Origin: a virus
Lineage: Duplodnaviria; Caudoviricetes
Length of the DNA: 64,000 nucleotides
IMG/VR virus record: IMGVR_UViG_3300025723_000033
Span: 2,441 to 66,440 of that record
Reading direction: 5' to 3' (one strand)
This document shows, in pieces, positions 1 through 64,000 of the stretch. The notes beneath the pieces were generated by a model, which saw nothing but the letters and a program-made list of their open reading frames with translations, did no database searches and was not told the DNA's origin. The position numbers and the translations under genes are program-made. How positions within the stretch are numbered: the first letter of the stretch is position 1; each line of letters begins with the position of its first letter.

Positions 1-2
1 AT

Positions 3-200
3 ACCCAGGCCCATCAACAGGGTGCCGTAGAAGAATCTCTCAAAAATCCACGCAACCATGACAAGTTACTGGATTTTGCCATAGAATTTTTCTCTGCCAA
101 AGGTCTATGTGTTCGCAAGCAAGACCGACAAGTCTGGTTTGACATTGATGAAAACAATCCCAAGTATTTTTGGCTTATATTAAAATGGAGTGAACAATGA
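3..200 (+). CDS. Partial hypothetical protein (C-terminal 65 aa; 5' end outside window)
   Basis: Open frame from base 3 (TQAHQQ...NPKYFWLILKWSEQ) ending in TGA 198-200, with ATGA overlap into the next gene; not in ORF track. Confidence 0.7.
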   Translation, partial: TQAHQQGAVEESLKNPRNHDKLLDFAIEFFSAKGLCVRKQDRQVWFDIDENNPKYFWLILKWSEQ

Positions 201-901
201 AGATTTATATCAGCAATTACAGGAATCATTGGGTCTCTCCGTACACCATCCTAAAAGCAGTGTGCTTCTGGGAACGAGATGATGATGTGTTTTACAACCT
301 TGAAGAAAAACCCAATGCACCCTATGAGAAATGGGTCAATCGTTTAGAATTCTTTTGCCGTGCATGGCAAAGATTTTTGGACTTTGTACACCCTAGAATA
401 CAATATATCAAGATTGATCACCACGACACCTGGAACATGGATAGTACCTTGGCTCACATTGTGTTGCCCATGCTGAAACAGTTGCGAAACACCAAACACG
501 GTAGCCCCATGGTTGACCTGGAAGATGTGCCTGAACACATGAGAACTGTGGATCATGAAGACTGGGAAAGCCAGCAGGCATTTGATTTTTATCATGCGCC
601 AGATCTACAAAAAATACAGTGTGATATTCATGACCGCTGGGCCTGGGTTTTGGACGAAATGATCTTTGCCTTTGAACACAAGTTAGATGACTCATGGGAA
701 GACGCTTTTCAAAGTGGAGATATTGATCATAAAACTGTGGCCAGTGCCTGGGATGAAAACGGCAAAGCCACAATGTATCAATGGGAAGATGGTCCCAATC
801 ATACCTTCCAAATAGACTGGGCAGGCCGTCAAGCAGTAGAAAACAGAATCGCCAACGGCTTTAGACTGTTTGGCAAATACTACTCAGGACTATGGGATTG
901 A
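197..901 (+). CDS. Hypothetical phage protein (234 aa)
   Basis: Long ORF coupled to neighbours by overlaps at both ends. Confidence 0.8.
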   Translation: MKIYISNYRNHWVSPYTILKAVCFWERDDDVFYNLEEKPNAPYEKWVNRLEFFCRAWQRFLDFVHPRIQYIKIDHHDTWNMDSTLAHIVLPMLKQLRNTKHGSPMVDLEDVPEHMRTVDHEDWESQQAFDFYHAPDLQKIQCDIHDRWAWVLDEMIFAFEHKLDDSWEDAFQSGDIDHKTVASAWDENGKATMYQWEDGPNHTFQIDWAGRQAVENRIANGFRLFGKYYSGLWD

Positions 902-1368
902 TGGACTCTAATTCTGCCCAGGGTCGCGACAGTTTTGATTCCAAAGTAGGTAATACTCTAGTAAGTTTTATCAATCGCAATGTCACACCTTATGCTACCG
1001 AATCGGGTGGTCCAAAGTTTGATTTGATTCCTGTTGAAAAACAAAAGGACATCATGATCAATCATGCCAGAATCTATGCCCAGCAAGAGTATGATCGTAT
1101 CATGGAACTGGTATCAGTATTGCAACGTCAAGCAGATGATATCAAGCGCAGACTGGACATCACTGACATGGTGTATGCTGCGGAATATCAGTTCCAGGTG
1201 GTTATGGGCAACTGTTATTGGTTGGCATTTGACACAAGAAAACAACAAATGATTTTAACTTCACACGGTCCCAATGGTTGGAGCTCAGGAACACCTGCCA
1301 ACTACGAATATATAACACAGGTAAAATACATGGGCGATCACACCTGGCAGGAACAAGCCAATGACTGA
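892..1368 (+). CDS. Hypothetical protein, resembles DUF2452 family
   Basis: PYATESGGPKFDLIPV...AEYQFQVVMGNCYWL pattern recalled from DUF2452 proteins; overlapped with neighbours. Confidence 0.5.
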   Translation: MGLMDSNSAQGRDSFDSKVGNTLVSFINRNVTPYATESGGPKFDLIPVEKQKDIMINHARIYAQQEYDRIMELVSVLQRQADDIKRRLDITDMVYAAEYQFQVVMGNCYWLAFDTRKQQMILTSHGPNGWSSGTPANYEYITQVKYMGDHTWQEQAND

Positions 1369-1633
1369 ACAACAAAGAAGTGCTCGGGTATTTGCCTCGC
1401 ACATAGAACAATTGCACATAGAACAATTTTTCAATAACAAAGAAACAAGTTATCAAAAAATTTCCGTAACAGAATATGAAGCATGGAAAAAACAGTTCTC
1501 ATGGGATGCCTTGCATGGCCTGCGATATGCTCAGAGTTTTTGTAATCATTTTGGAATAACAGACAACATACTCTACTACGACATGGATACTGTTCGAGCA
1601 GATAAGTACATAAAGGAACAGTATCTTGAGTAA
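1361..1633 (+). CDS. Hypothetical protein (90 aa)
   Basis: Coupled ORF in + strand operon. Confidence 0.7.
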   Translation: MTEQQRSARVFASHIEQLHIEQFFNNKETSYQKISVTEYEAWKKQFSWDALHGLRYAQSFCNHFGITDNILYYDMDTVRADKYIKEQYLE

Positions 1634-2060
1634 TCGTCTTTATTTTGCCTATGGCGCCAACATGAATCGTGCAGTCATGCGACGACGATGCCCTGCTTCA
1701 CGGCCTTTGGGCGTGATGATGTTGCAGAACTGGCAGTTGGAATTCTACACACATGCCACAGTCGTGCCTGCCACAGGAGCCCAATGTGCTGGCGTGTTAT
1801 GGAACTTGACCCCCAAATGCGAACAAGAATTGGATCACTTTGAAGGATTCCCGCACTACTATAGCAAACGCAACTTGACTCAAAATGGAAAGCAGTTTTT
1901 CATTTACGAAATGAACCCGCCCTTGGGAGGTTATCCTAGTGAACAATATGTGAATGATATTGGCCGTAGCTATGATCAATGGCGTCTGCCCCAAAAGTTA
2001 TTTGACGCGGCCATTGACCGCGTGTATGCCCGTTACGACACCGAATACCCCAAAACGTAA
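1626..2060 (+). CDS. Gamma-glutamylcyclotransferase (GGCT/AIG2-like) family protein
   Basis: N-terminal YFAYGANM motif; GVLW and LDHFEG with the catalytic Glu. Confidence 0.85.
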   Translation: MSNRLYFAYGANMNRAVMRRRCPASRPLGVMMLQNWQLEFYTHATVVPATGAQCAGVLWNLTPKCEQELDHFEGFPHYYSKRNLTQNGKQFFIYEMNPPLGGYPSEQYVNDIGRSYDQWRLPQKLFDAAIDRVYARYDTEYPKT

Positions 2061-2062
2061 AC

Positions 2063-2299
2063 ATGTTATTAGATCCCCCGATTGCTTGGCTTCGTGATGC
2101 AGTGAGTTTCAAACATGCCTGCGAAATTGCCAAACCTTTTGGCGAAATTGAATATATCTTGGCATGGTGCAAGGCCGGAATGGACGATGAATGGCGCTGG
2201 CAACTGGTAGAAACCAGTTCAGAACGCACTCCTGGCAGATACATCTTTTATTTTGATTCTGAACGGGATTACTTGGCATTTAGTATGCGTTGGCGCTAG
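2063..2299 (+). CDS. Small hypothetical protein
   Basis: 78 aa ORF ending FYFDSERDYLAFSMRWR; stop precedes a promoter. Confidence 0.7.
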   Translation: MLLDPPIAWLRDAVSFKHACEIAKPFGEIEYILAWCKAGMDDEWRWQLVETSSERTPGRYIFYFDSERDYLAFSMRWR

Positions 2300-2300
2300 G

Positions 2301-2329
2301 TTGACCTTTGACTGGATTTCTGTTACAAT
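2301..2329 (+). promoter_or_regulatory. Sigma70-like early promoter
   Basis: TTGACC-N17-TACAAT upstream of ORF 2359. Confidence 0.65.
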
Positions 2330-2358
2330 AACACTATTACTAACTTTTTGGAAATGTT

Positions 2359-2607
2359 ATGAGCTGTTTGGATCTAACTCGTCGCCCAACTGTGGTTTTC
2401 AATGCGGCCAATGTTGAACATAGAAAAGCCGTAGAGCAATTTCTTCGCACCGGCACATGGGGCGGCATTGATGTGAATTTCTTGCTGGAAACTCCCTATT
2501 ATGATTTGCCTGCCATGATCTCGGCCAAGCTGGCCAACTACTATCTCCAGCGTGAATTTAGTTCTAAAAAGGAATTACTACATGATACCAGGATCGAAAT
2601 GGTTTGA
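2359..2607 (+). CDS. Hypothetical protein (82 aa)
   Basis: ORF downstream of promoter. Confidence 0.7.
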   Translation: MSCLDLTRRPTVVFNAANVEHRKAVEQFLRTGTWGGIDVNFLLETPYYDLPAMISAKLANYYLQREFSSKKELLHDTRIEMV

Positions 2608-2743
2608 CCGTGACATGCGCACCTATGAAATTGTCAAGATTGACAGTGACTGGGTGTATTATCGCAGGCACTGTGATGGCGCAGAATTTTCTTGTCTCAG
2701 TGGTGCATTTTTACAACGTTTTTCTCTCACGGTGGCAAGATGA
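2582..2743 (+). CDS. Small hypothetical protein (53 aa)
   Basis: ATG 2582 (MIPGSKWFDRD...); TGA overlaps next ATG (ATGA). Confidence 0.55.
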   Translation: MIPGSKWFDRDMRTYEIVKIDSDWVYYRRHCDGAEFSCLSGAFLQRFSLTVAR

Positions 2744-3132
2744 CATCTTCAAGACCAATCTGTATCAATCATGGTTGTAACAGTCCAGTGATTCCTGCAA
2801 AAGGCAAAATAACTGATGCCAACCCACGTTGGAGGGTGCACTGCGGTGATTGTCAAAAAGCCAGCTATGGAGGCAAGGCCCACAAACCTGGAGTTACTCC
2901 TTATAAAACCGGCCGTTGTACCAACACAGATGGCCATTTGGGATTTTCATGCTTGATCAAATGGAGCAAGGTTCCTGCATGGGCCACCGGAATGACTGAA
3001 GTTGATCACCGAGACGGTAATCCCAACAACAATGATCATACCAATCTGGACGAATTATGTCCCATGTGTCACAAACTCAAAGGCCAGATGAATGGCGACT
3101 ACAATGGCAAGAGGAAAATACTTCATGGTTGA
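2740..3132 (+). CDS. HNH endonuclease with Cys/Zn motifs
   Basis: EVDHRDGNPNNNDHTNLDELCPMCH HNH motif plus CxxxxC and CxxC; start reassigned to ATG 2740. Confidence 0.85.
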   Translation: MTSSRPICINHGCNSPVIPAKGKITDANPRWRVHCGDCQKASYGGKAHKPGVTPYKTGRCTNTDGHLGFSCLIKWSKVPAWATGMTEVDHRDGNPNNNDHTNLDELCPMCHKLKGQMNGDYNGKRKILHG

Positions 3133-3694
3133 ATCTCTTCAAGAATCACTGCATAAATTTTGTGTTCCAGATTATGGCAAAACACAACGGTCTCCAGAAA
3201 CTTACTGGACCGTGGCCAGGTATTGCAGTGAGAACTTGGCCGAACTGGTCACCGATTATGCTCAAGCACAAGGTAATGCACAGATGTTGCGTGAAATCCG
3301 CAATGACATAGATTATTATCTGCGCAGATACCATGAATACTGTATTCAACAGCGAGATGGTATACAGGCACACTATCATGAAATTGATGCCGAAACTGAG
3401 TGTGATTTTGAGCATCTGATACCAGCCAGTCGTATTCGTGATCTCTTGTTGGCCAATGTGATCACAGTAGAACAGGCATTAAATGCTCCCACTGTGCGAC
3501 TCAGCCGCTCAAAGCATGTGGCACTGAGATCATCTGGGTGGGGTAGTCGTACCCCCAACATGTGGCAGCCTTTTCTTCGCTATACTGGTGTGTTTGACGC
3601 CCGTTATCAAACCTACGATGGTACTCCGATTGATCCTGTGACTTGGACACTGGAGGACCATTATCGTCACTTCCAACACCTGGCAATTGAATGA
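3125..3694 (+). CDS. Hypothetical protein with possible His-Me finger (HNH-like) motif
   Basis: DFEHLIP...LNAP...SKH; start at ATG 3125; ATGA-coupled to the methyltransferase. Confidence 0.55.
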   Translation: MVESLQESLHKFCVPDYGKTQRSPETYWTVARYCSENLAELVTDYAQAQGNAQMLREIRNDIDYYLRRYHEYCIQQRDGIQAHYHEIDAETECDFEHLIPASRIRDLLLANVITVEQALNAPTVRLSRSKHVALRSSGWGSRTPNMWQPFLRYTGVFDARYQTYDGTPIDPVTWTLEDHYRHFQHLAIE

Positions 3695-4839
3695 TACAAC
3701 ACTACTATGATCAAATTTGTCAAGAGTGGGGAGTAGTTCCTACTTCTGATGAATACACTGGATACGAATCAGTAGACGCTGATCTACGTGCATTGAGCAA
3801 ACAGGCCTGGTTGGCCGCAGACGATGCCGGACGAGAGGCAATACAAGAAGCAGCTTTTCAAATATATCGCGGTGTTGATGTTGTGCCCATCACTTATTAT
3901 AGTTTGGAAGGGTGTAGACAACAAATTCTAGCAGTAGCTGCGGCCCGTAAGTCTGTGAAAAACAATACCCTGGCCATTGGTGGTTCGGCAGGATCAGCAT
4001 TTGGTCGTTTTTGGTTCCCCAACATGCAGGATGCCAAGTGGAACGACAATGCAACTGTGAGCATTAGATCCAGATTTAATCACGACAACAAGCTGAAACG
4101 TGCTATCAAAATCTGTTACAAGTTCCGTGACAACGGTGATCTGGCTGTGCATCCCAAGAGTTTGAGAACTGCACTGGAATTGGTCAATGGCGGAACCATA
4201 CAGAATTTCAAGCCCATGAATGCCCGGGCTGTGTGGGAGTATATCTGTCCTGTGTTTCGTGGCCGTGTGTTGGATTTCAGTTCAGGCTACGGTGGACGTA
4301 TGCTGGGCGCACTGACCAGTAATCTGCGTTATCACTATTCAGGTATAGATCCCAACACTCGTACCTATCAAGGATTACAAGCATTAGGCGAACTGATTAC
4401 AGACTCAGGCCTCGGAGCAGGTTATGAAATGTACAATTGTGGCAGTGAAGACATGATGCCAGCCCCTAATTCCTTTGATGCAGCATTTTCGAGCCCGCCT
4501 TATTTTAACTTGGAAACCTACTGTGATGAGCCCACACAGTGTATGAATCGCTATAGGAATCTCGATGCCTGGTTTGAACAGTATGTGACCCCCACACTGC
4601 AAATGATATATCGTAGTTTGGAGTCTGATGGTGTGTATGCCGTAAACATAGCAGATTACAAAAATGGCAAAGACCAATTTGAAATAGTTGATCGGTGGAA
4701 ACTTCTTAGTGAACGTGTGGGATTTGAGTACCAAGAAACTGTGAACATGTTGTTGACCACTCGTCCTGGTGTGGGAAATAATCGAGTCCAATCGTCTACC
4801 AAGAGTGAAGGCATTTACATTTTTAGAAAAGCAAGATGA
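3691..4839 (+). CDS. DNA amino-methyltransferase (N4-C or N6-A)
   Basis: Motif I DFSSGYGG followed about 75 aa later by motif IV FSSPPYF. Confidence 0.85.
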   Translation: MIQHYYDQICQEWGVVPTSDEYTGYESVDADLRALSKQAWLAADDAGREAIQEAAFQIYRGVDVVPITYYSLEGCRQQILAVAAARKSVKNNTLAIGGSAGSAFGRFWFPNMQDAKWNDNATVSIRSRFNHDNKLKRAIKICYKFRDNGDLAVHPKSLRTALELVNGGTIQNFKPMNARAVWEYICPVFRGRVLDFSSGYGGRMLGALTSNLRYHYSGIDPNTRTYQGLQALGELITDSGLGAGYEMYNCGSEDMMPAPNSFDAAFSSPPYFNLETYCDEPTQCMNRYRNLDAWFEQYVTPTLQMIYRSLESDGVYAVNIADYKNGKDQFEIVDRWKLLSERVGFEYQETVNMLLTTRPGVGNNRVQSSTKSEGIYIFRKAR

Positions 4840-5207
4840 TATTAGTTGTTCCTGTGAGTGTGGGCGAGCTTGTGGACAAGATAACCATATTGCAAATCAA
4901 GCAACAACACATCACAGATAGTGATAAATTAAAAAATATCAACACTGAACTAAGCAAGTTGTTGAAAATCATTGACACTTTGGACACCAAGAACATTGAT
5001 AACTTGCAGCATCTACTGCTCAAAGTCAATCAAGAACTTTGGGATCTAGAAGAGTTCAAGCGCAGATGCGAGCAGAGTCAAACATTTGACAACGAATTTT
5101 TGTTTGCTGCTCGTCAAGTTTGCCTCAAAAATGATCTTCGTGCTGACATCAAACGCCAAATCAATTTTATTATGAACAGTGACATTATGGAAGAAAAAAG
5201 TTATTAA
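4836..5207 (+). CDS. DUF6165-like hypothetical protein
   Basis: VPVSVGELVDKITILQIK...ELWDLEE...NDLRADIKRQIN. Confidence 0.65.
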   Translation: MILVVPVSVGELVDKITILQIKQQHITDSDKLKNINTELSKLLKIIDTLDTKNIDNLQHLLLKVNQELWDLEEFKRRCEQSQTFDNEFLFAARQVCLKNDLRADIKRQINFIMNSDIMEEKSY

Positions 5208-5295
5208 TTAGTGCTTGTGTGTCAACTAACTGCCCAGGGCAGGCGTTGTATATGTACGTAGATAAAAAATTTACGTATAACACAAAGGATAAATC

Positions 5296-5478
5296 ATGAA
5301 AAATACCATAGTAATCTTAGCGTCAATGTTTGCATTGTCCGCCATGTCTGCCGATGCTCCCAAAACGGTCGAAGTCAAAAAAGTTGAAACCACTGCTCCT
5401 GCTGCTCCTCACAAAAATGACACAATGCCTGTCAAAAGTGAAAAGAAAGTCGAAGCTAAAGAGACCAAGACCAAGTAA
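5296..5478 (+). CDS. Small secreted Lys/Ala/Pro-rich protein
   Basis: RBS AAAGGA; signal-peptide-like N-terminus MKNTIVILASMFALSAMSA. Confidence 0.7.
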   Translation: MKNTIVILASMFALSAMSADAPKTVEVKKVETTAPAAPHKNDTMPVKSEKKVEAKETKTK

Positions 5479-5634
5479 TCCAAATAGCATTGTAATTGAC
5501 GACTCTGTAACGCTGGGACGTAATCGTCGAAGTTGCAGGTTTGGAAAGATAGTACATGAAGCAGAAAAAGATGTTTCTGTGCATGTCAAAATAAGATTGC
5601 TGATAGCCAGGCTCAAAGCTCTGGAACTGGTTAG

Positions 5635-5666
5635 AAAAACCTAGGTATAAAAACCTAGGTTTTTTT
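5635..5666 (+). terminator. Rho-independent terminator
   Basis: AAAAACCTAGG-tataaaaa-CCTAGGTTTTT followed by further T. Confidence 0.75.
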
Positions 5667-5690
5667 ATTGTATTAAATAGTGCGAATTAT

Positions 5691-6629
5691 TTGAAAGAAC
5701 GCATGACAGATTTTTTGGATTTTGAAATTGATAATTGTGGGTTGGGCACTACTATCTCACTATTGAGTTTATTTTTCCACATTGGCAAGCCAGTGATACT
5801 GCGAGCACCAGAGAATTACAAAATATTACGAGAAGTCAAGACAGTATTTGATATTCCAGATGAAAAACTGACCATCATAAATCAAGAATCTATACCCAAC
5901 AGCATTACCAATAGAGCCCAGCATTGTGTGTCCGATTACTGTAAATTTTGGAGTCCTTATTTTGGTGTTGACAAACTTTGTTATACAGGACAACATGTTC
6001 AAACAGGAAAAAAACACAGGCCTTGCATTGGCCTTGTGACCAACAATGGATGGTGGGTGGACGAATTACCTTCCAACAGTGTGCCATTCAATAGGTACTA
6101 CAAAAAAGATTTTTGGTTGAAAATTTATGATCTCATCATGCAGGCAGGTTACGATGTAGTCGGTCTCAATAGCACTCTTCAGTCTCTTGAGCAAAAGGTC
6201 TACATGTTAAATGAACTATGTGACGCAGTCATTGGCTCAGAAGGAGGCATTTGCCATTTGGCTCATTTGCTAAATGTACCTAGTATAATCATGCCCTGGC
6301 ATCATCATGAAAGCGGAGCTGATCCACATGAAGATGGTAGTCTTTTTTATGTGCCACATAAAATGCATCTCGACCGTAGAACCTATTTTGTAAAATCTCA
6401 GGAAGAAATACTGCACTGGTCGCCGAAAGACCTGTGTCATCAAATTAACAAATTGAGATTACAACAAGGCAACAATGTTTATTTCAACAGTGATTACAGC
6501 ATTGGACAAGAACACGGAATACACGTCATAAAAAATTACACCGTGCCCGAAGCCACGCAGGCACAATTAACTGAGTGGGAAAATGAATTTATTCACACGC
6601 ATCTTGATAATTTCAATATAGGAGGTTGA
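5691..6629 (+). CDS. Glycosyltransferase family 9-like (heptosyltransferase-like) protein, paralog 1
   Basis: CDAVIGSEGGICHLAHLLNVPSII resembles the GT9 C-terminal signature; start TTG 5691 or ATG 5703. Confidence 0.55.
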   Translation: MKERMTDFLDFEIDNCGLGTTISLLSLFFHIGKPVILRAPENYKILREVKTVFDIPDEKLTIINQESIPNSITNRAQHCVSDYCKFWSPYFGVDKLCYTGQHVQTGKKHRPCIGLVTNNGWWVDELPSNSVPFNRYYKKDFWLKIYDLIMQAGYDVVGLNSTLQSLEQKVYMLNELCDAVIGSEGGICHLAHLLNVPSIIMPWHHHESGADPHEDGSLFYVPHKMHLDRRTYFVKSQEEILHWSPKDLCHQINKLRLQQGNNVYFNSDYSIGQEHGIHVIKNYTVPEATQAQLTEWENEFIHTHLDNFNIGG

Positions 6630-7531
6630 CCTCTATGCTGGAATATGAAATGTCCAGAGTAGGACTTGGAACTACAATATCAATACTGTCTATGTTGCTG
6701 CACTCTGACCAGCAGATTGTCCTACATGTTCCACCTGATTATTGCACTGTTAGAGATTTGAAAAAAATATTTAACATAGAAAATTTAACTATCATTGACA
6801 AAAAAATATTGAAAAATGATTTATGGCCACAATGCACTGATAAAAGCAAATTTTTCAGTCCCTATTTTTCAGTTGACAATTTGACCCTGTTTGGCCAGCC
6901 AAGACCTGTGGCGGTTGGTCGAAAACCTTGTATTGGCTTGGCCACATGGGATTTACAACATGAATCTGACACAAATGTTTTTCCCTACAATCGATTGTAT
7001 ACCAAAGAGTTTTGGGCCAGTGTTTTTCATCTAGTGCAAGCCACGGGCTATGATGTTGTAACATTCAATATGCTGGATGTTGACCTTGAACACAAGTGCT
7101 GGATGTTGAATGAGTTATGCGACTGTGTGATTGGTTACGAAGGTGGAATATGTCATCTTGCACATTTACTGGCTATTCCTTGTATCATAATGCCATGGCA
7201 TCATCACGAAGATGGCAGCGAACCGCATCCAGACGGTTCGCTATGGTATGTTCCCCATAAACTGCATCTTGATCGTCGCAGCTACTTTGTAAAATCTCAA
7301 CAGGAAGTACTGTTATGGTCACCAGAATCTCTGAAAAAGCTAATAGCACAGTTACATTTGGGCTGCAATAACAACATTTTTTTCAATGAGAATTTGATAA
7401 TTGACAAAGAAAAGTTGACCATCGTGTCCCACAATGGACAAGATCTAAATCCCAATCTGTCCAAGTTTGAAATTGCGTTTATAAAACAGCATATAAAAAA
7501 CATTGCAGTTGGTGGAGTAGTTCAGCAATAG
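6626..7531 (+). CDS. Glycosyltransferase family 9-like protein, paralog 2
   Basis: CDCVIGYEGGICHLAHLLAIPCII; clearly homologous to preceding ORF. Confidence 0.55.
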   Translation: MTSMLEYEMSRVGLGTTISILSMLLHSDQQIVLHVPPDYCTVRDLKKIFNIENLTIIDKKILKNDLWPQCTDKSKFFSPYFSVDNLTLFGQPRPVAVGRKPCIGLATWDLQHESDTNVFPYNRLYTKEFWASVFHLVQATGYDVVTFNMLDVDLEHKCWMLNELCDCVIGYEGGICHLAHLLAIPCIIMPWHHHEDGSEPHPDGSLWYVPHKLHLDRRSYFVKSQQEVLLWSPESLKKLIAQLHLGCNNNIFFNENLIIDKEKLTIVSHNGQDLNPNLSKFEIAFIKQHIKNIAVGGVVQQ

Positions 7532-7627
7532 ATTATGCCTATACATGTCATTAAAATAATTATTGATAAAATTAATTAATTTCATTGTATACCAAGATAA
7601 TTACTATAACATTTTGAAAGGAAAAAC

Positions 7628-8104
7628 ATGGCCAATAATAAGTCAATTACAATTACCAATTTGGAAAGTGCCTTTGCTGGAGAAAGTCAAGCGCATACCA
7701 AATATAGATACTTTGCCAAAATTGCTCGTGAAGAAGGACATGAAGATATTGCTCAGCACTTTGAACACACTGCGGATCAAGAACTCATGCATGCATGGGG
7801 ACATTTAGAACTCTTGATTGGCAAACCAAGCACTAGAGAATGTTTGGCAAAAGCCATCGAAGGTGAAACTTATGAGTTCACCGAAATGTATCCAGAATTT
7901 GAAAAATTTGCCCTGCGCGAAGGCCAATTAGATGCGGCCAACGAAGCCAAACATCAAATTGAAGAATCCAAAGAGCATGCTGAACAATTTGCTGCAATCT
8001 TGAAGAAAGCAGAAAAACGTTTTGCAGCCTTGACAAAAATTGAAAAGCGGCACGCAGAAGCATATCAACAAGTATTGGATTCAATAACTTTTCCAGTAAT
8101 TTAA
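7628..8104 (+). CDS. rbr: Rubrerythrin (short form without C-terminal rubredoxin domain)
   Basis: AFAGESQA...ELMHA and GETYE...ESKEHA diiron ExxH motifs. Confidence 0.9.
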   Translation: MANNKSITITNLESAFAGESQAHTKYRYFAKIAREEGHEDIAQHFEHTADQELMHAWGHLELLIGKPSTRECLAKAIEGETYEFTEMYPEFEKFALREGQLDAANEAKHQIEESKEHAEQFAAILKKAEKRFAALTKIEKRHAEAYQQVLDSITFPVI

Positions 8105-8114
8105 GGAGACTATA

Positions 8115-8255
8115 ATGGAAGAATTTTATGTATGCGTAGTTTGCGGACATGTGCACGAAGAAGAACTTGAAGGCAAATGGTCCGAATTGCCTGACGATTT
8201 TATCTGTCCAGAATGTGGCTGCGGCAAAGACGAGTATGAAATAGTGCTTGGCTAA
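8115..8255 (+). CDS. Rubredoxin (46 aa, missed by ORF track)
   Basis: RBS AAGGAG; MEEFYVCVVCGHVHEEELEGKWSELPDDFICPECGCGKDEYEIVLG, with CxxC, W..LPDDF and CPxCG. Confidence 0.92.
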   Translation: MEEFYVCVVCGHVHEEELEGKWSELPDDFICPECGCGKDEYEIVLG

Positions 8256-8271
8256 ATACTGCAACTAGGGG

Positions 8272-8529
8272 ATGTTGATGGATAATTTTTTGAGTCATGA
8301 CACTAGAATTGACGATGATACTGCTCTGAGACTATTGGAAAAAAAACTGCACTGGCTCATGATGCAATGTGCACAAAGTGGAATTATCACAGACAATGGT
8401 GGCGGGCAAATGACCTTTCCTGATGATCTCAATGCAAGTGATATTTTGTACGATTATGGCGACGTGCAAAGTAACATGTGTGACACCAATAAACAAACCG
8501 CGGGTGGCGGTGGCCGAGGACTTGGCTGA
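8272..8529 (+). CDS. Hypothetical protein (85 aa)
   Basis: ORF after TAAATA at 8253 and GGGGA RBS. Confidence 0.6.
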   Translation: MLMDNFLSHDTRIDDDTALRLLEKKLHWLMMQCAQSGIITDNGGGQMTFPDDLNASDILYDYGDVQSNMCDTNKQTAGGGGRGLG

Positions 8530-8550
8530 TTGTTGTAAAAAAACAACACT

Positions 8551-8579
8551 AAAAACCCTGTAAAATACAGGGTTTTTTT
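8551..8579 (+). terminator. Rho-independent terminator (bidirectional-looking)
   Basis: AAAAACCCTGTA-aaa-TACAGGGTTTTTTT. Confidence 0.8.
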
Positions 8580-8605
8580 GTGGCAAAAATACCACACGAT
8601 TTTGG

Positions 8606-8634
8606 TTGACCCAAAATAGCCCATTTGCTATAAT
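8606..8634 (+). promoter_or_regulatory. Sigma70-like early promoter
   Basis: TTGACC-N17-TATAAT; ATG only 6 nt downstream. Confidence 0.85.
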
Positions 8635-8640
8635 ACTAAC

Positions 8641-8955
8641 ATGAAGACAAGAAAACGCCGTCAAGATACCAAACATGCAGTTTATATGTTGGTGAATACC
8701 TGCACAAACGAGTCATACATTGGTATTACTGTCTGCGGTAGCCAAGTACGAAATGCTTTGAAAGTTCGTTTTCAGAAGCATGTTCGCCGTGCACTCACTG
8801 AAAATAAATCGTGGGCTTTGTGCAACAGCATTAGACAACACGGTGCAGAAGCTTTTGTAGTACTTTTAGTTGACATCGTGCGTGGCAGAAAGCCCGCACA
8901 TGCCATGGAGCGTGAGTTGATCAATAGTCAAAAACCCACACTCAACAGTCACTGA
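8641..8955 (+). CDS. Stand-alone GIY-YIG nuclease domain protein
   Basis: AVYMLVN...YIGIT, RFQKH and AMERELI motifs. Confidence 0.8.
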   Translation: MKTRKRRQDTKHAVYMLVNTCTNESYIGITVCGSQVRNALKVRFQKHVRRALTENKSWALCNSIRQHGAEAFVVLLVDIVRGRKPAHAMERELINSQKPTLNSH

Positions 8956-8959
8956 GCAC

Positions 8960-8988
8960 TTGACTCAAAATCCCAAATTGGTTATAAT
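8960..8988 (+). promoter_or_regulatory. Sigma70-like early promoter
   Basis: TTGACT-N17-TATAAT, RBS AAGGAG before ATG 9019. Confidence 0.85.
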
Positions 8989-9018
8989 AACAGCATATTA
9001 AACAAAAAGGAGCAGAAA

Positions 9019-9285
9019 ATGTCAAACGCAAACGAAGTCAAAATGTACGGAATGACAGAGCAACAAATTCGTGATCGCTACATGAATTCAATCACTGCAA
9101 AGTGTTCGGGTCTTGAAATGGTTGTTGCTGGTATTCTTTCTGATTGCCAAGAATTGATTGCCATGAAGAATCCCACCATCCCTGCTCCACTCACAGACAA
9201 GCTAATCCGTTGCAATATGAACATTGCCAAATTCATCTTGTTTGAGTTAATGGATGAGAAACGCAACCAATCAGCAACAGTTTAA
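9019..9285 (+). CDS. Early hypothetical protein
   Basis: Promoter plus AAGGAG RBS. Confidence 0.8.
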   Translation: MSNANEVKMYGMTEQQIRDRYMNSITAKCSGLEMVVAGILSDCQELIAMKNPTIPAPLTDKLIRCNMNIAKFILFELMDEKRNQSATV

Positions 9286-9295
9286 GGAGTAAACT

Positions 9296-9508
9296 ATGAA
9301 AGTCATTGTTGAAACTTTATTGACTCAAGAACTTGAAGTGCCTGACGACTGGGACCGTTTGGATATATTTGGCTTCTTAGGCGAGTATCAATCGTTCCGT
9401 ACAGCGTTCCAGGGGGTGAGCAATGAAGATCAAACAGCACGCATCGTCGACTTAGGCGTTGTGGAAGAAAGAGTAACTGAAATGGGCGATGAAGCCTACG
9501 ACGAGTAA
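9296..9508 (+). CDS. Early hypothetical protein (acidic)
   Basis: AAGGAG RBS. Confidence 0.75.
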   Translation: MKVIVETLLTQELEVPDDWDRLDIFGFLGEYQSFRTAFQGVSNEDQTARIVDLGVVEERVTEMGDEAYDE

Positions 9509-9531
9509 AATAGCAGAGTCAAGGAACAAAT

Positions 9532-9900
9532 ATGTTAAAATCCTGGGAAGAATTGTCAGAACTAGAGCAGGCACAAGAAATCTACAGTGACATGCACAAA
9601 GATGCCTATGGCTTTCGCCCACGCTTTGATTTCAGCACTTGGACTCTTGACAAGTTCAATTCGCAATTTGAGATCATGGGCAAAATCATTGAGGCTGACA
9701 ATCAACTGCAAAAAGAACAACAGGCAGAAGCTGCACACGATTTTGAAATGCGTGTTTTGAGTTTGTTGCAGACAGGTGCTAAGAATCGTGCTATGGCCTT
9801 GCGTTGGATTCACGAAGCTGAAGGTTCAAACGGTGACAATGAATACCTTTGTTTCTTGCTAGGACTGAGTTATGGTTATTTTAGAAAAACAGGAGTGTAA
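9532..9900 (+). CDS. Early hypothetical protein
   Basis: AAGGA RBS; YSDMHKDAYGFRPR motif seen in phage early proteins. Confidence 0.8.
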   Translation: MLKSWEELSELEQAQEIYSDMHKDAYGFRPRFDFSTWTLDKFNSQFEIMGKIIEADNQLQKEQQAEAAHDFEMRVLSLLQTGAKNRAMALRWIHEAEGSNGDNEYLCFLLGLSYGYFRKTGV

Positions 9901-9901
9901 A

Positions 9902-10084
9902 ATGGGACAGATGAAATCATTGTTTATGGATTTTTTAGAGAAGTACGATGCATGCACCACTGAAGAATTACAACAAGAACTAGACTTGTATCAGAGTCTT
10001 GAGAGTGCAGGTGTGAGCGATGAGATTCGCAAGTCATTTTTGGAACAACTTTTAGAACAAAGAAATCAAGAGGAGACACTGTAA
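9902..10084 (+). CDS. Early hypothetical protein (60 aa)
   Basis: ATG 9902 after AGGAG (MGQMKSLFMD...). Confidence 0.7.
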   Translation: MGQMKSLFMDFLEKYDACTTEELQQELDLYQSLESAGVSDEIRKSFLEQLLEQRNQEETL

Positions 10085-10356
10085 TGAATGTTAAAGAAAT
10101 TGCTCATGCCATCAAGTTTGGCGGACTTACCAATGCAGACTTGGACTTGGTTATGTCTGCAGTGAGGTTTGCTCGTGCAGAAATTGTTCAAGACAACAAA
10201 CGAACCATGGTGCCTGGCACACAGGTCAAGTTTACTAGCAGTCGTAATGGTCGCACCTATCTTGGCACAGTGCAAAAGGTTGCCATCAAGTACATCACAG
10301 TGGCCACGGCTGTTGGAACATATCGAGTGCCTGCCAACATGTTGGAGGCCATTTAA
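10084..10356 (+). CDS. Early hypothetical protein, SH3-like C-terminus
   Basis: TAATG coupling; GAGGAG RBS; GTQVKF...GTVQKVAIKYITV. Confidence 0.75.
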   Translation: MNVKEIAHAIKFGGLTNADLDLVMSAVRFARAEIVQDNKRTMVPGTQVKFTSSRNGRTYLGTVQKVAIKYITVATAVGTYRVPANMLEAI

Positions 10357-10361
10357 ATAAA

Positions 10362-10583
10362 ATGTTTGTAGTATATCATGTCAAATCTGGCAAGTGTGTC
10401 ACAGTATATGAACGAGAAAGTTCAGCCAAAGCACAGGTCACTCGCAATAACAAGGCCATGATGACGGATATATTACGGGGTGAGCACAAAGATCTTTGGT
10501 GGAGAGAACGTAAGGTTGAATGGGCTTATTGTACCTACATGGATTATGAACCCCATTTTTACAGGGCTTACAAGGCCAAATAG
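10362..10583 (+). CDS. Early hypothetical protein
   Basis: ORF in operon, followed by palindrome and promoter. Confidence 0.65.
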   Translation: MFVVYHVKSGKCVTVYERESSAKAQVTRNNKAMMTDILRGEHKDLWWRERKVEWAYCTYMDYEPHFYRAYKAK

Positions 10584-10607
10584 TGTTGCATAAAAACAAC
10601 ACTATTT

Positions 10608-10662
10608 GGTTGACCAAAAATGCCCATTTTGCTATAATAGATGTATAGTAAGTAACAAGGAG
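10608..10662 (+). repeat. 55-bp promoter-RBS cassette, copy 1 (identical to 10894-10948)
   Basis: GGTTGACCAAAAATGCCCATTTTGCTATAATAGATGTATAGTAAGTAACAAGGAG = TTGACC-N17-TATAAT plus AAGGAG. Confidence 0.95.
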
Positions 10663-10668
10663 CAGTAA

Positions 10669-10890
10669 ATGACGCATTTGGAATTTGAAAGTAATGTATG
10701 CTATATCACCCGTCCGTTGTTAAATGACAACGAACATGTGGGATTTTTTGAGAACACAGGCACACTATTTGCCGCCTGTTCTAAAGCCACTGCTGATAAT
10801 ATTTTTGACAGATTGGTCATGGAATTTGGCCAAGGTAAAGTGACAATGAACGGCCCTGTTCAAGGTGAGTACACTTACAATTTTGTATAA
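10669..10890 (+). CDS. Early hypothetical protein between the two identical promoter cassettes
   Basis: Own promoter and RBS. Confidence 0.75.
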   Translation: MTHLEFESNVCYITRPLLNDNEHVGFFENTGTLFAACSKATADNIFDRLVMEFGQGKVTMNGPVQGEYTYNFV

Positions 10891-10893
10891 AAC

Positions 10894-10948
10894 GGTTGAC
10901 CAAAAATGCCCATTTTGCTATAATAGATGTATAGTAAGTAACAAGGAG
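10894..10948 (+). repeat. 55-bp promoter-RBS cassette, copy 2
   Basis: Exact copy of 10608-10662. Confidence 0.95.
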
Positions 10949-10955
10949 TTCAAAA

Positions 10956-11234
10956 ATGTCTTATGTAATTGTTAGCAAAGGTACTGGTTTAATCGTTACA
11001 GACGGTCCCAATAAAACTCGTGCATACAAGACTTTTGGTGCAGCCAAAGCAACTCGTACCCGTCTTTGTCGTAAAGCAGGCTGGAGCGAAAATCAACTGA
11101 ACATTGTGACCCGCGAAACTTATCGCGCACCAACTAAAAAGGTCACAAATCTCATGAGTGGCATTGAGATTGAAATTGATGCGGACACTCCTCGTTGTTG
11201 CGACCCTTCCTCAGAATTGTATTGGACCATGTGA
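10956..11234 (+). CDS. Early hypothetical protein
   Basis: Own promoter and RBS; ends TPRCCDPSSELYWTM. Confidence 0.8.
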   Translation: MSYVIVSKGTGLIVTDGPNKTRAYKTFGAAKATRTRLCRKAGWSENQLNIVTRETYRAPTKKVTNLMSGIEIEIDADTPRCCDPSSELYWTM

Positions 11235-11240
11235 TTTTGG

Positions 11241-11269
11241 TTGACCCAAAATTGCCAATTTGTTATAAT
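11241..11269 (+). promoter_or_regulatory. Sigma70-like early promoter (diverged copy of the cassette)
   Basis: TTGACC-N17-TATAAT followed by AGAGTTATAGTAAGAAAACAGGAG. Confidence 0.85.
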
Positions 11270-11299
11270 AGAGTTATAGTAAGAAAACAGGAGCAACTC

Positions 11300-12010
11300 A
11301 TGCAATATTATATGTCAAAATATCCGTCAAAATCAACTCGTGTGGCCCAGCCTGGTACCAAGTATCCAGTCACCATAGTCTGGGCCGCAGCAGTGGCAGC
11401 ACATCGTATCAATGACAATCGTTACATCAAGGCAACAGAATGGGATACTCAAGCAGAGCCTCCTGTGGTAAAATACAGAACCAATCGCGAAGTGTTCGCA
11501 GAATTACTGGCCAATCCTGATCGATTGGATGCTGGTGACATCCAGGCTGGACAAGAATGCTTGGACTGGATACGTGGTGACTTCACGGTCAAAGCACTCA
11601 AAGGTCAACTCAGCGATTTTGATTTGAGTGTTCAAAAGGTCTTGGCTTTAGAGTCAGAGTTTGATAGCAATCTAGACCGGTTAGCCTTGGCAGTGGTACC
11701 ATGCTTGCCAGCCAGCCAAGCTCGCGGCCAAGCTCGGGCAGAAAGTGATTCACGTCTGCGTCAAACTGTAAATCAGCATGTGGGCCAAGTTGGTGACAAG
11801 ATCGCCCTGGATATCGAAGTGTTGAGAACTAGTTATAGTCAAAATTTCAACACATGGTTTGTGACTGCGGTAGACAGTGAAAACCGCAGTGTGTTTTTCA
11901 GCTATCGTGCTCCTATCGATCTAGGACCTGGCGTGAAAATCCGTGGTACTGTCAAATCTCACCGTGACAATGCAACCACTCAACTCAACAGGGTGACAGT
12001 TTTATCTTAA
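11300..12010 (+). CDS. Early protein with C-terminal OB-fold-like domain
   Basis: Start reassigned to ATG 11300; HVGQVGDKI...GVKIRGTVKSHRDNATTQLNRV. Confidence 0.7.
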   Translation: MQYYMSKYPSKSTRVAQPGTKYPVTIVWAAAVAAHRINDNRYIKATEWDTQAEPPVVKYRTNREVFAELLANPDRLDAGDIQAGQECLDWIRGDFTVKALKGQLSDFDLSVQKVLALESEFDSNLDRLALAVVPCLPASQARGQARAESDSRLRQTVNQHVGQVGDKIALDIEVLRTSYSQNFNTWFVTAVDSENRSVFFSYRAPIDLGPGVKIRGTVKSHRDNATTQLNRVTVLS

Positions 12011-12019
12011 GGAATTATC

Positions 12020-12142
12020 ATGCAAATTTTATTTGTACTGGCTATCGAAGCCATAATTGTGATCGCCGTGGCCTTGGGAATAGGTCATATTGCGGACCGT
12101 GCAGATCATATCAAAACTCAAATTCAGGACGTACAAAAATGA
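12020..12142 (+). CDS. Small membrane peptide (40 aa, missed by ORF track)
   Basis: RBS AAGGA; MQILFVLAIEAIIVIAVALGIGHIADRADHIKTQIQDVQK. Confidence 0.7.
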   Translation: MQILFVLAIEAIIVIAVALGIGHIADRADHIKTQIQDVQK

Positions 12143-12264
12143 AATTTATTTACGGTTTTGTATTTGGACTGATTGTAGCAACCGTTGGTTTTTCGGGTGT
12201 GGCTCGGATCATGGACCATGGGATCACCACAATCAAATCACAAGCTGAGTCACTGGCACAGTGA
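12139..12264 (+). CDS. Small membrane peptide (41 aa, missed by ORF track)
   Basis: ATGA overlap; MKFIYGFVFGLIVATVGFSGVARIMDHGITTIKSQAESLAQ. Confidence 0.7.
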   Translation: MKFIYGFVFGLIVATVGFSGVARIMDHGITTIKSQAESLAQ

Positions 12265-12301
12265 TTTTGGGCAAATTGCAGAATCTAAATAACACAAATG
12301 G

Positions 12302-12330
12302 TTGACACTCAAATCCAATTGTGTTATAAT
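12302..12330 (+). promoter_or_regulatory. Sigma70-like promoter (perfect consensus)
   Basis: TTGACA-N17-TATAAT. Confidence 0.9.
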
Positions 12331-12397
12331 TTAGATATGTTAGCAAGTCTAACATTAATTTTAAACTCAACAGGCAACTTAAAAAGGCAACACTATT

Positions 12398-12751
12398 ATG
12401 TCAACAACTGAAAAAACTTTCTCCGTAGCAGGTACAGCAACTAACCCAGATGGCACAACCAAGGCTCGTTTTGCAAACGACATGGTGGCCCGTCACAAGA
12501 TTTTGCAAAAAGCAGGTTGTACAGATATCAACTTGATTGAACTTCCACATGCAATGACCAAGTTACAGGCCTTGCAATATTTGCAAGAGCAAGGTATCAC
12601 TGAAGGCGATGCTGGCTATGCAGTGGCCAACAAATTGGCAGAAAAAACTAAGATTGCCAAGAAAGGTGAATTGAAAGTTTCTGCTTCAAGTGTGAAAACT
12701 GCCAAGGCTCCTGCCAAAACTGCCGTCGCAGAAACAGCAGTAGAAGCTTAA
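12398..12751 (+). CDS. Hypothetical protein with Lys/Ala-rich tail
   Basis: 117 aa ORF between promoter and terminator. Confidence 0.8.
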   Translation: MSTTEKTFSVAGTATNPDGTTKARFANDMVARHKILQKAGCTDINLIELPHAMTKLQALQYLQEQGITEGDAGYAVANKLAEKTKIAKKGELKVSASSVKTAKAPAKTAVAETAVEA

Positions 12752-12768
12752 ACGCTGTTTAACTCTAC

Positions 12769-12793
12769 AAATGGCACTTCGGTGCCATTTTTT
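12769..12793 (+). terminator. Rho-independent terminator with cUUCGg tetraloop
   Basis: AAATGGCAC-TTCG-GTGCCATTT-TTT. Confidence 0.9.
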
Positions 12794-12823
12794 ACGATTT
12801 CGAAATCCGTCATAATTACATAT

Positions 12824-13069
12824 ATGCTCGACGAAACAACGCAAGAAGAAATAATACGCATAGCTACCATGCATCTCATGTTGGTGCTGTATCGAGAAGG
12901 TATTACCAAGATACACATGGGAGGACTCATGCGTGTGTTGGGTGTGCCCAACGAAACTGCAGCCGATCACGACAACGAAGAAGTCGAAATGGACGAAGAC
13001 TTCGCTAAATATGTTGAGCAGATGACTGAGTTCGCTAGAATTCAACCTGCCAATCAATCCTTACACTAA
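12824..13069 (+). CDS. Hypothetical protein (81 aa)
   Basis: Start reassigned to ATG 12824, 5 nt after TAATTA. Confidence 0.7.
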   Translation: MLDETTQEEIIRIATMHLMLVLYREGITKIHMGGLMRVLGVPNETAADHDNEEVEMDEDFAKYVEQMTEFARIQPANQSLH

Positions 13070-13312
13070 ATGTCTCAACCCAAAGACAAACATGGCGAAG
13101 CCATGTTTATAATAATTCTAAGAACACCTCAGGCTAGAAATTTATTCACCACCTGGATTAATAACAATAAAAGTGCTCGCGCTCGAATTGACGATGGGCG
13201 TATGCACTTGTTTGATCACAATACTTTAAACCTGTTTATGGTCACATGGAAACACAACTGGGACGATGTTACCATATGGGACACATGGAATCGCCGACAC
13301 ATACATGGTTAA
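13070..13312 (+). CDS. Hypothetical protein (80 aa)
   Basis: Abuts previous stop. Confidence 0.7.
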   Translation: MSQPKDKHGEAMFIIILRTPQARNLFTTWINNNKSARARIDDGRMHLFDHNTLNLFMVTWKHNWDDVTIWDTWNRRHIHG

Positions 13313-13319
13313 ACAAAAT

Positions 13320-13347
13320 TTGACAAGTGTGCAAAATGTCGTATAAT
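13320..13347 (+). promoter_or_regulatory. Sigma70-like promoter
   Basis: TTGACA-N16-TATAAT. Confidence 0.7.
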
Positions 13348-13372
13348 TACTATACATTTAAAGGAAACACAA

Positions 13373-13561
13373 ATGACACAACATGAACAAATCGTAGCCG
13401 CTTATGAAACATATCTTGCTGAAAATGAAAAATTCACAGGTAAAGGTGTAAAAGCTGCTGCCGCTCGTGCCCGCAAAGCTCTACAAGAAATGAGTAAAGG
13501 CATCAAAGAACGTCGCAAAGAAATCACTGTAGAAAAAGAAGCATTGACCACTGCCAAGTAA
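13373..13561 (+). CDS. Histone H1-like (Hc1-like) small basic protein
   Basis: ENEKFTGKGVKAAAARARKALQEMSKGIKERRKEI. Confidence 0.7.
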   Translation: MTQHEQIVAAYETYLAENEKFTGKGVKAAAARARKALQEMSKGIKERRKEITVEKEALTTAK

Positions 13562-13562
13562 A

Positions 13563-13973
13563 ATGGCGTATGATGATTTAAAAATCAGCACAGGAACATT
13601 TCCAGGATGGGGCACCTTGCCCCAGTCTAATGTATGTTCCATTAGCGCCGCAACACAGATTTCAGCTGCGACCAACCAGTATGTGTATGCTACCAATGGA
13701 ACATACACAAGCTCACCTATCACTTCAACTCCAAGCGGAACTCTCGAACTTCAAGGTGAAGGTGCTGATGTCCGAATCAATGGCGTCAGTCTAACTGGTG
13801 TGCTAAAAAACATTGAGGAACGACTGAATATACTACGCCCTAACGCAGAATTAGAAACTGAGTGGCATCAGCTCAAAGAACTTGGTGACCAATATCGTCA
13901 ATTGGAAGCAGAATTAAAAGAAAAATCTAAGATGTGGGAAAAACTTAAAGCAATGCCGCCGGTGATTGGTTAA
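13563..13973 (+). CDS. Hypothetical protein (136 aa)
   Basis: Coupled ORF with C-terminal coiled coil. Confidence 0.75.
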   Translation: MAYDDLKISTGTFPGWGTLPQSNVCSISAATQISAATNQYVYATNGTYTSSPITSTPSGTLELQGEGADVRINGVSLTGVLKNIEERLNILRPNAELETEWHQLKELGDQYRQLEAELKEKSKMWEKLKAMPPVIG

Positions 13974-14146
13974 GTGTGTAGTTAATGGCAAAACTGGTCC
14001 GAAACAACAGGCATTTGGGCCCTGATTAAGATCAGTTACTAAGTATTTGTGGGTGCAGAAAACTCATCTGCTGATTTTGTATCGGCAATAGATCACAATC
14101 TCTATCTGCACCGTCTTAACACCAATTCAGGTAAAGGAGAAACAAG

Positions 14147-14725
14147 TTGACTGAATCAACCAATCGCATTGCCACCACCTTAGCATGGTGGCTCAGCAGA
14201 ATAGTAAAATTAGTAAGTCTTTTTATGGTCGTTGCTGTAGTAGTGTCAGTCACTAGCAAACAGTTTGCAACACTTAGAAGTCAAAACGAAGCATGGCAAT
14301 TGGCACATGTTAGTGTACAAGAAAAAACTCGTCAATTAGAATGTTTAACACGCAATATCTATTGGGAATCAGCTAGCGAGCCATTTGAAGGCAAAGTAGC
14401 TGTAGCACAGGTCACAATGAATCGTGTGGCCAGTGGACATTTTCCCGCAGATGTTTGCGGAGTAGTTTATCAAAAGAACGTTGTGTATGAAAAAGTCATA
14501 TGTCAATTTTCATGGTACTGCGATGGTACCTACAAAACAAAACCAGTGTACGGAGTACTTTGGCACGAAAGTGAAGAAGTAGCTAAAAAAGTATTGCTAG
14601 AAGGGTTCCGTTTACCTAGTATGAAAAACGCCTTGTACTATCATGCTGATTACATACATGTACAATGGAATAAACCAGAAATTGCTCAGATAGGGCATCA
14701 TATCTTTTACGGGGAACGACTATGA
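14147..14725 (+). CDS. Cell wall hydrolase, SleB/Hydrolase_2 family, N-terminal membrane anchor
   Basis: CLTRNIYWESASEPFEGKVAVAQVTMNRV...CQFSW...ALYYHADY...IGHHIFY; TTG start after AAGGAG. Confidence 0.9.
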   Translation: MTESTNRIATTLAWWLSRIVKLVSLFMVVAVVVSVTSKQFATLRSQNEAWQLAHVSVQEKTRQLECLTRNIYWESASEPFEGKVAVAQVTMNRVASGHFPADVCGVVYQKNVVYEKVICQFSWYCDGTYKTKPVYGVLWHESEEVAKKVLLEGFRLPSMKNALYYHADYIHVQWNKPEIAQIGHHIFYGERL

Positions 14726-15045
14726 CATTTGGATTGACCAACATTGAATCTGGAGTGCAAGGTATTAGAAAATTTATTGATGAGCATTTGCCTAACATTT
14801 CAGCTGAAACGCTGGGATGGCTGGCCACAGTTATAATTCATTGTGCCACAATTCCAACTTTGTTAAGTTTGCTTTCTGGCCTGAGTGACCGCACACCTAA
14901 TTTAGACATTGTGCTATTCATGTGGGCTGGACTTATACTGATGTTTGGTCGTGCTGTAATACTCAAAGACGCCCTCAATATTATCACAATTGGTGTGGGT
15001 TTTATGATACAGGCAGGACTAATGGCACTAATTTTATTCAAATAA
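14722..15045 (+). CDS. Hypothetical membrane protein (about 3 TM segments)
   Basis: Hydrophobic stretches; ATGA coupling to SleB. Confidence 0.75.
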   Translation: MTFGLTNIESGVQGIRKFIDEHLPNISAETLGWLATVIIHCATIPTLLSLLSGLSDRTPNLDIVLFMWAGLILMFGRAVILKDALNIITIGVGFMIQAGLMALILFK

Positions 15046-15048
15046 TGG

Positions 15049-15077
15049 TTGACTTTGGACGTTTTTTATGTTATAAT
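15049..15077 (+). promoter_or_regulatory. Sigma70-like promoter
   Basis: TTGACT-N17-TATAAT. Confidence 0.85.
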
Positions 15078-15106
15078 ATAGGTATATTAACCACTAGGAT
15101 AATCCT

Positions 15107-15499
15107 ATGAGCATGCATTTAGAAGGCCCTTGGCTCAGTTTGAATGGACGCAAAAAAGGCAAGGTAAAATTTCGCAATGCCGAAGAAGCACGTCGGGCCC
15201 GCGAACTAGAAGAGTCTTGGCAGAAACTGCTGCGAGCACAAGGCATTGAAGCAGAAGATCGTAAACGTAGCCGTGCGCTCAAAGCAGAACCATTGACATA
15301 TAAACTCAGTACTCCGGCAGGACGCGGTAATACCAGTCATATTCCCAGTTTGAATTCAGGTGCAGGTGTTGCTACCCTGGCGCCAGCCAAAGTCTACACA
15401 GGTACCAAGGTCAAAGGCATTGCTACTATGCACAAGTCAAATGCAGTTCCTGTTTTTTCTGATGAAGAAGCCGTTGATATTTCGAGGATGAGAAGATGA
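15107..15499 (+). CDS. Conserved T4-like hypothetical protein
   Basis: C-terminal IATMHKSNAVPVFSDEEAVDISRMRR typical of T4-like phage proteins. Confidence 0.7.
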   Translation: MSMHLEGPWLSLNGRKKGKVKFRNAEEARRARELEESWQKLLRAQGIEAEDRKRSRALKAEPLTYKLSTPAGRGNTSHIPSLNSGAGVATLAPAKVYTGTKVKGIATMHKSNAVPVFSDEEAVDISRMRR

Positions 15500-15855
15500 C
15501 ATTTGACCCAGATGCATTTAACAAAAGTGAAACTTGGCGTTTACTACAAAGTGAAAAAAGCAGCTGGTACCAAGAAGCCGACGAAGCAGGTCAACAAGCA
15601 CTCCGAGATTGGATGCACAGTACACTAAAAGAAACTCAACTTCAAATTGAATTTACCAAAGCTGATGGAATGCATAGATCAATGACTTGTACATTAAACG
15701 AATCATTGGGTGCTAGACCGGTAAATAAACTGGCCACAGATAAACCAGAACTTATAGACAAAAAAGAAACGTGTGTGGTTTGGGATTGCAACGCCAATGG
15801 TTGGCGTAGTTTTAGGTGGGACAGATTACGAAAGATAGCGTTCACAATTGAGTAA
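15496..15855 (+). CDS. WYL_2-like (SH3-fold) protein
   Basis: IEFTKADGMHRSMTCTL...VWDCNANGWRSFRWD. Confidence 0.65.
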   Translation: MTFDPDAFNKSETWRLLQSEKSSWYQEADEAGQQALRDWMHSTLKETQLQIEFTKADGMHRSMTCTLNESLGARPVNKLATDKPELIDKKETCVVWDCNANGWRSFRWDRLRKIAFTIE

Positions 15856-16066
15856 AGAAGATGTGATAAAAATGGAAGGTGTAGTAGTAGAAGTTTTACG
15901 CAATACCACATATAGAATTAAAATATCAAATTTTGAATTGCCTGTGTTGGCCACACTAAACGGGCGCATGCGCCAAAACAATATCAAAGTCCTAGCCGGC
16001 GACACAGTTGAAATGGAATTCAGTCCTTACGATCTTGCTCGTGGACGTATTGTTAGACGCAGATAA
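15848..16066 (+). CDS. infA: Translation initiation factor IF-1
   Basis: MSKEDVIKMEGVVVEVL...GRMRQNNIKVLAGDTVEMEFSPYDLARGRIVRR. Confidence 0.93.
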   Translation: MSKEDVIKMEGVVVEVLRNTTYRIKISNFELPVLATLNGRMRQNNIKVLAGDTVEMEFSPYDLARGRIVRRR

Positions 16067-16069
16067 ATA
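16064..16069 (+). promoter_or_regulatory. T4-type late promoter (TAAATA), leaderless spacing
   Basis: TAAATA-N5-ATG 16075. Confidence 0.7.
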
Positions 16070-16074
16070 TCATT

Positions 16075-16635
16075 ATGGAAACAGCAAGCTCAATAATGGA
16101 TTTTATTTATATAGTCGAGGCAAGTACTAGACCAGCCAAACTGGAAACCACACCTTTGCCTTACTCTGAAAAGGCCTTGGATCCTGTGATGAGTAAGGAA
16201 TCCATAAATTATCATTATGAACACTTGGCCAAAGGCTATGCCAAACGCTACAATGCTGGCGAAGGCAATGCCGATTTTAACCGGGCTGGCAGTTTCTTGC
16301 ACAACAAGTTTTTCCCTCAATTGCGACCACCCAAAGGTGCCAATCGTCCCCGAGGTGCAGTGCTAGCCCTCATAGAAGAAAATTTTAAAACCTACGAAGA
16401 TTTTAAAATTGCGTTTAAAGAAATCGCAATGAAAATACAGGGCTCAGGTTGGGTATATTTAAGCACCAACGGCACTATCAAAACCATACCTAACCATGCA
16501 GTCCGCACCGATATCTGTGTATTGGTTGACTGGTGGGAACATGTTTGGGCTTTAGATTATCAATGGGACAAAGAACGGTATCTTGACAATATTTGGAAAA
16601 TAATTGACTGGGACGTTTGTAACGAAAGACTATGA
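16075..16635 (+). CDS. sod: Fe/Mn superoxide dismutase
   Basis: [13 protein letters not shown]...[20 protein letters not shown] and DWWEH; all four metal ligands present. Confidence 0.85.
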
Positions 16636-16958
16636 TGACACTAACTGAATCAGCCACCGCAAAACTGCATGAACTTATTGCCGAAGAAGGTAATCCTGAG
16701 CTCAAACTACGTGTGTTTGTGCAAGGCGGCGGATGCAGTGGCATGCAATATGGTTTTACATTTGACGAAGTTGCCAACGAAGATGATTGGGATTTAGAAT
16801 TTGGTGGTGTAAAAGTGTTGGTAGATTCAATGAGTAGCCAATACCTCACTGGTGCCACAGTAGACTACAAAGAAGACCTACACGGCAGCAGTTTTGTAAT
16901 AGCCAATCCCAACGCCCAAACTACCTGCGGCTGCGGCAGTAGTTTCAGTCCAGGTTAG
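16632..16958 (+). CDS. erpA: Fe-S cluster insertion protein ErpA/IscA (HesB family)
   Basis: [17 protein letters not shown]...[14 protein letters not shown]. Confidence 0.9.
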
Positions 16959-16985
16959 GCAAAAAATATAGTTAAACAAGTCTGG

Positions 16986-16991
16986 TAAATA
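16986..16991 (+). promoter_or_regulatory. T4-type late promoter heading the tail operon
   Basis: TAAATA, then GAGGA RBS and ATG 17013. Confidence 0.7.
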
Positions 16992-17012
16992 CATTCCAGA
17001 GGACCTTGTTTA

Positions 17013-18056
17013 ATGACCCAAGAAATAATCAATGTAGGAACTGCGCCTGACGATGGCAGCGGCGATCCTATACGCACGGCATTCACAAAAACTAATTCCA
17101 ATTTTACTCAATTATACAATCGTGTACAAAATCCTCCAGCTACACCATATGGTCAACTTGGTGACCAGGTCGGAATGTATGCAGTAAGCTCTATCTATTT
17201 TTACTACTGTTTTGCCAACTATGATGGCTCTAATGTAATATGGGGTGAAGTTTCTCAGGCAGGAAATATATCTGCTACATCACTGATATTTGGAAACAGT
17301 AATGTTGTTATCAGTGGTCCTGGCAGCAATGTAAACATTGGCGTGCATGGTGTCAGTAATGTGGCAGTCTTCAATGCCAATGGTATGATTGTTTCTGGTA
17401 CTACATCTGTGACTGGCAATATTTACAGTGGCAACACAATTACTGGTGCCAGTATGAGCACCACCGGCAATATTGTGGCAGCTGGCAACGTACAAGGCGG
17501 CAATTTAATTACCCTAGGGCAGGCTAGTGTCACAGGCAATGTCACTGCCAACTACTACTTCGGCAACGGCAGTCAATTGACTGGACTACCTGCCACTTAC
17601 AGCAATGCCAATGTGGCGGCTTTTTTACCTACCTACACAGGCAATTTATCTGCCAACAATGTCACTGCCAACTACTACTTCGGCAACGGCAGTCAATTGA
17701 CTGGACTACCTGCCACTTACAGCAATGCCAATGTGGCGGCTTTTTTACCTACCTACACAGGTAATTTGTTGGGCGGAAATCTAACTATAACCAATAATGC
17801 CAATGTACAAGGTAATGTTACAGTGGCAGGAACAATACATGGCAACTTAACTGGAACCACTTCTGGAATTCATAATGGCCTTGTATACTCGATCAATATA
17901 CAGGATCTTTCGTGGGATTTTGGATATATAGCTGCTAATACGTATACCAATCCTATGCAGTATCTGTTTGCAGTAACCAGTGCTGGCAATATTGATATGG
18001 GTAACATCACTAATCCATCGTCACTTAATATTGACATTGGTACGTTGAATTATTAA
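17013..18056 (+). CDS. Baseplate/tail-fibre-associated structural protein
   Basis: N-terminal INVGTAPDDGSGDPIRTAFTKTNSNF (T4 gp9/gp10-type N-terminus) and G-N-I/V-T repeats. Confidence 0.8.
   Translation: MTQEIINVGTAPDDGSGDPIRTAFTKTNSNFTQLYNRVQNPPATPYGQLGDQVGMYAVSSIYFYYCFANYDGSNVIWGEVSQAGNISATSLIFGNSNVVISGPGSNVNIGVHGVSNVAVFNANGMIVSGTTSVTGNIYSGNTITGASMSTTGNIVAAGNVQGGNLITLGQASVTGNVTANYYFGNGSQLTGLPATYSNANVAAFLPTYTGNLSANNVTANYYFGNGSQLTGLPATYSNANVAAFLPTYTGNLLGGNLTITNNANVQGNVTVAGTIHGNLTGTTSGIHNGLVYSINIQDLSWDFGYIAANTYTNPMQYLFAVTSAGNIDMGNITNPSSLNIDIGTLNY
17537..17761 (+). repeat. Tandem 120-bp coding duplication (105 bp identical)
   Basis: 17537-17641 equals 17657-17761. Confidence 0.95.
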
Positions 18057-18074
18057 AGAATCTAGGAGAATAAA

Positions 18075-19967
18075 ATGAGTTTGCAAATCAGACGTGGTAC
18101 TCAAGCCCAACTAAGCAATATTACACCTGTGGTAGGAGAAATGATTTATACCACAGATTCCAAACAGGTATTTGTAGGCGACGGTTCCACTGCAGGCGGT
18201 ATTGCCATTGCAGTAGGCAGTGGTGGCACTGTTACTGCCAACTTGATAGGAAACGTAACTGGTAGTTTGAGTGGCGTATTGGTCAGTGTCAGTGGCAATG
18301 TTTTGTCAGGAAATATACTGGCCAGTGGATTTGCAAGTGTAGCAGGTAATGTGACTGCCAGTTATCTCATTGGCAATGGAAGTCAATTGACCGGCATTAC
18401 CAGTGCCGGCAGTAGAATAAGCAATGGAAACACTGAAATCAACATTGGTGCATCAGCTGGAAATGCCAATATATCAGTGAATGGTACATCAAACGTGGCA
18501 GTATTTGCCAATACAGGCGTACTTGTCAACGGCACTGTTTCTGCGTCAGGAAACATAACTGGAGGAAACATATCAGTAACTGGAATAAATGGTACACTAC
18601 TGACTGCTTCCCAACCAAATATCACAACTTTGGCAAATTTAACCAGCCTAGGCACTGCCAATGTGACAACCAACGCACTGGGCAATATTGCAGTGGCAGG
18701 TATTATTAGTTCAACTGGAAATATAATTTCGTCTGCTAATATCATTGGAGGTAACTTATCCACTGCTGGGCAAGTGAGTGCAAGTGCCAATGTCACAGGT
18801 GGTAATCTTAACACTGCCGGGCAAGTGAGTGCAAGTGCCAATGTCACAGGTGGTAACTTAATTACTAATGGGCTTATATCTGCTACAGCAAACATATATT
18901 CAAATGCCACAGTTCATGCAACCAATGACATCTATGCAGGTGGTAATATCACTGCAACTGCATACACAGGCACTTTGATCAGTGTGGTAGGTAATGTTAC
19001 CGGCAATTATTTCTTTGGTAATGGTGCATGCCTGACAGGTATTATCACAAGCGTGTCCAACATCAACAATGGAACCAGCAATGTCAATATACCATCAAGT
19101 GGTGGCAATATTTTGATCAGTGTTGGCGGCAATTATAATGTGGCTACGGTTACTAATACTGGTATTTTGGTCAATGGGCTGATTTCAGTATCAGGCAATG
19201 TCACAGGTGCATATATCATTGGCAACGGATCGCAGTTGACTGGACTGCCTGCCAGCTATGGCAACGCCAATGTCAGCAATTACCTGGCAAATTTTGGCAG
19301 TAATGCTATCAGTACGTCAGGCAACATCACTGGCGGCTACATCATTGGCAACGGATCGCAGTTGACTGGACTGCCTGCCAGCTATGGCAACGCCAATGTC
19401 AGCAATTACCTGGCAAATTTTGGCAGTAATGCTATCAGTACGTCAGGCAACATCACTGGCGGCAATCTCTCAGTCGGAACTGGAAAAATAACCACAAATA
19501 ACATTGTCAACGGAGGCAGCAATGCCACCGGTAACATTGGGTCAAGTTCAACTTATTTTAACACAGTCTTTGCCCAAGCAACCACTGCACTGTACGCTGA
19601 CTTGGCAGAATGCTATCTTGGTGATGCCTACTATGCTCCTGGTACCGTGGTGTCTTTTGGTGGACCTGCTGAAATTACTTTTTGCGATTTGGATCAGGAT
19701 ACTGCTGTTGCTGGAGTGATATCTACCAATCCAGCATACGAAATGAATTCTGGACTTACCGGAGATTATGTGACTACTGTTGCTTTGGTTGGACGAGTGC
19801 CATGTAAAGTTATTGGCCCAGTTAACAAAGGAGCCTTGATGGTATCTGCCGGCAACGGTATGGCACGTGCAGAATCTTCTCCTAGAATTGGCACTGTGAT
19901 AGGCAAGGCAGTAGAATCATTTGATGGTAGTACTGGACTGATAGAAATTGTTGTTGGAAGAGTTTAA
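18075..19967 (+). CDS. Tail fibre protein with Mtd-like N-terminus and C-terminal intramolecular chaperone-like domain
   Basis: MSLQIRRGT...GEMIYTTDSKQVFVGDG; C-terminal ADLAECY...GVISTNPAY...VALVGRVPCKV. Confidence 0.8.
   Translation: MSLQIRRGTQAQLSNITPVVGEMIYTTDSKQVFVGDGSTAGGIAIAVGSGGTVTANLIGNVTGSLSGVLVSVSGNVLSGNILASGFASVAGNVTASYLIGNGSQLTGITSAGSRISNGNTEINIGASAGNANISVNGTSNVAVFANTGVLVNGTVSASGNITGGNISVTGINGTLLTASQPNITTLANLTSLGTANVTTNALGNIAVAGIISSTGNIISSANIIGGNLSTAGQVSASANVTGGNLNTAGQVSASANVTGGNLITNGLISATANIYSNATVHATNDIYAGGNITATAYTGTLISVVGNVTGNYFFGNGACLTGIITSVSNINNGTSNVNIPSSGGNILISVGGNYNVATVTNTGILVNGLISVSGNVTGAYIIGNGSQLTGLPASYGNANVSNYLANFGSNAISTSGNITGGYIIGNGSQLTGLPASYGNANVSNYLANFGSNAISTSGNITGGNLSVGTGKITTNNIVNGGSNATGNIGSSSTYFNTVFAQATTALYADLAECYLGDAYYAPGTVVSFGGPAEITFCDLDQDTAVAGVISTNPAYEMNSGLTGDYVTTVALVGRVPCKVIGPVNKGALMVSAGNGMARAESSPRIGTVIGKAVESFDGSTGLIEIVVGRV
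19215..19463 (+). repeat. Tandem 126-bp coding duplication (123 bp identical)
   Basis: 19215-19337 equals 19341-19463. Confidence 0.95.
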
Positions 19968-19972
19968 ATGTC

Positions 19973-22615
19973 ATGACACAACCAGTCTGGATTACGCCAT
20001 CTGGTAACCTAGGAACAATTCCAGAAGGAGTATTTTACTCTATTCCACTGGTAGCGGTCGCTCCAGCTGACACAGTATACTATCAACTCATTGCTGGCAG
20101 TTTGCCTAAGGGTATGTACGTAGATGAATCTGGTATACTAGGAGGCAATCCATCAGTTTCTGCTACCGCACAAGGTATTCCTGCACCAGTTCCAAATGAT
20201 ATCACAAGTAAATTTGCAGTCAGAGCCTACACAGAAAAAGTTATTGCAGGACATACTGTTATTGATCGATTGGCAGATCGTACATTTACACTGACAGTCA
20301 CCGGTCAAAATACTCCTCAATTTGTAACTCCTCCTGGCACAATTGCTACCTATTATGATGACAGTCAAGTTAGTGACCTGCAAATTGAAACATTCAATCC
20401 AGACATATATGCCACTTCGGTGATCACACTAGTTGGCGGTTCATTACCGCCAGGACTCACTATATCATTGAATGGTGTTATTTCTGGATATATTAGTCCC
20501 AATACCACAGTTACACCTACACCAACAGAAACAAACTATTCGTTTACTCTACGAGTCAGCAACATAATGGCCGGAGACATAAGAACATTTAATATTCTTG
20601 TGTATGCTCGATCAGTCATGACTGCCGACAACACAGTGATTACTGCTGACAACACATTTATCACTGCAGATGCCAGCCCTCAGGTACCGCCAATTATTAC
20701 CACACCAACAGGATCCATTGGCACGGTTAGAAGTGATAATTTTTATACTTTTCAGTTTTTTGGTATTGACTTCAACGATCAAGCATTTAAGTTTATTGCA
20801 AACACAACACCAGCTGGACTGACATTGGATCCTAATTCTGGTTGGTTATATGGCTATATACCTCCGTCTGGACTGGCATCCACTACGTATTCTTTTTCAG
20901 TAAGAGCATACGAAACGGCCAATCCCAGTGTGATCAGCAATCCTTATGATTATAGCCTAACTGTTACAGGACCACTCAACAGCGAAGTGGTTTGGTTGAC
21001 CTCTAGTAATTTAGGTACCATTGACAATGGATCAACCAGTACTTTTTATGTAGAAGCAGTCAATGTTTCTGGATTGGTTTTGCAGTATCAATTGGTTTCG
21101 GGCAGTGACAGTAATTTGCCTCAAGGACTTGAACTACTTACATCTGGGGAAATAGCAGGCCGAGTAAGTTTCAATACGTTTGCTTTGGACGGTGGGACTA
21201 CCACTTTTGATGTTTCTAATAATCCCTTATACAATATAGTTATAAATCCGGCTACCAGCACTACAGAGACAACGTTTGATCTCAGTCATACTTTTACTGT
21301 AAATGCATTCAGTGTAAATGGCGTGGTCAATGCCAATAAGACTTTTACAATCACTGTGGTTCGAAGATTTAATCAACCATTTGATAATCTCTATATTCAA
21401 GCCATGCCCCCGTTGAACGATAGAGATTTTTTAAATTTGTTTTTGCAAAACATCACAATATTTCCGCCTGAGTTAATCTACAGATACAACGATCCAAATT
21501 TTGGTGTGGCCAAAAATGTTGTTTACTATCATGCCTACGGACTTACTGCAGACACATTAGATGCATATGTGGCCAGTTTGAATTTGAATCATTATTGGAA
21601 AAATCTAGTGTTGGGTAGTATCAAGACTGCTCAAGCCTTGGACGATGCTGGCAACATAATTTACGAAATTGTTTACAGCGACATCATTGATGATCTTGTA
21701 AACAATCAAGGACAAAGTGTTAACAAAGAAGTCACATTGCCTTACCAGTTGAACAAGCCAAACAATGAAAAAATTACCACGGTTTATCCCAACAGTTTAT
21801 CCAACATGCGCAACCAGGTCATTGATGTAATTGGGCAAATCAGCAATGTGCTACCACGTTGGATGCTCAGCAAACAGTCCAACGGACAAGTTTTGGGATT
21901 TACTCCAGCCTGGGTGATTGCGTACTGTAAACCAGGCGAGAGCGGTCAAATAGCCTATAATATTCAAACTACCATTGGCAACGCTTTGAATTTGGTTGAT
22001 TATCAAGTTGACCGATATGAGCTAGATAATTTATTGACCAAGAACTGGAATAGAGAAAGCCAACATTGGATTCCGACCCCGCCAAGTTGGGTGAGTTTTG
22101 ATGTGCAATGCCACTATCAACTAGTGTCTATAAACAACAGCGGAACCAATTACCAAATTGGTGACAAGATAAAAATCCCAGGATCATTGGTAGGAGGGCA
22201 AGATGGCATCAATGATGTCACACTAGTGGTCAATACCGTAACTTCTGGTGCGATTCAAGCAGTATTTTGTTCTGGGCAAGCTCCTCAGCGGTCAGCAGGT
22301 CATACATACAATGATGTAGCAGGAATCAATATCATAGGATCAGGCACTGGCGCTACTTGGAATATAACAACTGTTCCAGGTATTGCTACCACATTTGATG
22401 TAAACAGCATGGTGTTTACTGATCCATTGGATACCTATTCTAATACCAATGCCTATGACAAGTATTTGTTGTTCCCTCAACGTAATATCATCAATGGCCC
22501 CATTGTACCAGTCAACACAACCGTGATCTGGATCAATAGTGCTGGGCAAACAGTTAGCTGGACTAACAACACTGGTCAAACAGTGGTCTGGACCAATGAT
22601 CTTGCTAGCACATAA
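19973..22615 (+). CDS. Large structural protein with multiple putative Ig-like domains (baseplate/tail)
   Basis: Repeated W.T..G.LGTI...GSLP.GL.L...G.I.G blocks. Confidence 0.75.
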   Translation: MTQPVWITPSGNLGTIPEGVFYSIPLVAVAPADTVYYQLIAGSLPKGMYVDESGILGGNPSVSATAQGIPAPVPNDITSKFAVRAYTEKVIAGHTVIDRLADRTFTLTVTGQNTPQFVTPPGTIATYYDDSQVSDLQIETFNPDIYATSVITLVGGSLPPGLTISLNGVISGYISPNTTVTPTPTETNYSFTLRVSNIMAGDIRTFNILVYARSVMTADNTVITADNTFITADASPQVPPIITTPTGSIGTVRSDNFYTFQFFGIDFNDQAFKFIANTTPAGLTLDPNSGWLYGYIPPSGLASTTYSFSVRAYETANPSVISNPYDYSLTVTGPLNSEVVWLTSSNLGTIDNGSTSTFYVEAVNVSGLVLQYQLVSGSDSNLPQGLELLTSGEIAGRVSFNTFALDGGTTTFDVSNNPLYNIVINPATSTTETTFDLSHTFTVNAFSVNGVVNANKTFTITVVRRFNQPFDNLYIQAMPPLNDRDFLNLFLQNITIFPPELIYRYNDPNFGVAKNVVYYHAYGLTADTLDAYVASLNLNHYWKNLVLGSIKTAQALDDAGNIIYEIVYSDIIDDLVNNQGQSVNKEVTLPYQLNKPNNEKITTVYPNSLSNMRNQVIDVIGQISNVLPRWMLSKQSNGQVLGFTPAWVIAYCKPGESGQIAYNIQTTIGNALNLVDYQVDRYELDNLLTKNWNRESQHWIPTPPSWVSFDVQCHYQLVSINNSGTNYQIGDKIKIPGSLVGGQDGINDVTLVVNTVTSGAIQAVFCSGQAPQRSAGHTYNDVAGINIIGSGTGATWNITTVPGIATTFDVNSMVFTDPLDTYSNTNAYDKYLLFPQRNIINGPIVPVNTTVIWINSAGQTVSWTNNTGQTVVWTNDLAST

Positions 22616-22641
22616 ATATTGATATACAAAGAATACTCATT

Positions 22642-24576
22642 ATGACTGTACCTTATATTTTTGCTAATTCTACAGGAAGCATACCACTGGCTGAATTAGA
22701 TGGTAATTTTGCCAATGTTAGCAACTATGTTGTTTCAGCGGGTACTGTGGTTGACAGTGTACAGGCCAATATTTTGACAGTTGGCACATTGACATACTTA
22801 GATGTCAATGGAAATATCACTAACAACGGAAACATAATAACTCCGTATTTTTATGGCGACGGATCAAATATCAGTAATTTGACTGGACCCAATGTCACTG
22901 GCCAAGTGGGCAACGCTCTAGTAGCGGGTACAGTGTATACTCCGGCTCAGAGTAACATAACTTCGCTTGGAACATTGACATCGCTTTCGGTCAACGGCAA
23001 CACTACCAGCGGCAATGTGATTGTCAATGGACTCATGTCAGCCACGGGTTCTATCTTTGGTCTCAGTGTATTTTTGAGTCAATCAGTCAGTGCCACTGGC
23101 AATATCACCAGTGGTAATATCTTGACCAGTGGAGTTGTATCAGCAACCAGTAATATCACTGGCGGTAATATCTTGACCAGTGGAGTTGTATCAGCAACCA
23201 GTAATATCACTGGCGGTAATATCTTGACCAGTGGAGTTGTATCGGTCACTGGAACAATAACTGGTAGAGATTTATCTGTGGCCAGCAATATAGCTGCCGG
23301 AAATATAGCAGTCAGCGGCGCAATAAGTGCCACTGGCAATGTGGTTGGAGGCAATTTGATAACCAGTGGAAATGTATTTGTGACCACTGGAATCATTGGC
23401 GGCAATATATCAACTACAGGAAATATCATTGGTAGTAATATCACTGGCAGTAACTTATCTGCTGGCAATATCTTCAGTGCTGGATCAGCGTCGATTGCAG
23501 GAAATATATCCAGTGGAAATCTAACTATTTTGGGACAAATTTCCTCAACTGGCAGTATCACTGGCGGCAATGTACTGACCAGTGGGCTGATAAGTGTAAC
23601 CGGCAACATTGTCTCGACTGCAAATATCACTGGTATCAATTTGCTTACGACTGGCGCAGTTTCGGCGTTGGGCAATATAAAAGGTGCATACATATTTGGC
23701 AATGGTGCACTGTTGACTGGAGTAATAACCAGTGTTGCTAATATCAATCTGGGATCGTCAAATGTCACAGTCACCAGTGCCGGCGGAAACGTCACAGTAG
23801 GTATAGGTGGAACTCCAAATGTAGTGCAATTTGCCAACACTGGACAATATGTAACAGGCGTAGTCAGTGCAACTGGTAACATTGTTGGCAATTATCTAAT
23901 AGGAAATGCTTATTATCTAACCGGTTCTTACATGAAATGGACCACTTTGGCCAACACACCGCCAGTTGGTGCCCAGGCCGGCGATTATTGGTTTAATTCT
24001 GCCACAGGTATCAAATATCAATATATCAACGACGGCACTGGCAATAGTTGGGTAGATCAAAGTTCTCCTACATCATTTGCCACGTTGACCGTGGGAAGTA
24101 TTCTAAACAATAATGCCAATGGCATAGGCAACATAGGAACCAATGCCAATTATTTCAACACAATATTTGCAAAAAGTACCAGTGCACAATATGCCGATCT
24201 TGCAGAAATGTATTGTGCTGATAACAATTATCCTCCTGGCACTGTGGTAGAATTTGGCGGAGACGAAGAAATCACAGTAAGCACCACCAATCATAGCACA
24301 CGAGTAGCAGGTATTGTATCAACTCATCCTAGTTACCTAATGAACAGTACTCTAGAAGGCCGCAATACTGTGCAGGTGGCGTTGGTTGGTAGAGTACCAT
24401 GTCTGGTGATTGGTACAGTACACAAAGGAGACAGGCTAGTGACCAGTGACATACCAGGAGTTGCACAGGCCATGAATCGATCTGCTTATGAACCAGGCTG
24501 CATAGTTGGCAAATCATTGCAAGATTATGACTCAACCGAAGTTGGTATGATAGAAGTAGCAGTAGGGAGAGATTAA
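22642..24576 (+). CDS. Tail fibre protein with G-N-I-T-G repeats and C-terminal chaperone-like domain
   Basis: IPLAELDGNF N-terminus; AQYADLAEMY...VALVGRVPC; TAAATA at 22613. Confidence 0.8.
   Translation: MTVPYIFANSTGSIPLAELDGNFANVSNYVVSAGTVVDSVQANILTVGTLTYLDVNGNITNNGNIITPYFYGDGSNISNLTGPNVTGQVGNALVAGTVYTPAQSNITSLGTLTSLSVNGNTTSGNVIVNGLMSATGSIFGLSVFLSQSVSATGNITSGNILTSGVVSATSNITGGNILTSGVVSATSNITGGNILTSGVVSVTGTITGRDLSVASNIAAGNIAVSGAISATGNVVGGNLITSGNVFVTTGIIGGNISTTGNIIGSNITGSNLSAGNIFSAGSASIAGNISSGNLTILGQISSTGSITGGNVLTSGLISVTGNIVSTANITGINLLTTGAVSALGNIKGAYIFGNGALLTGVITSVANINLGSSNVTVTSAGGNVTVGIGGTPNVVQFANTGQYVTGVVSATGNIVGNYLIGNAYYLTGSYMKWTTLANTPPVGAQAGDYWFNSATGIKYQYINDGTGNSWVDQSSPTSFATLTVGSILNNNANGIGNIGTNANYFNTIFAKSTSAQYADLAEMYCADNNYPPGTVVEFGGDEEITVSTTNHSTRVAGIVSTHPSYLMNSTLEGRNTVQVALVGRVPCLVIGTVHKGDRLVTSDIPGVAQAMNRSAYEPGCIVGKSLQDYDSTEVGMIEVAVGRD
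23113..23243 (+). repeat. 51-bp tandem coding repeat (about 2.6 copies; GNILTSGVVSATSNITG)
   Basis: Units begin at 23113, 23164 and 23215. Confidence 0.9.
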
Positions 24577-25436
24577 TGGCATTTCCAACAAACCCAACCA
24601 ATGGTCAACAAACTGATGTCAACGGCATTTTGTACACTTACAACAGCACACTGACTGCTTGGACAGTGACATCATCTGGCGGCGCATTGGTCACTGCAAA
24701 TGCTCTAGCAGTTTCAGGCAACATCACCGGCGGCAGTATATTAAGCAGCGGATTGATAAGTACCACCGGAAATATCAATGGAGCCTATGTCAATGGGAAT
24801 ATCAGCACTGCAAATATTTTAACTGGTGGGCTCATCAGTGCCGCCGGCAATATCAGTGGTTCTTACATTATAGGCAATGGCAGTTACTTGACAGGTGTAG
24901 TAACTAATTATGGCAACGCTAATGTGGCCAATTACCTGCCTGTCTATGGCAGCAATATACTGGTAACCAATATTAACAATGCCAGTGGCAATGGATCTGG
25001 AAACATTGGTAATAGCTCAAGTTACTTCAATGTAGTATTCGCCAAAAGTACCAGTGCACAATATGCTGACTTGGCTGAAGTATACATGGCTGACAATGAA
25101 TACGACAAAGGCACAGTGGTTGTATTTGGTGGGCCAAACGAAATAACAGTAAGTAATATCAGTCATGATACCAGAGTGGCCGGTGTAGTATCAACCAATC
25201 CTGCCTATGTAATGAACTCTTCTAATCCCGGAATAGCCATAGCGCTCACTGGCAAAGTTCCGTGTTGGGTAAAAGGTCCAGTATGCAAGGGTGATAGATT
25301 AGTTAACATTGAATCTGGAACTGCAGGAAGAATTGATCCAGAATTGGCCAATATCGGCTGTATCATTGGCAAGAGCTTGTGTGACATCAATGACACTGAT
25401 ATACATCTAATTGAAATTGCAGTAGGAAGATATTAG
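24576..25436 (+). CDS. Short tail fibre/accessory protein with C-terminal chaperone-like domain
   Basis: MAFPTNPTNGQ...YTYNS...W; AQYADLAEVY...IALTGKVPCWV. Confidence 0.75.
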   Translation: MAFPTNPTNGQQTDVNGILYTYNSTLTAWTVTSSGGALVTANALAVSGNITGGSILSSGLISTTGNINGAYVNGNISTANILTGGLISAAGNISGSYIIGNGSYLTGVVTNYGNANVANYLPVYGSNILVTNINNASGNGSGNIGNSSSYFNVVFAKSTSAQYADLAEVYMADNEYDKGTVVVFGGPNEITVSNISHDTRVAGVVSTNPAYVMNSSNPGIAIALTGKVPCWVKGPVCKGDRLVNIESGTAGRIDPELANIGCIIGKSLCDINDTDIHLIEIAVGRY

Positions 25437-25484
25437 CAGGCTTTGCAGTAGCGATAAATACTAGATCAAAAATTAGGATTACAA

Positions 25485-26378
25485 ATGACCAGTGCCATAA
25501 ACCCAAATAATATCAACGGTGCCTATCCAGTGGCTGGACAGGACAACAACAGTCAAGGATTTCGTGACAATTTTACCAATACTGCCACAAACTTTCAATA
25601 TGCGGCCAACGAAATAACTGCACTTCAAAATAATGCAGTGTTGTCAGTGGATTTGGCAACCAGTACTAATCCAGTATTTAATAATTTGTTGACCAGTACT
25701 CTTAGCAATGGGTATCTACAAAATATGTACACTCCATTGGTGCCACTGGGCACGTTAAATGGAGCAGTCACTGTAAACTATGCTTTGGGATCATATCAAA
25801 CTGTAACTACCAGTGGTTCAATCACATTGGGTTTCAGCAACTTACCTGCAGCTGGCAAGGTTGCTACTGTTACTCTACAAATTACTGTGGCCAGCACTGC
25901 ACACACACTACAACTACCAGCTGCAGTTTCAATTAACAATGCAGGAATTCAAGGCATCAATGCATCAACCAATGTGATTACTTTTGCAGCAGTAGGAATA
26001 TATGCTTTTCAATTCACTACCAGCGACGGTGGATCCACTGTGTCTGTGGTACAAGTCAATGAACGTATATCACCGTTCAACAATTCTGCTGAAGCTTTGG
26101 CAGGCAGTGCCGCAGCCAATTTAGCAACTACTACTAGTTATTTTGCCACGGTATCGACCGAAACTGCCACATTGGCTGCTGGAGTAGCAGGACAAATAAA
26201 AACTTTTTGTGCAGTTGATATCACTGCTGGTAACATGGTTATCACAGTCACAAATGCTGGCTGGAAGTCATCCGGCACAGGCACTATCACATTCAGCGCC
26301 CGCGGATCTAGTTGCATTCTACAGTATGTCAACTCTAAATGGTTTTGTATTGGCAACAATGGTGCAGCATTTGCTTGA
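25485..26378 (+). CDS. Virion structural protein (putative)
   Basis: TAAATA 25455 plus RBS; YPVAGQDNNSQGFRDNF N-terminal motif; Ser/Thr/Ala-rich. Confidence 0.65.
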   Translation: MTSAINPNNINGAYPVAGQDNNSQGFRDNFTNTATNFQYAANEITALQNNAVLSVDLATSTNPVFNNLLTSTLSNGYLQNMYTPLVPLGTLNGAVTVNYALGSYQTVTTSGSITLGFSNLPAAGKVATVTLQITVASTAHTLQLPAAVSINNAGIQGINASTNVITFAAVGIYAFQFTTSDGGSTVSVVQVNERISPFNNSAEALAGSAAANLATTTSYFATVSTETATLAAGVAGQIKTFCAVDITAGNMVITVTNAGWKSSGTGTITFSARGSSCILQYVNSKWFCIGNNGAAFA

Positions 26379-26403
26379 CCAATAGGCAATGATGTTGTAT
26401 AAT
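26375..26403 (+). promoter_or_regulatory. Sigma70-like promoter, leaderless spacing
   Basis: TTGACC-N17-TATAAT-N6-ATG 26410. Confidence 0.75.
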
Positions 26404-26409
26404 TAACGT

Positions 26410-26631
26410 ATGGAACATCCGTTAATTAGTAACCTAAATGATCTAACAGAAGAACAACTGTTAGAAAAGATATTTGAACTAAGGAAAAAATTAAACATTG
26501 CCTATGGCACAGGCAATGCAGATCTCTGTAACCAAATACGCATGGCCATTGAGAGTTTTCAGTCCAAATACAATGAAAAAACACGCCGTGATTCTAACAA
26601 TAACTTTGACGAGATAATTAACATTTCATGA
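26410..26631 (+). CDS. Hypothetical protein (73 aa)
   Basis: ORF directly after promoter. Confidence 0.75.
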   Translation: MEHPLISNLNDLTEEQLLEKIFELRKKLNIAYGTGNADLCNQIRMAIESFQSKYNEKTRRDSNNNFDEIINIS

Positions 26632-27236
26632 ATGCACGAATTTCAACAGATTTACATTTTACTGCTGGCATATACCACAACGGAGCAGTGCAAATGAACT
26701 CGTACATTCTTAAACTTTGGATGATGACACGCACAACAGATCCAGAAAGTCACAACATTGCATTTGAAAGAATCAAGTATTTTGTATACAACTGTATTGA
26801 CAGTTCTATAATGATCAGCAGCGAATATCAGGAAACGTTTCAAAAATTCCTCAATGCAGGTTTGAGAATCACTACCATGCCCACTGACCCTGTTGATCAG
26901 CTGATAGGCATTATGTTATACTACAAACTTAACGCTATTATGGAAGGCCGAATTACCATAGCAGAAACAGAAATCAGCAGCGTTATGGGCGATTCCATGG
27001 TATACCTACACAACGAATTAGAAAATCCAGAAATAGAAAACCGCCCCAATTGGTGGACTTCTGCTGAAATTGATCAGTGTGATTATAGCCTGGCTGAATT
27101 CAACAAAGTGGTAGAGATGCCAGATTCTCGAGGCTGGAGAGAATTAGATCTTTCGTGGCCAGTGGGCGCCGATGATGCAGATTTTGGAAACACAATAGTA
27201 TTTGCAGACTTTAACAAAAACAATGCAACAGAATAA
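26628..27236 (+). CDS. Hypothetical protein (202 aa)
   Basis: ATGA-coupled ORF. Confidence 0.75.
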   Translation: MNARISTDLHFTAGIYHNGAVQMNSYILKLWMMTRTTDPESHNIAFERIKYFVYNCIDSSIMISSEYQETFQKFLNAGLRITTMPTDPVDQLIGIMLYYKLNAIMEGRITIAETEISSVMGDSMVYLHNELENPEIENRPNWWTSAEIDQCDYSLAEFNKVVEMPDSRGWRELDLSWPVGADDADFGNTIVFADFNKNNATE

Positions 27237-27747
27237 ATTTGGTGAGATGATATTCAACGAAACAGATGTTTGTGATCTGTTGATGCAAGGTCGTGAAATT
27301 GAAAGTTTAAAAGGTATGCTAGTCGATAGTTCTGTAGATATTGAACGTGTGGTTGAATTTGTTGAACATTTTCCAAATACCATAGTGTATCGTAGATTCG
27401 ACGAACATAAAGCAATAACTGTGCCAGATTGGGATACCCTTCAACAACACACATGGTTTATGCCTGAGTCATATCAACAGCTGGACATTGCCCAATACAT
27501 TTTAAATTTGTGTACCAACGAATCTGAACTACAAAGATGTGGCGAAGAATTATTGTTGTACCAGGAACACAATTTATTTTCACTTTTACAATATTTGAAA
27601 TATCTTGTAGATGTAATGACTCAAAATCGAGTCATCTGGGGCGTGGGCCGAGGATCAAGCGTGTCAAGTTTTGTACTGTATAAATTAGGTGTACATAAAA
27701 TTGACAGTTTATATTACAATTTAGACGTAAAAGAATTTTTGCGTTAA
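27223..27747 (+). CDS. DNA polymerase III alpha (DnaE)-like fragment
   Basis: LKYLVDVM...IWGVGRGSSVSSFVLYKLGVHKIDS matches the DnaE GxGRGS motif; only about 174 aa. Confidence 0.75.
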   Translation: MQQNKFGEMIFNETDVCDLLMQGREIESLKGMLVDSSVDIERVVEFVEHFPNTIVYRRFDEHKAITVPDWDTLQQHTWFMPESYQQLDIAQYILNLCTNESELQRCGEELLLYQEHNLFSLLQYLKYLVDVMTQNRVIWGVGRGSSVSSFVLYKLGVHKIDSLYYNLDVKEFLR

Positions 27748-27771
27748 ATATACAAACTTAAAGGAATCAAC

Positions 27772-28263
27772 ATGACTAGTAGAACATACAAAACTGCCCA
27801 GGGCAAAATAGTTGATCTAGGACAACTTATTTTACAAAATGAAAATGTCCGAGCCGTAGGAAATATGAATGTAAATTCTCGTGGGGACAGATTGGATAGT
27901 TCAAACAACATAATTGATTCTAAAAATCAACAAGTTCAAAGGCAGCATCTTAGGCAAATTGCCAGTAATGTAACTGACCGTACAGTTCATGCCAGTAATA
28001 TACATGCCAAGCAAAAGGCAGACCCAGTGGTAGAATCTTCTACAGTGGATATTGATCCTGTTGAAACTGCTCCTGTTGAAACTGCTCCTGTTGAAACTGC
28101 TCCTGTTGAAACTGCGGAATCAGTTGAAATTCAGTCCAATCTGCCAGACACACCACGAGGCGGTTTGGCCGCTGCTATTGCTAGGTCTAGAACAATAGTG
28201 CAAGAAAAAGAAAAAACTACCAAAGAAATTAGGCAATTTAAACCCGGAGTCAATAAGATTTAA
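27772..28263 (+). CDS. Hypothetical late protein with PVETA repeats
   Basis: TAAATA 27745, AAGGA RBS; RAVGNMNVNSRGDRLD. Confidence 0.75.
   Translation: MTSRTYKTAQGKIVDLGQLILQNENVRAVGNMNVNSRGDRLDSSNNIIDSKNQQVQRQHLRQIASNVTDRTVHASNIHAKQKADPVVESSTVDIDPVETAPVETAPVETAPVETAESVEIQSNLPDTPRGGLAAAIARSRTIVQEKEKTTKEIRQFKPGVNKI
28057..28115 (+). repeat. 15-bp tandem coding repeat x4 (CCTGTTGAAACTGCT)
   Basis: Units at 28057, 28072, 28087 and 28102. Confidence 0.95.
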
Positions 28264-28265
28264 CC

Positions 28266-28655
28266 ATGTCAAAATTAGCATTTCAACCTCATCAACTTAC
28301 ACAAAGCCAAATTCATCCGCTGAACAACAGTGTTATTGTTTCAGACATGATTTTTGATCAACGTATTACCAGTTCGGGTATTATCCTGCCTAATGATAAC
28401 GGTACAGGATCTGGGATTAGGCCCAGATGGGGTCAAGTTTATGCAGTAGGTCCCAAACAGACTGATGTCACAGTGGGGCAATGGATATGCGTTGCCCACG
28501 GAAGATGGACTCGTGGCATAGATATCCAAGACGAAAATGGTAGACAAACCATACGCAGAATTGATCCAAATGATATCCTAATGGTCAGTGACGAGTTGCC
28601 ACAAGACGATACCATGAGCGATGCAGTAAATGTGGCCAAAAAAACCCGAGATTGA
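28266..28655 (+). CDS. groES: GroES-like co-chaperonin
   Basis: IHPLNNSVIV...TSSGIILP...GQVYAVGP...VTVGQWI. Confidence 0.85.
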   Translation: MSKLAFQPHQLTQSQIHPLNNSVIVSDMIFDQRITSSGIILPNDNGTGSGIRPRWGQVYAVGPKQTDVTVGQWICVAHGRWTRGIDIQDENGRQTIRRIDPNDILMVSDELPQDDTMSDAVNVAKKTRD

Positions 28656-28891
28656 CACAACTTTATATGGATTGGGATATGCATGCTATTCAGCATCAAA
28701 TTTGGGCCATAAAATATCATGCAACCAGTGGTCGCAATGATGGTTGGACACAGTTTGGCGCCAAACAAGACTTATACAAACTCAAATGGCAAATAGAGCA
28801 AGCTTTGGCCGACTGCAGCACTTTTATTGGTGAAACTGAGTGGTTGCAAGAACAAGAACAAGAGCGTATAATAAAAATACTAAAATCATGA
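28652..28891 (+). CDS. Hypothetical protein (79 aa)
   Basis: Coupled ORF. Confidence 0.65.
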   Translation: MTQLYMDWDMHAIQHQIWAIKYHATSGRNDGWTQFGAKQDLYKLKWQIEQALADCSTFIGETEWLQEQEQERIIKILKS

Positions 28892-29043
28892 AGTGCAAGA
28901 CCTGTAGCAAAGAATATTCACCTAGATGTGATTATCGTCAAGGTCGTTGCCCTCTTCATCCTCCTATTATTCAACTAATCAAAAAACAAAGACCAACAAC
29001 ATGCAAGAACTTTGGACGGAAAAGTATAGACCGAACACTCTAG
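28888..29043 (+). CDS. Small Cys-rich protein (MKCKTCSKEYSPRCDYRQGRCPLHP...)
   Basis: ATGA coupling at 28888; CxxC...C...CxxH; overlaps the clamp loader start. Confidence 0.5.
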   Translation: MKCKTCSKEYSPRCDYRQGRCPLHPPIIQLIKKQRPTTCKNFGRKSIDRTL

Positions 29044-29915
29044 ATGGTTATGTATTTAAAGATTCAGCACAACAAGAACAAATAGCCAGTTGGGTCCAAA
29101 CAGGATCAATTCCTCATTTACTATTCAGCGGAGCACCTGGCGTAGGTAAAACTACCCTGGCAAAAATATTGATCAACTTATTAGATATAGATAGCTATGA
29201 TGTACTAGAAATCAATGCCAGTCGTGAAAACTCCGTAGATACTATTCGTGACAAGATCACAGGCTTTGTACAGACTATGCCTTTTGGACAATTCAAAGTG
29301 GTACTATTGGATGAAGCAGATTATATTAGTCCCAATGGTCAGGCTGCACTACGTGGTGTGATGGAAATGTATCATGCCACTGCTAGATTTATTTTAACCT
29401 GTAATTATCCCAATCGTGTTATTCCTGCATTGCATTCAAGATGTCAAGGATTTCATATTGATCGAATTGACACCACAGAATTCACTGCCAGGATTGCCAC
29501 AGTGCTGGTAGAAGAATCCATTGAATTTGATCTAGACACATTGGACACTTATGTGAGATCAACATATCCTGATTTACGCAAATGTTTGAACAATTGTCAA
29601 ATGAATTCTGCCACTGGCATCTTGATCGCACCACAAGGTAATGTCAGCAGTCAAGACTGGAAATTGTCAGCAGTAGATTTGTTCAAGTCTGGACGCATAC
29701 TTGAAGCAAGAAAACTCATGTGCGCCAATGCTCGCGCAGAAGAAATGGAAGAAATGTTTCGTTGGTTGTACGATAATTTAGACTTGTGGGGTACAGATCA
29801 AGAAACACAAGATCGTGCAATTATTGCGATTCGTCAAGGATATGTTAATGTTCCAATGGTTGCTGATCAAGAGATCAATTTGAGTGCAACATTGTGTGAG
29901 TTAGCAAGACTATGA
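29001..29915 (+). CDS. Sliding clamp loader subunit (T4 gp44 / RFC small subunit-like)
   Basis: LWTEKYRP, GAPGVGKTT, EINAS, LLDEAD, SRC motifs; start reassigned to 29001. Confidence 0.92.
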   Translation: MQELWTEKYRPNTLDGYVFKDSAQQEQIASWVQTGSIPHLLFSGAPGVGKTTLAKILINLLDIDSYDVLEINASRENSVDTIRDKITGFVQTMPFGQFKVVLLDEADYISPNGQAALRGVMEMYHATARFILTCNYPNRVIPALHSRCQGFHIDRIDTTEFTARIATVLVEESIEFDLDTLDTYVRSTYPDLRKCLNNCQMNSATGILIAPQGNVSSQDWKLSAVDLFKSGRILEARKLMCANARAEEMEEMFRWLYDNLDLWGTDQETQDRAIIAIRQGYVNVPMVADQEINLSATLCELARL

Positions 29916-30202
29916 GATACATGACCTTAACTTATTTTAAACGTGCTTCAGGAAAAATTGACGAAGTTATGGCAATTGCCAACAGAGTAAAGCCACGAGA
30001 TCTACAAACGGCAAGCATTATACTTGACTTTCGAGAACAAGTTGTGTTAAAATGTGTTATTGACGGCAAAACTATGCCCAAAGAGTGGGATACAATCGTG
30101 GCCTATTATTACAAACACTATCAAGCAACTATAGAAAGATTATTTAAGGAAAATGGACATGAGCTCGAAATGGAAGAATCTGGATCAACTGATCCTGGTT
30201 GA
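29912..30202 (+). CDS. Hypothetical protein (96 aa)
   Basis: ATGA-coupled ORF. Confidence 0.7.
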   Translation: MRYMTLTYFKRASGKIDEVMAIANRVKPRDLQTASIILDFREQVVLKCVIDGKTMPKEWDTIVAYYYKHYQATIERLFKENGHELEMEESGSTDPG

Positions 30203-30770
30203 CGCAGACGGTGTATTACTTGATTGGGAATATGCATTTAATATCTGGATGCAGGAACATGGATTTGAACAAGTACCGGGCAGTAAATTAAGTTATGAAA
30301 TGGACGAACGTTATGGTGTTCCCAAAGAACAAATTCGTAAACTAATTAGACTATTCAATGAAAGTGCTGCAATTGGATTCTTACCAGCATTACGTGATGC
30401 CATGTATTATGTTAAAAGATTGCATGAAGAACATGGCTATAAATTTCACTGTATCACAAGTTTGAGCACTGATCCTAATGCAGTACGATTGCGTGAAATG
30501 AATTTAGCCAAATTGTTTGGCAAAACAGCATTTGAACGTGTGTTGTGTTTGCCCACTGGTGCTGACAAAAACAAAGCCCTAGAAGAATATAGAGACACAG
30601 GTTGTTGGTGGATCGAAGACAAACCTGTAAATGCCGAAGCAGGATTGGCAGTAGGACTGCGACCTTTAGTTATTGAACATGGTCATAACATGCATTATTA
30701 TCATGAACACATCACGCTGGTAAAAAACTGGCGTGATGTGTATCAGATCATTACCGATCAGTCGGTGTAA
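30153..30770 (+). CDS. HAD-family phosphatase (5'-nucleotidase-like)
   Basis: LVDADGVLLD motif I, CITS motif II, WIED motif IV. Confidence 0.8.
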   Translation: MDMSSKWKNLDQLILVDADGVLLDWEYAFNIWMQEHGFEQVPGSKLSYEMDERYGVPKEQIRKLIRLFNESAAIGFLPALRDAMYYVKRLHEEHGYKFHCITSLSTDPNAVRLREMNLAKLFGKTAFERVLCLPTGADKNKALEEYRDTGCWWIEDKPVNAEAGLAVGLRPLVIEHGHNMHYYHEHITLVKNWRDVYQIITDQSV

Positions 30771-31492
30771 AGTTTTAATACGGATCCTATGATCTCGTGT
30801 CGCTGAATATCGCGAGCTGACAACTCGCACAAAGCAATACCATTTACACCCCCTTCCCCCAGTCTTTGACAAAGGTCTAACAGTCCATTGTCGCCACAAC
30901 TACGGTCGGCTTGTTCTATGTCTCCAGTGATCACAATTTTGCTGTGTACACCTATACGTGTCATCAGCATCTTGGTCTGGGCGGGTGTTGCATTTTGCAT
31001 TTCATCTGCAATGATCCAGGAGTTCTTGAAAGTTCTACCTCTCATGAACGCCAATGGAGCTATTTCTATCACTTGATCTTCTATCATGCCTGCAATTTCC
31101 TGCGGGCGATAATACTCTCGTAAAACATCTAATAAAGGGCGAGTCCACGGTTCCATTTTGGCAACCAGGTTGCCGGGTAAGAATCCATGTTGTTCTCCTT
31201 CTACTCCTACTGCTGGGCGTGTTAGAACTATGCGTTTACAGTCTCCTTCTTTGAGTGCTTTTACAGCGGCCAACATGGCAAGATAAGTTTTACCAGTACC
31301 TGCGGGTCCTACTGTGACTACGATGTGTTGCGCTTTATCTTGAAGAGCCAGCACCAAACGTTCCTGATTCCTAGTTCTAGGAATCAAATCTACCCTACGC
31401 GAGGATATTTTTGGAAGTGCTTGGTTGAAACTTATGGTGTTTTCTACTGGATTCATATGACGATGTGCTTTTGCGGCTCTTTGTCTGCTCAA
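30758..31492 (-). CDS. phoH: PhoH-like ATPase
   Basis: GPAGTGKT, LTRP, GFLPG, EIAPLAFMRGRTF, IIADEMQN, ITGD; TTG start, GGAGA RBS, TAAATA on minus strand at 31540-31545. Confidence 0.95.
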   Translation of the reverse strand: MSRQRAAKAHRHMNPVENTISFNQALPKISSRRVDLIPRTRNQERLVLALQDKAQHIVVTVGPAGTGKTYLAMLAAVKALKEGDCKRIVLTRPAVGVEGEQHGFLPGNLVAKMEPWTRPLLDVLREYYRPQEIAGMIEDQVIEIAPLAFMRGRTFKNSWIIADEMQNATPAQTKMLMTRIGVHSKIVITGDIEQADRSCGDNGLLDLCQRLGEGGVNGIALCELSARDIQRHEIIGSVLKLYTD

Positions 31493-31651
31493 GTGCTATT
31501 CTCCATATGGTTAAATGCCAACAATTGCTGCTGGTAAAGTATTTAGGCCCAGGTGATCAAAAGTTCAGTGGGCATTGATATTTTTTAAAATCGCACTAAG
31601 TATTAGGCTTGGCTACAATATTTTAATAAATTGGTCTTTGATCGACTACGC

Positions 31652-31657
31652 TAAATA
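31652..31657 (+). promoter_or_regulatory. T4-type late promoter, leaderless spacing
   Basis: TAAATA-N5-ATG 31663. Confidence 0.7.
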
Positions 31658-31662
31658 ATCAT

Positions 31663-32262
31663 ATGGGACTTAAAGATCAAGAATTATTCAAAGACCACAG
31701 TGATTACTGGCAGGTAGCAGAAAACATCCGTGACATTTACATGTCAGAAGGAAGTTTGCTGAGTCTACTAGACTTTGAACGTGTGCTAGACGAATTGGAT
31801 TTGTATGCTTTTAAAAACTGGGCCATAGGTGAATTAGTTCAAGGTCCAGAAATTGGCAAGTATCGTGTGGGTTGTATTTTTATGTGGCCCGAAAAACTCA
31901 TGCCAGATCCACGTGGTGCCAAGCGACTACTACCTTTTGACTGCGAAGTGCGCTACAAAAAAACCAACATGAAGATTCCTGTAAAGATTGAAGATCCTAG
32001 CGATTTTCGCCCTGGCACACACAAAGCCAAAATTGTAGAGAAAAAAGTTTGGCTGGTAGAAATCGTCATGCCCAAGGCCTTGATGAGTGATATACGTACT
32101 GGTTCAGTTGAACTTGAAGATCAAGACATTGATCTGGAAGATCTTGACAGTGCCTACGAGCAAGATCTTGATCAACAAACATTCCAGACTAAAAATGCAC
32201 AACAACAAAATGCACAACAACTACAACAACCCGCAGCCATCCAACCCTCAGTGGCTATTTGA
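31663..32262 (+). CDS. Conserved phage hypothetical protein (199 aa)
   Basis: LLDFERVLDELDLYAFKNW...FMWPEKLMPDPRGAKRL. Confidence 0.75.
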   Translation: MGLKDQELFKDHSDYWQVAENIRDIYMSEGSLLSLLDFERVLDELDLYAFKNWAIGELVQGPEIGKYRVGCIFMWPEKLMPDPRGAKRLLPFDCEVRYKKTNMKIPVKIEDPSDFRPGTHKAKIVEKKVWLVEIVMPKALMSDIRTGSVELEDQDIDLEDLDSAYEQDLDQQTFQTKNAQQQNAQQLQQPAAIQPSVAI

Positions 32263-32782
32263 AAGCCTAGGTTACAAGGATCTTGAGGGTTTGTTAAAAC
32301 CCACGATCCATGTTGACGAGTTTTCAAGTAAAATGGGCGATGACGATGACATCATTGTGCTTAGTTTTTTTGTACGTGATCAGCAGGCTGCCAAAGACCT
32401 TATGAACTGGTTTGAAAAAGGTTATGACTTTGTGGTTGATGCAGATAAAAGTCCCGGCGAAATTCGCCCCAACCGTTTTTTGGTCTATGTGGAAATACGT
32501 CGACGAAGCACTGCCGCTGGCCATGTAGAAACATTACTAACTGATTTGAATACCTTGACAGAATTTGAGCCAAAAGACTGGATCATGCACTACAAAGGAA
32601 AAGAAGTTGCTTTCACTAGAGATGCGTTTGAAAACATGGTACCACTGAGTCCCAAGGCATATCGTAAAGTACACGACGAAGATCTCAACGAAGTCAGAAT
32701 TGCAGCAGGATTGCCTACCAAATCTATCTACGAAAAAGACGATCCAATAATTCGAGCCATACAAAGCGCTGCAGGAATTTAA
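32210..32782 (+). CDS. Hypothetical protein (start uncertain, 32195 or 32210)
   Basis: IHVDEFSSKMGDDDDIIVLSF...DADKSPGE. Confidence 0.7.
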   Translation: MHNNYNNPQPSNPQWLFESLGYKDLEGLLKPTIHVDEFSSKMGDDDDIIVLSFFVRDQQAAKDLMNWFEKGYDFVVDADKSPGEIRPNRFLVYVEIRRRSTAAGHVETLLTDLNTLTEFEPKDWIMHYKGKEVAFTRDAFENMVPLSPKAYRKVHDEDLNEVRIAAGLPTKSIYEKDDPIIRAIQSAAGI

Positions 32783-32814
32783 TCAATATAGGATTACAGG
32801 CTATATATTTGCCT

Positions 32815-33510
32815 ATGCAGATTAAAAGTTTTGGATGTAGTTTTATTTTTGGCAGTGAATTGGCCGACGATGGTAGGCACAAATCATATGCCACCGGCAG
32901 TCAACTAACATGGCCGGCATTGCTAGCCAAACACTATAATTATCAATATGCCACGTATGCCAGACCAGGGTCTGGCAACCTGCAAATTCTAGAAAGACTC
33001 ATGAGTAATTTAGCAGGAGAAGTCAATGAAAAAATCCTGTGTGTGATTGGTTGGTCATGGATTGATAGATTTGACTACTGTGTTGAAAAACCAACTTGGC
33101 CCGGCCAACCCTGGGCTACACTTATGCCAATTGATTCAACAGAAACTGCCAAAATCTATTATCGAGACCTGCACTCTGAGCTCAAAGACAAATTCCTAAG
33201 CTTGTTGTACATCAAACAAGCAATTAATTTGCTCGAACAGAAAAAAATACCGTTCATTATGACGTACATGGATAATTTACTGTTTGACAACCAGTGGAAT
33301 ACCAGTCCTGCCATAGAAGAATTACAACAACAAATCAAACCTTTTATGACTACTTTTGACGAATTGACCTTTTTGGAGTGGAGCAGAAAACACCAATATC
33401 CAGAAACCCAAAATTGGCATCCATTGGAGCAGGCACATCAGTCAGCAGCTCAATATATTATTCAGGCTTTAGATAGGAAAAATATAGGCGCTCATTGCCA
33501 TCTCTTTTGA
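32815..33510 (+). CDS. SGNH/GDSL-like hypothetical protein
   Basis: FGCSFIFG, YARPGSGN and HPLEQAH motifs. Confidence 0.55.
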   Translation: MQIKSFGCSFIFGSELADDGRHKSYATGSQLTWPALLAKHYNYQYATYARPGSGNLQILERLMSNLAGEVNEKILCVIGWSWIDRFDYCVEKPTWPGQPWATLMPIDSTETAKIYYRDLHSELKDKFLSLLYIKQAINLLEQKKIPFIMTYMDNLLFDNQWNTSPAIEELQQQIKPFMTTFDELTFLEWSRKHQYPETQNWHPLEQAHQSAAQYIIQALDRKNIGAHCHLF

Positions 33511-34186
33511 ATTCCAACAGTTTGAGATTGTATTTTTCTGCAAATTCATTTACTATTTCAAAAGTCCAGTGAAATATATCTACATAAGGCCCAGTTTTGT
33601 GTGCAATACCCGGATTGGCTCTGAGATAAAACTTACCTCCTGGCATTAATAAATCTACACAATGACTGAATCTGGCTTCAATTTCATCCTGGCTATTGAA
33701 ATTGATTGATCCCAATGCCAATATATGGTCATGCTTGTGTTTGACTTTATAATCTAAAATATCAACTTCAAAATCAGCACAATTGTTGTATGGATCAATA
33801 CCTATTAAATTTTTAATACGACCTTTGAATGGATGATATCCGCAGCCCACATCTAGTACATTTTGAGGATCTTGTTTGTTGATTTCTTCGACCAAGGCCC
33901 AGCCTGTGTAATCATAATCGCCAGTTCTTGGCTTCCAAATCTCAGCAAAGAAACGATGAGTGTAACGTTCGCTTAGATCAGCCACAATATCTTCCAGAGT
34001 ACCCATATAGTCACATGGCAAACTTAATTCGGCTTCTACAGAATCTTTGAATTTTTGATACCTTGCTGGAGTCCAAGGCAATTTGTCAACCACAGTATCA
34101 CGATCAAATATAATATTTTTATATTTGGGTAAATTAAAAGTAGTTTGTAAATTTTTCAACAATAGATTAAAAATTTTTGTGTTCAT
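33458..34186 (-). CDS. Class I SAM-dependent methyltransferase with extra N-terminal domain
   Basis: VLDVGCGY, IGIDPY, LLMPGGKFY. Confidence 0.8.
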   Translation of the reverse strand: MNTKIFNLLLKNLQTTFNLPKYKNIIFDRDTVVDKLPWTPARYQKFKDSVEAELSLPCDYMGTLEDIVADLSERYTHRFFAEIWKPRTGDYDYTGWALVEEINKQDPQNVLDVGCGYHPFKGRIKNLIGIDPYNNCADFEVDILDYKVKHKHDHILALGSINFNSQDEIEARFSHCVDLLMPGGKFYLRANPGIAHKTGPYVDIFHWTFEIVNEFAEKYNLKLLEFKRDGNERLYFSYLKPE

Positions 34187-34244
34187 AACATTATGTAGTT
34201 AAAATAAACACTGATTGAATAATTTCTTGACAAAATGGACCCAA

Positions 34245-34250
34245 TAAATA
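34245..34250 (+). promoter_or_regulatory. T4-type late promoter, leaderless spacing
   Basis: TAAATA-N4-ATG 34255. Confidence 0.65.
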
Positions 34251-34254
34251 CTTT

Positions 34255-35469
34255 ATGAATGTTCTAATATTAACACCTGATAGAGTTGGATCAACTTTGT
34301 TGCAACGAGTATTGACAGTGTATATGCTACGCCAGGGTTTTGATAAACCAGTGATAAATCTACATGAATTAACCAATGGACTGGTAAAGTATTACAATGA
34401 TGTACTGCAACAAGAAGTATTAGGCAAACCCAAAGGTACTTATAGCAGTGGATACTATCAAACCCTTGACCAGGTGCAGGATTTACTTGGATCAGTGGAT
34501 CACTATAAAACTACCAGACTTGCACACTATCACATAGTTAGACGAGCTGATACCATTGCAGATCAAATAAAATTTTACGAATATCTCAATGATAATTTTT
34601 ACATTATAAGTTGCCGTAGAGAGAATTTGTTTGAACATGCCATAAGTTGGGGCATTCAAAGACAAAGCAAACGTCTAAATGTGTATAATGTTGAAGAAAA
34701 AATAAATGTTTTTCAAAACATATACAAAAACAAAATCAGTGTTCCTAAAGAAACATTACTGCATCATCTTGACAATTATAAAAACTATATCTCATGGGCG
34801 GATACAAATTTTAATATACAGTCATATTGGAACTATGACATTGATGTAAAAAACATTGAAAAATATATTTTGAATTTGGATTTCATGCAAAACAATATCA
34901 ATAATACCTGGAAGGAAATGTTTGGGCAAGATTTTAACACGTGGAATGCTTGCCATAGAATTTTGCCTAATTTAAAATTACTTGATCGTGCCACTGCTAC
35001 AAAAAAAATCAAAATACTTACTAAACCTATCAGCGAAGAAGTATGGAATCAACTCAAAGGACCTGACTGGCCACAAACTGCCATGGAATATGTCAACTAC
35101 ACTGATAATTTGCCAATCACCATTGATAATGAAATAAAAAAGTTATTTGACGAAACGTCACTGAGCGTAACTGATGAAGAATACACTTTTTTAGAAAAAA
35201 ACTTGACCCTATATGTCAACACAAATATTCAACTGTTAAAACTGGTCAGTGATGGATTTTTGGTCACAGGAATTCCACTGAAATTGCAATCACTAAGAGA
35301 AAAAAAATCAATAATAAAAAACTTTGATCAATGCCTGGATTGGTACAATACATGGAGTCAACAAAATAACTTTGGAACCATGTACACTGACAATGAATTG
35401 GCGTCAATTATGCTCGATCAAGATTTAGAACTAAGTTTTCAAGTTGATCAACAAATTTTGTTGCAGTGA
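34255..35469 (+). CDS. Sulfotransferase-like P-loop protein, paralog A
   Basis: LILTPDRVGSTLL resembles the 5'-PSB loop; ISCRRENLFEHAISW resembles the 3'-PB R..S motif. Confidence 0.5.
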   Translation: MNVLILTPDRVGSTLLQRVLTVYMLRQGFDKPVINLHELTNGLVKYYNDVLQQEVLGKPKGTYSSGYYQTLDQVQDLLGSVDHYKTTRLAHYHIVRRADTIADQIKFYEYLNDNFYIISCRRENLFEHAISWGIQRQSKRLNVYNVEEKINVFQNIYKNKISVPKETLLHHLDNYKNYISWADTNFNIQSYWNYDIDVKNIEKYILNLDFMQNNINNTWKEMFGQDFNTWNACHRILPNLKLLDRATATKKIKILTKPISEEVWNQLKGPDWPQTAMEYVNYTDNLPITIDNEIKKLFDETSLSVTDEEYTFLEKNLTLYVNTNIQLLKLVSDGFLVTGIPLKLQSLREKKSIIKNFDQCLDWYNTWSQQNNFGTMYTDNELASIMLDQDLELSFQVDQQILLQ

Positions 35470-36256
35470 TTTTGTCATAATGAAAACCATCTCTGGCCAA
35501 ATCCAATTTGATAAATTCAGGCACATACAATCGATTAGCCAACAATTCAGAGTACAGTTCAAAAAACCCAGTGTAACCAAATGCTTGTAGTTCTGTTTGA
35601 ACAAACATCTCAAGCTGGCTGGCAGGATATTCAGGCCAGTCAGGACCGCGTAATTTATTCCATTCGTCCTGAACTGTGGTACCCACTGCCCATCCTGGAA
35701 TAAAAGAATGTATTATTTTTGTGTTCTGTTTTGTTTGTTCAATAGTTTGCACAAGTTTGTTGAAATTACACAACAATTGCAATGATGTCAATTCAAGATC
35801 ATGAAAATTTAATCTGCGTTTTTCATCATCAAGCCCTGAGTCGGCCAATTCGTAACGAGTAAAAAAACTCCAATGAATAATTATTATTTTGGGTTTTATT
35901 TTATCAAGAACCCTTGATATCTTTCGGGCAATCCAATAATTACTAGCCCCGTCCATGCTGACATTTATACAACGTTTATTAAGCCTATGTTGAAAAATAT
36001 TAACCCATGTGTGTGACAACGGACTTCCTACGCCTGTTGTAAAACTATCTCCAAAACACCAAATAGAATTTTCTAGGTCAGAAATTTCCTGGGGCCATTC
36101 TGCGTCTCTAAACCCACGACTGTTGTAATGATAGGTGATGGGATATGGATATTTTTTGAAATGACTTTTATCATGACAATTATTGATGGTATCAATTCCA
36201 GATTCTGACCAAATTTTATTTTGACGTGATGGTAGTAAAAAATCAGGTAGGATCAT
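35408..36256 (-). CDS. SGNH-like protein, paralog A
   Basis: YNSRGFRD.EWP, IWCFGDSFTTG, INVSMDGASN, DLARDGFH. Confidence 0.55.
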   Translation of the reverse strand: MILPDFLLPSRQNKIWSESGIDTINNCHDKSHFKKYPYPITYHYNSRGFRDAEWPQEISDLENSIWCFGDSFTTGVGSPLSHTWVNIFQHRLNKRCINVSMDGASNYWIARKISRVLDKIKPKIIIIHWSFFTRYELADSGLDDEKRRLNFHDLELTSLQLLCNFNKLVQTIEQTKQNTKIIHSFIPGWAVGTTVQDEWNKLRGPDWPEYPASQLEMFVQTELQAFGYTGFFELYSELLANRLYVPEFIKLDLARDGFHYDKITATKFVDQLENLVLNLDRA

Positions 36257-36303
36257 ATAATTTTTCTGGTATAGTAAAAAATTTCAAAATTGATAAATAA
36301 AAT

Positions 36304-36343
36304 TACAACAGGTACAAAAAATTTTGTCCTGTTGTATTTTTTT
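36304..36343 (+). terminator. Hairpin plus T-tract lying between a TAAATA box and the diiron gene
   Basis: TACAACAGG-T-ACAAAA-aa-TTTTGT-CCTGTTGTA followed by T7. Confidence 0.65.
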
Positions 36344-36365
36344 CATATATATTTAAGGAGAACAT

Positions 36366-37058
36366 ATGAACGCAAAAGATTTTGTCAACAAGATTGTTGA
36401 AGACAACCAAGCATTGTTTGAAGCCAGCAAACACAATGTCAAAGCCTACTTTGACAGCAAGCCAGCACAAGCCGAATTGGTAGAGCACTTTATTGGCCGT
36501 ATGGTCAATGAGCGTATGAACATGGTTGAAATCAGCCGTCAAGTTGCAGAACTTGGTGCCGATGCAGATCCAGTTGAATTGCAGTTGTTGACTCAGCAAG
36601 CACACGACGAAGCAGTTCACTTCCGTTTGGTCAAAGAAGTCATTGAGCATATCCAAGGTTCTCCAGTTGATGTAGCCGCCGCTATTGCTCGTGAAGCAGC
36701 CAAGCCCACTGCCAAAGGTGCTGGTTTGTTGGCCAAATATGGTGCAGAAACTGATCCAGTGGCATTGGCTGCATATCAATTGGTTGCTGAAGGCCGTGCG
36801 GAGGCAGTATGGGATCAGATGGCAGATTGTATTGAAGATAAATTTATTTCTGGTGCTTATGCCAAGATCGCCCGTGACGAAGGTTTCCACAGCAAAATTG
36901 GTGCACGTAAATTAGAGCAATTGGTCACTGAAGAAAATGCTGATCGCATCCAGGCCTTGGTAGCTGATATGCGTCGAGACCTTTATGAAATTTCATGCCG
37001 GAACACAGTTGCTGCCCAATCTGGCCGCGAGCTTGTTGCTGACGCATACGGATGGTAA
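36366..37058 (+). CDS. Ferritin-like diiron-carboxylate enzyme
   Basis: NE...HDEAVH...AE...RDEGFH; AAGGAG RBS. Confidence 0.75.
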   Translation: MNAKDFVNKIVEDNQALFEASKHNVKAYFDSKPAQAELVEHFIGRMVNERMNMVEISRQVAELGADADPVELQLLTQQAHDEAVHFRLVKEVIEHIQGSPVDVAAAIAREAAKPTAKGAGLLAKYGAETDPVALAAYQLVAEGRAEAVWDQMADCIEDKFISGAYAKIARDEGFHSKIGARKLEQLVTEENADRIQALVADMRRDLYEISCRNTVAAQSGRELVADAYGW

Positions 37059-37059
37059 T

Positions 37060-37617
37060 TTGAAGATAGGACTCAGTCAACGAATCCTATATCATCGGGG
37101 AAGAGCGTACGACTCAATCGAGCATGGATGGTATTCATACTTGAACGGGCATACGCTCTTTTTTATTCCCAACAGTTTAGATCAAAATTTCCAACAGACA
37201 GCAGACACACTAGACGCATTTGTTATCACTGGTGGTGATGATAACACTATAAGAAGAACAGTAGAAACAAAATTAGCGTCGGCCATGATGCAACGTGGTA
37301 AACCTGTAGTAGGCATTTGTCACGGGGCATTTTTACTAACCAATTTACTAGGCGGAACAGTTGTGGATGTAGATTTACACATGGAACAATTGCATCCAGT
37401 GATGTATTTTGGAGATGTAAAAATTGTCAATAGTTTTCACAACATAGCCATTGACAAATTGCATGAAACAGGAACTGTGTTGTGCACAGATGAACTAGGA
37501 CACATAGAAGCCTGGATAGATGGAACATTAGCAGGGGTGGTCTGGCACCCAGAACGCATGGATCAGCCATGGATACCAGACGAAATTGAAACTTTACTTT
37601 TTAAGGAAAACAAATGA
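37060..37617 (+). CDS. Class I glutamine amidotransferase / peptidase C26-like protein
   Basis: Start TTG 37060 (KIGLSQR); ITGG, GICHG nucleophile, WHPE. Confidence 0.85.
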   Translation: MKIGLSQRILYHRGRAYDSIEHGWYSYLNGHTLFFIPNSLDQNFQQTADTLDAFVITGGDDNTIRRTVETKLASAMMQRGKPVVGICHGAFLLTNLLGGTVVDVDLHMEQLHPVMYFGDVKIVNSFHNIAIDKLHETGTVLCTDELGHIEAWIDGTLAGVVWHPERMDQPWIPDEIETLLFKENK

Positions 37618-38591
37618 AAAAAATACTAACACTAATACTTGCTACCGCATGTGTATTAGCGCAGGCTTGGGAACCCACCAAACCAGTTACAGTTATTATA
37701 GGCAACTTACCCGGTGCCGGCAATGAAATTGCATTTAGAAAACTAGCAGAGATTGTACAAAAAACGGATCCTAAATTTGTTTATGTGGTACAAAATATTC
37801 CTGGTGCCGATAGCGTAATTGCACAAAATAAGTTTTTAACAGAGCCAGCAGATGGATACACAATTAATCTTCCAAGTCACATGAGCACATATGTGACCAA
37901 TGATATTTGGGAAAAGAAAGTTAAAAAGTTCAAGTACGATGATTTTGTTGATGTACTCACTATGGGTAAATCGCCGTTGGTATTAGTGGCCAGCACAAAA
38001 AGTACAATTACTACCCCGGAAGAATTTATACGACTTATCCGTGTTACCTCTGGACCCATTAATATAGCAGTTGGAGGCGGAGCACATCGTACGGCATTTG
38101 AGTATTTGATGGAAAAAGGCAACGGTAACAGAGATCAGGTCAAACCTATCAAATTTAACGGACCAGCACCAGCGGTACAGAGTGTGGCACAGTATGATGG
38201 CAAGACTGGAACAGAGTTTGGTATCATGCCCATTGCAGTTGCCAAACCATTGGTAGACGCAGGCAAAGTCCGTGCGATTGGATTTACTGGCACAAGACAA
38301 ATGCCACAATTTCCTGATGTGCCTTTGTTGCGAGATGTGGCACCTGGCATCAACGTCTATGCTGCTTGGAGTATCGAACTACCTAAGGGTACACCAAAAG
38401 ACATAGTTGAGTGGTACACTAAAAACTTTGTGGCTGCTATCAAAAGTCCTGAGTATAAAGAATTTATGGATGCCAATGTAATATTCTACGAAGAGAAAGA
38501 ACTCACTCCCGAAGGCCTAAGAAAGCAAATGAATTCTCTACGCACCACATTTTTACCAGTGCTTGAAAAACTTGATTTGACCAAAGAATGA
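37614..38591 (+). CDS. tctC: Bug/TctC tripartite tricarboxylate transporter substrate-binding protein
   Basis: Signal peptide; WEPTKPVTVII...PGAGNE; VQNIPGA; PQFPDVP; PKGTPKDIVEW. Confidence 0.85.
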   Translation: MKKILTLILATACVLAQAWEPTKPVTVIIGNLPGAGNEIAFRKLAEIVQKTDPKFVYVVQNIPGADSVIAQNKFLTEPADGYTINLPSHMSTYVTNDIWEKKVKKFKYDDFVDVLTMGKSPLVLVASTKSTITTPEEFIRLIRVTSGPINIAVGGGAHRTAFEYLMEKGNGNRDQVKPIKFNGPAPAVQSVAQYDGKTGTEFGIMPIAVAKPLVDAGKVRAIGFTGTRQMPQFPDVPLLRDVAPGINVYAAWSIELPKGTPKDIVEWYTKNFVAAIKSPEYKEFMDANVIFYEEKELTPEGLRKQMNSLRTTFLPVLEKLDLTKE

Positions 38592-39208
38592 AATATATCT
38601 TTATGACCGGTGCTCCAGGATCAAAATGGAGTAGTGTAAGCAAAAACATCTACTACAGTCCTGAAATTGATCGTTCGGACTGGAGTGATACAAGAACGTA
38701 TTATCACGATGCATCGGGCTCCATGCAACTCATGCACATGGGTGCCTACTTTGATCCAGGTATGGAGTTTGGTGGTTTCTTTAATGAAATTGATCGCTAC
38801 ACACGAGAACGTTGCGAAGCAGAATTTGATCGTCCGTTTACAGGTAAAGGAGTACGTATCATTAAAAGTCATGTGTTTGCACACAACATTGATTTTTTAA
38901 AAAACTACTGGCCAGATTGTCCCATTGTGTTAGTGCAACGTCCAGATGATGCTTGCCTGGGTTGGTGGGTCAAGTGCGGTCATTTTACTATCACATATCC
39001 AAAATATGATCAATACTATCAGGATTTACGCACAATGTCTCAGATTATACCTGCACAAAATCGAGCAATACAAACTGCCATATGGCGGTACAAAGGGTAT
39101 ATTGTGAATACTAATAGGGACTTGGCCAAAGCGTTAAATATACAACCGCCGCCTGCAGAGTATGAACAAAACTACGGGGCGGACGACATAAGGGTAACAG
39201 TAATATGA
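38588..39208 (+). CDS. P-loop/sulfotransferase-like hypothetical protein
   Basis: FMTGAPGSKWSSV; IIKSH; LVQRP. Confidence 0.5.
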   Translation: MKYIFMTGAPGSKWSSVSKNIYYSPEIDRSDWSDTRTYYHDASGSMQLMHMGAYFDPGMEFGGFFNEIDRYTRERCEAEFDRPFTGKGVRIIKSHVFAHNIDFLKNYWPDCPIVLVQRPDDACLGWWVKCGHFTITYPKYDQYYQDLRTMSQIIPAQNRAIQTAIWRYKGYIVNTNRDLAKALNIQPPPAEYEQNYGADDIRVTVI

Positions 39209-39876
39209 AACAAAGCAGCTGGGATAAACTAAAACAAAAAAGCACATATCACTTTGATAGTACCATTGCAGATCAAAAAAATGATGTAATCACTGAACTA
39301 GGCAGCATCCAAACAGACTTCTCTCAAGATGTGGAAGCCATTGTTCAAGATTCCCGACCAGCCAACTGGGAAACCAGAGGATTCAAAGGCGAAGCTACTG
39401 ATGTGCCACGTCCAGAACTAGAAGAAGAAGAATACGACATTGAACGTGTGGGAGCAGATCCCAAGATGATTATTACCAATCTTGCCTGGAAATTGTCTGA
39501 CCGGTTGCAAAAGATTGCAGATGCGTTTGCACTAGAAGATCAAATGAATCGCATACACGTGCAGATGCCAGGACAAGTTTGGAATCTGCATATTGATAAA
39601 TTGTACAAGTGGTTTCCTAGCGATCCAGATCGTGTGGGAAGATATTTTATTCAACTCACTGACTGGGAAATGGGGCAGTTTTGGCAGTATGGCACCTATA
39701 ACTGGAGCCACTGGCAGGCCGGCAGTGTGACAACTTTTGACTGGGAAAATATTCCACACTCAACAGCCAATGCTGGATTCTATCCCAGAGTCACACTACA
39801 GATTACAGGAATTAAAACTGCAAAGACTGAACAATTTTTGCAGACACTGGCTCAACAACTTTTTGTGATTGCATGA
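39205..39876 (+). CDS. 2OG-Fe(II) oxygenase (Asp/Asn beta-hydroxylase-like)
   Basis: LHID...IPHSTANAG...RVTLQITG (HxD...H plus R). Confidence 0.75.
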   Translation: MKQSSWDKLKQKSTYHFDSTIADQKNDVITELGSIQTDFSQDVEAIVQDSRPANWETRGFKGEATDVPRPELEEEEYDIERVGADPKMIITNLAWKLSDRLQKIADAFALEDQMNRIHVQMPGQVWNLHIDKLYKWFPSDPDRVGRYFIQLTDWEMGQFWQYGTYNWSHWQAGSVTTFDWENIPHSTANAGFYPRVTLQITGIKTAKTEQFLQTLAQQLFVIA

Positions 39877-40529
39877 AAAAACTATTGATCGTAACTGGTC
39901 CACAAGGGTCAGGCAATCATTTTTTTAGTCGTGTGCTGAGCATGCATCCTGATGTTGAAGGATGGTCGGAACTATTAGACAACTACTGGATACCTAGTGA
40001 CGAAGAACCTTTTGCTGAATTTTGGGTAGATCCAGATAAACTAACTCCAGGGTTTTTTAAGAAAAGCAACAAAGATTATTTCTTGGCCAATGTTAGTTGC
40101 CCATTTTTCTTCAATGGTGTAAGACATGTTCCTAAAATTCTTGAAGTGGCCAATCGAGCACAGTTGTTTGGTTTAGAAGTACAAATTGCTATCATAGTTC
40201 GTGACCAAAATATCAATCAAGTTCAGCAACTCAGAGTACGCAAGGAGCATACCACACCTATTGCACAAGATTATTATTACAATGTGTTGTTGAATTCTGA
40301 CTTTCCTGTGCATTTTTTGGATCATGAAGCGTTCTTCTTACATAAAGAACATTACGTACACTGGGTTGGTCAACTGTTGGGATTTCCCGTAGTCACAGAT
40401 CCTGAACGTCTGATGAAATTTGTCACAGAAGATGCCAATCACAAATATATAAAACACATAGAATCGCACTGGTTAGATGAACTAATTTTGGCTGGATGCC
40501 GACCGACTCGACAAGAAAGATTAAAGTGA
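39873..40529 (+). CDS. P-loop/sulfotransferase-like hypothetical protein
   Basis: LIVTGPQGSGNHFFSRVL; IVRD. Confidence 0.5.
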   Translation: MKKLLIVTGPQGSGNHFFSRVLSMHPDVEGWSELLDNYWIPSDEEPFAEFWVDPDKLTPGFFKKSNKDYFLANVSCPFFFNGVRHVPKILEVANRAQLFGLEVQIAIIVRDQNINQVQQLRVRKEHTTPIAQDYYYNVLLNSDFPVHFLDHEAFFLHKEHYVHWVGQLLGFPVVTDPERLMKFVTEDANHKYIKHIESHWLDELILAGCRPTRQERLK

Positions 40530-40951
40530 CCAAACGTATACTAATAATGGGCTTACCTGGATCTGGGAAGACTACCTTAGCAAATAGTCTTAAACTAGAA
40601 TTACAACAAGCAGATAAAATTGTAACATGGTTCAATGCCGACGATGTCCGTAAACAATACAACGACTGGGATTTTAGTCACGAAGGACGCATTCGTCAAG
40701 CTGGACGTATGAAAATATTAACAGGTTTATCACTTGCTGAGTTTGCTATTTGTGATTTTGTTGCACCATTGCCAGAACAACGCAATTTATTTGATCCTGC
40801 ATGGACTATTTGGGTAGATACTGTATCTGAAGGTAGATTTGCAGACACAAACAAATTATTTGTACCGCCCAAAAAATATGATTTCCGTGTTACGGAACAA
40901 GATTCCAAACGCTGGGCAAAAATAATTGCTGGTACACTATTGAAAATATGA
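40526..40951 (+). CDS. cysC: Adenylylsulfate (APS) kinase-like protein
   Basis: GTG start 40526; GLPGSGKTT, FNADDVR, DFSHEGRIRQ, FVAPL, FVPP. Confidence 0.75.
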   Translation: MTKRILIMGLPGSGKTTLANSLKLELQQADKIVTWFNADDVRKQYNDWDFSHEGRIRQAGRMKILTGLSLAEFAICDFVAPLPEQRNLFDPAWTIWVDTVSEGRFADTNKLFVPPKKYDFRVTEQDSKRWAKIIAGTLLKI

Positions 40952-41814
40952 TACTTCCAGATTTGTTATTAACTACTCGTGCCAATCAACACTGGCAGTT
41001 CAGTGGCATGGACAGTTTAGAACAATGTCAAATTAAAAATTATTTTAAATCGTACCCCTATACATTTGACTATGTATATAACAGCCGAGGTTTTCGTGAC
41101 GTAGAGTGGCCCAATGATATTGATCAATTAAAAACGGCCATATGGTGTGTGGGAGATAGTTTTACAGAAGGAATGGGATGCCCTGCTGATCATGCATGGC
41201 CTTACATATTAAAAAAACGAACTAGTATTAAAACCATTAACGTAAGCATGGACGGTGCAAGTAACACATGGATAGCAAGAAAAACTGTAGACATTCTTAA
41301 AGAAATTAATCCCGAATATATCATACTACATTGGAGTTACTTACATCGACGAGAAATAAGTCAACAGGAAATATGGGAAAAAGAAGCAGACCGTGGTTGG
41401 AGAGAATTATACACTATGTTCCGGGAACCCGGGTGGCCTGACTGCGAAACAGTTGTTGACTCTAAAAAATTACCGGATTATATGCAAGAAAAAATAGCAT
41501 CTCATTGGGTTGATCCATCTTATACCGACGAAGAACGTAGGCGAACCGACACCCGATCTACAATAGAACAAGATTTAGAAAATTTCAATGATTGTTTGAC
41601 CAGTGTCAATGCTGCTAATCAAAATACAAAAATAATACATTCTTTTATTCCCAATTTTACTAAAAGCAACAATTTACAATCTATAATTGAAAGCATTTTA
41701 CCAGCAACCAAGGTAGTGCCTTATTTTGATAATTTAGATCTAGCCCGAGACGGGCATCATTATGACATCAAAACTGCCACGCATTTAGTCAATCAATTGA
41801 TCAAGTTAATTTAG
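40948..41814 (+). CDS. SGNH-like protein, paralog B
   Basis: YNSRGFRD.EWP, IWCVGDSFTEG, INVSMDGASN, DLARDGHH. Confidence 0.55.
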   Translation: MILPDLLLTTRANQHWQFSGMDSLEQCQIKNYFKSYPYTFDYVYNSRGFRDVEWPNDIDQLKTAIWCVGDSFTEGMGCPADHAWPYILKKRTSIKTINVSMDGASNTWIARKTVDILKEINPEYIILHWSYLHRREISQQEIWEKEADRGWRELYTMFREPGWPDCETVVDSKKLPDYMQEKIASHWVDPSYTDEERRRTDTRSTIEQDLENFNDCLTSVNAANQNTKIIHSFIPNFTKSNNLQSIIESILPATKVVPYFDNLDLARDGHHYDIKTATHLVNQLIKLI

Positions 41815-42955
41815 GTGTGATATGCCACTGCTGAATTTCATCATAGGCTAGTTGGTTAATGTCGTATTGGTTGTAAGGTTCGCCTATACCTTTGATTAGG
41901 CTATGTTCGTCGGTCATGCAGAAATTATAAGCATCCACGCATTCGTCAAAGTTTTTTATCAATAATTTTTTTTCCAGCATGGTTTGTAATTTGATTGGCA
42001 CTCCGGTTGGCATTATACCATCCCTGACTAATTCATCAATGGCAGTAATGCTGTTTTTATAGCTAGTTCCGTGCTCTAAGATAAAATTTTGATCAGCAAG
42101 AGTTAAATTTTGTGGAATGTTTTCTTGTGCAATACTTTGTAATTGTAAATTTTCAAAAGTTAGTTCGGGCGTATCATAAGTTAACAATGGTGATTTTTTT
42201 GTGTCTATCAACTGACCTATTCCACTGAGATCACTGCCTAAATAGTGGCAACGATTCCAGTCGTTGAATTCAACTTTGAAAATATCTTTCCAGGTTTTTT
42301 TACTAGATTGTCCATTGAAAATATTTAAATTTAAAATGAACTTTTCAATATTTGGCAAATCGTTTTCATAGTTAAAATAAGTGTTTACATGAAAATGACG
42401 GTCTACCCAATCTAAGTAATCTTTATAAACATACAGATAGTGTCCAAGAGTTGCAGGATTAACGGTAATTTTATTTTGATACAAACTGGCCAACACATTT
42501 ATTTTTTCTTGATGACTGTACACATTAAGTCGTTTGGACTCTAAAAAAATACACCAGCTAAGGGCATGTTCTAATAGATTTCGTCGGCGAGCACTTATAA
42601 TAAAAAAGTTGTCATTGATATAATTATAAAAAGGAATTTGATCAGCGATTGTGTCTGCACGATTTATAATATGATAATGAGCCATTCTGGAAGTTTTGTA
42701 ATGCTCAACAGTCCGTAAATGCTCGGTAATCTCAGACAAAGTCTGGTGTTTACTATTATTAAATTTTCCTGGCCTGCCACATGGCCCTAAAACCGTTTGA
42801 TGAAATACCGTGCTGTAGTAGCGGTGTAGACCATTCAATAATTCATGAAGATTGATAACCGGACGATCAAATTTGTGTGCTACCATATACACAGTAATTA
42901 ATCGTTGTAGTAAGGTGCTGCCTACCCGATCTGGCGTTAATATCAATACATTCAT
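41801..42955 (-). CDS. Sulfotransferase-like P-loop protein, paralog B
   Basis: Start reassigned to ATG 42955: MNVLILTPDRVGSTLLQR, same as the 34255 protein. Confidence 0.55.
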   Translation of the reverse strand: MNVLILTPDRVGSTLLQRLITVYMVAHKFDRPVINLHELLNGLHRYYSTVFHQTVLGPCGRPGKFNNSKHQTLSEITEHLRTVEHYKTSRMAHYHIINRADTIADQIPFYNYINDNFFIISARRRNLLEHALSWCIFLESKRLNVYSHQEKINVLASLYQNKITVNPATLGHYLYVYKDYLDWVDRHFHVNTYFNYENDLPNIEKFILNLNIFNGQSSKKTWKDIFKVEFNDWNRCHYLGSDLSGIGQLIDTKKSPLLTYDTPELTFENLQLQSIAQENIPQNLTLADQNFILEHGTSYKNSITAIDELVRDGIMPTGVPIKLQTMLEKKLLIKNFDECVDAYNFCMTDEHSLIKGIGEPYNQYDINQLAYDEIQQWHITPKLT

Positions 42956-42960
42956 AATTT

Positions 42961-42981
42961 TATTTATAGTCAGAATAAATA
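42961..42981. promoter_or_regulatory. Back-to-back late promoters
   Basis: TATAAATA on minus (42961-42968, 5 nt before ATG 42955) and TAAATA on plus (42976-42981). Confidence 0.7.
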
Positions 42982-43006
42982 CTTGCTTACGAATCAAGGA
43001 TTATCA

Positions 43007-43618
43007 ATGCAGATTAATCAGCAACAACTATCACAAATACTTCCGGGCAATCCTTACATAGAGCACTGGTGTGAGGCACTTAACAAAATATTGCCAGATT
43101 ATGATATAATTACTCCACAACGTACTGCAGCATTTTTAGCACAGTGCGCTCACGAATCTGGTGGATTTACTGCACTGCATGAAAACCTTAACTATCGTCC
43201 AGAAACACTTTGCAATGTATGGCCACACTATTTCAATGCCAGTAATGCCAATGACTATGCGCATCAACCAGAAAAGATTGCCAACAGAGCCTATGCAGGT
43301 CGCATGGGCAATGGTGATGAAGCATCCGGCGATGGCTGGAACTATTGTGGACGCGGACTTATTCAATTGACAGGCAAGAACAACTATCAGGCTTTTGCTG
43401 ACAGCATACAGACTGATATCAGTCAAATTCCGGCCTATCTTCAGACATTTGAAGGAGCCATACAATCAGCTTGTTGGTTTTGGGAAAACAACAATTTAAA
43501 TGCCTGTGCTGATGCCGGTGACATTGTGAAGATGACCAAAATCATCAATGGCGGTACACTAGGGCTGGACGATCGTACTGCACGGTACAATCATGCCTTG
43601 CAAATATTAGGATCATGA
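43007..43618 (+). CDS. Glycoside hydrolase family 19 endolysin
   Basis: AAFLAQCAHESGGF...LHENLNY; GRGLIQLTGKNNY; SACWFW; MTKIINGG. Confidence 0.92.
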   Translation: MQINQQQLSQILPGNPYIEHWCEALNKILPDYDIITPQRTAAFLAQCAHESGGFTALHENLNYRPETLCNVWPHYFNASNANDYAHQPEKIANRAYAGRMGNGDEASGDGWNYCGRGLIQLTGKNNYQAFADSIQTDISQIPAYLQTFEGAIQSACWFWENNNLNACADAGDIVKMTKIINGGTLGLDDRTARYNHALQILGS

Positions 43619-43619
43619 C

Positions 43620-44255
43620 ATGAGTACATTAGGTTGGCTTATAAGTTTTATTCCAGATGGATTTTTTATCTGGATAACTTATATATTGTTTGCATTGGGA
43701 TTTGCATTGTATGCGATTAGCAAGGTCATGGACTGGCTACCTCGACTTTACAAACTACCAGACATATACAGACTTCCTGTTGAAATACTGGGTGTGGTTA
43801 TGCTTGTGGCAGGTGCCTACTTGTTTGGCAGTTATGGCACAGAGATGATCTGGCGAGACAAAGTCAAAGAAATAGAAGATCGTGTCAAAGTAGCCGAAGA
43901 AAAATCACAACAAGTAAATACAGTTGTTCAAACAAGAGTAATAACTCGCATAAAGGTCATTAAACAAAATGTCTATCAAAACAGAGAAATTATTAAAGAA
44001 GTTGTGGGCAAACAACTTGATGCCAGTTGTACTTTGCCTCAGTCTACAGTCGTGCTCCACGACAGTGCCAGTCGTAATGAAGTGGCCGGAGGTGCCTCCA
44101 GCACTGATGGAACCCCCTCCACTGTTAAAGCCAGTGAGCTCCTTGACACCGTCGTTGTCAACTACGGCACCTACTACGAAGTAGCCGAAAAATTAAAAGG
44201 ATGGCAAGAATGGTACCGCTCGCAAAAAGCTATCTTTGAGAATCTACAACAATGA
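43620..44255 (+). CDS. Rz-like inner-membrane spanin
   Basis: N-terminal TM segments, coiled coil, CTLPQSTVVLHDSA; directly after endolysin. Confidence 0.7.
   Translation: MSTLGWLISFIPDGFFIWITYILFALGFALYAISKVMDWLPRLYKLPDIYRLPVEILGVVMLVAGAYLFGSYGTEMIWRDKVKEIEDRVKVAEEKSQQVNTVVQTRVITRIKVIKQNVYQNREIIKEVVGKQLDASCTLPQSTVVLHDSASRNEVAGGASSTDGTPSTVKASELLDTVVVNYGTYYEVAEKLKGWQEWYRSQKAIFENLQQ
43969..44184 (+). CDS. Rz1-like outer-membrane spanin lipoprotein embedded in +1 frame of Rz
   Basis: VVLCLSLQSC lipobox followed by Pro-rich STTVPVVMKWPEVPPALMEPPPLLKP. Confidence 0.65.
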   Translation: MSIKTEKLLKKLWANNLMPVVLCLSLQSCSTTVPVVMKWPEVPPALMEPPPLLKPVSSLTPSLSTTAPTTK

Positions 44256-44650
44256 AACAACTCTTATTATTATCTGTGCTGTTGTTGAACGGTTGTGCCC
44301 TGTATGACGCTTACACAATGACCAAGTATGATCCCAACGAATACAAGCTCATAACAGAAATTAGATCGGATGCACAACAAGCAAAGACTGACTGCAGCGA
44401 CACAGACACCAGTAGAGTCAATGCTGTAAACTTGGCATCAAAAACACACATGTTTGTGCTCTACAGTGAGCATGTGCCCAAGAACAAGGATGTTATTGTG
44501 GCCAGCACTGAACTTGATGCCATTGCACAAGGGTTATCAAAACAATACTTAAAAACTACCGTGAGTTCAGTTTTTTGTCGTATCAAATTTGAAAATGTAG
44601 AAACATCTGCGGATTACATGCAGAAAATCATAGGAGCCAGACCAAGATGA
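44252..44650 (+). CDS. Putative lipoprotein
   Basis: MKQLLLLSVLLLNGC lipobox. Confidence 0.7.
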   Translation: MKQLLLLSVLLLNGCALYDAYTMTKYDPNEYKLITEIRSDAQQAKTDCSDTDTSRVNAVNLASKTHMFVLYSEHVPKNKDVIVASTELDAIAQGLSKQYLKTTVSSVFCRIKFENVETSADYMQKIIGARPR

Positions 44651-44907
44651 GTGTAGAACAATATCAACAACAACTGCAATCAGCATATGGTGGATCACAA
44701 GATCCAGATGTACAATCAACTGCCCAACAGGCAAATCAGTACACCGAACTGTTCAAAGCAGGACAAATTACTAAAGATGAATATCTCCAGACTCTAGCAG
44801 ACCTGCAAAGGATTGCCATGATACATCGTAGTATAGACAATATGCAAGCTATGGAATATTTGAATACTGCAATAACAGGGCTTATAAGTCTAGCTAGTCT
44901 TGTGTAA
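44647..44907 (+). CDS. Hypothetical protein (86 aa)
   Basis: ATGA-coupled ORF. Confidence 0.7.
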   Translation: MSVEQYQQQLQSAYGGSQDPDVQSTAQQANQYTELFKAGQITKDEYLQTLADLQRIAMIHRSIDNMQAMEYLNTAITGLISLASLV

Positions 44908-44938
44908 ATATAGTTTATAACTATAACAAGGAGCGGCA

Positions 44939-45529
44939 ATGGCATTATTAGATTCGGTATTAAACCTAATTACTAAACAACCACTAGATCCCAACGCGGT
45001 CAAACCCCCTGTGGGATCACGAAGTGAACGCGAGGCCCGCATAAAAGACAAGGCTGGCATGGTAATCAGTATTTTTGCTTTAATATTAGCAGTTAATTCT
45101 TGGTACGGTGGCAAATTAAGCAGCATAACTTTGAACAATACCATTGCAGCCAATGATGTGTGGAGCTTTTATGAAGCCAAAAGTATCAAACAGATGTTGG
45201 CCGAACAAAGTCTAGATGATGCAGTGGTACGCAAAGACACAGATAAAATTGCCAAGCTTGAAGCAAAAATTGCCCGTTACGAAAGCGAGCCTGCTACCGG
45301 CGAAGGCAAGCGAGAACTCATTGCCAAAGCCAAACAGTTAGAAGCCGAACGCGACCATGCCAAAAAGCAAAGTCCCTGGATTGGATTTGCAAGCACTCTA
45401 TATCAATTATCAATAGTTGTATTATCCGCAAGCATCTTGGCAGTAAGTATGGAAATGTTCTGGGGTAGCTTTTTTGTAGCTGGCCTGGGTCTATTACTTT
45501 CAGCACAGGGTGTGTTCCTCTGGTTCTAA
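44939..45529 (+). CDS. DUF4337-like membrane protein
   Basis: TAAATA 44905; NDVWSFYEAKSIKQ; C-terminal TM segments. Confidence 0.7.
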   Translation: MALLDSVLNLITKQPLDPNAVKPPVGSRSEREARIKDKAGMVISIFALILAVNSWYGGKLSSITLNNTIAANDVWSFYEAKSIKQMLAEQSLDDAVVRKDTDKIAKLEAKIARYESEPATGEGKRELIAKAKQLEAERDHAKKQSPWIGFASTLYQLSIVVLSASILAVSMEMFWGSFFVAGLGLLLSAQGVFLWF

Positions 45530-45541
45530 GGAGCCCGGAGT

Positions 45542-46438
45542 GTGGATCCACTAACGCTATTTGCTCTAGCTAACGGAGCAGTAGCAGCTGTTAAAAAAGG
45601 CTGCCAACTTTACAAAGACATCAAAGGTGCCGCTGGCGATGTCAAAGCCGTCCTCAAGGATCTTGACGATCAATTTCACAAAGCGCATCCTCCTGGCACT
45701 CCTGTCAGTGTCGAAGTTAAAAATCAATATGTGGCAGAAAAAAATCGTGTCATTGATCTAAACAAAAAACAAGGCGAAACAGCTGGCATTTATACAGAGT
45801 TAGGCAACTATCTTGGTGAATTCTTTGATGCTATGACCAAGTGCATGACAGTGATCGAAGAAGAAGAACGCAAAAATAGAGAAGAGTTATACGAAGGTGA
45901 ATCAAGCCTAGGCAAACGAGCATTGCAACTAGTGCTGATGAAGAAACAGCTTGAACAAATGAAAATTGAACTGCGTGAAATGATGATCTACAATGCTCCT
46001 CCTGAATTGGGTGCTTTGTGGACCGATGTCAGTGAAATGATGAAATCAATAGGAGCAGAACAAACAATTTTGCTCAAGAAAAAACTGCGAGATGAAGAAA
46101 GAATAGCAGCAAGAAAAAAACAACGATTCAAATTGTACATGACAGAATTAAGTTATGGAGGGATAGCCTTTGCCTTGGTAATCACTATGATATTATTAAT
46201 GGCTTGGATATCGCACGATAGACGTCAACGTTGGCCTGAATTAGAACCCGCTGTACTTGAACAAAAACGCGAAGAACGAAAAAAATTAAAATTATTGGAA
46301 TTAGAAGAATGGCAGGCTAAACAAAAAGCTGACGATGAATATTATATCAAACATCAACAAGATTTTGTGAATTCACAGCGAGCCAAAGAAGCTAGTGAGG
46401 ATTTGCCAAGCGAAGATAAATCACAAGAACAACAATAG
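45542..46438 (+). CDS. Hypothetical coiled-coil membrane protein
   Basis: GTG start (MDPLTLFALA...); one TM segment near C-terminus. Confidence 0.7.
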   Translation: MDPLTLFALANGAVAAVKKGCQLYKDIKGAAGDVKAVLKDLDDQFHKAHPPGTPVSVEVKNQYVAEKNRVIDLNKKQGETAGIYTELGNYLGEFFDAMTKCMTVIEEEERKNREELYEGESSLGKRALQLVLMKKQLEQMKIELREMMIYNAPPELGALWTDVSEMMKSIGAEQTILLKKKLRDEERIAARKKQRFKLYMTELSYGGIAFALVITMILLMAWISHDRRQRWPELEPAVLEQKREERKKLKLLELEEWQAKQKADDEYYIKHQQDFVNSQRAKEASEDLPSEDKSQEQQ

Positions 46439-46538
46439 CCACCGTCCATAAGCATAGACAAATTCCTGCTAGTCCCCAAAAAAATATTCGAAGAGGCATT
46501 TCTAAAATCCAATCAGTAAAACTATTATTTTTGTCCAT
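46392..46538 (-). CDS. Small membrane protein (48 aa, missed by ORF track)
   Basis: MDKNNSFTDWILEMPLRIFFWGLAGICLCLWTVAIVVLVIYLRLANPH; own TAAATA at 46546-46551 (minus). Confidence 0.6.
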   Translation of the reverse strand: MDKNNSFTDWILEMPLRIFFWGLAGICLCLWTVAIVVLVIYLRLANPH

Positions 46539-46630
46539 AAGCTAATATTTAGGCTTTTGGGGTGTAACAAATACATAACACATAACTTCACCAAAAATAA
46601 TAAATATTTAGAACAAAAACAGGAGCTGCA

Positions 46631-47308
46631 ATGGCCGAAGAACAAGAATATAAGCCCACCAAAAGCGAACAGAAAAAAGAAGATTGGATGAATTCCAAAT
46701 GGCGCCCAATGATGGGTTGGATGTATATGTTGGTTTGTACCATGGATTTTGTAGGATTTCCTATCTTGTGGAGCTTGTTACAGGCATACGATCACGGTCA
46801 AGTCACTAGCCAATGGCAACCATTGACTCTGCAAGGTGCTGGCTTGTTTCACATTGCCATGGGTGCAGTGATTGGTATCAGTGCATATGGTCGCACACAA
46901 GAAAAAATGGGCGGTGTTGCCGGAGGCGGTATGAGCTTCCCGCAAGGGGCAGGTACTACATATGTTCCTCCAGGGCAAGGACAAGTTAGTGTAAGTAACC
47001 AACCAGGAATGGGCGGTATGGGCGGAGGTTTTGGAGGATCATCAAATGGATTCGGTTCAACAAGCGGGGGTTCAGCATTTGGCTCGTCGACGTCAGGAGG
47101 ATTCGGCGGCTCCAGTGGCAGTTTTGGTTCAACACCAGTCTCAGGAGGGTTTGGTGCAAGTACAAGCTCTGGAGCGACAGCGTTTGGGAGTAGCGGAAGC
47201 AGCTTTGGAAGCGCACCTAGTGTGTCGGCTTCGGGAGTAGGAGCACCTGCTCCAGCACCTGGAGCAAAACCAATTGGTCCCGCAGCCACTGCGTTTCCGC
47301 CAATCTAA
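46631..47308 (+). CDS. Holin (GTA 3TM-type) with long Gly/Ser-rich tail
   Basis: WMNSKWRPMMGWMY...WQPLTLQGAGLFHIAMGAVIGISAYGRTQEK; TAAATA 46601. Confidence 0.75.
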   Translation: MAEEQEYKPTKSEQKKEDWMNSKWRPMMGWMYMLVCTMDFVGFPILWSLLQAYDHGQVTSQWQPLTLQGAGLFHIAMGAVIGISAYGRTQEKMGGVAGGGMSFPQGAGTTYVPPGQGQVSVSNQPGMGGMGGGFGGSSNGFGSTSGGSAFGSSTSGGFGGSSGSFGSTPVSGGFGASTSSGATAFGSSGSSFGSAPSVSASGVGAPAPAPGAKPIGPAATAFPPI

Positions 47309-47311
47309 GGA

Positions 47312-47500
47312 ATGACAATGAAAAAAATTATAATTTTAATTGCACTGAGTTTAGCAACACTAGCTCATGCCGGCGGTGAATCCAAACAAGTCTGCAAAGA
47401 TGTTGCCAAGCGCGGAAAAACTGTGCAACAATGCAAAACTATAAAAGTGCATAAAAAACTGGAAGGCACAGCAGTTCCAGAAAAGCCAGCTAAAAAGTAA
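47312..47500 (+). CDS. Small secreted basic protein
   Basis: Signal peptide MKKIIILIALSLATLAHA; two Cys. Confidence 0.7.
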   Translation: MTMKKIIILIALSLATLAHAGGESKQVCKDVAKRGKTVQQCKTIKVHKKLEGTAVPEKPAKK

Positions 47501-47535
47501 TTGGCATACTCAGTCAGTATAATTAATGTACTGAT

Positions 47536-48216
47536 ATGATACATTCTTGCTTGATTCCAGACGGCCAAGTCATTATTTTTAATTTTCCCGCTGGTGCCGG
47601 TGGCAAAATGCTGCAAAACTGTGTGGGCATGAGCCGCCATTGTGTGTTGCCTAATGCTGATCATATTAGCTGGCAAATAAACTTCCGGCAGGATATCAAT
47701 CAATTATTTTACCAACAAAAATTAAAATTTATACTTAGAACTATTCCAGATCCGGACAATGTTAAAAATTGGTTGGCCTTTGAAATGGACAAAGATGATC
47801 CCTGCGGTATTGGACTATTTGATTTTAGGAATTATATTCCGGTATCTAATCCAGATATCTATACACTAGCCAAACAAAACCTATGGATGACATTGACAGT
47901 GCACAATTTTGCTGCATCAGAATATTATAAATCTTACTGGCCCACTATAAAGCATGTATGTTTAGTCAACAATGAAAAGTTTGCAAAATCTGCATTACCC
48001 AAAAAAAATAACAAACTAAACTATGACAATGACTGGACATCACTGGGATACACACCAGCAGGATTAGGGTTTGATTTTGACATAGATAGTACTGTATTTG
48101 ATACAAACAAATTTCTGGATCAAGTTGAAATGCTGTATGAATATCTAGGATTTGACGATTTCAAAGCAGAGTACATCAAAGAATACCATACAAGATACAT
48201 TGAATTACATGTCTAA
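47536..48216 (+). CDS. Hypothetical protein (226 aa)
   Basis: FPAGAGGKML Gly loop near N-terminus. Confidence 0.7.
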   Translation: MIHSCLIPDGQVIIFNFPAGAGGKMLQNCVGMSRHCVLPNADHISWQINFRQDINQLFYQQKLKFILRTIPDPDNVKNWLAFEMDKDDPCGIGLFDFRNYIPVSNPDIYTLAKQNLWMTLTVHNFAASEYYKSYWPTIKHVCLVNNEKFAKSALPKKNNKLNYDNDWTSLGYTPAGLGFDFDIDSTVFDTNKFLDQVEMLYEYLGFDDFKAEYIKEYHTRYIELHV

Positions 48217-48991
48217 TCATTATGAAACACTAGGTGTCGACCGTCATGCCAGTGCCGACGAAATAAAACGAGCCTATCGCAAATTGGCCAGCCAATATCA
48301 TCCAGACAAAGGTGGTGACACTCAAAAATTTCAAGCCATACAAGCAGCCTATGCCGCACTGAGTGATCCTCAGAAACGTGCTGCCTATGACAATCCTCGC
48401 CAACAAATGCCTCCAGGATTTGAATTCCATAATAACGGGCCTTTTGACTTCAATACAATATTCAACATGTTTGGCACAAGATTCCAACATCCTGGTCAAC
48501 AAAGAACTCAACATGCTAGGATGGATCTTTGGATTACCCTTATGGATGTGGCACAAGGAGGACAAAGAACAGTCAGTGTGGGCACTAGTCAAGGTACCTT
48601 GGCAGTAGAAATTGAGATTCCGCCTGGCATTGAAGACGGCAATACAGTGCATTATGCAGGCATAGGCCCAGGCGGTATGGATCTTTTGATAACATATCGA
48701 ATACATCCGCACCCTCGTTGGCATCGACAAGGACTGACCTTGGTTACCACTCATAACTTGGTGATTTGGGATTTGATCTTGGGCTGTGACACTGTATTCA
48801 CCGACATGCTAGGCACAGAACTACTCTTAACAGTGCCTGCAGGCACACAACCTGGCACACAGATGCGCATCAAAGGAAGAGGGTTGAAATCAAAGTCTGG
48901 TGTGGCCGGAGATATTTTGGTCAGTATACAAGCACGTATTCCAGAAAATATACCAACTGAAATATTAGAAATAATCAAACAAAAAAGATAA
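48209..48991 (+). CDS. dnaJ: DnaJ/CbpA-type co-chaperone (J domain plus C-terminal domain, no Zn finger)
   Basis: HYETLGV...IKRAYRKLASQYHPDK; GTQPGTQMRIKGRG; start 48209. Confidence 0.9.
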   Translation: MSNHYETLGVDRHASADEIKRAYRKLASQYHPDKGGDTQKFQAIQAAYAALSDPQKRAAYDNPRQQMPPGFEFHNNGPFDFNTIFNMFGTRFQHPGQQRTQHARMDLWITLMDVAQGGQRTVSVGTSQGTLAVEIEIPPGIEDGNTVHYAGIGPGGMDLLITYRIHPHPRWHRQGLTLVTTHNLVIWDLILGCDTVFTDMLGTELLLTVPAGTQPGTQMRIKGRGLKSKSGVAGDILVSIQARIPENIPTEILEIIKQKR

Positions 48992-48992
48992 C

Positions 48993-49736
48993 ATGAAAAA
49001 GGCAGTTATAATTTATCCGCACGGAGGTGGAGGTAGCTGGCTACATAATCTTATCTATCATTTAGAAAGCAATGATTATACGTTGCCAACAGTTGATTTG
49101 GTATTTGACAAAGAAAAAAAATCCAACAGCATTGATTTTTTCCATGGACTTGAATGGTATGAACCCAATGTTCCTACCTTGCTTGATATGTCAAAATGGA
49201 AACGTAAAATACTATTTTCTTGCACGCATTCATTTAATCTGTATATCAACGATTCGCACAAGATAAGATACAATAAAAATATCTACGACTATCAATCACT
49301 GAGTATGATTGATCAGTTTCATAATCTAACAGACAATGCCAGACACTTTGTGAGCAACAACGATTTTAAAAAATTCTATTGCACAAATATCAATTTAGAC
49401 TACAGTTTAATTTTTCAACAACCAAAATTGTTTATACATAATTTATTTGATTTGTTGGACAACCTGCAGTTGGATTACAGTCACAATGTGGAATACTGTT
49501 TGTCCAGCATTGCAAATTATCGTAGCACATGCCTGCGTCCCAATGATCATTATGGCAACAGACAAAGTCTATTATGGTTGGCATGGTGCCATGCATTGTG
49601 CCTGATCGACAACATACACATAAGTGAATTGTTGGATCAATCCAAATCAATGAATGATCTTGCTGAAATTTTTTTGCCGTATCAAGATAGATTTTTATCA
49701 CTGTCGGAGCAGTGCATGTTTGATTGGCATGACTAA
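48993..49736 (+). CDS. Hypothetical protein (247 aa)
   Basis: IYPHGGGGSWL Gly loop similar to the 47536 protein. Confidence 0.7.
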   Translation: MKKAVIIYPHGGGGSWLHNLIYHLESNDYTLPTVDLVFDKEKKSNSIDFFHGLEWYEPNVPTLLDMSKWKRKILFSCTHSFNLYINDSHKIRYNKNIYDYQSLSMIDQFHNLTDNARHFVSNNDFKKFYCTNINLDYSLIFQQPKLFIHNLFDLLDNLQLDYSHNVEYCLSSIANYRSTCLRPNDHYGNRQSLLWLAWCHALCLIDNIHISELLDQSKSMNDLAEIFLPYQDRFLSLSEQCMFDWHD

Positions 49737-49825
49737 TCTTGGCACTATAAATACACCAAATAGGTTGCACTAGTTATGGGTATCAAAGTACAATACAAAT
49801 TGCAACAAATACAATCTACATACAC

Positions 49826-52099
49826 ATGCAAAACAATCCCGAAATTGAGCAAATACTTGAATCTGCAGTGACCATTGCCTACTCATGCAAACATGAATAC
49901 GTGCTCACTGAACATGTGTTGTTGGCCTTGATACGACACGACACTTTTCGATCAACACTAGACAAATATGGTGTCAATGTAAAATTATTTGATCAAGAAT
50001 TGAATGCATATATCAACAGTTTGACCAGTTTGATCAAAGACCCTGCACCTCAACCTAGAAAAACAAACTCACTGGAAAGAGTGTTTAATCGAGCTCTTAC
50101 TCAGGTATTATTCACTGGACGTCGACAGGTATCTGTGGTCGATTTGATGATTGCCATGCTGGCCGAAACCAATAGCCACGCACACTATTTCCTACTTAAA
50201 CATGGAATCAAAGGACAGGAGTTCATTGATTTTTGGCAAAGCACAAACAATACTGTCACTGCTGTCATGTCAGATAATCAGGCCACGCAGATACTTGAAG
50301 AATATTGTTCTAATCTTACTGCACTGGCCAAAGGTGATCAACTTGAACCAATGATTGGGCGCAGTGCAGAACTAGAAGAAATGATCACAGTACTGGCACG
50401 TAGATTCAAAGCCAATGTGCTCATGGTAGGCGATCCTGGTGTGGGCAAAACTGCAATCATTGACGGATTGGCGCAGGAAATTGTAAACAACAAAGTTCCA
50501 GAATTTTTAAAAGGCTACGAGGTATGGAGTTTGGAAATTGGCAGTTTATTGGCAGGTTCAAAATACCGCGGAGAATTTGAAGAAAAATTCAAACAGGTCA
50601 TTGCTGCTTTGGATGCCAAAAGAAACTGTATATTATTCATTGACGAAGCACACACCATGATGGGTGCAGGCAGCAGTGGACAAAGCAATTTAGATTTTGC
50701 CAACATGTTGAAGCCAGCAATTACCAAAGGAAATCTCAAAGTGGTGGCCAGTACTACCTGGGAAGAATACTACGAGTCATTTGAAAAAGATCGTGCTCTA
50801 ATGCGTCGTTTTCACAGAGTGGCCATTGATGAACCAAATTCAAGTACCACAGAACAGATTCTCATTGGACTGAGTCCAAGACTGGAAAAATTCCACAATG
50901 TGTTGATTGCTACAGAGGCTATCTCGGCTGCAGTTGAATTATCGGGTAGATACATACATGATCGAAAAAACCCTGACAAATCAATTGATCTCATTGACGG
51001 TGCATGTGCCAAAGAACGTGTCAAAGATCAAGGACAAGTCACAATTACCCGAGAGATGATCATGGCACAACTAGCCAACATCACTGATATTCCCATTGAC
51101 AGATTGCAAAACGAACGTAGCAACAAGATACTGGAACTAGAAAACAATATCAAACAAAAACTTTATGGTCAGGACCAAGCAGTGGATGCAGTGCTTGAAA
51201 GAGTGTATATTAATTTCTCAGGGATTGGTAATGCTGGACGTCCTATTGCTAGTTTTTTGTTCTTGGGCCCAACTGGCACAGGAAAAACAGAACTGGCCAA
51301 ATTGTTGGCGGAAAATCTCGATATGAAACTGCTCAAATATGACATGAGTGAGTACCAAGAAAAACACACTGTTTCAAGTTTAATTGGCGCTCCGCCAGGA
51401 TATGTGGGATTTGAAGACGGAAATGTAGGCGGCGGCAAACTGATCAGTGATATCAGCAAAAATCCATTCAGTATATTGCTGTTTGACGAAATTGAAAAAG
51501 CACATCCAGATGTGATCAACATCATGTTGCAGATGCTGGACGAAGCAAGAATCACTTCCAGCAATGGCAAAACAGTTGATCTTAAAAATGCCATCATTAT
51601 CATGACGTCTAATCTGGGTGCTCGCGACAATGAATCAAACAGTATTGGATTCAGCACTGCGCTGGAAAAGTCCGGCGAAGAAGATCGGGCCATGAAAGAC
51701 TTCTTCAAACCAGAATTGCGTAACAGGATTGATCGCGTGTGTAAGTTTGCCAAACTTGATACTTTAGCAGTGAAAAAAGTTGTGGTCAAGTTTGTGGAAG
51801 AACTACAAACAAGTTTGGCTGCCAAACAAATTCGATTAACACTAACAGAATCTGTAATTGACATGTTGGCCGAAAAAGGCTACGATAAAAAAATGGGCGC
51901 CAGACCACTGGGTAGGAAAATTGATGAACTTATTCGTGTGCCTTTAAGCAAACGTATACTATTTGATCGTCTTGAAAATTGTACGATTCATGCTGTCATG
52001 AAAGATGACAAAATTGATTTTATCACTGAAGAAACCGCCAAGCCTGTAGTAAACGAACAAGGATATATTGTACTTGATCACTTCAAACCTAAAATTTAA
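49826..52099 (+). CDS. clpA: ClpA-type AAA+ ATPase (two NBDs, no ClpB middle coil)
   Basis: GDPGVGKT, LFIDEAH, RKNPDKSIDLIDG, GPTGTGKT, LFDEIEKAHP, GARPL; TATAAATA at 49746. Confidence 0.9.
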   Translation: MQNNPEIEQILESAVTIAYSCKHEYVLTEHVLLALIRHDTFRSTLDKYGVNVKLFDQELNAYINSLTSLIKDPAPQPRKTNSLERVFNRALTQVLFTGRRQVSVVDLMIAMLAETNSHAHYFLLKHGIKGQEFIDFWQSTNNTVTAVMSDNQATQILEEYCSNLTALAKGDQLEPMIGRSAELEEMITVLARRFKANVLMVGDPGVGKTAIIDGLAQEIVNNKVPEFLKGYEVWSLEIGSLLAGSKYRGEFEEKFKQVIAALDAKRNCILFIDEAHTMMGAGSSGQSNLDFANMLKPAITKGNLKVVASTTWEEYYESFEKDRALMRRFHRVAIDEPNSSTTEQILIGLSPRLEKFHNVLIATEAISAAVELSGRYIHDRKNPDKSIDLIDGACAKERVKDQGQVTITREMIMAQLANITDIPIDRLQNERSNKILELENNIKQKLYGQDQAVDAVLERVYINFSGIGNAGRPIASFLFLGPTGTGKTELAKLLAENLDMKLLKYDMSEYQEKHTVSSLIGAPPGYVGFEDGNVGGGKLISDISKNPFSILLFDEIEKAHPDVINIMLQMLDEARITSSNGKTVDLKNAIIIMTSNLGARDNESNSIGFSTALEKSGEEDRAMKDFFKPELRNRIDRVCKFAKLDTLAVKKVVVKFVEELQTSLAAKQIRLTLTESVIDMLAEKGYDKKMGARPLGRKIDELIRVPLSKRILFDRLENCTIHAVMKDDKIDFITEETAKPVVNEQGYIVLDHFKPKI

Positions 52100-52736
52100 A
52101 ACTGTTGACAAAGATCGATTATTTTACGATCGGTATCAGTACTCAATGAGCATTCCGTTAAAGGAAGCAAATGCACTGAGAAAAGAACTGTCGCATGATT
52201 CCATTGATCGTATCTTACAACGTAGGCAAGCCTACTGGTCAACTATGCCTAATCATAGATCAAGAACAATTGCTCAATTGCATCGAGTTTGTGATTTTTT
52301 ATTGACCATCACTGATGAATATAAACTGGTGTTCTATTATAATCATTGGTTGACAATATATACAAATAGTTTGGCACTGTTTGACCAAGTTGATGCACTT
52401 GATTTTATTGCAAGCAAAACTTACAGTCAAGTAAATGTTAATCGGCCCAGAGACACAATACTATTAAAAAATTCTAAACATACAAAACGCAGTTATTTTC
52501 GAGAGTTTGCTATAACCTCTCATGAAAAAGACATGCTTGCTAATTTTTTTGCCAATCAACAAGATCATGTAAAACTAAGTCCAGGCTTACAAAATTGGTT
52601 GAAAAGGGCACCGTTACATAATTATGTTTTTGATTATTTTTTCATTGATTATTCTGATGATCAATGGATGACTATGTTGAATTTGGTTCGTCCGGGACTG
52701 ATAAGAAAAACAGTTAAAATAATACAAGATAAATAA
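52068..52736 (+). CDS. Hypothetical protein (start uncertain)
   Basis: Long ORF following clpA. Confidence 0.65.
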   Translation: MYLITSNLKFKTVDKDRLFYDRYQYSMSIPLKEANALRKELSHDSIDRILQRRQAYWSTMPNHRSRTIAQLHRVCDFLLTITDEYKLVFYYNHWLTIYTNSLALFDQVDALDFIASKTYSQVNVNRPRDTILLKNSKHTKRSYFREFAITSHEKDMLANFFANQQDHVKLSPGLQNWLKRAPLHNYVFDYFFIDYSDDQWMTMLNLVRPGLIRKTVKIIQDK

Positions 52737-52742
52737 TTGACT

Positions 52743-52910
52743 ATGGCAAAAATACACGAAGAAGTTATTGTTATCAAACTTTCCAAATTGTTAAAATCCA
52801 ACACTGAAGATATTGCAGTGATTGTTACCAAAGACTTGGAAGATGCGCTCACTGCAGTGGCACAAGAGCTGGCTGGCACAGATATCATTGTAGAAGTAGA
52901 ACAGGCATAA
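52743..52910 (+). CDS. Small hypothetical protein (55 aa, missed by ORF track)
   Basis: MAKIHEEVIVIKLSKLLK...DIIVEVEQA; TAAATA 52730; TAATG coupling to next gene. Confidence 0.7.
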   Translation: MAKIHEEVIVIKLSKLLKSNTEDIAVIVTKDLEDALTAVAQELAGTDIIVEVEQA

Positions 52911-53242
52911 TGTCCATTTATACCACGGTCGTTCTCATACCCACTACATCGTCTGGAACAGATATCGTAGGGTATGCAGTACCTGCGGCAAACTATTATG
53001 GCGGTCAAGGTTATATACAGACTTTGACCTATACTCAGGATGGATTTCAAGGCAACATCACTGTGCAAGCCACGCTGAACAATACCATAGATTCGGCTCC
53101 TTGGTTTGACATTGACCATGCCAATGCTGCTACACCCACATCGGCCACTGTGTCAAATTCTGTGATAGGCAACTTCAGTTGGTTACGAGCAGTGGTAACT
53201 AATTTTTCAGCTGGTAATATCACAGTCACTGCCTCTTACTAG
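52910..53242 (+). CDS. Hypothetical beta-rich protein (110 aa)
   Basis: FQGNITVQATL...WFDI...GNFSWLRA. Confidence 0.7.
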   Translation: MSIYTTVVLIPTTSSGTDIVGYAVPAANYYGGQGYIQTLTYTQDGFQGNITVQATLNNTIDSAPWFDIDHANAATPTSATVSNSVIGNFSWLRAVVTNFSAGNITVTASY

Positions 53243-53265
53243 ATTTTTTATATAAATATATTACA

Positions 53266-54594
53266 ATGAATTATCTTGTAATATATCCCGGACGCTTTCA
53301 TCCTTTTCACCGCGGGCATCGTGCCAGCTACGAATATCTTGCTAAAAAATATGGTGAGGATCATGTGTACATTGCCACAACTGGTGTGCAAGCACCGGTG
53401 ACCAGCCCATTCTCTTTTAGCGACAAGGTCCGAATGATCACCACCCTGGGTATACCCTCTGGGCATGTGGTCAAGGTCACTAATCCCTATCAAAGTCGAG
53501 AAATCACTGACAAAATTCCTGAAGAAGAAAAAGCCAACACTGTGTTGATATTTGCGCTGAGTGCCAAAGATGCAGAACGTTTTAATTTTGCCCCCAAAAG
53601 AGATGGCTCGCCCAGTTATCTGCAACCCATGCCCAAGAATCTCAAAAAGCTAAAACCCATGACTGACCATGCTTACGTAGAGATAACTCCCACAGTAAAC
53701 TTCAAAGTGCGTGGTCGAGATGCTAACTCGGCCAGCCAGATACGTGAGTTTTATATCAAAGGCAACAACAATGATCGCGATCAGATCATTGCAGACCTGT
53801 ATGGCGAAGCCTACCCAGAGCTGCGTGACATATTTGATGACCGACTGGGTGTGACAGAACAGGTGCAGAAGATTGTGCGTGAAGCACAGTCAATCAAAAC
53901 TGAGAGAAGCATAGCATTGCTAGAAAGCATATTGATCAAAGAGCGTGGTGCATTAAATGAATTTGCACAAGGTGTGGCGGAAGCAACAGGTGACAAAAAA
54001 TTTGACAAGATGCTTAAAGGTATCACCAGTAAACGAGCAGTAGTTAAACGACAAAAAGCAGATACCAAACAACAAGCCCGTGATGCTTTTGGCGGTATGT
54101 TTGGTGGAGGTAATCCTGCTGATCAACTCAGCATCAAAAAGAAAGGTCTAGCGGAAAGCGGACGTCCAGCCAATACCTTGTATTTCTTTGATGTTGGTCG
54201 TGGCGGACGCAGTTTTACCAACAGTGACCTATTGGCACTGGGACTCCGTCAGTCCAAAGGCGGACGTTGGTACTACAAGCCTGGTACAAATACCAGTGCT
54301 GAAGTGTTGAAATCCACACTGGCACAACTGACCAACAGATTAAATATTGCTCCAAAAGCCTGGCAACCACCCGCCACGGAAAGCATACGTGATGTGTTTG
54401 GGTTTGACGTCAAAAAACCACCAGCAAAAAAACCTGCGGCTCCCATAGATGATTTTACAGCTAAAATGATAGCCAACAAACAAAAAAATCTAAAAATAGT
54501 GCAACCCAAAGACGTCTATCATTCTCCTGAAGAATACACCCAGGCCACTGGAAATAAAATAAAAGAATCCGCCGATTACCTTGAAGAAAAATAG
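53266..54594 (+). CDS. HIGH-motif cytidylyltransferase-like protein with modular C-terminal extension
   Basis: YPGRFHPFHRGH, SPFSFSDK, DANSASQIR; C-terminal modules separated by LNE, GVAE, GLAE; TATAAATA at 53251. Confidence 0.8.
   Translation: MNYLVIYPGRFHPFHRGHRASYEYLAKKYGEDHVYIATTGVQAPVTSPFSFSDKVRMITTLGIPSGHVVKVTNPYQSREITDKIPEEEKANTVLIFALSAKDAERFNFAPKRDGSPSYLQPMPKNLKKLKPMTDHAYVEITPTVNFKVRGRDANSASQIREFYIKGNNNDRDQIIADLYGEAYPELRDIFDDRLGVTEQVQKIVREAQSIKTERSIALLESILIKERGALNEFAQGVAEATGDKKFDKMLKGITSKRAVVKRQKADTKQQARDAFGGMFGGGNPADQLSIKKKGLAESGRPANTLYFFDVGRGGRSFTNSDLLALGLRQSKGGRWYYKPGTNTSAEVLKSTLAQLTNRLNIAPKAWQPPATESIRDVFGFDVKKPPAKKPAAPIDDFTAKMIANKQKNLKIVQPKDVYHSPEEYTQATGNKIKESADYLEEK
53969..53983 (+). 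repeat. 15-bp dispersed repeat AAGGTGTGGCGGAAG (GVAE motif), copy 1
   Basis: Exact copies at 62703-62717 and 63921-63935; one-mismatch core GGTGTGGCAGAAG at 62435-62447. Confidence 0.9.
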
Positions 54595-54645
54595 TCACCG
54601 TGTTATACTAGAGTAAATATTTGACATTTTTTATAAAGGAAATCC

Positions 54646-55560
54646 ATGGCAGACGCTCAACCCACAACCGAAACACCATCAGCTCCCGCTGGTCAACAAC
54701 AGATACAGGTCAATATTGACTATTTAAAAACTACCAGAGTGCATATCTGTATGCCTTGTTACGGTGGCATGCTCACAGAATCAACTTTTATGAGCTATAT
54801 CAAATGGTCAAATGCCGCTCGTCAGCTAGGCATCGACTGGACTATGGAAACTATGACCAATGAAAGTCTAATCAGTAGAGCCAGAAACACGCTCACTGCC
54901 AAATTCTTGCACAACAAAGATTCTACCCATTTGATGTTCATTGACGCAGACATTGGTTGGGAACCATGGCACTTGTTGGTGATGTTGAATCGAGATGTAG
55001 ACGTGATTGGTGGGTTATACCCAATGAAAAGCCTACCAGTAAAATGGTGTGTGAATGGGTTTGAAGGTGCCGAAGAAGGACCCGACGGGTTACAAGAAGT
55101 TACCAAAACAGGCACAGGATTCTTGTTGATAAAGCGCAGTGTGTTTGAAAAATTAGATGCACATCCTGCAGTGAAACCTTTTATCAACGATATTGGTCTG
55201 CCAACAGAACTAAATCCTTACATGAAAACTTATTTTGATACTGCTGTACGTGAAAATCGTTATTACTCAGAAGACTGGACATTCTGCGAAAATTGGCGTG
55301 ATCTTGGAGGCAAAGTATGGGTTGACAAACGTGTATTGCTAAAGCACACAGGAACCTATGTGTTTGATTTTGCTGCACAAGATCAATTGTACAGAGATCT
55401 ACACAGTCTTGCGTTGCAAAATGGAGCAGCTTTGGGTGTAGCTGGCACTGCGGCTCCTGTGGACTCAGTACCTACTAGTCCAGTGGAGGTTCCTCCGCCT
55501 GCACCTGCCAAAGTATTGGCCAGCAGTGCACCCAAAAAGAACAAAACCAAAGCCAAGTAA
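54646..55560 (+). CDS. GT-A fold glycosyltransferase-like protein
   Basis: ICMPCYGG, ESLISRARN, LMFIDADIGW (DxD), GTGFLLIKR, YYSEDWTFC. Confidence 0.8.
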   Translation: MADAQPTTETPSAPAGQQQIQVNIDYLKTTRVHICMPCYGGMLTESTFMSYIKWSNAARQLGIDWTMETMTNESLISRARNTLTAKFLHNKDSTHLMFIDADIGWEPWHLLVMLNRDVDVIGGLYPMKSLPVKWCVNGFEGAEEGPDGLQEVTKTGTGFLLIKRSVFEKLDAHPAVKPFINDIGLPTELNPYMKTYFDTAVRENRYYSEDWTFCENWRDLGGKVWVDKRVLLKHTGTYVFDFAAQDQLYRDLHSLALQNGAALGVAGTAAPVDSVPTSPVEVPPPAPAKVLASSAPKKNKTKAK

Positions 55561-55567
55561 ACGCCGG

Positions 55568-55573
55568 TAAATA
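55568..55573 (+). promoter_or_regulatory. T4-type late promoter, leaderless spacing
   Basis: TAAATA-N5-ATG 55579. Confidence 0.7.
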
Positions 55574-55578
55574 CACTC

Positions 55579-58500
55579 ATGAACATACATGAGTTAGACA
55601 GCTATAACCTTGCCGACGCAGTAAAGTTTAACGACAAACTAAATCCTGCGCTCTGGCAAGGTCAGCACATGCGCCCTGAAGTTCGTGATCAACTGCTGAC
55701 TATTGCAGAAGACTTTCGCGAACATCTTGGGCTTTCCAACCTAGATGTCAAAGACATCACAGTGTCAGGCAGCAATGCCGGCTATACATACACTCCCACA
55801 TCAGACATTGATCTGCATCTAGTGGTCCAAATGCCACATACTGATAATGAAGTGTATCGTGAATTGTTTGATGCCAAAAAGTACCAATATAATGACACAC
55901 ACAACATCACCATTGGTGGATATGATGTTGAACTGTACGTAGAAGACGCAGATAAACCCCCAGTTAGTCAAGGTGTGTTCAGTGTGCTTGGTAACGACTG
56001 GATACACATACCACGTCAGCGTGCCGCTACTGTTGATGACGATGCAGTTCGCAGCAAGTATGATGACCTAAAACACCGAATTGATTCAGCAGTTGACAGT
56101 GGGAGTCTGTCTAAATTAGAGAATCTGGTAGACAAGATCAAGCGTATGAGAATGGCAGGATTGGCTGAACATGGCGAACTGGGTCCAGAAAATCTCGCCT
56201 ACAAAATGCTACGCACACAAGGTGACATAGCCAGATTGCATGACGCACGTAATGCAGCACATGATCAGGAATTGAGCTTGGCAGAATCCAACATCATGCC
56301 CAAGCCCAGAATGACCTACGGGTTCAAAAGTACAAAGAAGTTAGACGAAGTAGGAATAACTCCCGACGGAGTTAGCCCTAGCACCAAAATGTTCTTGAGT
56401 GAAACCGACGATGAAAGTATCCTGCGAGACTTTGTGGCATTTTGTGCTCGAGAACTTGAGCTAGCGACTGAACCACAGATACGATTGCGCAGAGATCCTG
56501 CTTGGTCGGCCCGAAACCGAACATTTGGTCGCTATGATCATGACAATAATCAACTGGAAATCAGCATAGGCAATCGACACATCATGGATGTGTTGCGTAC
56601 TTGTGCACACGAACTCACACATCAACGCCAGGGCGAAACTCAGCAGATAGATCCAGACTCTGGGCAAACTGGATCACCAGAAGAAAATCAAGCCAATGCC
56701 ATGGCTGGTATTATCATGCGCCGGTACGGTGCCTTGCATCCTGAACTGTTTGAAAAGTCCCCTGTAGCAGAAAGTCTTACAGAATTTGCACCACCTGACG
56801 GTGAAGGCAATCATAATGATCCAGCACACAAGGCCTATCATGAAGGCAGTATAGACGGATTTTATAGACCCCCATCTGCCACAGTAGAGCAGTATACACG
56901 CATGCGTGAATGGGACAAACTGATAGATGGTACCTACAAAAAATACTATGTATTAGGCTGGCACAAAGGGCGTGAACGTCGTGCAGAATACGATAGCAAT
57001 CGACGATCAGTCTCAGAAGCCACTGGATATATTCCCACTGCGGCCGAAATGCATGATCCCAGATATGAAATGGCTATCACACAGGATGTGCGCCCAGGTG
57101 CCATTGGTCGTGCTGCCAATGCGTTTATGTTGAATACAGACTCACAAGGTCATCCACAAGAACTACGCCCAGATGGCTTGGTCAAAAGATTGGCCGAACA
57201 GTTAGCAGCATTCAAACAACCACTCAGTGAGTCCGAACAACTAGACGAAATCAACATGGGTGGCAAAAGTCTACGAAAGTTGTCCAAGAGCATTGGCGCC
57301 CTGGCCGGTATAGAATTTGAAATGATTGTGCCCAATGTAGAAGGCGGTAACAACGATGGCGACGAAGAACCTGACTACGACTATGATGAAGCTGCCTACA
57401 GCGTTGATCAGATCTGTGATTTTTTTGATGATGGAGACTACAACAGTCGTGGTGATATTCGACGCCTGCGTGAAGCCTTGATTGAAGACTATTTGGAGTG
57501 GCGTGATGAAAAAATAAACACAGTCTGGGACGAAGATGGGTTCAGTGACTTCTTTGTGGACTGGGTAGCCAACAACATTGATACAGATGACATCAATGAT
57601 TTTTTCAAACGACCTGCAGATCATGACATCAGCAAGTCAGACGTCATGGATTACGCCAACTATCTCTGGGGCCAAGATAGTTCGGCCAAAACGGACGCAT
57701 ATGATGAATTTCGCGATGACATGGTAGAAGATTCCGAATACAATCAAGAACACTGGCTGGATGATGAGGGTCTGAGTCTCATGAGTGACATTGAAAACAG
57801 ATACAGTTTATCCTGGCCCCACTGGCAGTATTCCAGCAATGGCGGTGTCTACAGTATAGGGTCTGTGGCTGACAGTTTTGAACGAGCCATTGGTCGTCCT
57901 GTGATGTGGGGCGACGATTATCACGACATAGATCGCGATAGTGCATATCAACAGGGTGCTTATATTGTAGAACCTGACGGCAGTTTAGAACCTGATTCCA
58001 ACAACGACCGCGGATTGGAATTTGTGAGCCCGCCTTTGCCACTGGACGAACTGGCCAAAGACATGCAAAAGGTCCGAGCCTGGGCCAAGGACAACAACTG
58101 CTATACTGGCAAGCGAAACAAAACTGGCTTACACATCAATGTGAGTGTGCCAGGCCTAGATGAAGAAATGAAAAATCTAGACCTTGTGAAACTGGCCTTG
58201 ATGTTGGGTGACAACTATGTGGCCAATGAATTTGGCAGACTGGGCAACAACTATGCCAGGTCAGTGTATAACATTGTGATGAACAATATCCGTGATCGTC
58301 CCGAAACTGCTGAAGTGTTGTTGGATAAAATGCGTGAGAATCTCAGCCGAGCTGCAACTCGTGTCATACACAATGTCAAAACAGAAAAATATAGCAGTAT
58401 CAATGTCAAGGATGGTTATATTGAATTCAGATCACCTGGTGGCGACTGGCTGGATGCCAACTTTGACAAGATTCAAAAGACCCTGGAACGTTTTGTTGTG

Positions 58501-59898
58501 GCCACGGATGCTGCAGTGGACCCTGACAAGTATCGCAAAGAGTATTTGAAAAAACTGTATCGTGCGCTTAGTGGCACAGAGATTGAACATGCCACAGATC
58601 CCACCACAGGCAAGAAAACTTTTAAGATCAATACTGAAGCAGACTTTGCCAAGTTGTTGAGTGAATACATGGCTGGTAAGTTTGATCGAGACGAGCTCAA
58701 AAGAATTGCTACCTATCAACGACAACTGGGTCAAGATCAGCCTGGTACCAAACAAGTGTATCGCATGGTCAACCCGGATACTGATCAAGAATATGCCAGG
58801 TTTACCACTACCAGTGCAGAAAAAGCTGATGCACAGGCCAAACTTTATGGTGTGGAACATGACATTCCGTGGTACCAGTATATTTTACTTGATCCCAACA
58901 TGCAGGTTGTGGGTGGAGATCTGCGTCACACTGCAAAACCTGGACGGCACAGTGATCCCAACGGTCGTTATGAAATTGTGAGTCGTACTACAGGTGATGG
59001 AGCACAACCAAGATTTATGTTCAGCGTAGCACCACAACAGATACCCTATGTGTTACAGGCCTGGGCTGACAGAAATGGCACTAGCCCTGCAGACTGGAAA
59101 GTGATTGAAATAGACAGTGGCAATGAAATGCCATCTAACAGACCCAGTTACGCCAGTGCATCAGGCGAAGATCCGTTATGGTCGGTATATTTGCGAACCA
59201 ACATGGCACGCAGTGTGGAAGTTCGTGCACCAGACCAGCAGGCTGCATTGACCGCAGCTCACGAAGCTGATCCTGACAGTTTTCCTGACTCAGTGACCAT
59301 GAATGATGTTGTGATATCCAATCTAAATCCAACTGGATCAGAAAATTTTAATCAATATCAAATTGTCAATCAAAACAATCAAGAAGTAGCAGTGGGGTTC
59401 GCAGCTGCAAATGACGAAGCGGCACTGGCCAGACTTGATCAATATCAGCGTAGTCATCCTGATGAGTCGTATGTTGTGCAAACTGCTGATGGAATTCAAA
59501 TTGTTGGATTAGACATCGAACAGAATTTTCCTGACAGAATCTGGGAAATTTACAGGCTCTCCAATCCCAGTGAGGTTTATCACACAATCACTGCACCAAA
59601 TCAAGTGGCTGCAGTGTATCAGGCCAGCACCTTATTGAACAGAAATGGGTTGAATTCCGACGAGTTTGATCTTCGACCAGCCGCAGTCTCAGGATCAACC
59701 CAAGATCTACAACAACAACGTGCCACACCAGGCTCATTCACTGGCGCATGGCGAGTGTTAGATACACAGGGTCGTGAAGTTTATCGTTTCAGCGGCATAG
59801 GCAATATGCAAGCAGATGCCAATCGTGCGGCCATTGATTGGTTGCAAAACAACGGCTATGATCCTGCAGAATACAGTGTTCTTCCCATAGTGAGTTAA
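55579..59898 (+). CDS. 1439-aa multidomain protein: Pol-beta-type nucleotidyltransferase + HExxH metallopeptidase + amidoligase (COOH-NH2 ligase) + C-terminal repeats
   Basis: GSNAG...SDIDLH; AHELTH; GIEFEM...EPDGSL...GLEFVSPP...TGLHINV...EFRSPGG; domains separated by L/V-x-E motifs. Confidence 0.75.
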   Translation: MNIHELDSYNLADAVKFNDKLNPALWQGQHMRPEVRDQLLTIAEDFREHLGLSNLDVKDITVSGSNAGYTYTPTSDIDLHLVVQMPHTDNEVYRELFDAKKYQYNDTHNITIGGYDVELYVEDADKPPVSQGVFSVLGNDWIHIPRQRAATVDDDAVRSKYDDLKHRIDSAVDSGSLSKLENLVDKIKRMRMAGLAEHGELGPENLAYKMLRTQGDIARLHDARNAAHDQELSLAESNIMPKPRMTYGFKSTKKLDEVGITPDGVSPSTKMFLSETDDESILRDFVAFCARELELATEPQIRLRRDPAWSARNRTFGRYDHDNNQLEISIGNRHIMDVLRTCAHELTHQRQGETQQIDPDSGQTGSPEENQANAMAGIIMRRYGALHPELFEKSPVAESLTEFAPPDGEGNHNDPAHKAYHEGSIDGFYRPPSATVEQYTRMREWDKLIDGTYKKYYVLGWHKGRERRAEYDSNRRSVSEATGYIPTAAEMHDPRYEMAITQDVRPGAIGRAANAFMLNTDSQGHPQELRPDGLVKRLAEQLAAFKQPLSESEQLDEINMGGKSLRKLSKSIGALAGIEFEMIVPNVEGGNNDGDEEPDYDYDEAAYSVDQICDFFDDGDYNSRGDIRRLREALIEDYLEWRDEKINTVWDEDGFSDFFVDWVANNIDTDDINDFFKRPADHDISKSDVMDYANYLWGQDSSAKTDAYDEFRDDMVEDSEYNQEHWLDDEGLSLMSDIENRYSLSWPHWQYSSNGGVYSIGSVADSFERAIGRPVMWGDDYHDIDRDSAYQQGAYIVEPDGSLEPDSNNDRGLEFVSPPLPLDELAKDMQKVRAWAKDNNCYTGKRNKTGLHINVSVPGLDEEMKNLDLVKLALMLGDNYVANEFGRLGNNYARSVYNIVMNNIRDRPETAEVLLDKMRENLSRAATRVIHNVKTEKYSSINVKDGYIEFRSPGGDWLDANFDKIQKTLERFVVATDAAVDPDKYRKEYLKKLYRALSGTEIEHATDPTTGKKTFKINTEADFAKLLSEYMAGKFDRDELKRIATYQRQLGQDQPGTKQVYRMVNPDTDQEYARFTTTSAEKADAQAKLYGVEHDIPWYQYILLDPNMQVVGGDLRHTAKPGRHSDPNGRYEIVSRTTGDGAQPRFMFSVAPQQIPYVLQAWADRNGTSPADWKVIEIDSGNEMPSNRPSYASASGEDPLWSVYLRTNMARSVEVRAPDQQAALTAAHEADPDSFPDSVTMNDVVISNLNPTGSENFNQYQIVNQNNQEVAVGFAAANDEAALARLDQYQRSHPDESYVVQTADGIQIVGLDIEQNFPDRIWEIYRLSNPSEVYHTITAPNQVAAVYQASTLLNRNGLNSDEFDLRPAAVSGSTQDLQQQRATPGSFTGAWRVLDTQGREVYRFSGIGNMQADANRAAIDWLQNNGYDPAEYSVLPIVS

Positions 59899-59901
59899 AA
59901 A

Positions 59902-60570
59902 TTGAATGACCTTAGCGTTGTTATTGTAACTTACCGCCGAGATCTCTCTTTGTTTGAAAGATGTATACAATCTATTGCCAAATACGGCATTGTTGCACAT
60001 GACATAAACATTGTCGTGGTAGTCAATGATGATTTTGCATTATTAAATGACATTGTTGCATTGACTGCTCCATTGAGCATAAACATTAATGTTTTACATT
60101 ACAGCGAGTTGACAGATTGGACTGGCCATATTGGATGGGATAGTCAACAATATTTCAAGTTAGCCATAGCCAACTTTGTCAAAACTACATGGTATTTGGT
60201 GCTGGACAGTGACAACTGTCTTTGGGATCATGTGCCAGCCAGTGCAATCTTTGTTGATAATCGTGCTAGCTATCTTTGGACCCAGACCACTGACCATCAC
60301 AAAAATTATTTGCACAATGCTTTGTTATTTTGGAACAGTGAGCCGTTGGATTATTCCATGGGAGATAGCACCCCGTTTGTGCTGCACACTGCCACTGTTA
60401 GAAAACTACTTCAGCATACTGACCCACAATGGTTTAATTTTGACAACCAAGGTGCATTGTATACCTTTGAATTTTTTTTATATTATGCATATTTAAAATA
60501 CACAAATACATTGGATATTCTGTACTTCAAAAAAACCACCGGACCATTAATTCGGGGCATACAGAGATAA
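59902..60570 (+). CDS. Glycosyltransferase-like protein (DUF6492-like)
   Basis: VVIVTYRRDL, GWDSQQYFKL, YLVLDSDN. Confidence 0.65.
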   Translation: MNDLSVVIVTYRRDLSLFERCIQSIAKYGIVAHDINIVVVVNDDFALLNDIVALTAPLSININVLHYSELTDWTGHIGWDSQQYFKLAIANFVKTTWYLVLDSDNCLWDHVPASAIFVDNRASYLWTQTTDHHKNYLHNALLFWNSEPLDYSMGDSTPFVLHTATVRKLLQHTDPQWFNFDNQGALYTFEFFLYYAYLKYTNTLDILYFKKTTGPLIRGIQR

Positions 60571-60588
60571 TAACCCACTAAATAATAG

Positions 60589-60873
60589 ATGAGTCAAAAT
60601 TTTGTTAAAATAATAGCCGATGTGCACTGCGATTGTGCTCTTGATCAACGACCTATTTACAGACTGTATGTGAACGATGAACTGTTTACAGAACGCACCT
60701 GGATTTGGGACAATGTGTATTTAGAAGAAACCATACCTATATCAGCAGAACCTGGCGATTATGTCATACGCTACGAGCTGGTACCGGGCACCTCAGCAGG
60801 ATTAAATATACAAAACTTGCGAGTGGCGGAAGGCTCTGCTACCATCCAAGATTCCATACTAAGGATACGATAA
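60589..60873 (+). CDS. Hypothetical protein (94 aa)
   Basis: TAAATA(60579-60584)-N4-ATG; YRLYVNDELFTERTWIW. Confidence 0.75.
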   Translation: MSQNFVKIIADVHCDCALDQRPIYRLYVNDELFTERTWIWDNVYLEETIPISAEPGDYVIRYELVPGTSAGLNIQNLRVAEGSATIQDSILRIR

Positions 60874-61061
60874 TGCGAGCTCGTGAATTTATACGTGAAA
60901 ATGCATCAACAGTTTCTGGCAGCATGGCCACTGTGGCCATGCCCTTGGGTGGCATGCTTAGTCGAAATGCCGGAAGTTTCTTTGCTGGGCATAAATACTC
61001 TAATGACGAGACTCCAAACACGCCTGCGGAGTACAAAACATACAAGAAACGGAAAAAGTGA
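60873..61061 (+). CDS. Small protein with internal-protein-like leader MRAREFIRE (62 aa)
   Basis: TAATG coupling; start reassigned to 60873. Confidence 0.65.
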   Translation: MRAREFIRENASTVSGSMATVAMPLGGMLSRNAGSFFAGHKYSNDETPNTPAEYKTYKKRKK

Positions 61062-61501
61062 TGTTAGCTGATTTGTTAAAAACATTGTTGGGAACGCAGT
61101 TTGCTCATTATATAAAGGCACATGCATTCCATTGGAATGTTGAAACTCCTGACTTTTATCAGTATCACAAGTTTTTCCAAAAAATCTATGAAGATGCTTA
61201 CGAAGCCATAGATCCCACAGCAGAATACATACGCAGTTTGGACGAATATGCTCCTGGCAGTATGGAGCGTTTTTTAGAACTCAGTGTAATACCCGGACAA
61301 ACCAAAATCCCACGTGCCCGACTCATGATTGAAGAATTGCTGGCCGACAGTGAAGTCATGGTTGATTTGCTCAACCAATGCTTTGCAGCCGCTACTCAAG
61401 AAAACAAACAAGACATTGCCAACTTTATTGCTGAAAGACTCAGCCAAACCAACAAGTTTGCCTGGCAATTGCGTAGTAGTTTAAAAGAGGCAAGGGCGTG
61501 A
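61058..61501 (+). CDS. dps: Dps / DNA-binding ferritin-like protein
   Basis: KAHAFHWNV...HKFFQKIYED...DPTAEYIRSL; KFAWQLRS. Confidence 0.88.
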   Translation: MMLADLLKTLLGTQFAHYIKAHAFHWNVETPDFYQYHKFFQKIYEDAYEAIDPTAEYIRSLDEYAPGSMERFLELSVIPGQTKIPRARLMIEELLADSEVMVDLLNQCFAAATQENKQDIANFIAERLSQTNKFAWQLRSSLKEARA

Positions 61502-61502
61502 T

Positions 61503-62132
61503 ATGGATTCTGAATTCCGCAGCATAGTTGAACGCTTGGCCGTTCTTGAAGGACGTATTACTCCTGTCACTGTAAAGCATGGACTCAACGCCCAGCAAAA
61601 GAGTGCACATCAGTTGCCTGCGCTGTTTAAACCACACACTGTATCTGTGCTAAATGCCAAGACTGATCCCAAAAATCCCATGGGCGGTTACATGGTGGGC
61701 GGTAGTGAAAGTGCTGAAGATGATCGTGATGTAGTGGAAGATGTCATAGGCAAGGTAAAAAAGAGCCTGACTGATTATTTGAAAAATCTTGAAGATCAAA
61801 TACACGTAGACGGTGATTTGAAAGACAAAAAGCCTGGAGATAGCGATCTCAAACAAAAGACCAAAGAAATTCGCGACTTATTGCCACGAGTTCAAGAGCA
61901 CGGCACCAACTTGCCCGAAGGCTATCCTGTGATGGCCATTGCCATGGAAGACGGTAGTCGTTGTGAAATACACGGTGACGATGATTCTGGTTATGAAATT
62001 CGTCGACTGGGTCGTGCGCTACCAACACGTTTTGAAAACCTAGACCATGCCATGATGGCCACACACATGTACAACTCACGCATGCGTCGACGTCACCCTG
62101 ATCAGCAACAAGATTATATTGAGGAAAAATAA
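61503..62132 (+). CDS. Hypothetical protein (209 aa), probable head protein
   Basis: Acidic/basic blocks; ends DYIEEK like the 53266 protein. Confidence 0.7.
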   Translation: MDSEFRSIVERLAVLEGRITPVTVKHGLNAQQKSAHQLPALFKPHTVSVLNAKTDPKNPMGGYMVGGSESAEDDRDVVEDVIGKVKKSLTDYLKNLEDQIHVDGDLKDKKPGDSDLKQKTKEIRDLLPRVQEHGTNLPEGYPVMAIAMEDGSRCEIHGDDDSGYEIRRLGRALPTRFENLDHAMMATHMYNSRMRRRHPDQQQDYIEEK

Positions 62133-64000
62133 TGTTAGTACAAGACCTATTTGAAAATCGCATGCATGATGCATACAGTGTGTTCCAGCAACTGGCCGGT
62201 GCAGTGCACAACAGTCAAGACGTTGATTTGAAAATAGGTCACGAAATGATGCCTATTCAGGCATGGCAAGCTCGTTTTTTACTGGGTCAGTACAAGAGCA
62301 TGGCCAAGCGTCAAGGTCCAGATGCAGCCATGAGATTTCTAGCTGACTACAATGCCATTACCGCTGCACTAGATGCCATGGATAGTCGTTTAGCACAGAT
62401 GAAACGCATGCCGGGCAGTTTGCCAGGTCAACGCGGTGTGGCAGAAGGTAACTTAAATGAGTTTGATCCCAGTGGATTCAACGGTGATGGCGAGAGTGAA
62501 AGAAGTCGTAGACTAAGAAAACTATTAAAAATTGCCATAGAAGCAGCAGAGAAGCATAAGGTTGGGTCAATGGACAAGATACTTGCTATGAACACAATAG
62601 CCGGAGATGACTTTTTCAGTATAGCAGTTGAAGGTATATTACCGGATATAACAGATAGAGAGTATATGTATGTGATAGAAAGTGCTTATAAAACAGTAAA
62701 GCAAGGTGTGGCGGAAGGCTACGATGAAGATGATGACAACGAATGTTATACATGTCGTGGCACTGGTGAAGGACAGCATGAAGGTGCTAGTTGTCCTTCA
62801 TGTGGTGGAAGTGGCATAGTGAGACCCACACGCGATGATGACAATTTTGATATTCCTGATGACATGGACGAAGGCGCTATAGAACCAAAAAATCTGCAAA
62901 GATATCATGCAGTAGACACCGGACGCTGGCCAGACGATTCAAATTCACTGGCTGACCGTACTATAGAAATACCAAATATTGCCGCAGTACGTGCAGGCAC
63001 CGCTGCACCAAACAAACACTTTCAGTCTACGCCTTTTCGTACCAATGGTGTAAAGATTGCTACCAAAGTAAAACCCACCATCACGCCTACCCATGTGCAC
63101 CGTCTAGATCGAGACACCACAGTGCCTGACTTTTTAAAGAAGAGCACAACCAAAGAAGATGCCAGACCGGGCCCTTTGGAACGCACGGCCCGCCACACTC
63201 AAAAAAAAACCGTTGACCAACTAACTCACTTGCAGGCCTTGAACGGTCTGGAGGAAACTGTGAGCTTGATGCGAGCCGCCAACCGCCGTATCACAGAAAA
63301 TCTATCTATAATGAGCGAAGCAGGATCACCTGCACAACAGGCCGCCATTGCTATTGCTATGAAAAAAGCTGGCAAGAAACCCAAACACATGAGTGAAGAA
63401 CCGTTGGATGAAAAGTGGAGTCAAAAATACAAAAGTTCAATCAATTGTAGTCACCCCAAAGGATTCTCACAACGAGCCCATTGCGCAGGCAAAAAGAAAC
63501 GCAATGAAAGTGTGGAGATGGAAATGACCTGTCCTGACTGCGGTATGTGCGAAACACATGGTGATCATTCAAGAAATACACTGGATGAAAACTGTTGGAA
63601 AGGTTATCACAAAGAGGGTAACAAAAAGATGTTTGGTAAAACTGTTCCTAACTGTGTGAAGAATGAAGATGCATTGAACGAATTTGCGCCCGGCAGTGGC
63701 GATGATCATGAACCCAATGAAGAAGAAATACTATTTAGGTTAGCCAAACAGTGGTGGTTAGGCACTGAAAAAGATATGATTCGTGTTGAGCGTACACTAG
63801 CAAGCATGGGTTGGGAAATTGGCGAAGATGAAGGATACGATGACGGTGGTGTGTTTGTGGTACGTGCAGGTGATGTCAATGGCAACAGTTATATCTCATG
63901 GCCACATGAAGATTTAACAGAAGGTGTGGCGGAAGAAAAATGTCCGCATTGTAGTGGTCCAATGTTCAGCGAACTAATGATGACAGAAAAGAAAGATGCT
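62132..64000 (+). CDS. Modular polyprotein, 623 codons, open to window end (missed by ORF track)
   Basis: My translation shows no stop from ATG 62132 to 64000; contains GVAE x3, LNEF x2, a CxxCxGxG zinc finger, KWSQKYK..C..PKGFSQRAHC and CWKGY...VPNCV modules. Confidence 0.88.
   Translation, partial: MLVQDLFENRMHDAYSVFQQLAGAVHNSQDVDLKIGHEMMPIQAWQARFLLGQYKSMAKRQGPDAAMRFLADYNAITAALDAMDSRLAQMKRMPGSLPGQRGVAEGNLNEFDPSGFNGDGESERSRRLRKLLKIAIEAAEKHKVGSMDKILAMNTIAGDDFFSIAVEGILPDITDREYMYVIESAYKTVKQGVAEGYDEDDDNECYTCRGTGEGQHEGASCPSCGGSGIVRPTRDDDNFDIPDDMDEGAIEPKNLQRYHAVDTGRWPDDSNSLADRTIEIPNIAAVRAGTAAPNKHFQSTPFRTNGVKIATKVKPTITPTHVHRLDRDTTVPDFLKKSTTKEDARPGPLERTARHTQKKTVDQLTHLQALNGLEETVSLMRAANRRITENLSIMSEAGSPAQQAAIAIAMKKAGKKPKHMSEEPLDEKWSQKYKSSINCSHPKGFSQRAHCAGKKKRNESVEMEMTCPDCGMCETHGDHSRNTLDENCWKGYHKEGNKKMFGKTVPNCVKNEDALNEFAPGSGDDHEPNEEEILFRLAKQWWLGTEKDMIRVERTLASMGWEIGEDEGYDDGGVFVVRAGDVNGNSYISWPHEDLTEGVAEEKCPHCSGPMFSELMMTEKKDA
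62703..62717 (+). repeat. AAGGTGTGGCGGAAG copy 2
   Basis: Exact match to 53969-53983. Confidence 0.9.
63921..63935 (+). repeat. AAGGTGTGGCGGAAG copy 3
   Basis: Exact match to 53969-53983. Confidence 0.9.

Follow-up and report, generated by a model that had tools for sequence, protein, structure and literature searches.

Phage T4 and its relatives carry diverse, fast-changing cargo proteins, represented by IPI-III and Alt (PMC9026906). Entry into the T4 head is conferred by a targeting sequence of 10 residues that ends in I-A-E; processing by gp21 is blocked by Asp at P1, and the targeting sequence has been suggested to enable T4-like phages to take up a variety of proteins in their heads (PMC9026906). 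PeSL shuffling is also known from T4-type phages: variable units lie between copies of a repeated, conserved DNA motif, closely related phages differ by indels with endpoints in that motif, and general recombination over short homology has been proposed; a likeness to integrons was pointed out by the authors themselves (PMC2839356, PMC4122927). Polyvalent proteins of phages and conjugative elements combine several unrelated effector-type domains in one polypeptide, with highly variable architectures and a zincin-like peptidase as a frequent partner, and their delivery with the DNA and proteolytic release have been proposed (Iyer et al. 2017, PMC5512222). In the giant phages phiKZ, 201phi2-1 and SPN3US, gp21-related proteases cleave many head proteins, among them the inner-body and ejection proteins, on the C-terminal side of Glu in short motifs, and the sites are redundant (PMC9026906, PMC7411985). 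In integrons, gene cassettes are exchangeable units arrayed between copies of a repeated site, which may be empty or filled. In the bacterial polymorphic toxins, a conserved peptide motif (VENN in CdiA, the core end in Rhs) marks the recombinational swap of variable C-terminal domains, and the Rhs motif also marks the position at which the protein is cut.

The window analysed here (the whole stretch of 64,000 nucleotides of phage DNA) carries polyprotein genes that resemble each of these systems in part; all features given below lie on the + strand. The comparison of related phages established, at the level of sequence, that short borders with a final Glu connect the modules in a continuous reading frame, and that one DNA word at such borders is the point where related phages insert, delete and replace modules. 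Diverse cargo, short leaders, hydrophobic-x-Glu borders with a strict Glu at P1 and a gp21-family protease in genomes related to the window's phage are shared with IPI-III and Alt. However, many modules stand here in one frame, whereas each T4 cargo gene has its own leader; a frozen DNA word forms the border, large enzymes are among the cargo, and we infer packaging and cleavage from sequence. PeSL elements are intergenic promoter/stem-loop units of about 100 bases that move whole genes, in contrast to the present 15-17-base motif, which is part of the coding sequence, preserves the frame and specifies a conserved peptide. The polyvalent-protein paper (PMC5512222) reports neither a conserved joint at the DNA level nor a shared border motif, and the terms 'linker' and GVAE each occur 0 times in its text. 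The phiKZ motif belongs to another class, with a small residue at P3, and the proteins of the three giant phages are encoded by separate genes, cassette exchange at the sites being unreported. In contrast to integrons, no integrase was found here and an attC-like hairpin is absent; the exchangeable unit is a module of a protein in one frame and not a gene. Polymorphic toxins differ in having one variable tip per protein, and to our knowledge their motif is not a universal short DNA word across many unrelated serial modules. We rate polyvalent proteins, T4 internal proteins and PeSL shuffling as the nearest kinds already known; no publication describing an in-frame GVAE joint was found.

The commonest border, Q-G-V-A-E-G, is written as one fixed 15-17-base word, [C/G]AA GGT GTG GCG GAA GG. 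A previous sequence-only reading of the window had reported the exact 15-mer AAGGTGTGGCGGAAG at 53969, 62703 and 63921, each read as GVAE, and the variants GGTGTGGCAGAAGG at 62435 and AAGGTCTAGCGGAA at 54143. All were recovered, in frame as claimed, within the ORFs 53266-54594 and 62132-64000; a search of the window with up to two mismatches gave no further copies of AAGGTGTGGCGGAAG, and three copies were reached in 0/100 shuffles. The GCG codon was indeed uncommon (6% of Ala codons in the contig), and the contig's codon usage gave a probability of 0.0053 for GGT GTG GCG GAA given GVAE, i.e., about 0.5% of GVAE. Against this expectation, 55 of 84 GVAE (65%) were written with the word codons in 47 phage loci, an unbiased set fetched by peptide words that excluded the GVAE motif. 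All 57 copies of the 12-mer in this set were in frame inside long ORFs, never outside the GVAE frame or in intergenic DNA. The conserved DNA core spans 15-18 bases, with sharp edges and free flanks. Within it, the common codons GGT and GAA are fixed as strongly as the rare GTG and GCG. Invariant residues within conserved modules use the common codons at only 0.4-0.75. One-step variants retain the remaining letters of the word, which is common to phages with modules otherwise only 50-80% identical. The codons of GVAE do not vary freely in homologues, their silent-site conservation being far beyond codon usage. The proposal of a codon-keeping boundary thus stood for the GVAE word and failed for LNEF(A/D)P, the codons of which vary freely in the window and in 13 instances elsewhere; this motif is conserved as a peptide only. 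Nor was LNEFAP an independent left end, as it mostly stands 1-3 residues after a GVAE-type joint in related proteins; it behaves as a second cut-site-like element and a leader opening a module.

Polyprotein gene 3 (62132..64000, the first 623 codons, cut by the contig end) encodes a constant N-terminal part of 100 residues followed by small modules in series, many of them basic and Cys-rich; a full-length, near-identical variant of its product has 999 aa (P0005). The joint at 62435..62448 carries one silent change (GCA); its orthologue in the relative G007 reads GCC, and protein homology to G007 stops at GVAE there. The words at 62435 and 62705 are identical at 13 of 14 bases and 270 bases apart, and the module spans 62453-62717 and 63674-63935 were correct as previously given. 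The first module is a foreign-composition cassette (62453..62702), consisting of a disordered LNEFDP/Gly-Asp leader and a predicted four-helix bundle. Its alien codon use was reproduced (ATA for 7/8 Ile and AGA for 4/5 Arg, versus 1/3 and 1/7 in the preceding segment), and its GC content is 0.37 versus 0.46-0.48 in the flanks. It was matched by 22 cluster representatives, 20 of them over (nearly) the whole module, and is found in at least 20 other proteins, including some of the gene 1 type; its position and its neighbours on either side vary among them. The bundle was predicted with a pLDDT of 88, this being the sole module folded, and the fold model gave no known structural relative. Word copy 2 (62703..62717) is a site of cassette presence/absence polymorphism: the relative L200 (92-94% identical) has an extra 77-codon module (231 bases) at 62703, between two 17-base copies of CAAGGTGTGGCGGAAGG. 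Positions 62696-62718 of the window align twice in L200, and the single copy at 62703 is a hybrid, with the left flank of one L200 copy and the right flank of the other; the alignment places a crossover between near-identical phages inside the word. The cassette at 63674..63920, which has an LNEFAP leader, is retained in L200 and replaced by unrelated sequence in G007, homology to which stops at 63678. Word copy 3 follows (63921..63935), and G007 homology restarts at 63935, the first base past the Glu codon. Members of this module family also follow joints in other phages.

Polyprotein gene 1 (53266..54594, 442 aa) is preceded, 15 bases 5' of its ATG, by the T4 late-promoter-like octamer TATAAATA (53251..53258), which has only two + strand copies in the 64 kb and would fit late expression. 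The gene encodes a constant N-terminal nucleotidyltransferase-like domain (weakly NMN-adenylyltransferase-like), variable modules and a constant 8-residue C-terminus; the G007 orthologue is 84% identical over residues 1-236 and then unrelated until the last residues. The left border of the variable region is LNEF (53953..53964), in which L-N-E resembles a cut site, and nucleotide homology to G007 stops at 53964. Word copy 1 (Q-G-V-A-E, 53969..53983) adjoins LNEFA. The ends abut as LNEFA-QGVAE at 53953-53982, in agreement with the suggested 'empty' site. In G007, which is 75-81% identical, the site is filled: LNEF is followed there by some 95 residues of module sequence closed by GIAE. The close relative L202 reads LNEFAP-DVAE-G, likewise empty, with a decayed word. 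The decayed joint at 54143..54156, G-L-A-E (GGT CTA GCG GAA), has kept the rare GCG, and homologues of the module before it in other phages end in KKGVAE with the exact word (L006, L036). The right border is I-K-E (54559..54567); G007 has L-K-E there, and its homology restarts at 54560.

Polyprotein gene 2 (55579..59898, 1439 aa) combines nucleotidyltransferase, zincin-like peptidase, cassette, amidoligase and other domains, and its product is a polyvalent protein. The zincin-like (HExxH) domain (56407..56760) ends just 5' of a P-V-A-E joint (56761..56772), and homology to both G007 and L200 stops at 56772, the final base of the Glu codon. This joint is the left border of an inserted cassette of 82 codons (56773..57018; the span 56776-57018 had been claimed correctly), made up of Ser, an LTEFAPP leader, a body and an S-V-S-E joint (57007-57018). 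The cassette is missing in L200 (92% identical) and in G007 (about 80%), where a single joint replaces it (P-V-S-E and T-V-A-E, respectively) and the next module adjoins; a related insert is present in other gene 2 homologues (P0031, P0032). Since the joints at 56761 and 57007 share only 7/12 bases, exchange does not always depend on a perfect word. The absence of 56773-57018 in two relatives and the insert at 62703 in L200 also demonstrate that module content is not fixed among orthologues.

The alignment of orthologous loci placed module boundaries at the motifs, where homology to relatives breaks. Eight of the 11 homology breakpoints against G007 fell at most 12 bases from a [VLIM]-x-E end, which was matched by 0/20,000 random draws. 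Insertions, deletions and replacements between relatives meet at the word, in line with the idea that conserved DNA words serve as recombination joints. Breakpoints away from the motifs were also seen (59310, and 63154 at T-K-E), and others fell at decayed joints and other x-x-E borders. Codon identity might instead result from a recent common origin of the joints, or from translation, for example through a pause at rare codons, and play no role in exchange. GCG and GTG are rare here, and it is generally known that rare codons can occur at domain borders. However, modules flanked by the word share 50-85% protein identity and are free at silent sites, GGT and GAA are as fixed as the rare codons, the crossover maps inside the word and breakpoints cluster at joints, and this reading is therefore largely refuted and extremely improbable. 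Another possibility is that a dedicated enzyme (a site-specific recombinase, nuclease or annealing protein) recognizes the word, which would then be part of a true integron-like machine. The sharp-edged conservation and the sharing of the word by phages with divergent modules would favour such an enzyme, and 17 bases are short for homologous recombination; but small homology patches suffice for T4-type recombination (PMC2839356). The confinement of the word to the GVAE frame and the breakpoints at decayed joints and other borders also stand against it, and we consider it quite improbable. Neither tyrosine nor serine recombinases were detected in five records, of which two are about complete, and the word has no dyad symmetry. 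The term 'integron-like' is consequently not supported in the strict sense and is only an analogy, as no integrase was found; the overall interpretation of the sequence-only reading was partly supported.

The module borders follow [V/L/I]-x-Glu, the rule of T4 gp21. GVAE occurred 84 times versus 3 expected and GMAE was enriched 13-fold, with no enrichment of GVAD, GVAK or GVAG in the same count. Among 88 different borders lacking the word, located before a conserved '(S)ASGYIP' module, P1 was Glu in 88/88 and P3 was V/L/I in 74/88, P2 being free. The joints might nevertheless remain uncut. In that case GVAE would be a flexible linker between modules that work like beads on a string, and the word would be frozen as a result, or in the service, of recombination only. 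All the recombination evidence holds without cleavage, one relative's protein ends exactly in QGVAE-stop, where a cut site would be useless, and the Gly at P4 and Ala at P2 are fixed in the word although the gp21 rule does not demand them. Still, the invariant Glu, hydrophobic P3 and free P2 at word-less borders argue against a mere linker, as does the lack of enrichment of GVAD, which is one base away. Short N-terminal leaders ending in a joint also occur, and in three relatives a twin-arginine signal directly follows a joint, with a different upstream neighbour in each; such a signal makes sense only if the joint is cut. We regard uncut joints as improbable.

Genes of the gp21 and gp23 families were found in 4/5 large related contigs; the joint-bearing contig G002, probably incomplete, gave no match to gp20, gp21 or gp23. 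The window's own contig, about 19% of the genome, contains no head genes. The relatives' capsid proteins have L-x-E, not GVAE, at the T4 gp23 cut position, and LNEF occurs inside T4 gp68 and at the N-terminus of a small G003 protein in the T4 gene 67 position, flanked by the portal and protease genes. The leader peptides are similar to T4 targeting sequences. The polyprotein genes themselves sit among chaperone, ferritin and glycosyltransferase genes, outside any head module. Metabolic enzymes and a twin-arginine export signal are odd cargo for a capsid.

Alternatively, the zincin-like peptidase of the polyvalent proteins, or a different protease of phage or host origin, could cut the joints in the cytoplasm of the infected cell, and the modules would act unpackaged in the current infection. 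An alignment of 29 homologues showed no variation at His-Glu-x-x-His or at a Glu further downstream, and the domain directly precedes a [V/L/I]-x-E border in more than 100 homologues, as the constant partner of varied cargo (amidoligase, sigma-70 region 4, deaminase, chitinase, acetyltransferase). Its model (pLDDT 80) resembled minimal zincin peptidases, IrrE, Wss1 and the ArdC peptidase domain, and autoproteolysis by such domains has been proposed (Iyer et al., PMC5512222). Cytoplasmic release and export would fit the twin-arginine signal, and the non-structural neighbours of the genes point the same way. However, all fold matches were weak (best E 6e-3), and the Pfam Peptidase_M78 match was below the cut-off. 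We know of no established specificity for a zincin of this type, and the products of genes 1 and 3, which lack the peptidase domain, would need to be cut in trans. The agreement of the borders with the known gp21 rule (PMC9026906) and the likeness of the leaders to T4 targeting sequences also speak against cytoplasmic cutting, which we judge rather unlikely.

We consider it probable that the products of the three genes are cargo polyproteins of a giant, uncultured phage related to T4, each composed of a constant N-terminal part and small modules that would fold independently. The general recombination machinery of the phage may act on the short identity of the word and thereby exchange modules. 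The word would be frozen at silent sites across the phage population because only modules with intact flanking words keep moving, and resident copies would slowly decay into GMAE, GLAE and GVSE. As the borders obey the gp21 rule and gp21 homologues are present in related contigs, the polyproteins would enter the prohead and be cut by gp21 into single modules during head maturation. The released modules may then be injected with the DNA, as are the T4 internal proteins and Alt.

The window covers 64 kb of a 66.4-kb viral contig that is estimated to represent about 19% of a genome, and nearly all of its genes lie on the + strand. Its genes include those for a T4-type clamp loader and a ClpB-like ATPase; the contig is without a head module. 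The related contigs of 200–367 kb that share the polyprotein modules of the window carry the T4 head gene block (portal, two small genes placed like T4 67 and 68, gp21, scaffold and the gp23 capsid gene), and the window phage is thus an uncultured giant T4-related phage. No near-identical DNA was found in cultured phages, tblastn with the gene 1 tail gave no match there, and a 32-base query around the frozen DNA word, a search of marginal sensitivity for a 17-mer, produced only chance-level matches. No cultured phage carrying the word was found in these searches. The neighbours of the polyprotein genes in the window are chaperone, ferritin and glycosyltransferase genes. Specifically, a DnaJ, a ClpB/ClpA-like two-ring AAA+ chaperone and a ferritin-like protein adjoin them (48152-52099 and 61058-61501).

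The sequence-only reading had placed exact copies of AAGGTGTGGCGGAAG at 53969, 62703 and 63921. All three were present, no further copy was found even with two mismatches, and 0 of 100 shuffles reached three copies. The description was also correct for the variant words (62435 and 54143), for the three LxEFxP...xVxE modules, for the site where LNEFA directly meets QGVAE (53953-53982) and for the biased codon choice in 62453-62702. GCG, which had been called uncommon, makes up 6% of the Ala codons in the contig, and the contig codon usage predicts GGT GTG GCG GAA for only 0.5% of GVAE. The 15-mer was located in at least 120 stretches of viral contigs, many with 2–5 copies inside 1–3 kb; among the stretches listed, nearly all encoded Q-G-V-A-E-G within long ORFs and had unrelated flanks. 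This sample is biased, having been retrieved by the word itself. An unbiased set was therefore drawn from 57 loci retrieved with gene 3 peptide words excluding the motif, which gave 47 non-redundant loci. The count in relatives and the test of synonymous sites proposed in the sequence-only reading were carried out on these loci, and 55 of 84 GVAE in long ORFs (65%) used the exact word, compared to the 0.5% expected. The conserved core was [C/G]AA GGT GTG GCG GAA GG, with a sharp loss of conservation at both edges. Two controls were considered. For invariant residues inside conserved modules the common codons reached only 0.4–0.75, and the adjoining LNEFAP was conserved as a peptide with freely varying codons. 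Recent descent alone was rejected on these grounds as the source of the codon identity. All 57 copies of the 12-mer in the unbiased set were read as GVAE within a long ORF; no copy was intergenic, out of this frame or on the opposite strand, which led us to reject any action of the word outside this frame. Given the in-frame copies and the silent-site conservation beyond both controls, the word is a DNA-level feature that exists only as translated sequence. A Shine-Dalgarno-like AGGTG or a frameshift signal seemed unlikely on inspection by eye: there was no slippery heptamer and no downstream start codon, and the twin-arginine-type modules are without Met.

Alignment of orthologous loci, another check that had been proposed, was performed with G007, a 75-kb contig that is 75–81% identical to the window. 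Nucleotide homology fell into the blocks 51320-53964, 54560-56772, 57008-59310, 60601-62383, 63155-63300, 63330-63678 and 63935-64000. The breakpoints clustered at the motifs: 8 of 11 were within 12 bases of the end of a [VLIM]-x-E, which was matched in 0 of 20,000 random draws, and 5 of 11 were within 4 bases (p ~5e-4). Homology ended directly after LNEF at 53964, with the final base of the P-V-A-E Glu codon (56772) and at the start of LNEF (63678); it resumed at S-V-S-E (57008) and at the first base past GVAE (63935). The breakpoints 59310 and 63154 were not at [VLIM]-x-E motifs. In gene 1 (53266-54594), the G007 orthologue was 84% identical as far as LNEF, and it contained a module of about 95 residues ending GIAE where the two ends abut in the window, which supports the idea of an empty site. 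The downstream modules of the two orthologues differed, and identity resumed at [I/L]-K-E before the common last eight residues.

The closer relative, the 116-kb contig L200/L202, is 92–94% identical to the window. Window positions 62696-62718 aligned twice in it, and 231 bases (77 codons) that the window lacks lie between its two copies of CAAGGTGTGGCGGAAGG. The single copy in the window had the left flank of the first copy of the relative and the right flank of the second, and these hybrid flanks indicate a crossover inside the 17-base word. A cassette was thus recently gained or lost at 62703. The cassette at 56773-57018 was absent from both G007 and L200, each with a single joint (a module border ending in Glu) at that place. 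Taken as a whole, cassette exchange at joints is well supported and highly probable. Gene-level indels were seen beside the module-level ones: a whole DUF6492 glycosyltransferase-like gene (59902-60570) was absent from L200, and L202 carried a radical-SAM gene, absent from the window, between the orthologues of 53266-54594 and 54646-55560.

The module at 62453-62702 has a GC content of 0.37, versus 0.46–0.48 in its flanks. Related-locus searches with gene 1 and with this module found nothing; a full HMMER search then succeeded for the module, returning 22 cluster representatives (24 relatives), of which 20 matched all or nearly all of it. The carriers are proteins of 207–1155 residues, several of them gene-1-type nucleotidyltransferase proteins, in which both the position of the module and its neighbours on either side vary. 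Its borders are constant in form, with ...E(G)(N/S) before LNEF on the left and ...K before QG[L/V/M/I][A/T]E on the right. The module is confidently predicted to fold as a four-helix bundle behind a disordered LNEFDP/Gly-Asp leader. A fold search with it gave no meaningful match to a known structure, and the ESM Atlas gave no usable match for two modules. Directly after the 62703 joint, a DnaJ-type CxxCxGxG zinc-finger-like module (62744-62816) had weak Anti-TRAP matches in Pfam and NCBIfam.

Gene 3 (62132-64000, cut by the contig end) has small modules that are basic and Cys-rich and fall under Pfam DUF6321 and DUF5872 in relatives; cultured T4-like cyanophages carry such modules as well. 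In the Synechococcus phage SynMITS9220M01 (MT408532, 84972-87587) they lie between the genes for the small and large terminase subunits, and one is a stand-alone ORF of 39 residues with a 9-residue leader ending F-Q-E. The module locus of this phage, the one cyanophage examined, had no GVAE joints. The modules are thus old and widespread, and the frozen joint appears particular to the uncultured group.

Joints that stay in place decay. At 62435 the window has GCA and the orthologous joint of G007 has GCC; the other joints in G007 are of the GIAE and GMAE types, and a perfect word in the window corresponds to DVAE in L202. One-step variants retained the remaining word, including the rare GCG; for example, GG[C/T] ATG GCG GAA was used in 22 of 39 GMAE. 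General phage recombination may act on the short identity of the word, and T4-type recombination systems require only small homology patches (PMC2839356). Cassettes with intact flanking words would keep spreading, and the population consensus of the word would be held in this way. One predicted protein of a further relative (IMGVR_UViG_3300042883_000164) ends exactly in QGVAE-stop with the exact word, and looks like an unloaded joint. A dedicated integrase was rejected, as neither the tyrosine nor the serine recombinase family (PF00589, PF00239) matched in five records (G000, G001, G002, G003 and G007, two of them approximately complete), and the control genomes did match. AAGGTGTGGCGGAAG, read directly, is without dyad symmetry, and all copies of the word are direct repeats on the coding strand.

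Two peptide-level findings, both independent of the DNA word, bear on a possible protease site. GVAE was observed 84 times against 3 expected, GMAE was enriched 13-fold and SVAE about 5-fold; GVAD, GVAK and GVAG were at expectation, although each is one base from GVAE. Between the HExxH zincin-like domain of gene 2 (56407-56760), or the intervening modules, and a conserved "(S)ASGYIP", 88 distinct borders had Glu at P1 without exception (88/88) and V/L/I at P3 in 74, with P2 free. The T4 prohead protease gp21 follows the rule L/I(/V)-x-Glu with strict Glu at P1, Asp at this position blocks processing, and a 10-residue leader ending I-A-E sends internal proteins to the head (PMC9026906). The joints, including those of the window, have this form with its strict P1 Glu. 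Among the T4 sequences, L-T-E↓A is found in gp23, I-A-E↓A in gp22 and P-L-N-E-F within gp68. At the corresponding site, related phages have L-x-E in their capsid proteins, and in one relative the small protein in the T4 gene 67 position starts M-I-L-N-E-F. A gp21-family protease (Peptidase_S77) was encoded in 4 of 5 large related contigs with joints. G002 (IMGVR_UViG_3300032268_000986, 343 kb) has four exact words, typical modules and a terminase like that of G001. It is rated 99% complete, and no T4-type portal (gp20), gp21 or gp23 matched in this probably incomplete contig; the three genes share one 10-kb block, which may be missing from the linear sequence.

In a few genes, the first 10–17 residues form a leader that ends in a joint. 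The leader of gene 3 is about 8 residues long and ends L-F-E (62132-62160); it resembles the start of T4 Alt, which gp21 removes. The leaders of relatives read M-K-x-x-E-F/I-x-T-E, and all these stretches are too short for statistics. TATAAATA lies 15 bases before gene 1. In three relatives, a twin-arginine (Tat) signal module, with a Pfam TAT_signal match just below the cut-off, directly follows a G[V/M]AE joint deep inside polyproteins (L199, at 168000-186000 of G002 on the − strand; L175; L098), and the upstream module differs in each. A twin-arginine signal requires a free N-terminal position, so its place after a joint argues for cutting at the joint. Judged from these sequence patterns, cleavage of some kind at the joints is plausible and somewhat favoured, and processing by the head protease followed by injection would be plausible at a more tentative level. 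The protease half is the weaker half of the argument, and two observations count against it: the polyprotein genes are set among chaperone, ferritin and glycosyltransferase genes, and the probably incomplete G002 gave no head-gene match.

A serious rival to gp21 as the protease acting at joints is the zincin domain of gene 2 (55579-59898) itself. It ends right at a joint, and its HExxH and downstream Glu are invariant in homologues. The fold weakly resembles minimal zincins, Wss1, IrrE and the ArdC peptidase (E 6e-3 and above), a Pfam Peptidase_M78 match was below the cut-off, and a PDB sequence search with the domain returned nothing. More than 130 large proteins (P0029-P0148) have this domain as their constant core, and its partners in them include amidoligase, sigma-70 region 4, cytidine/dCMP deaminase, GH19 chitinase, acetyltransferase and M48 peptidase domains. 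Gene 2 has the make-up of a polyvalent protein, with nucleotidyltransferase, zincin-like and amidoligase domains together and architectures that vary among homologues.

The system combines features of T4 internal proteins, polyvalent proteins (PMC5512222) and PeSL shuffling (PMC2839356, PMC4122927). With T4 internal proteins it would share a targeting leader and gp21 cutting, both candidate features here. As with PeSL, indels between close relatives are bounded by a repeated motif, at 62703 and 56773-57018; however, PeSL are an intergenic promoter plus stem-loop of about 100 bases, whereas the joint is coding, in frame, 15–18 bases long and always inside an ORF. An integron has an integrase and an attC-type imperfect inverted repeat, neither of which was found here, with the integrase sought in five records, and the term "integron-like" used in the sequence-only reading holds as a loose analogy only. 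We found no paper describing the joint, as the literature search with the peptide string returned unrelated papers only, and the polyvalent-protein paper (PMC5512222) makes no mention of a linker or of GVAE. It is conceivable, if rather doubtful, that cassette-level selection maintains the 17-base word as a dual code. The word would then serve both as an adaptor through which any small protein module could join head-cargo polyproteins in frame, throughout a large group of giant phages, and as a head-protease release site for injection; such a system would resemble an integron at the protein level that works without an integrase, perhaps with the aid of a word-recognising factor.

Through the word, a link between recombination and proteolytic processing becomes open to direct testing, and its 15–17 bases are a sequence handle with which to search metagenomes for phage proteins, in their hundreds, that are candidates for injection or early action. 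If cleavage and packaging are true, the joint would also show how foreign proteins can be designed for loading into T4-type capsids, as the T4 targeting sequence already does. With a universal in-frame adaptor, a newcomer module would need no promoter, start codon, targeting signal or processing site of its own, and this would explain a fast and safe trial of new small proteins by large lytic phages.
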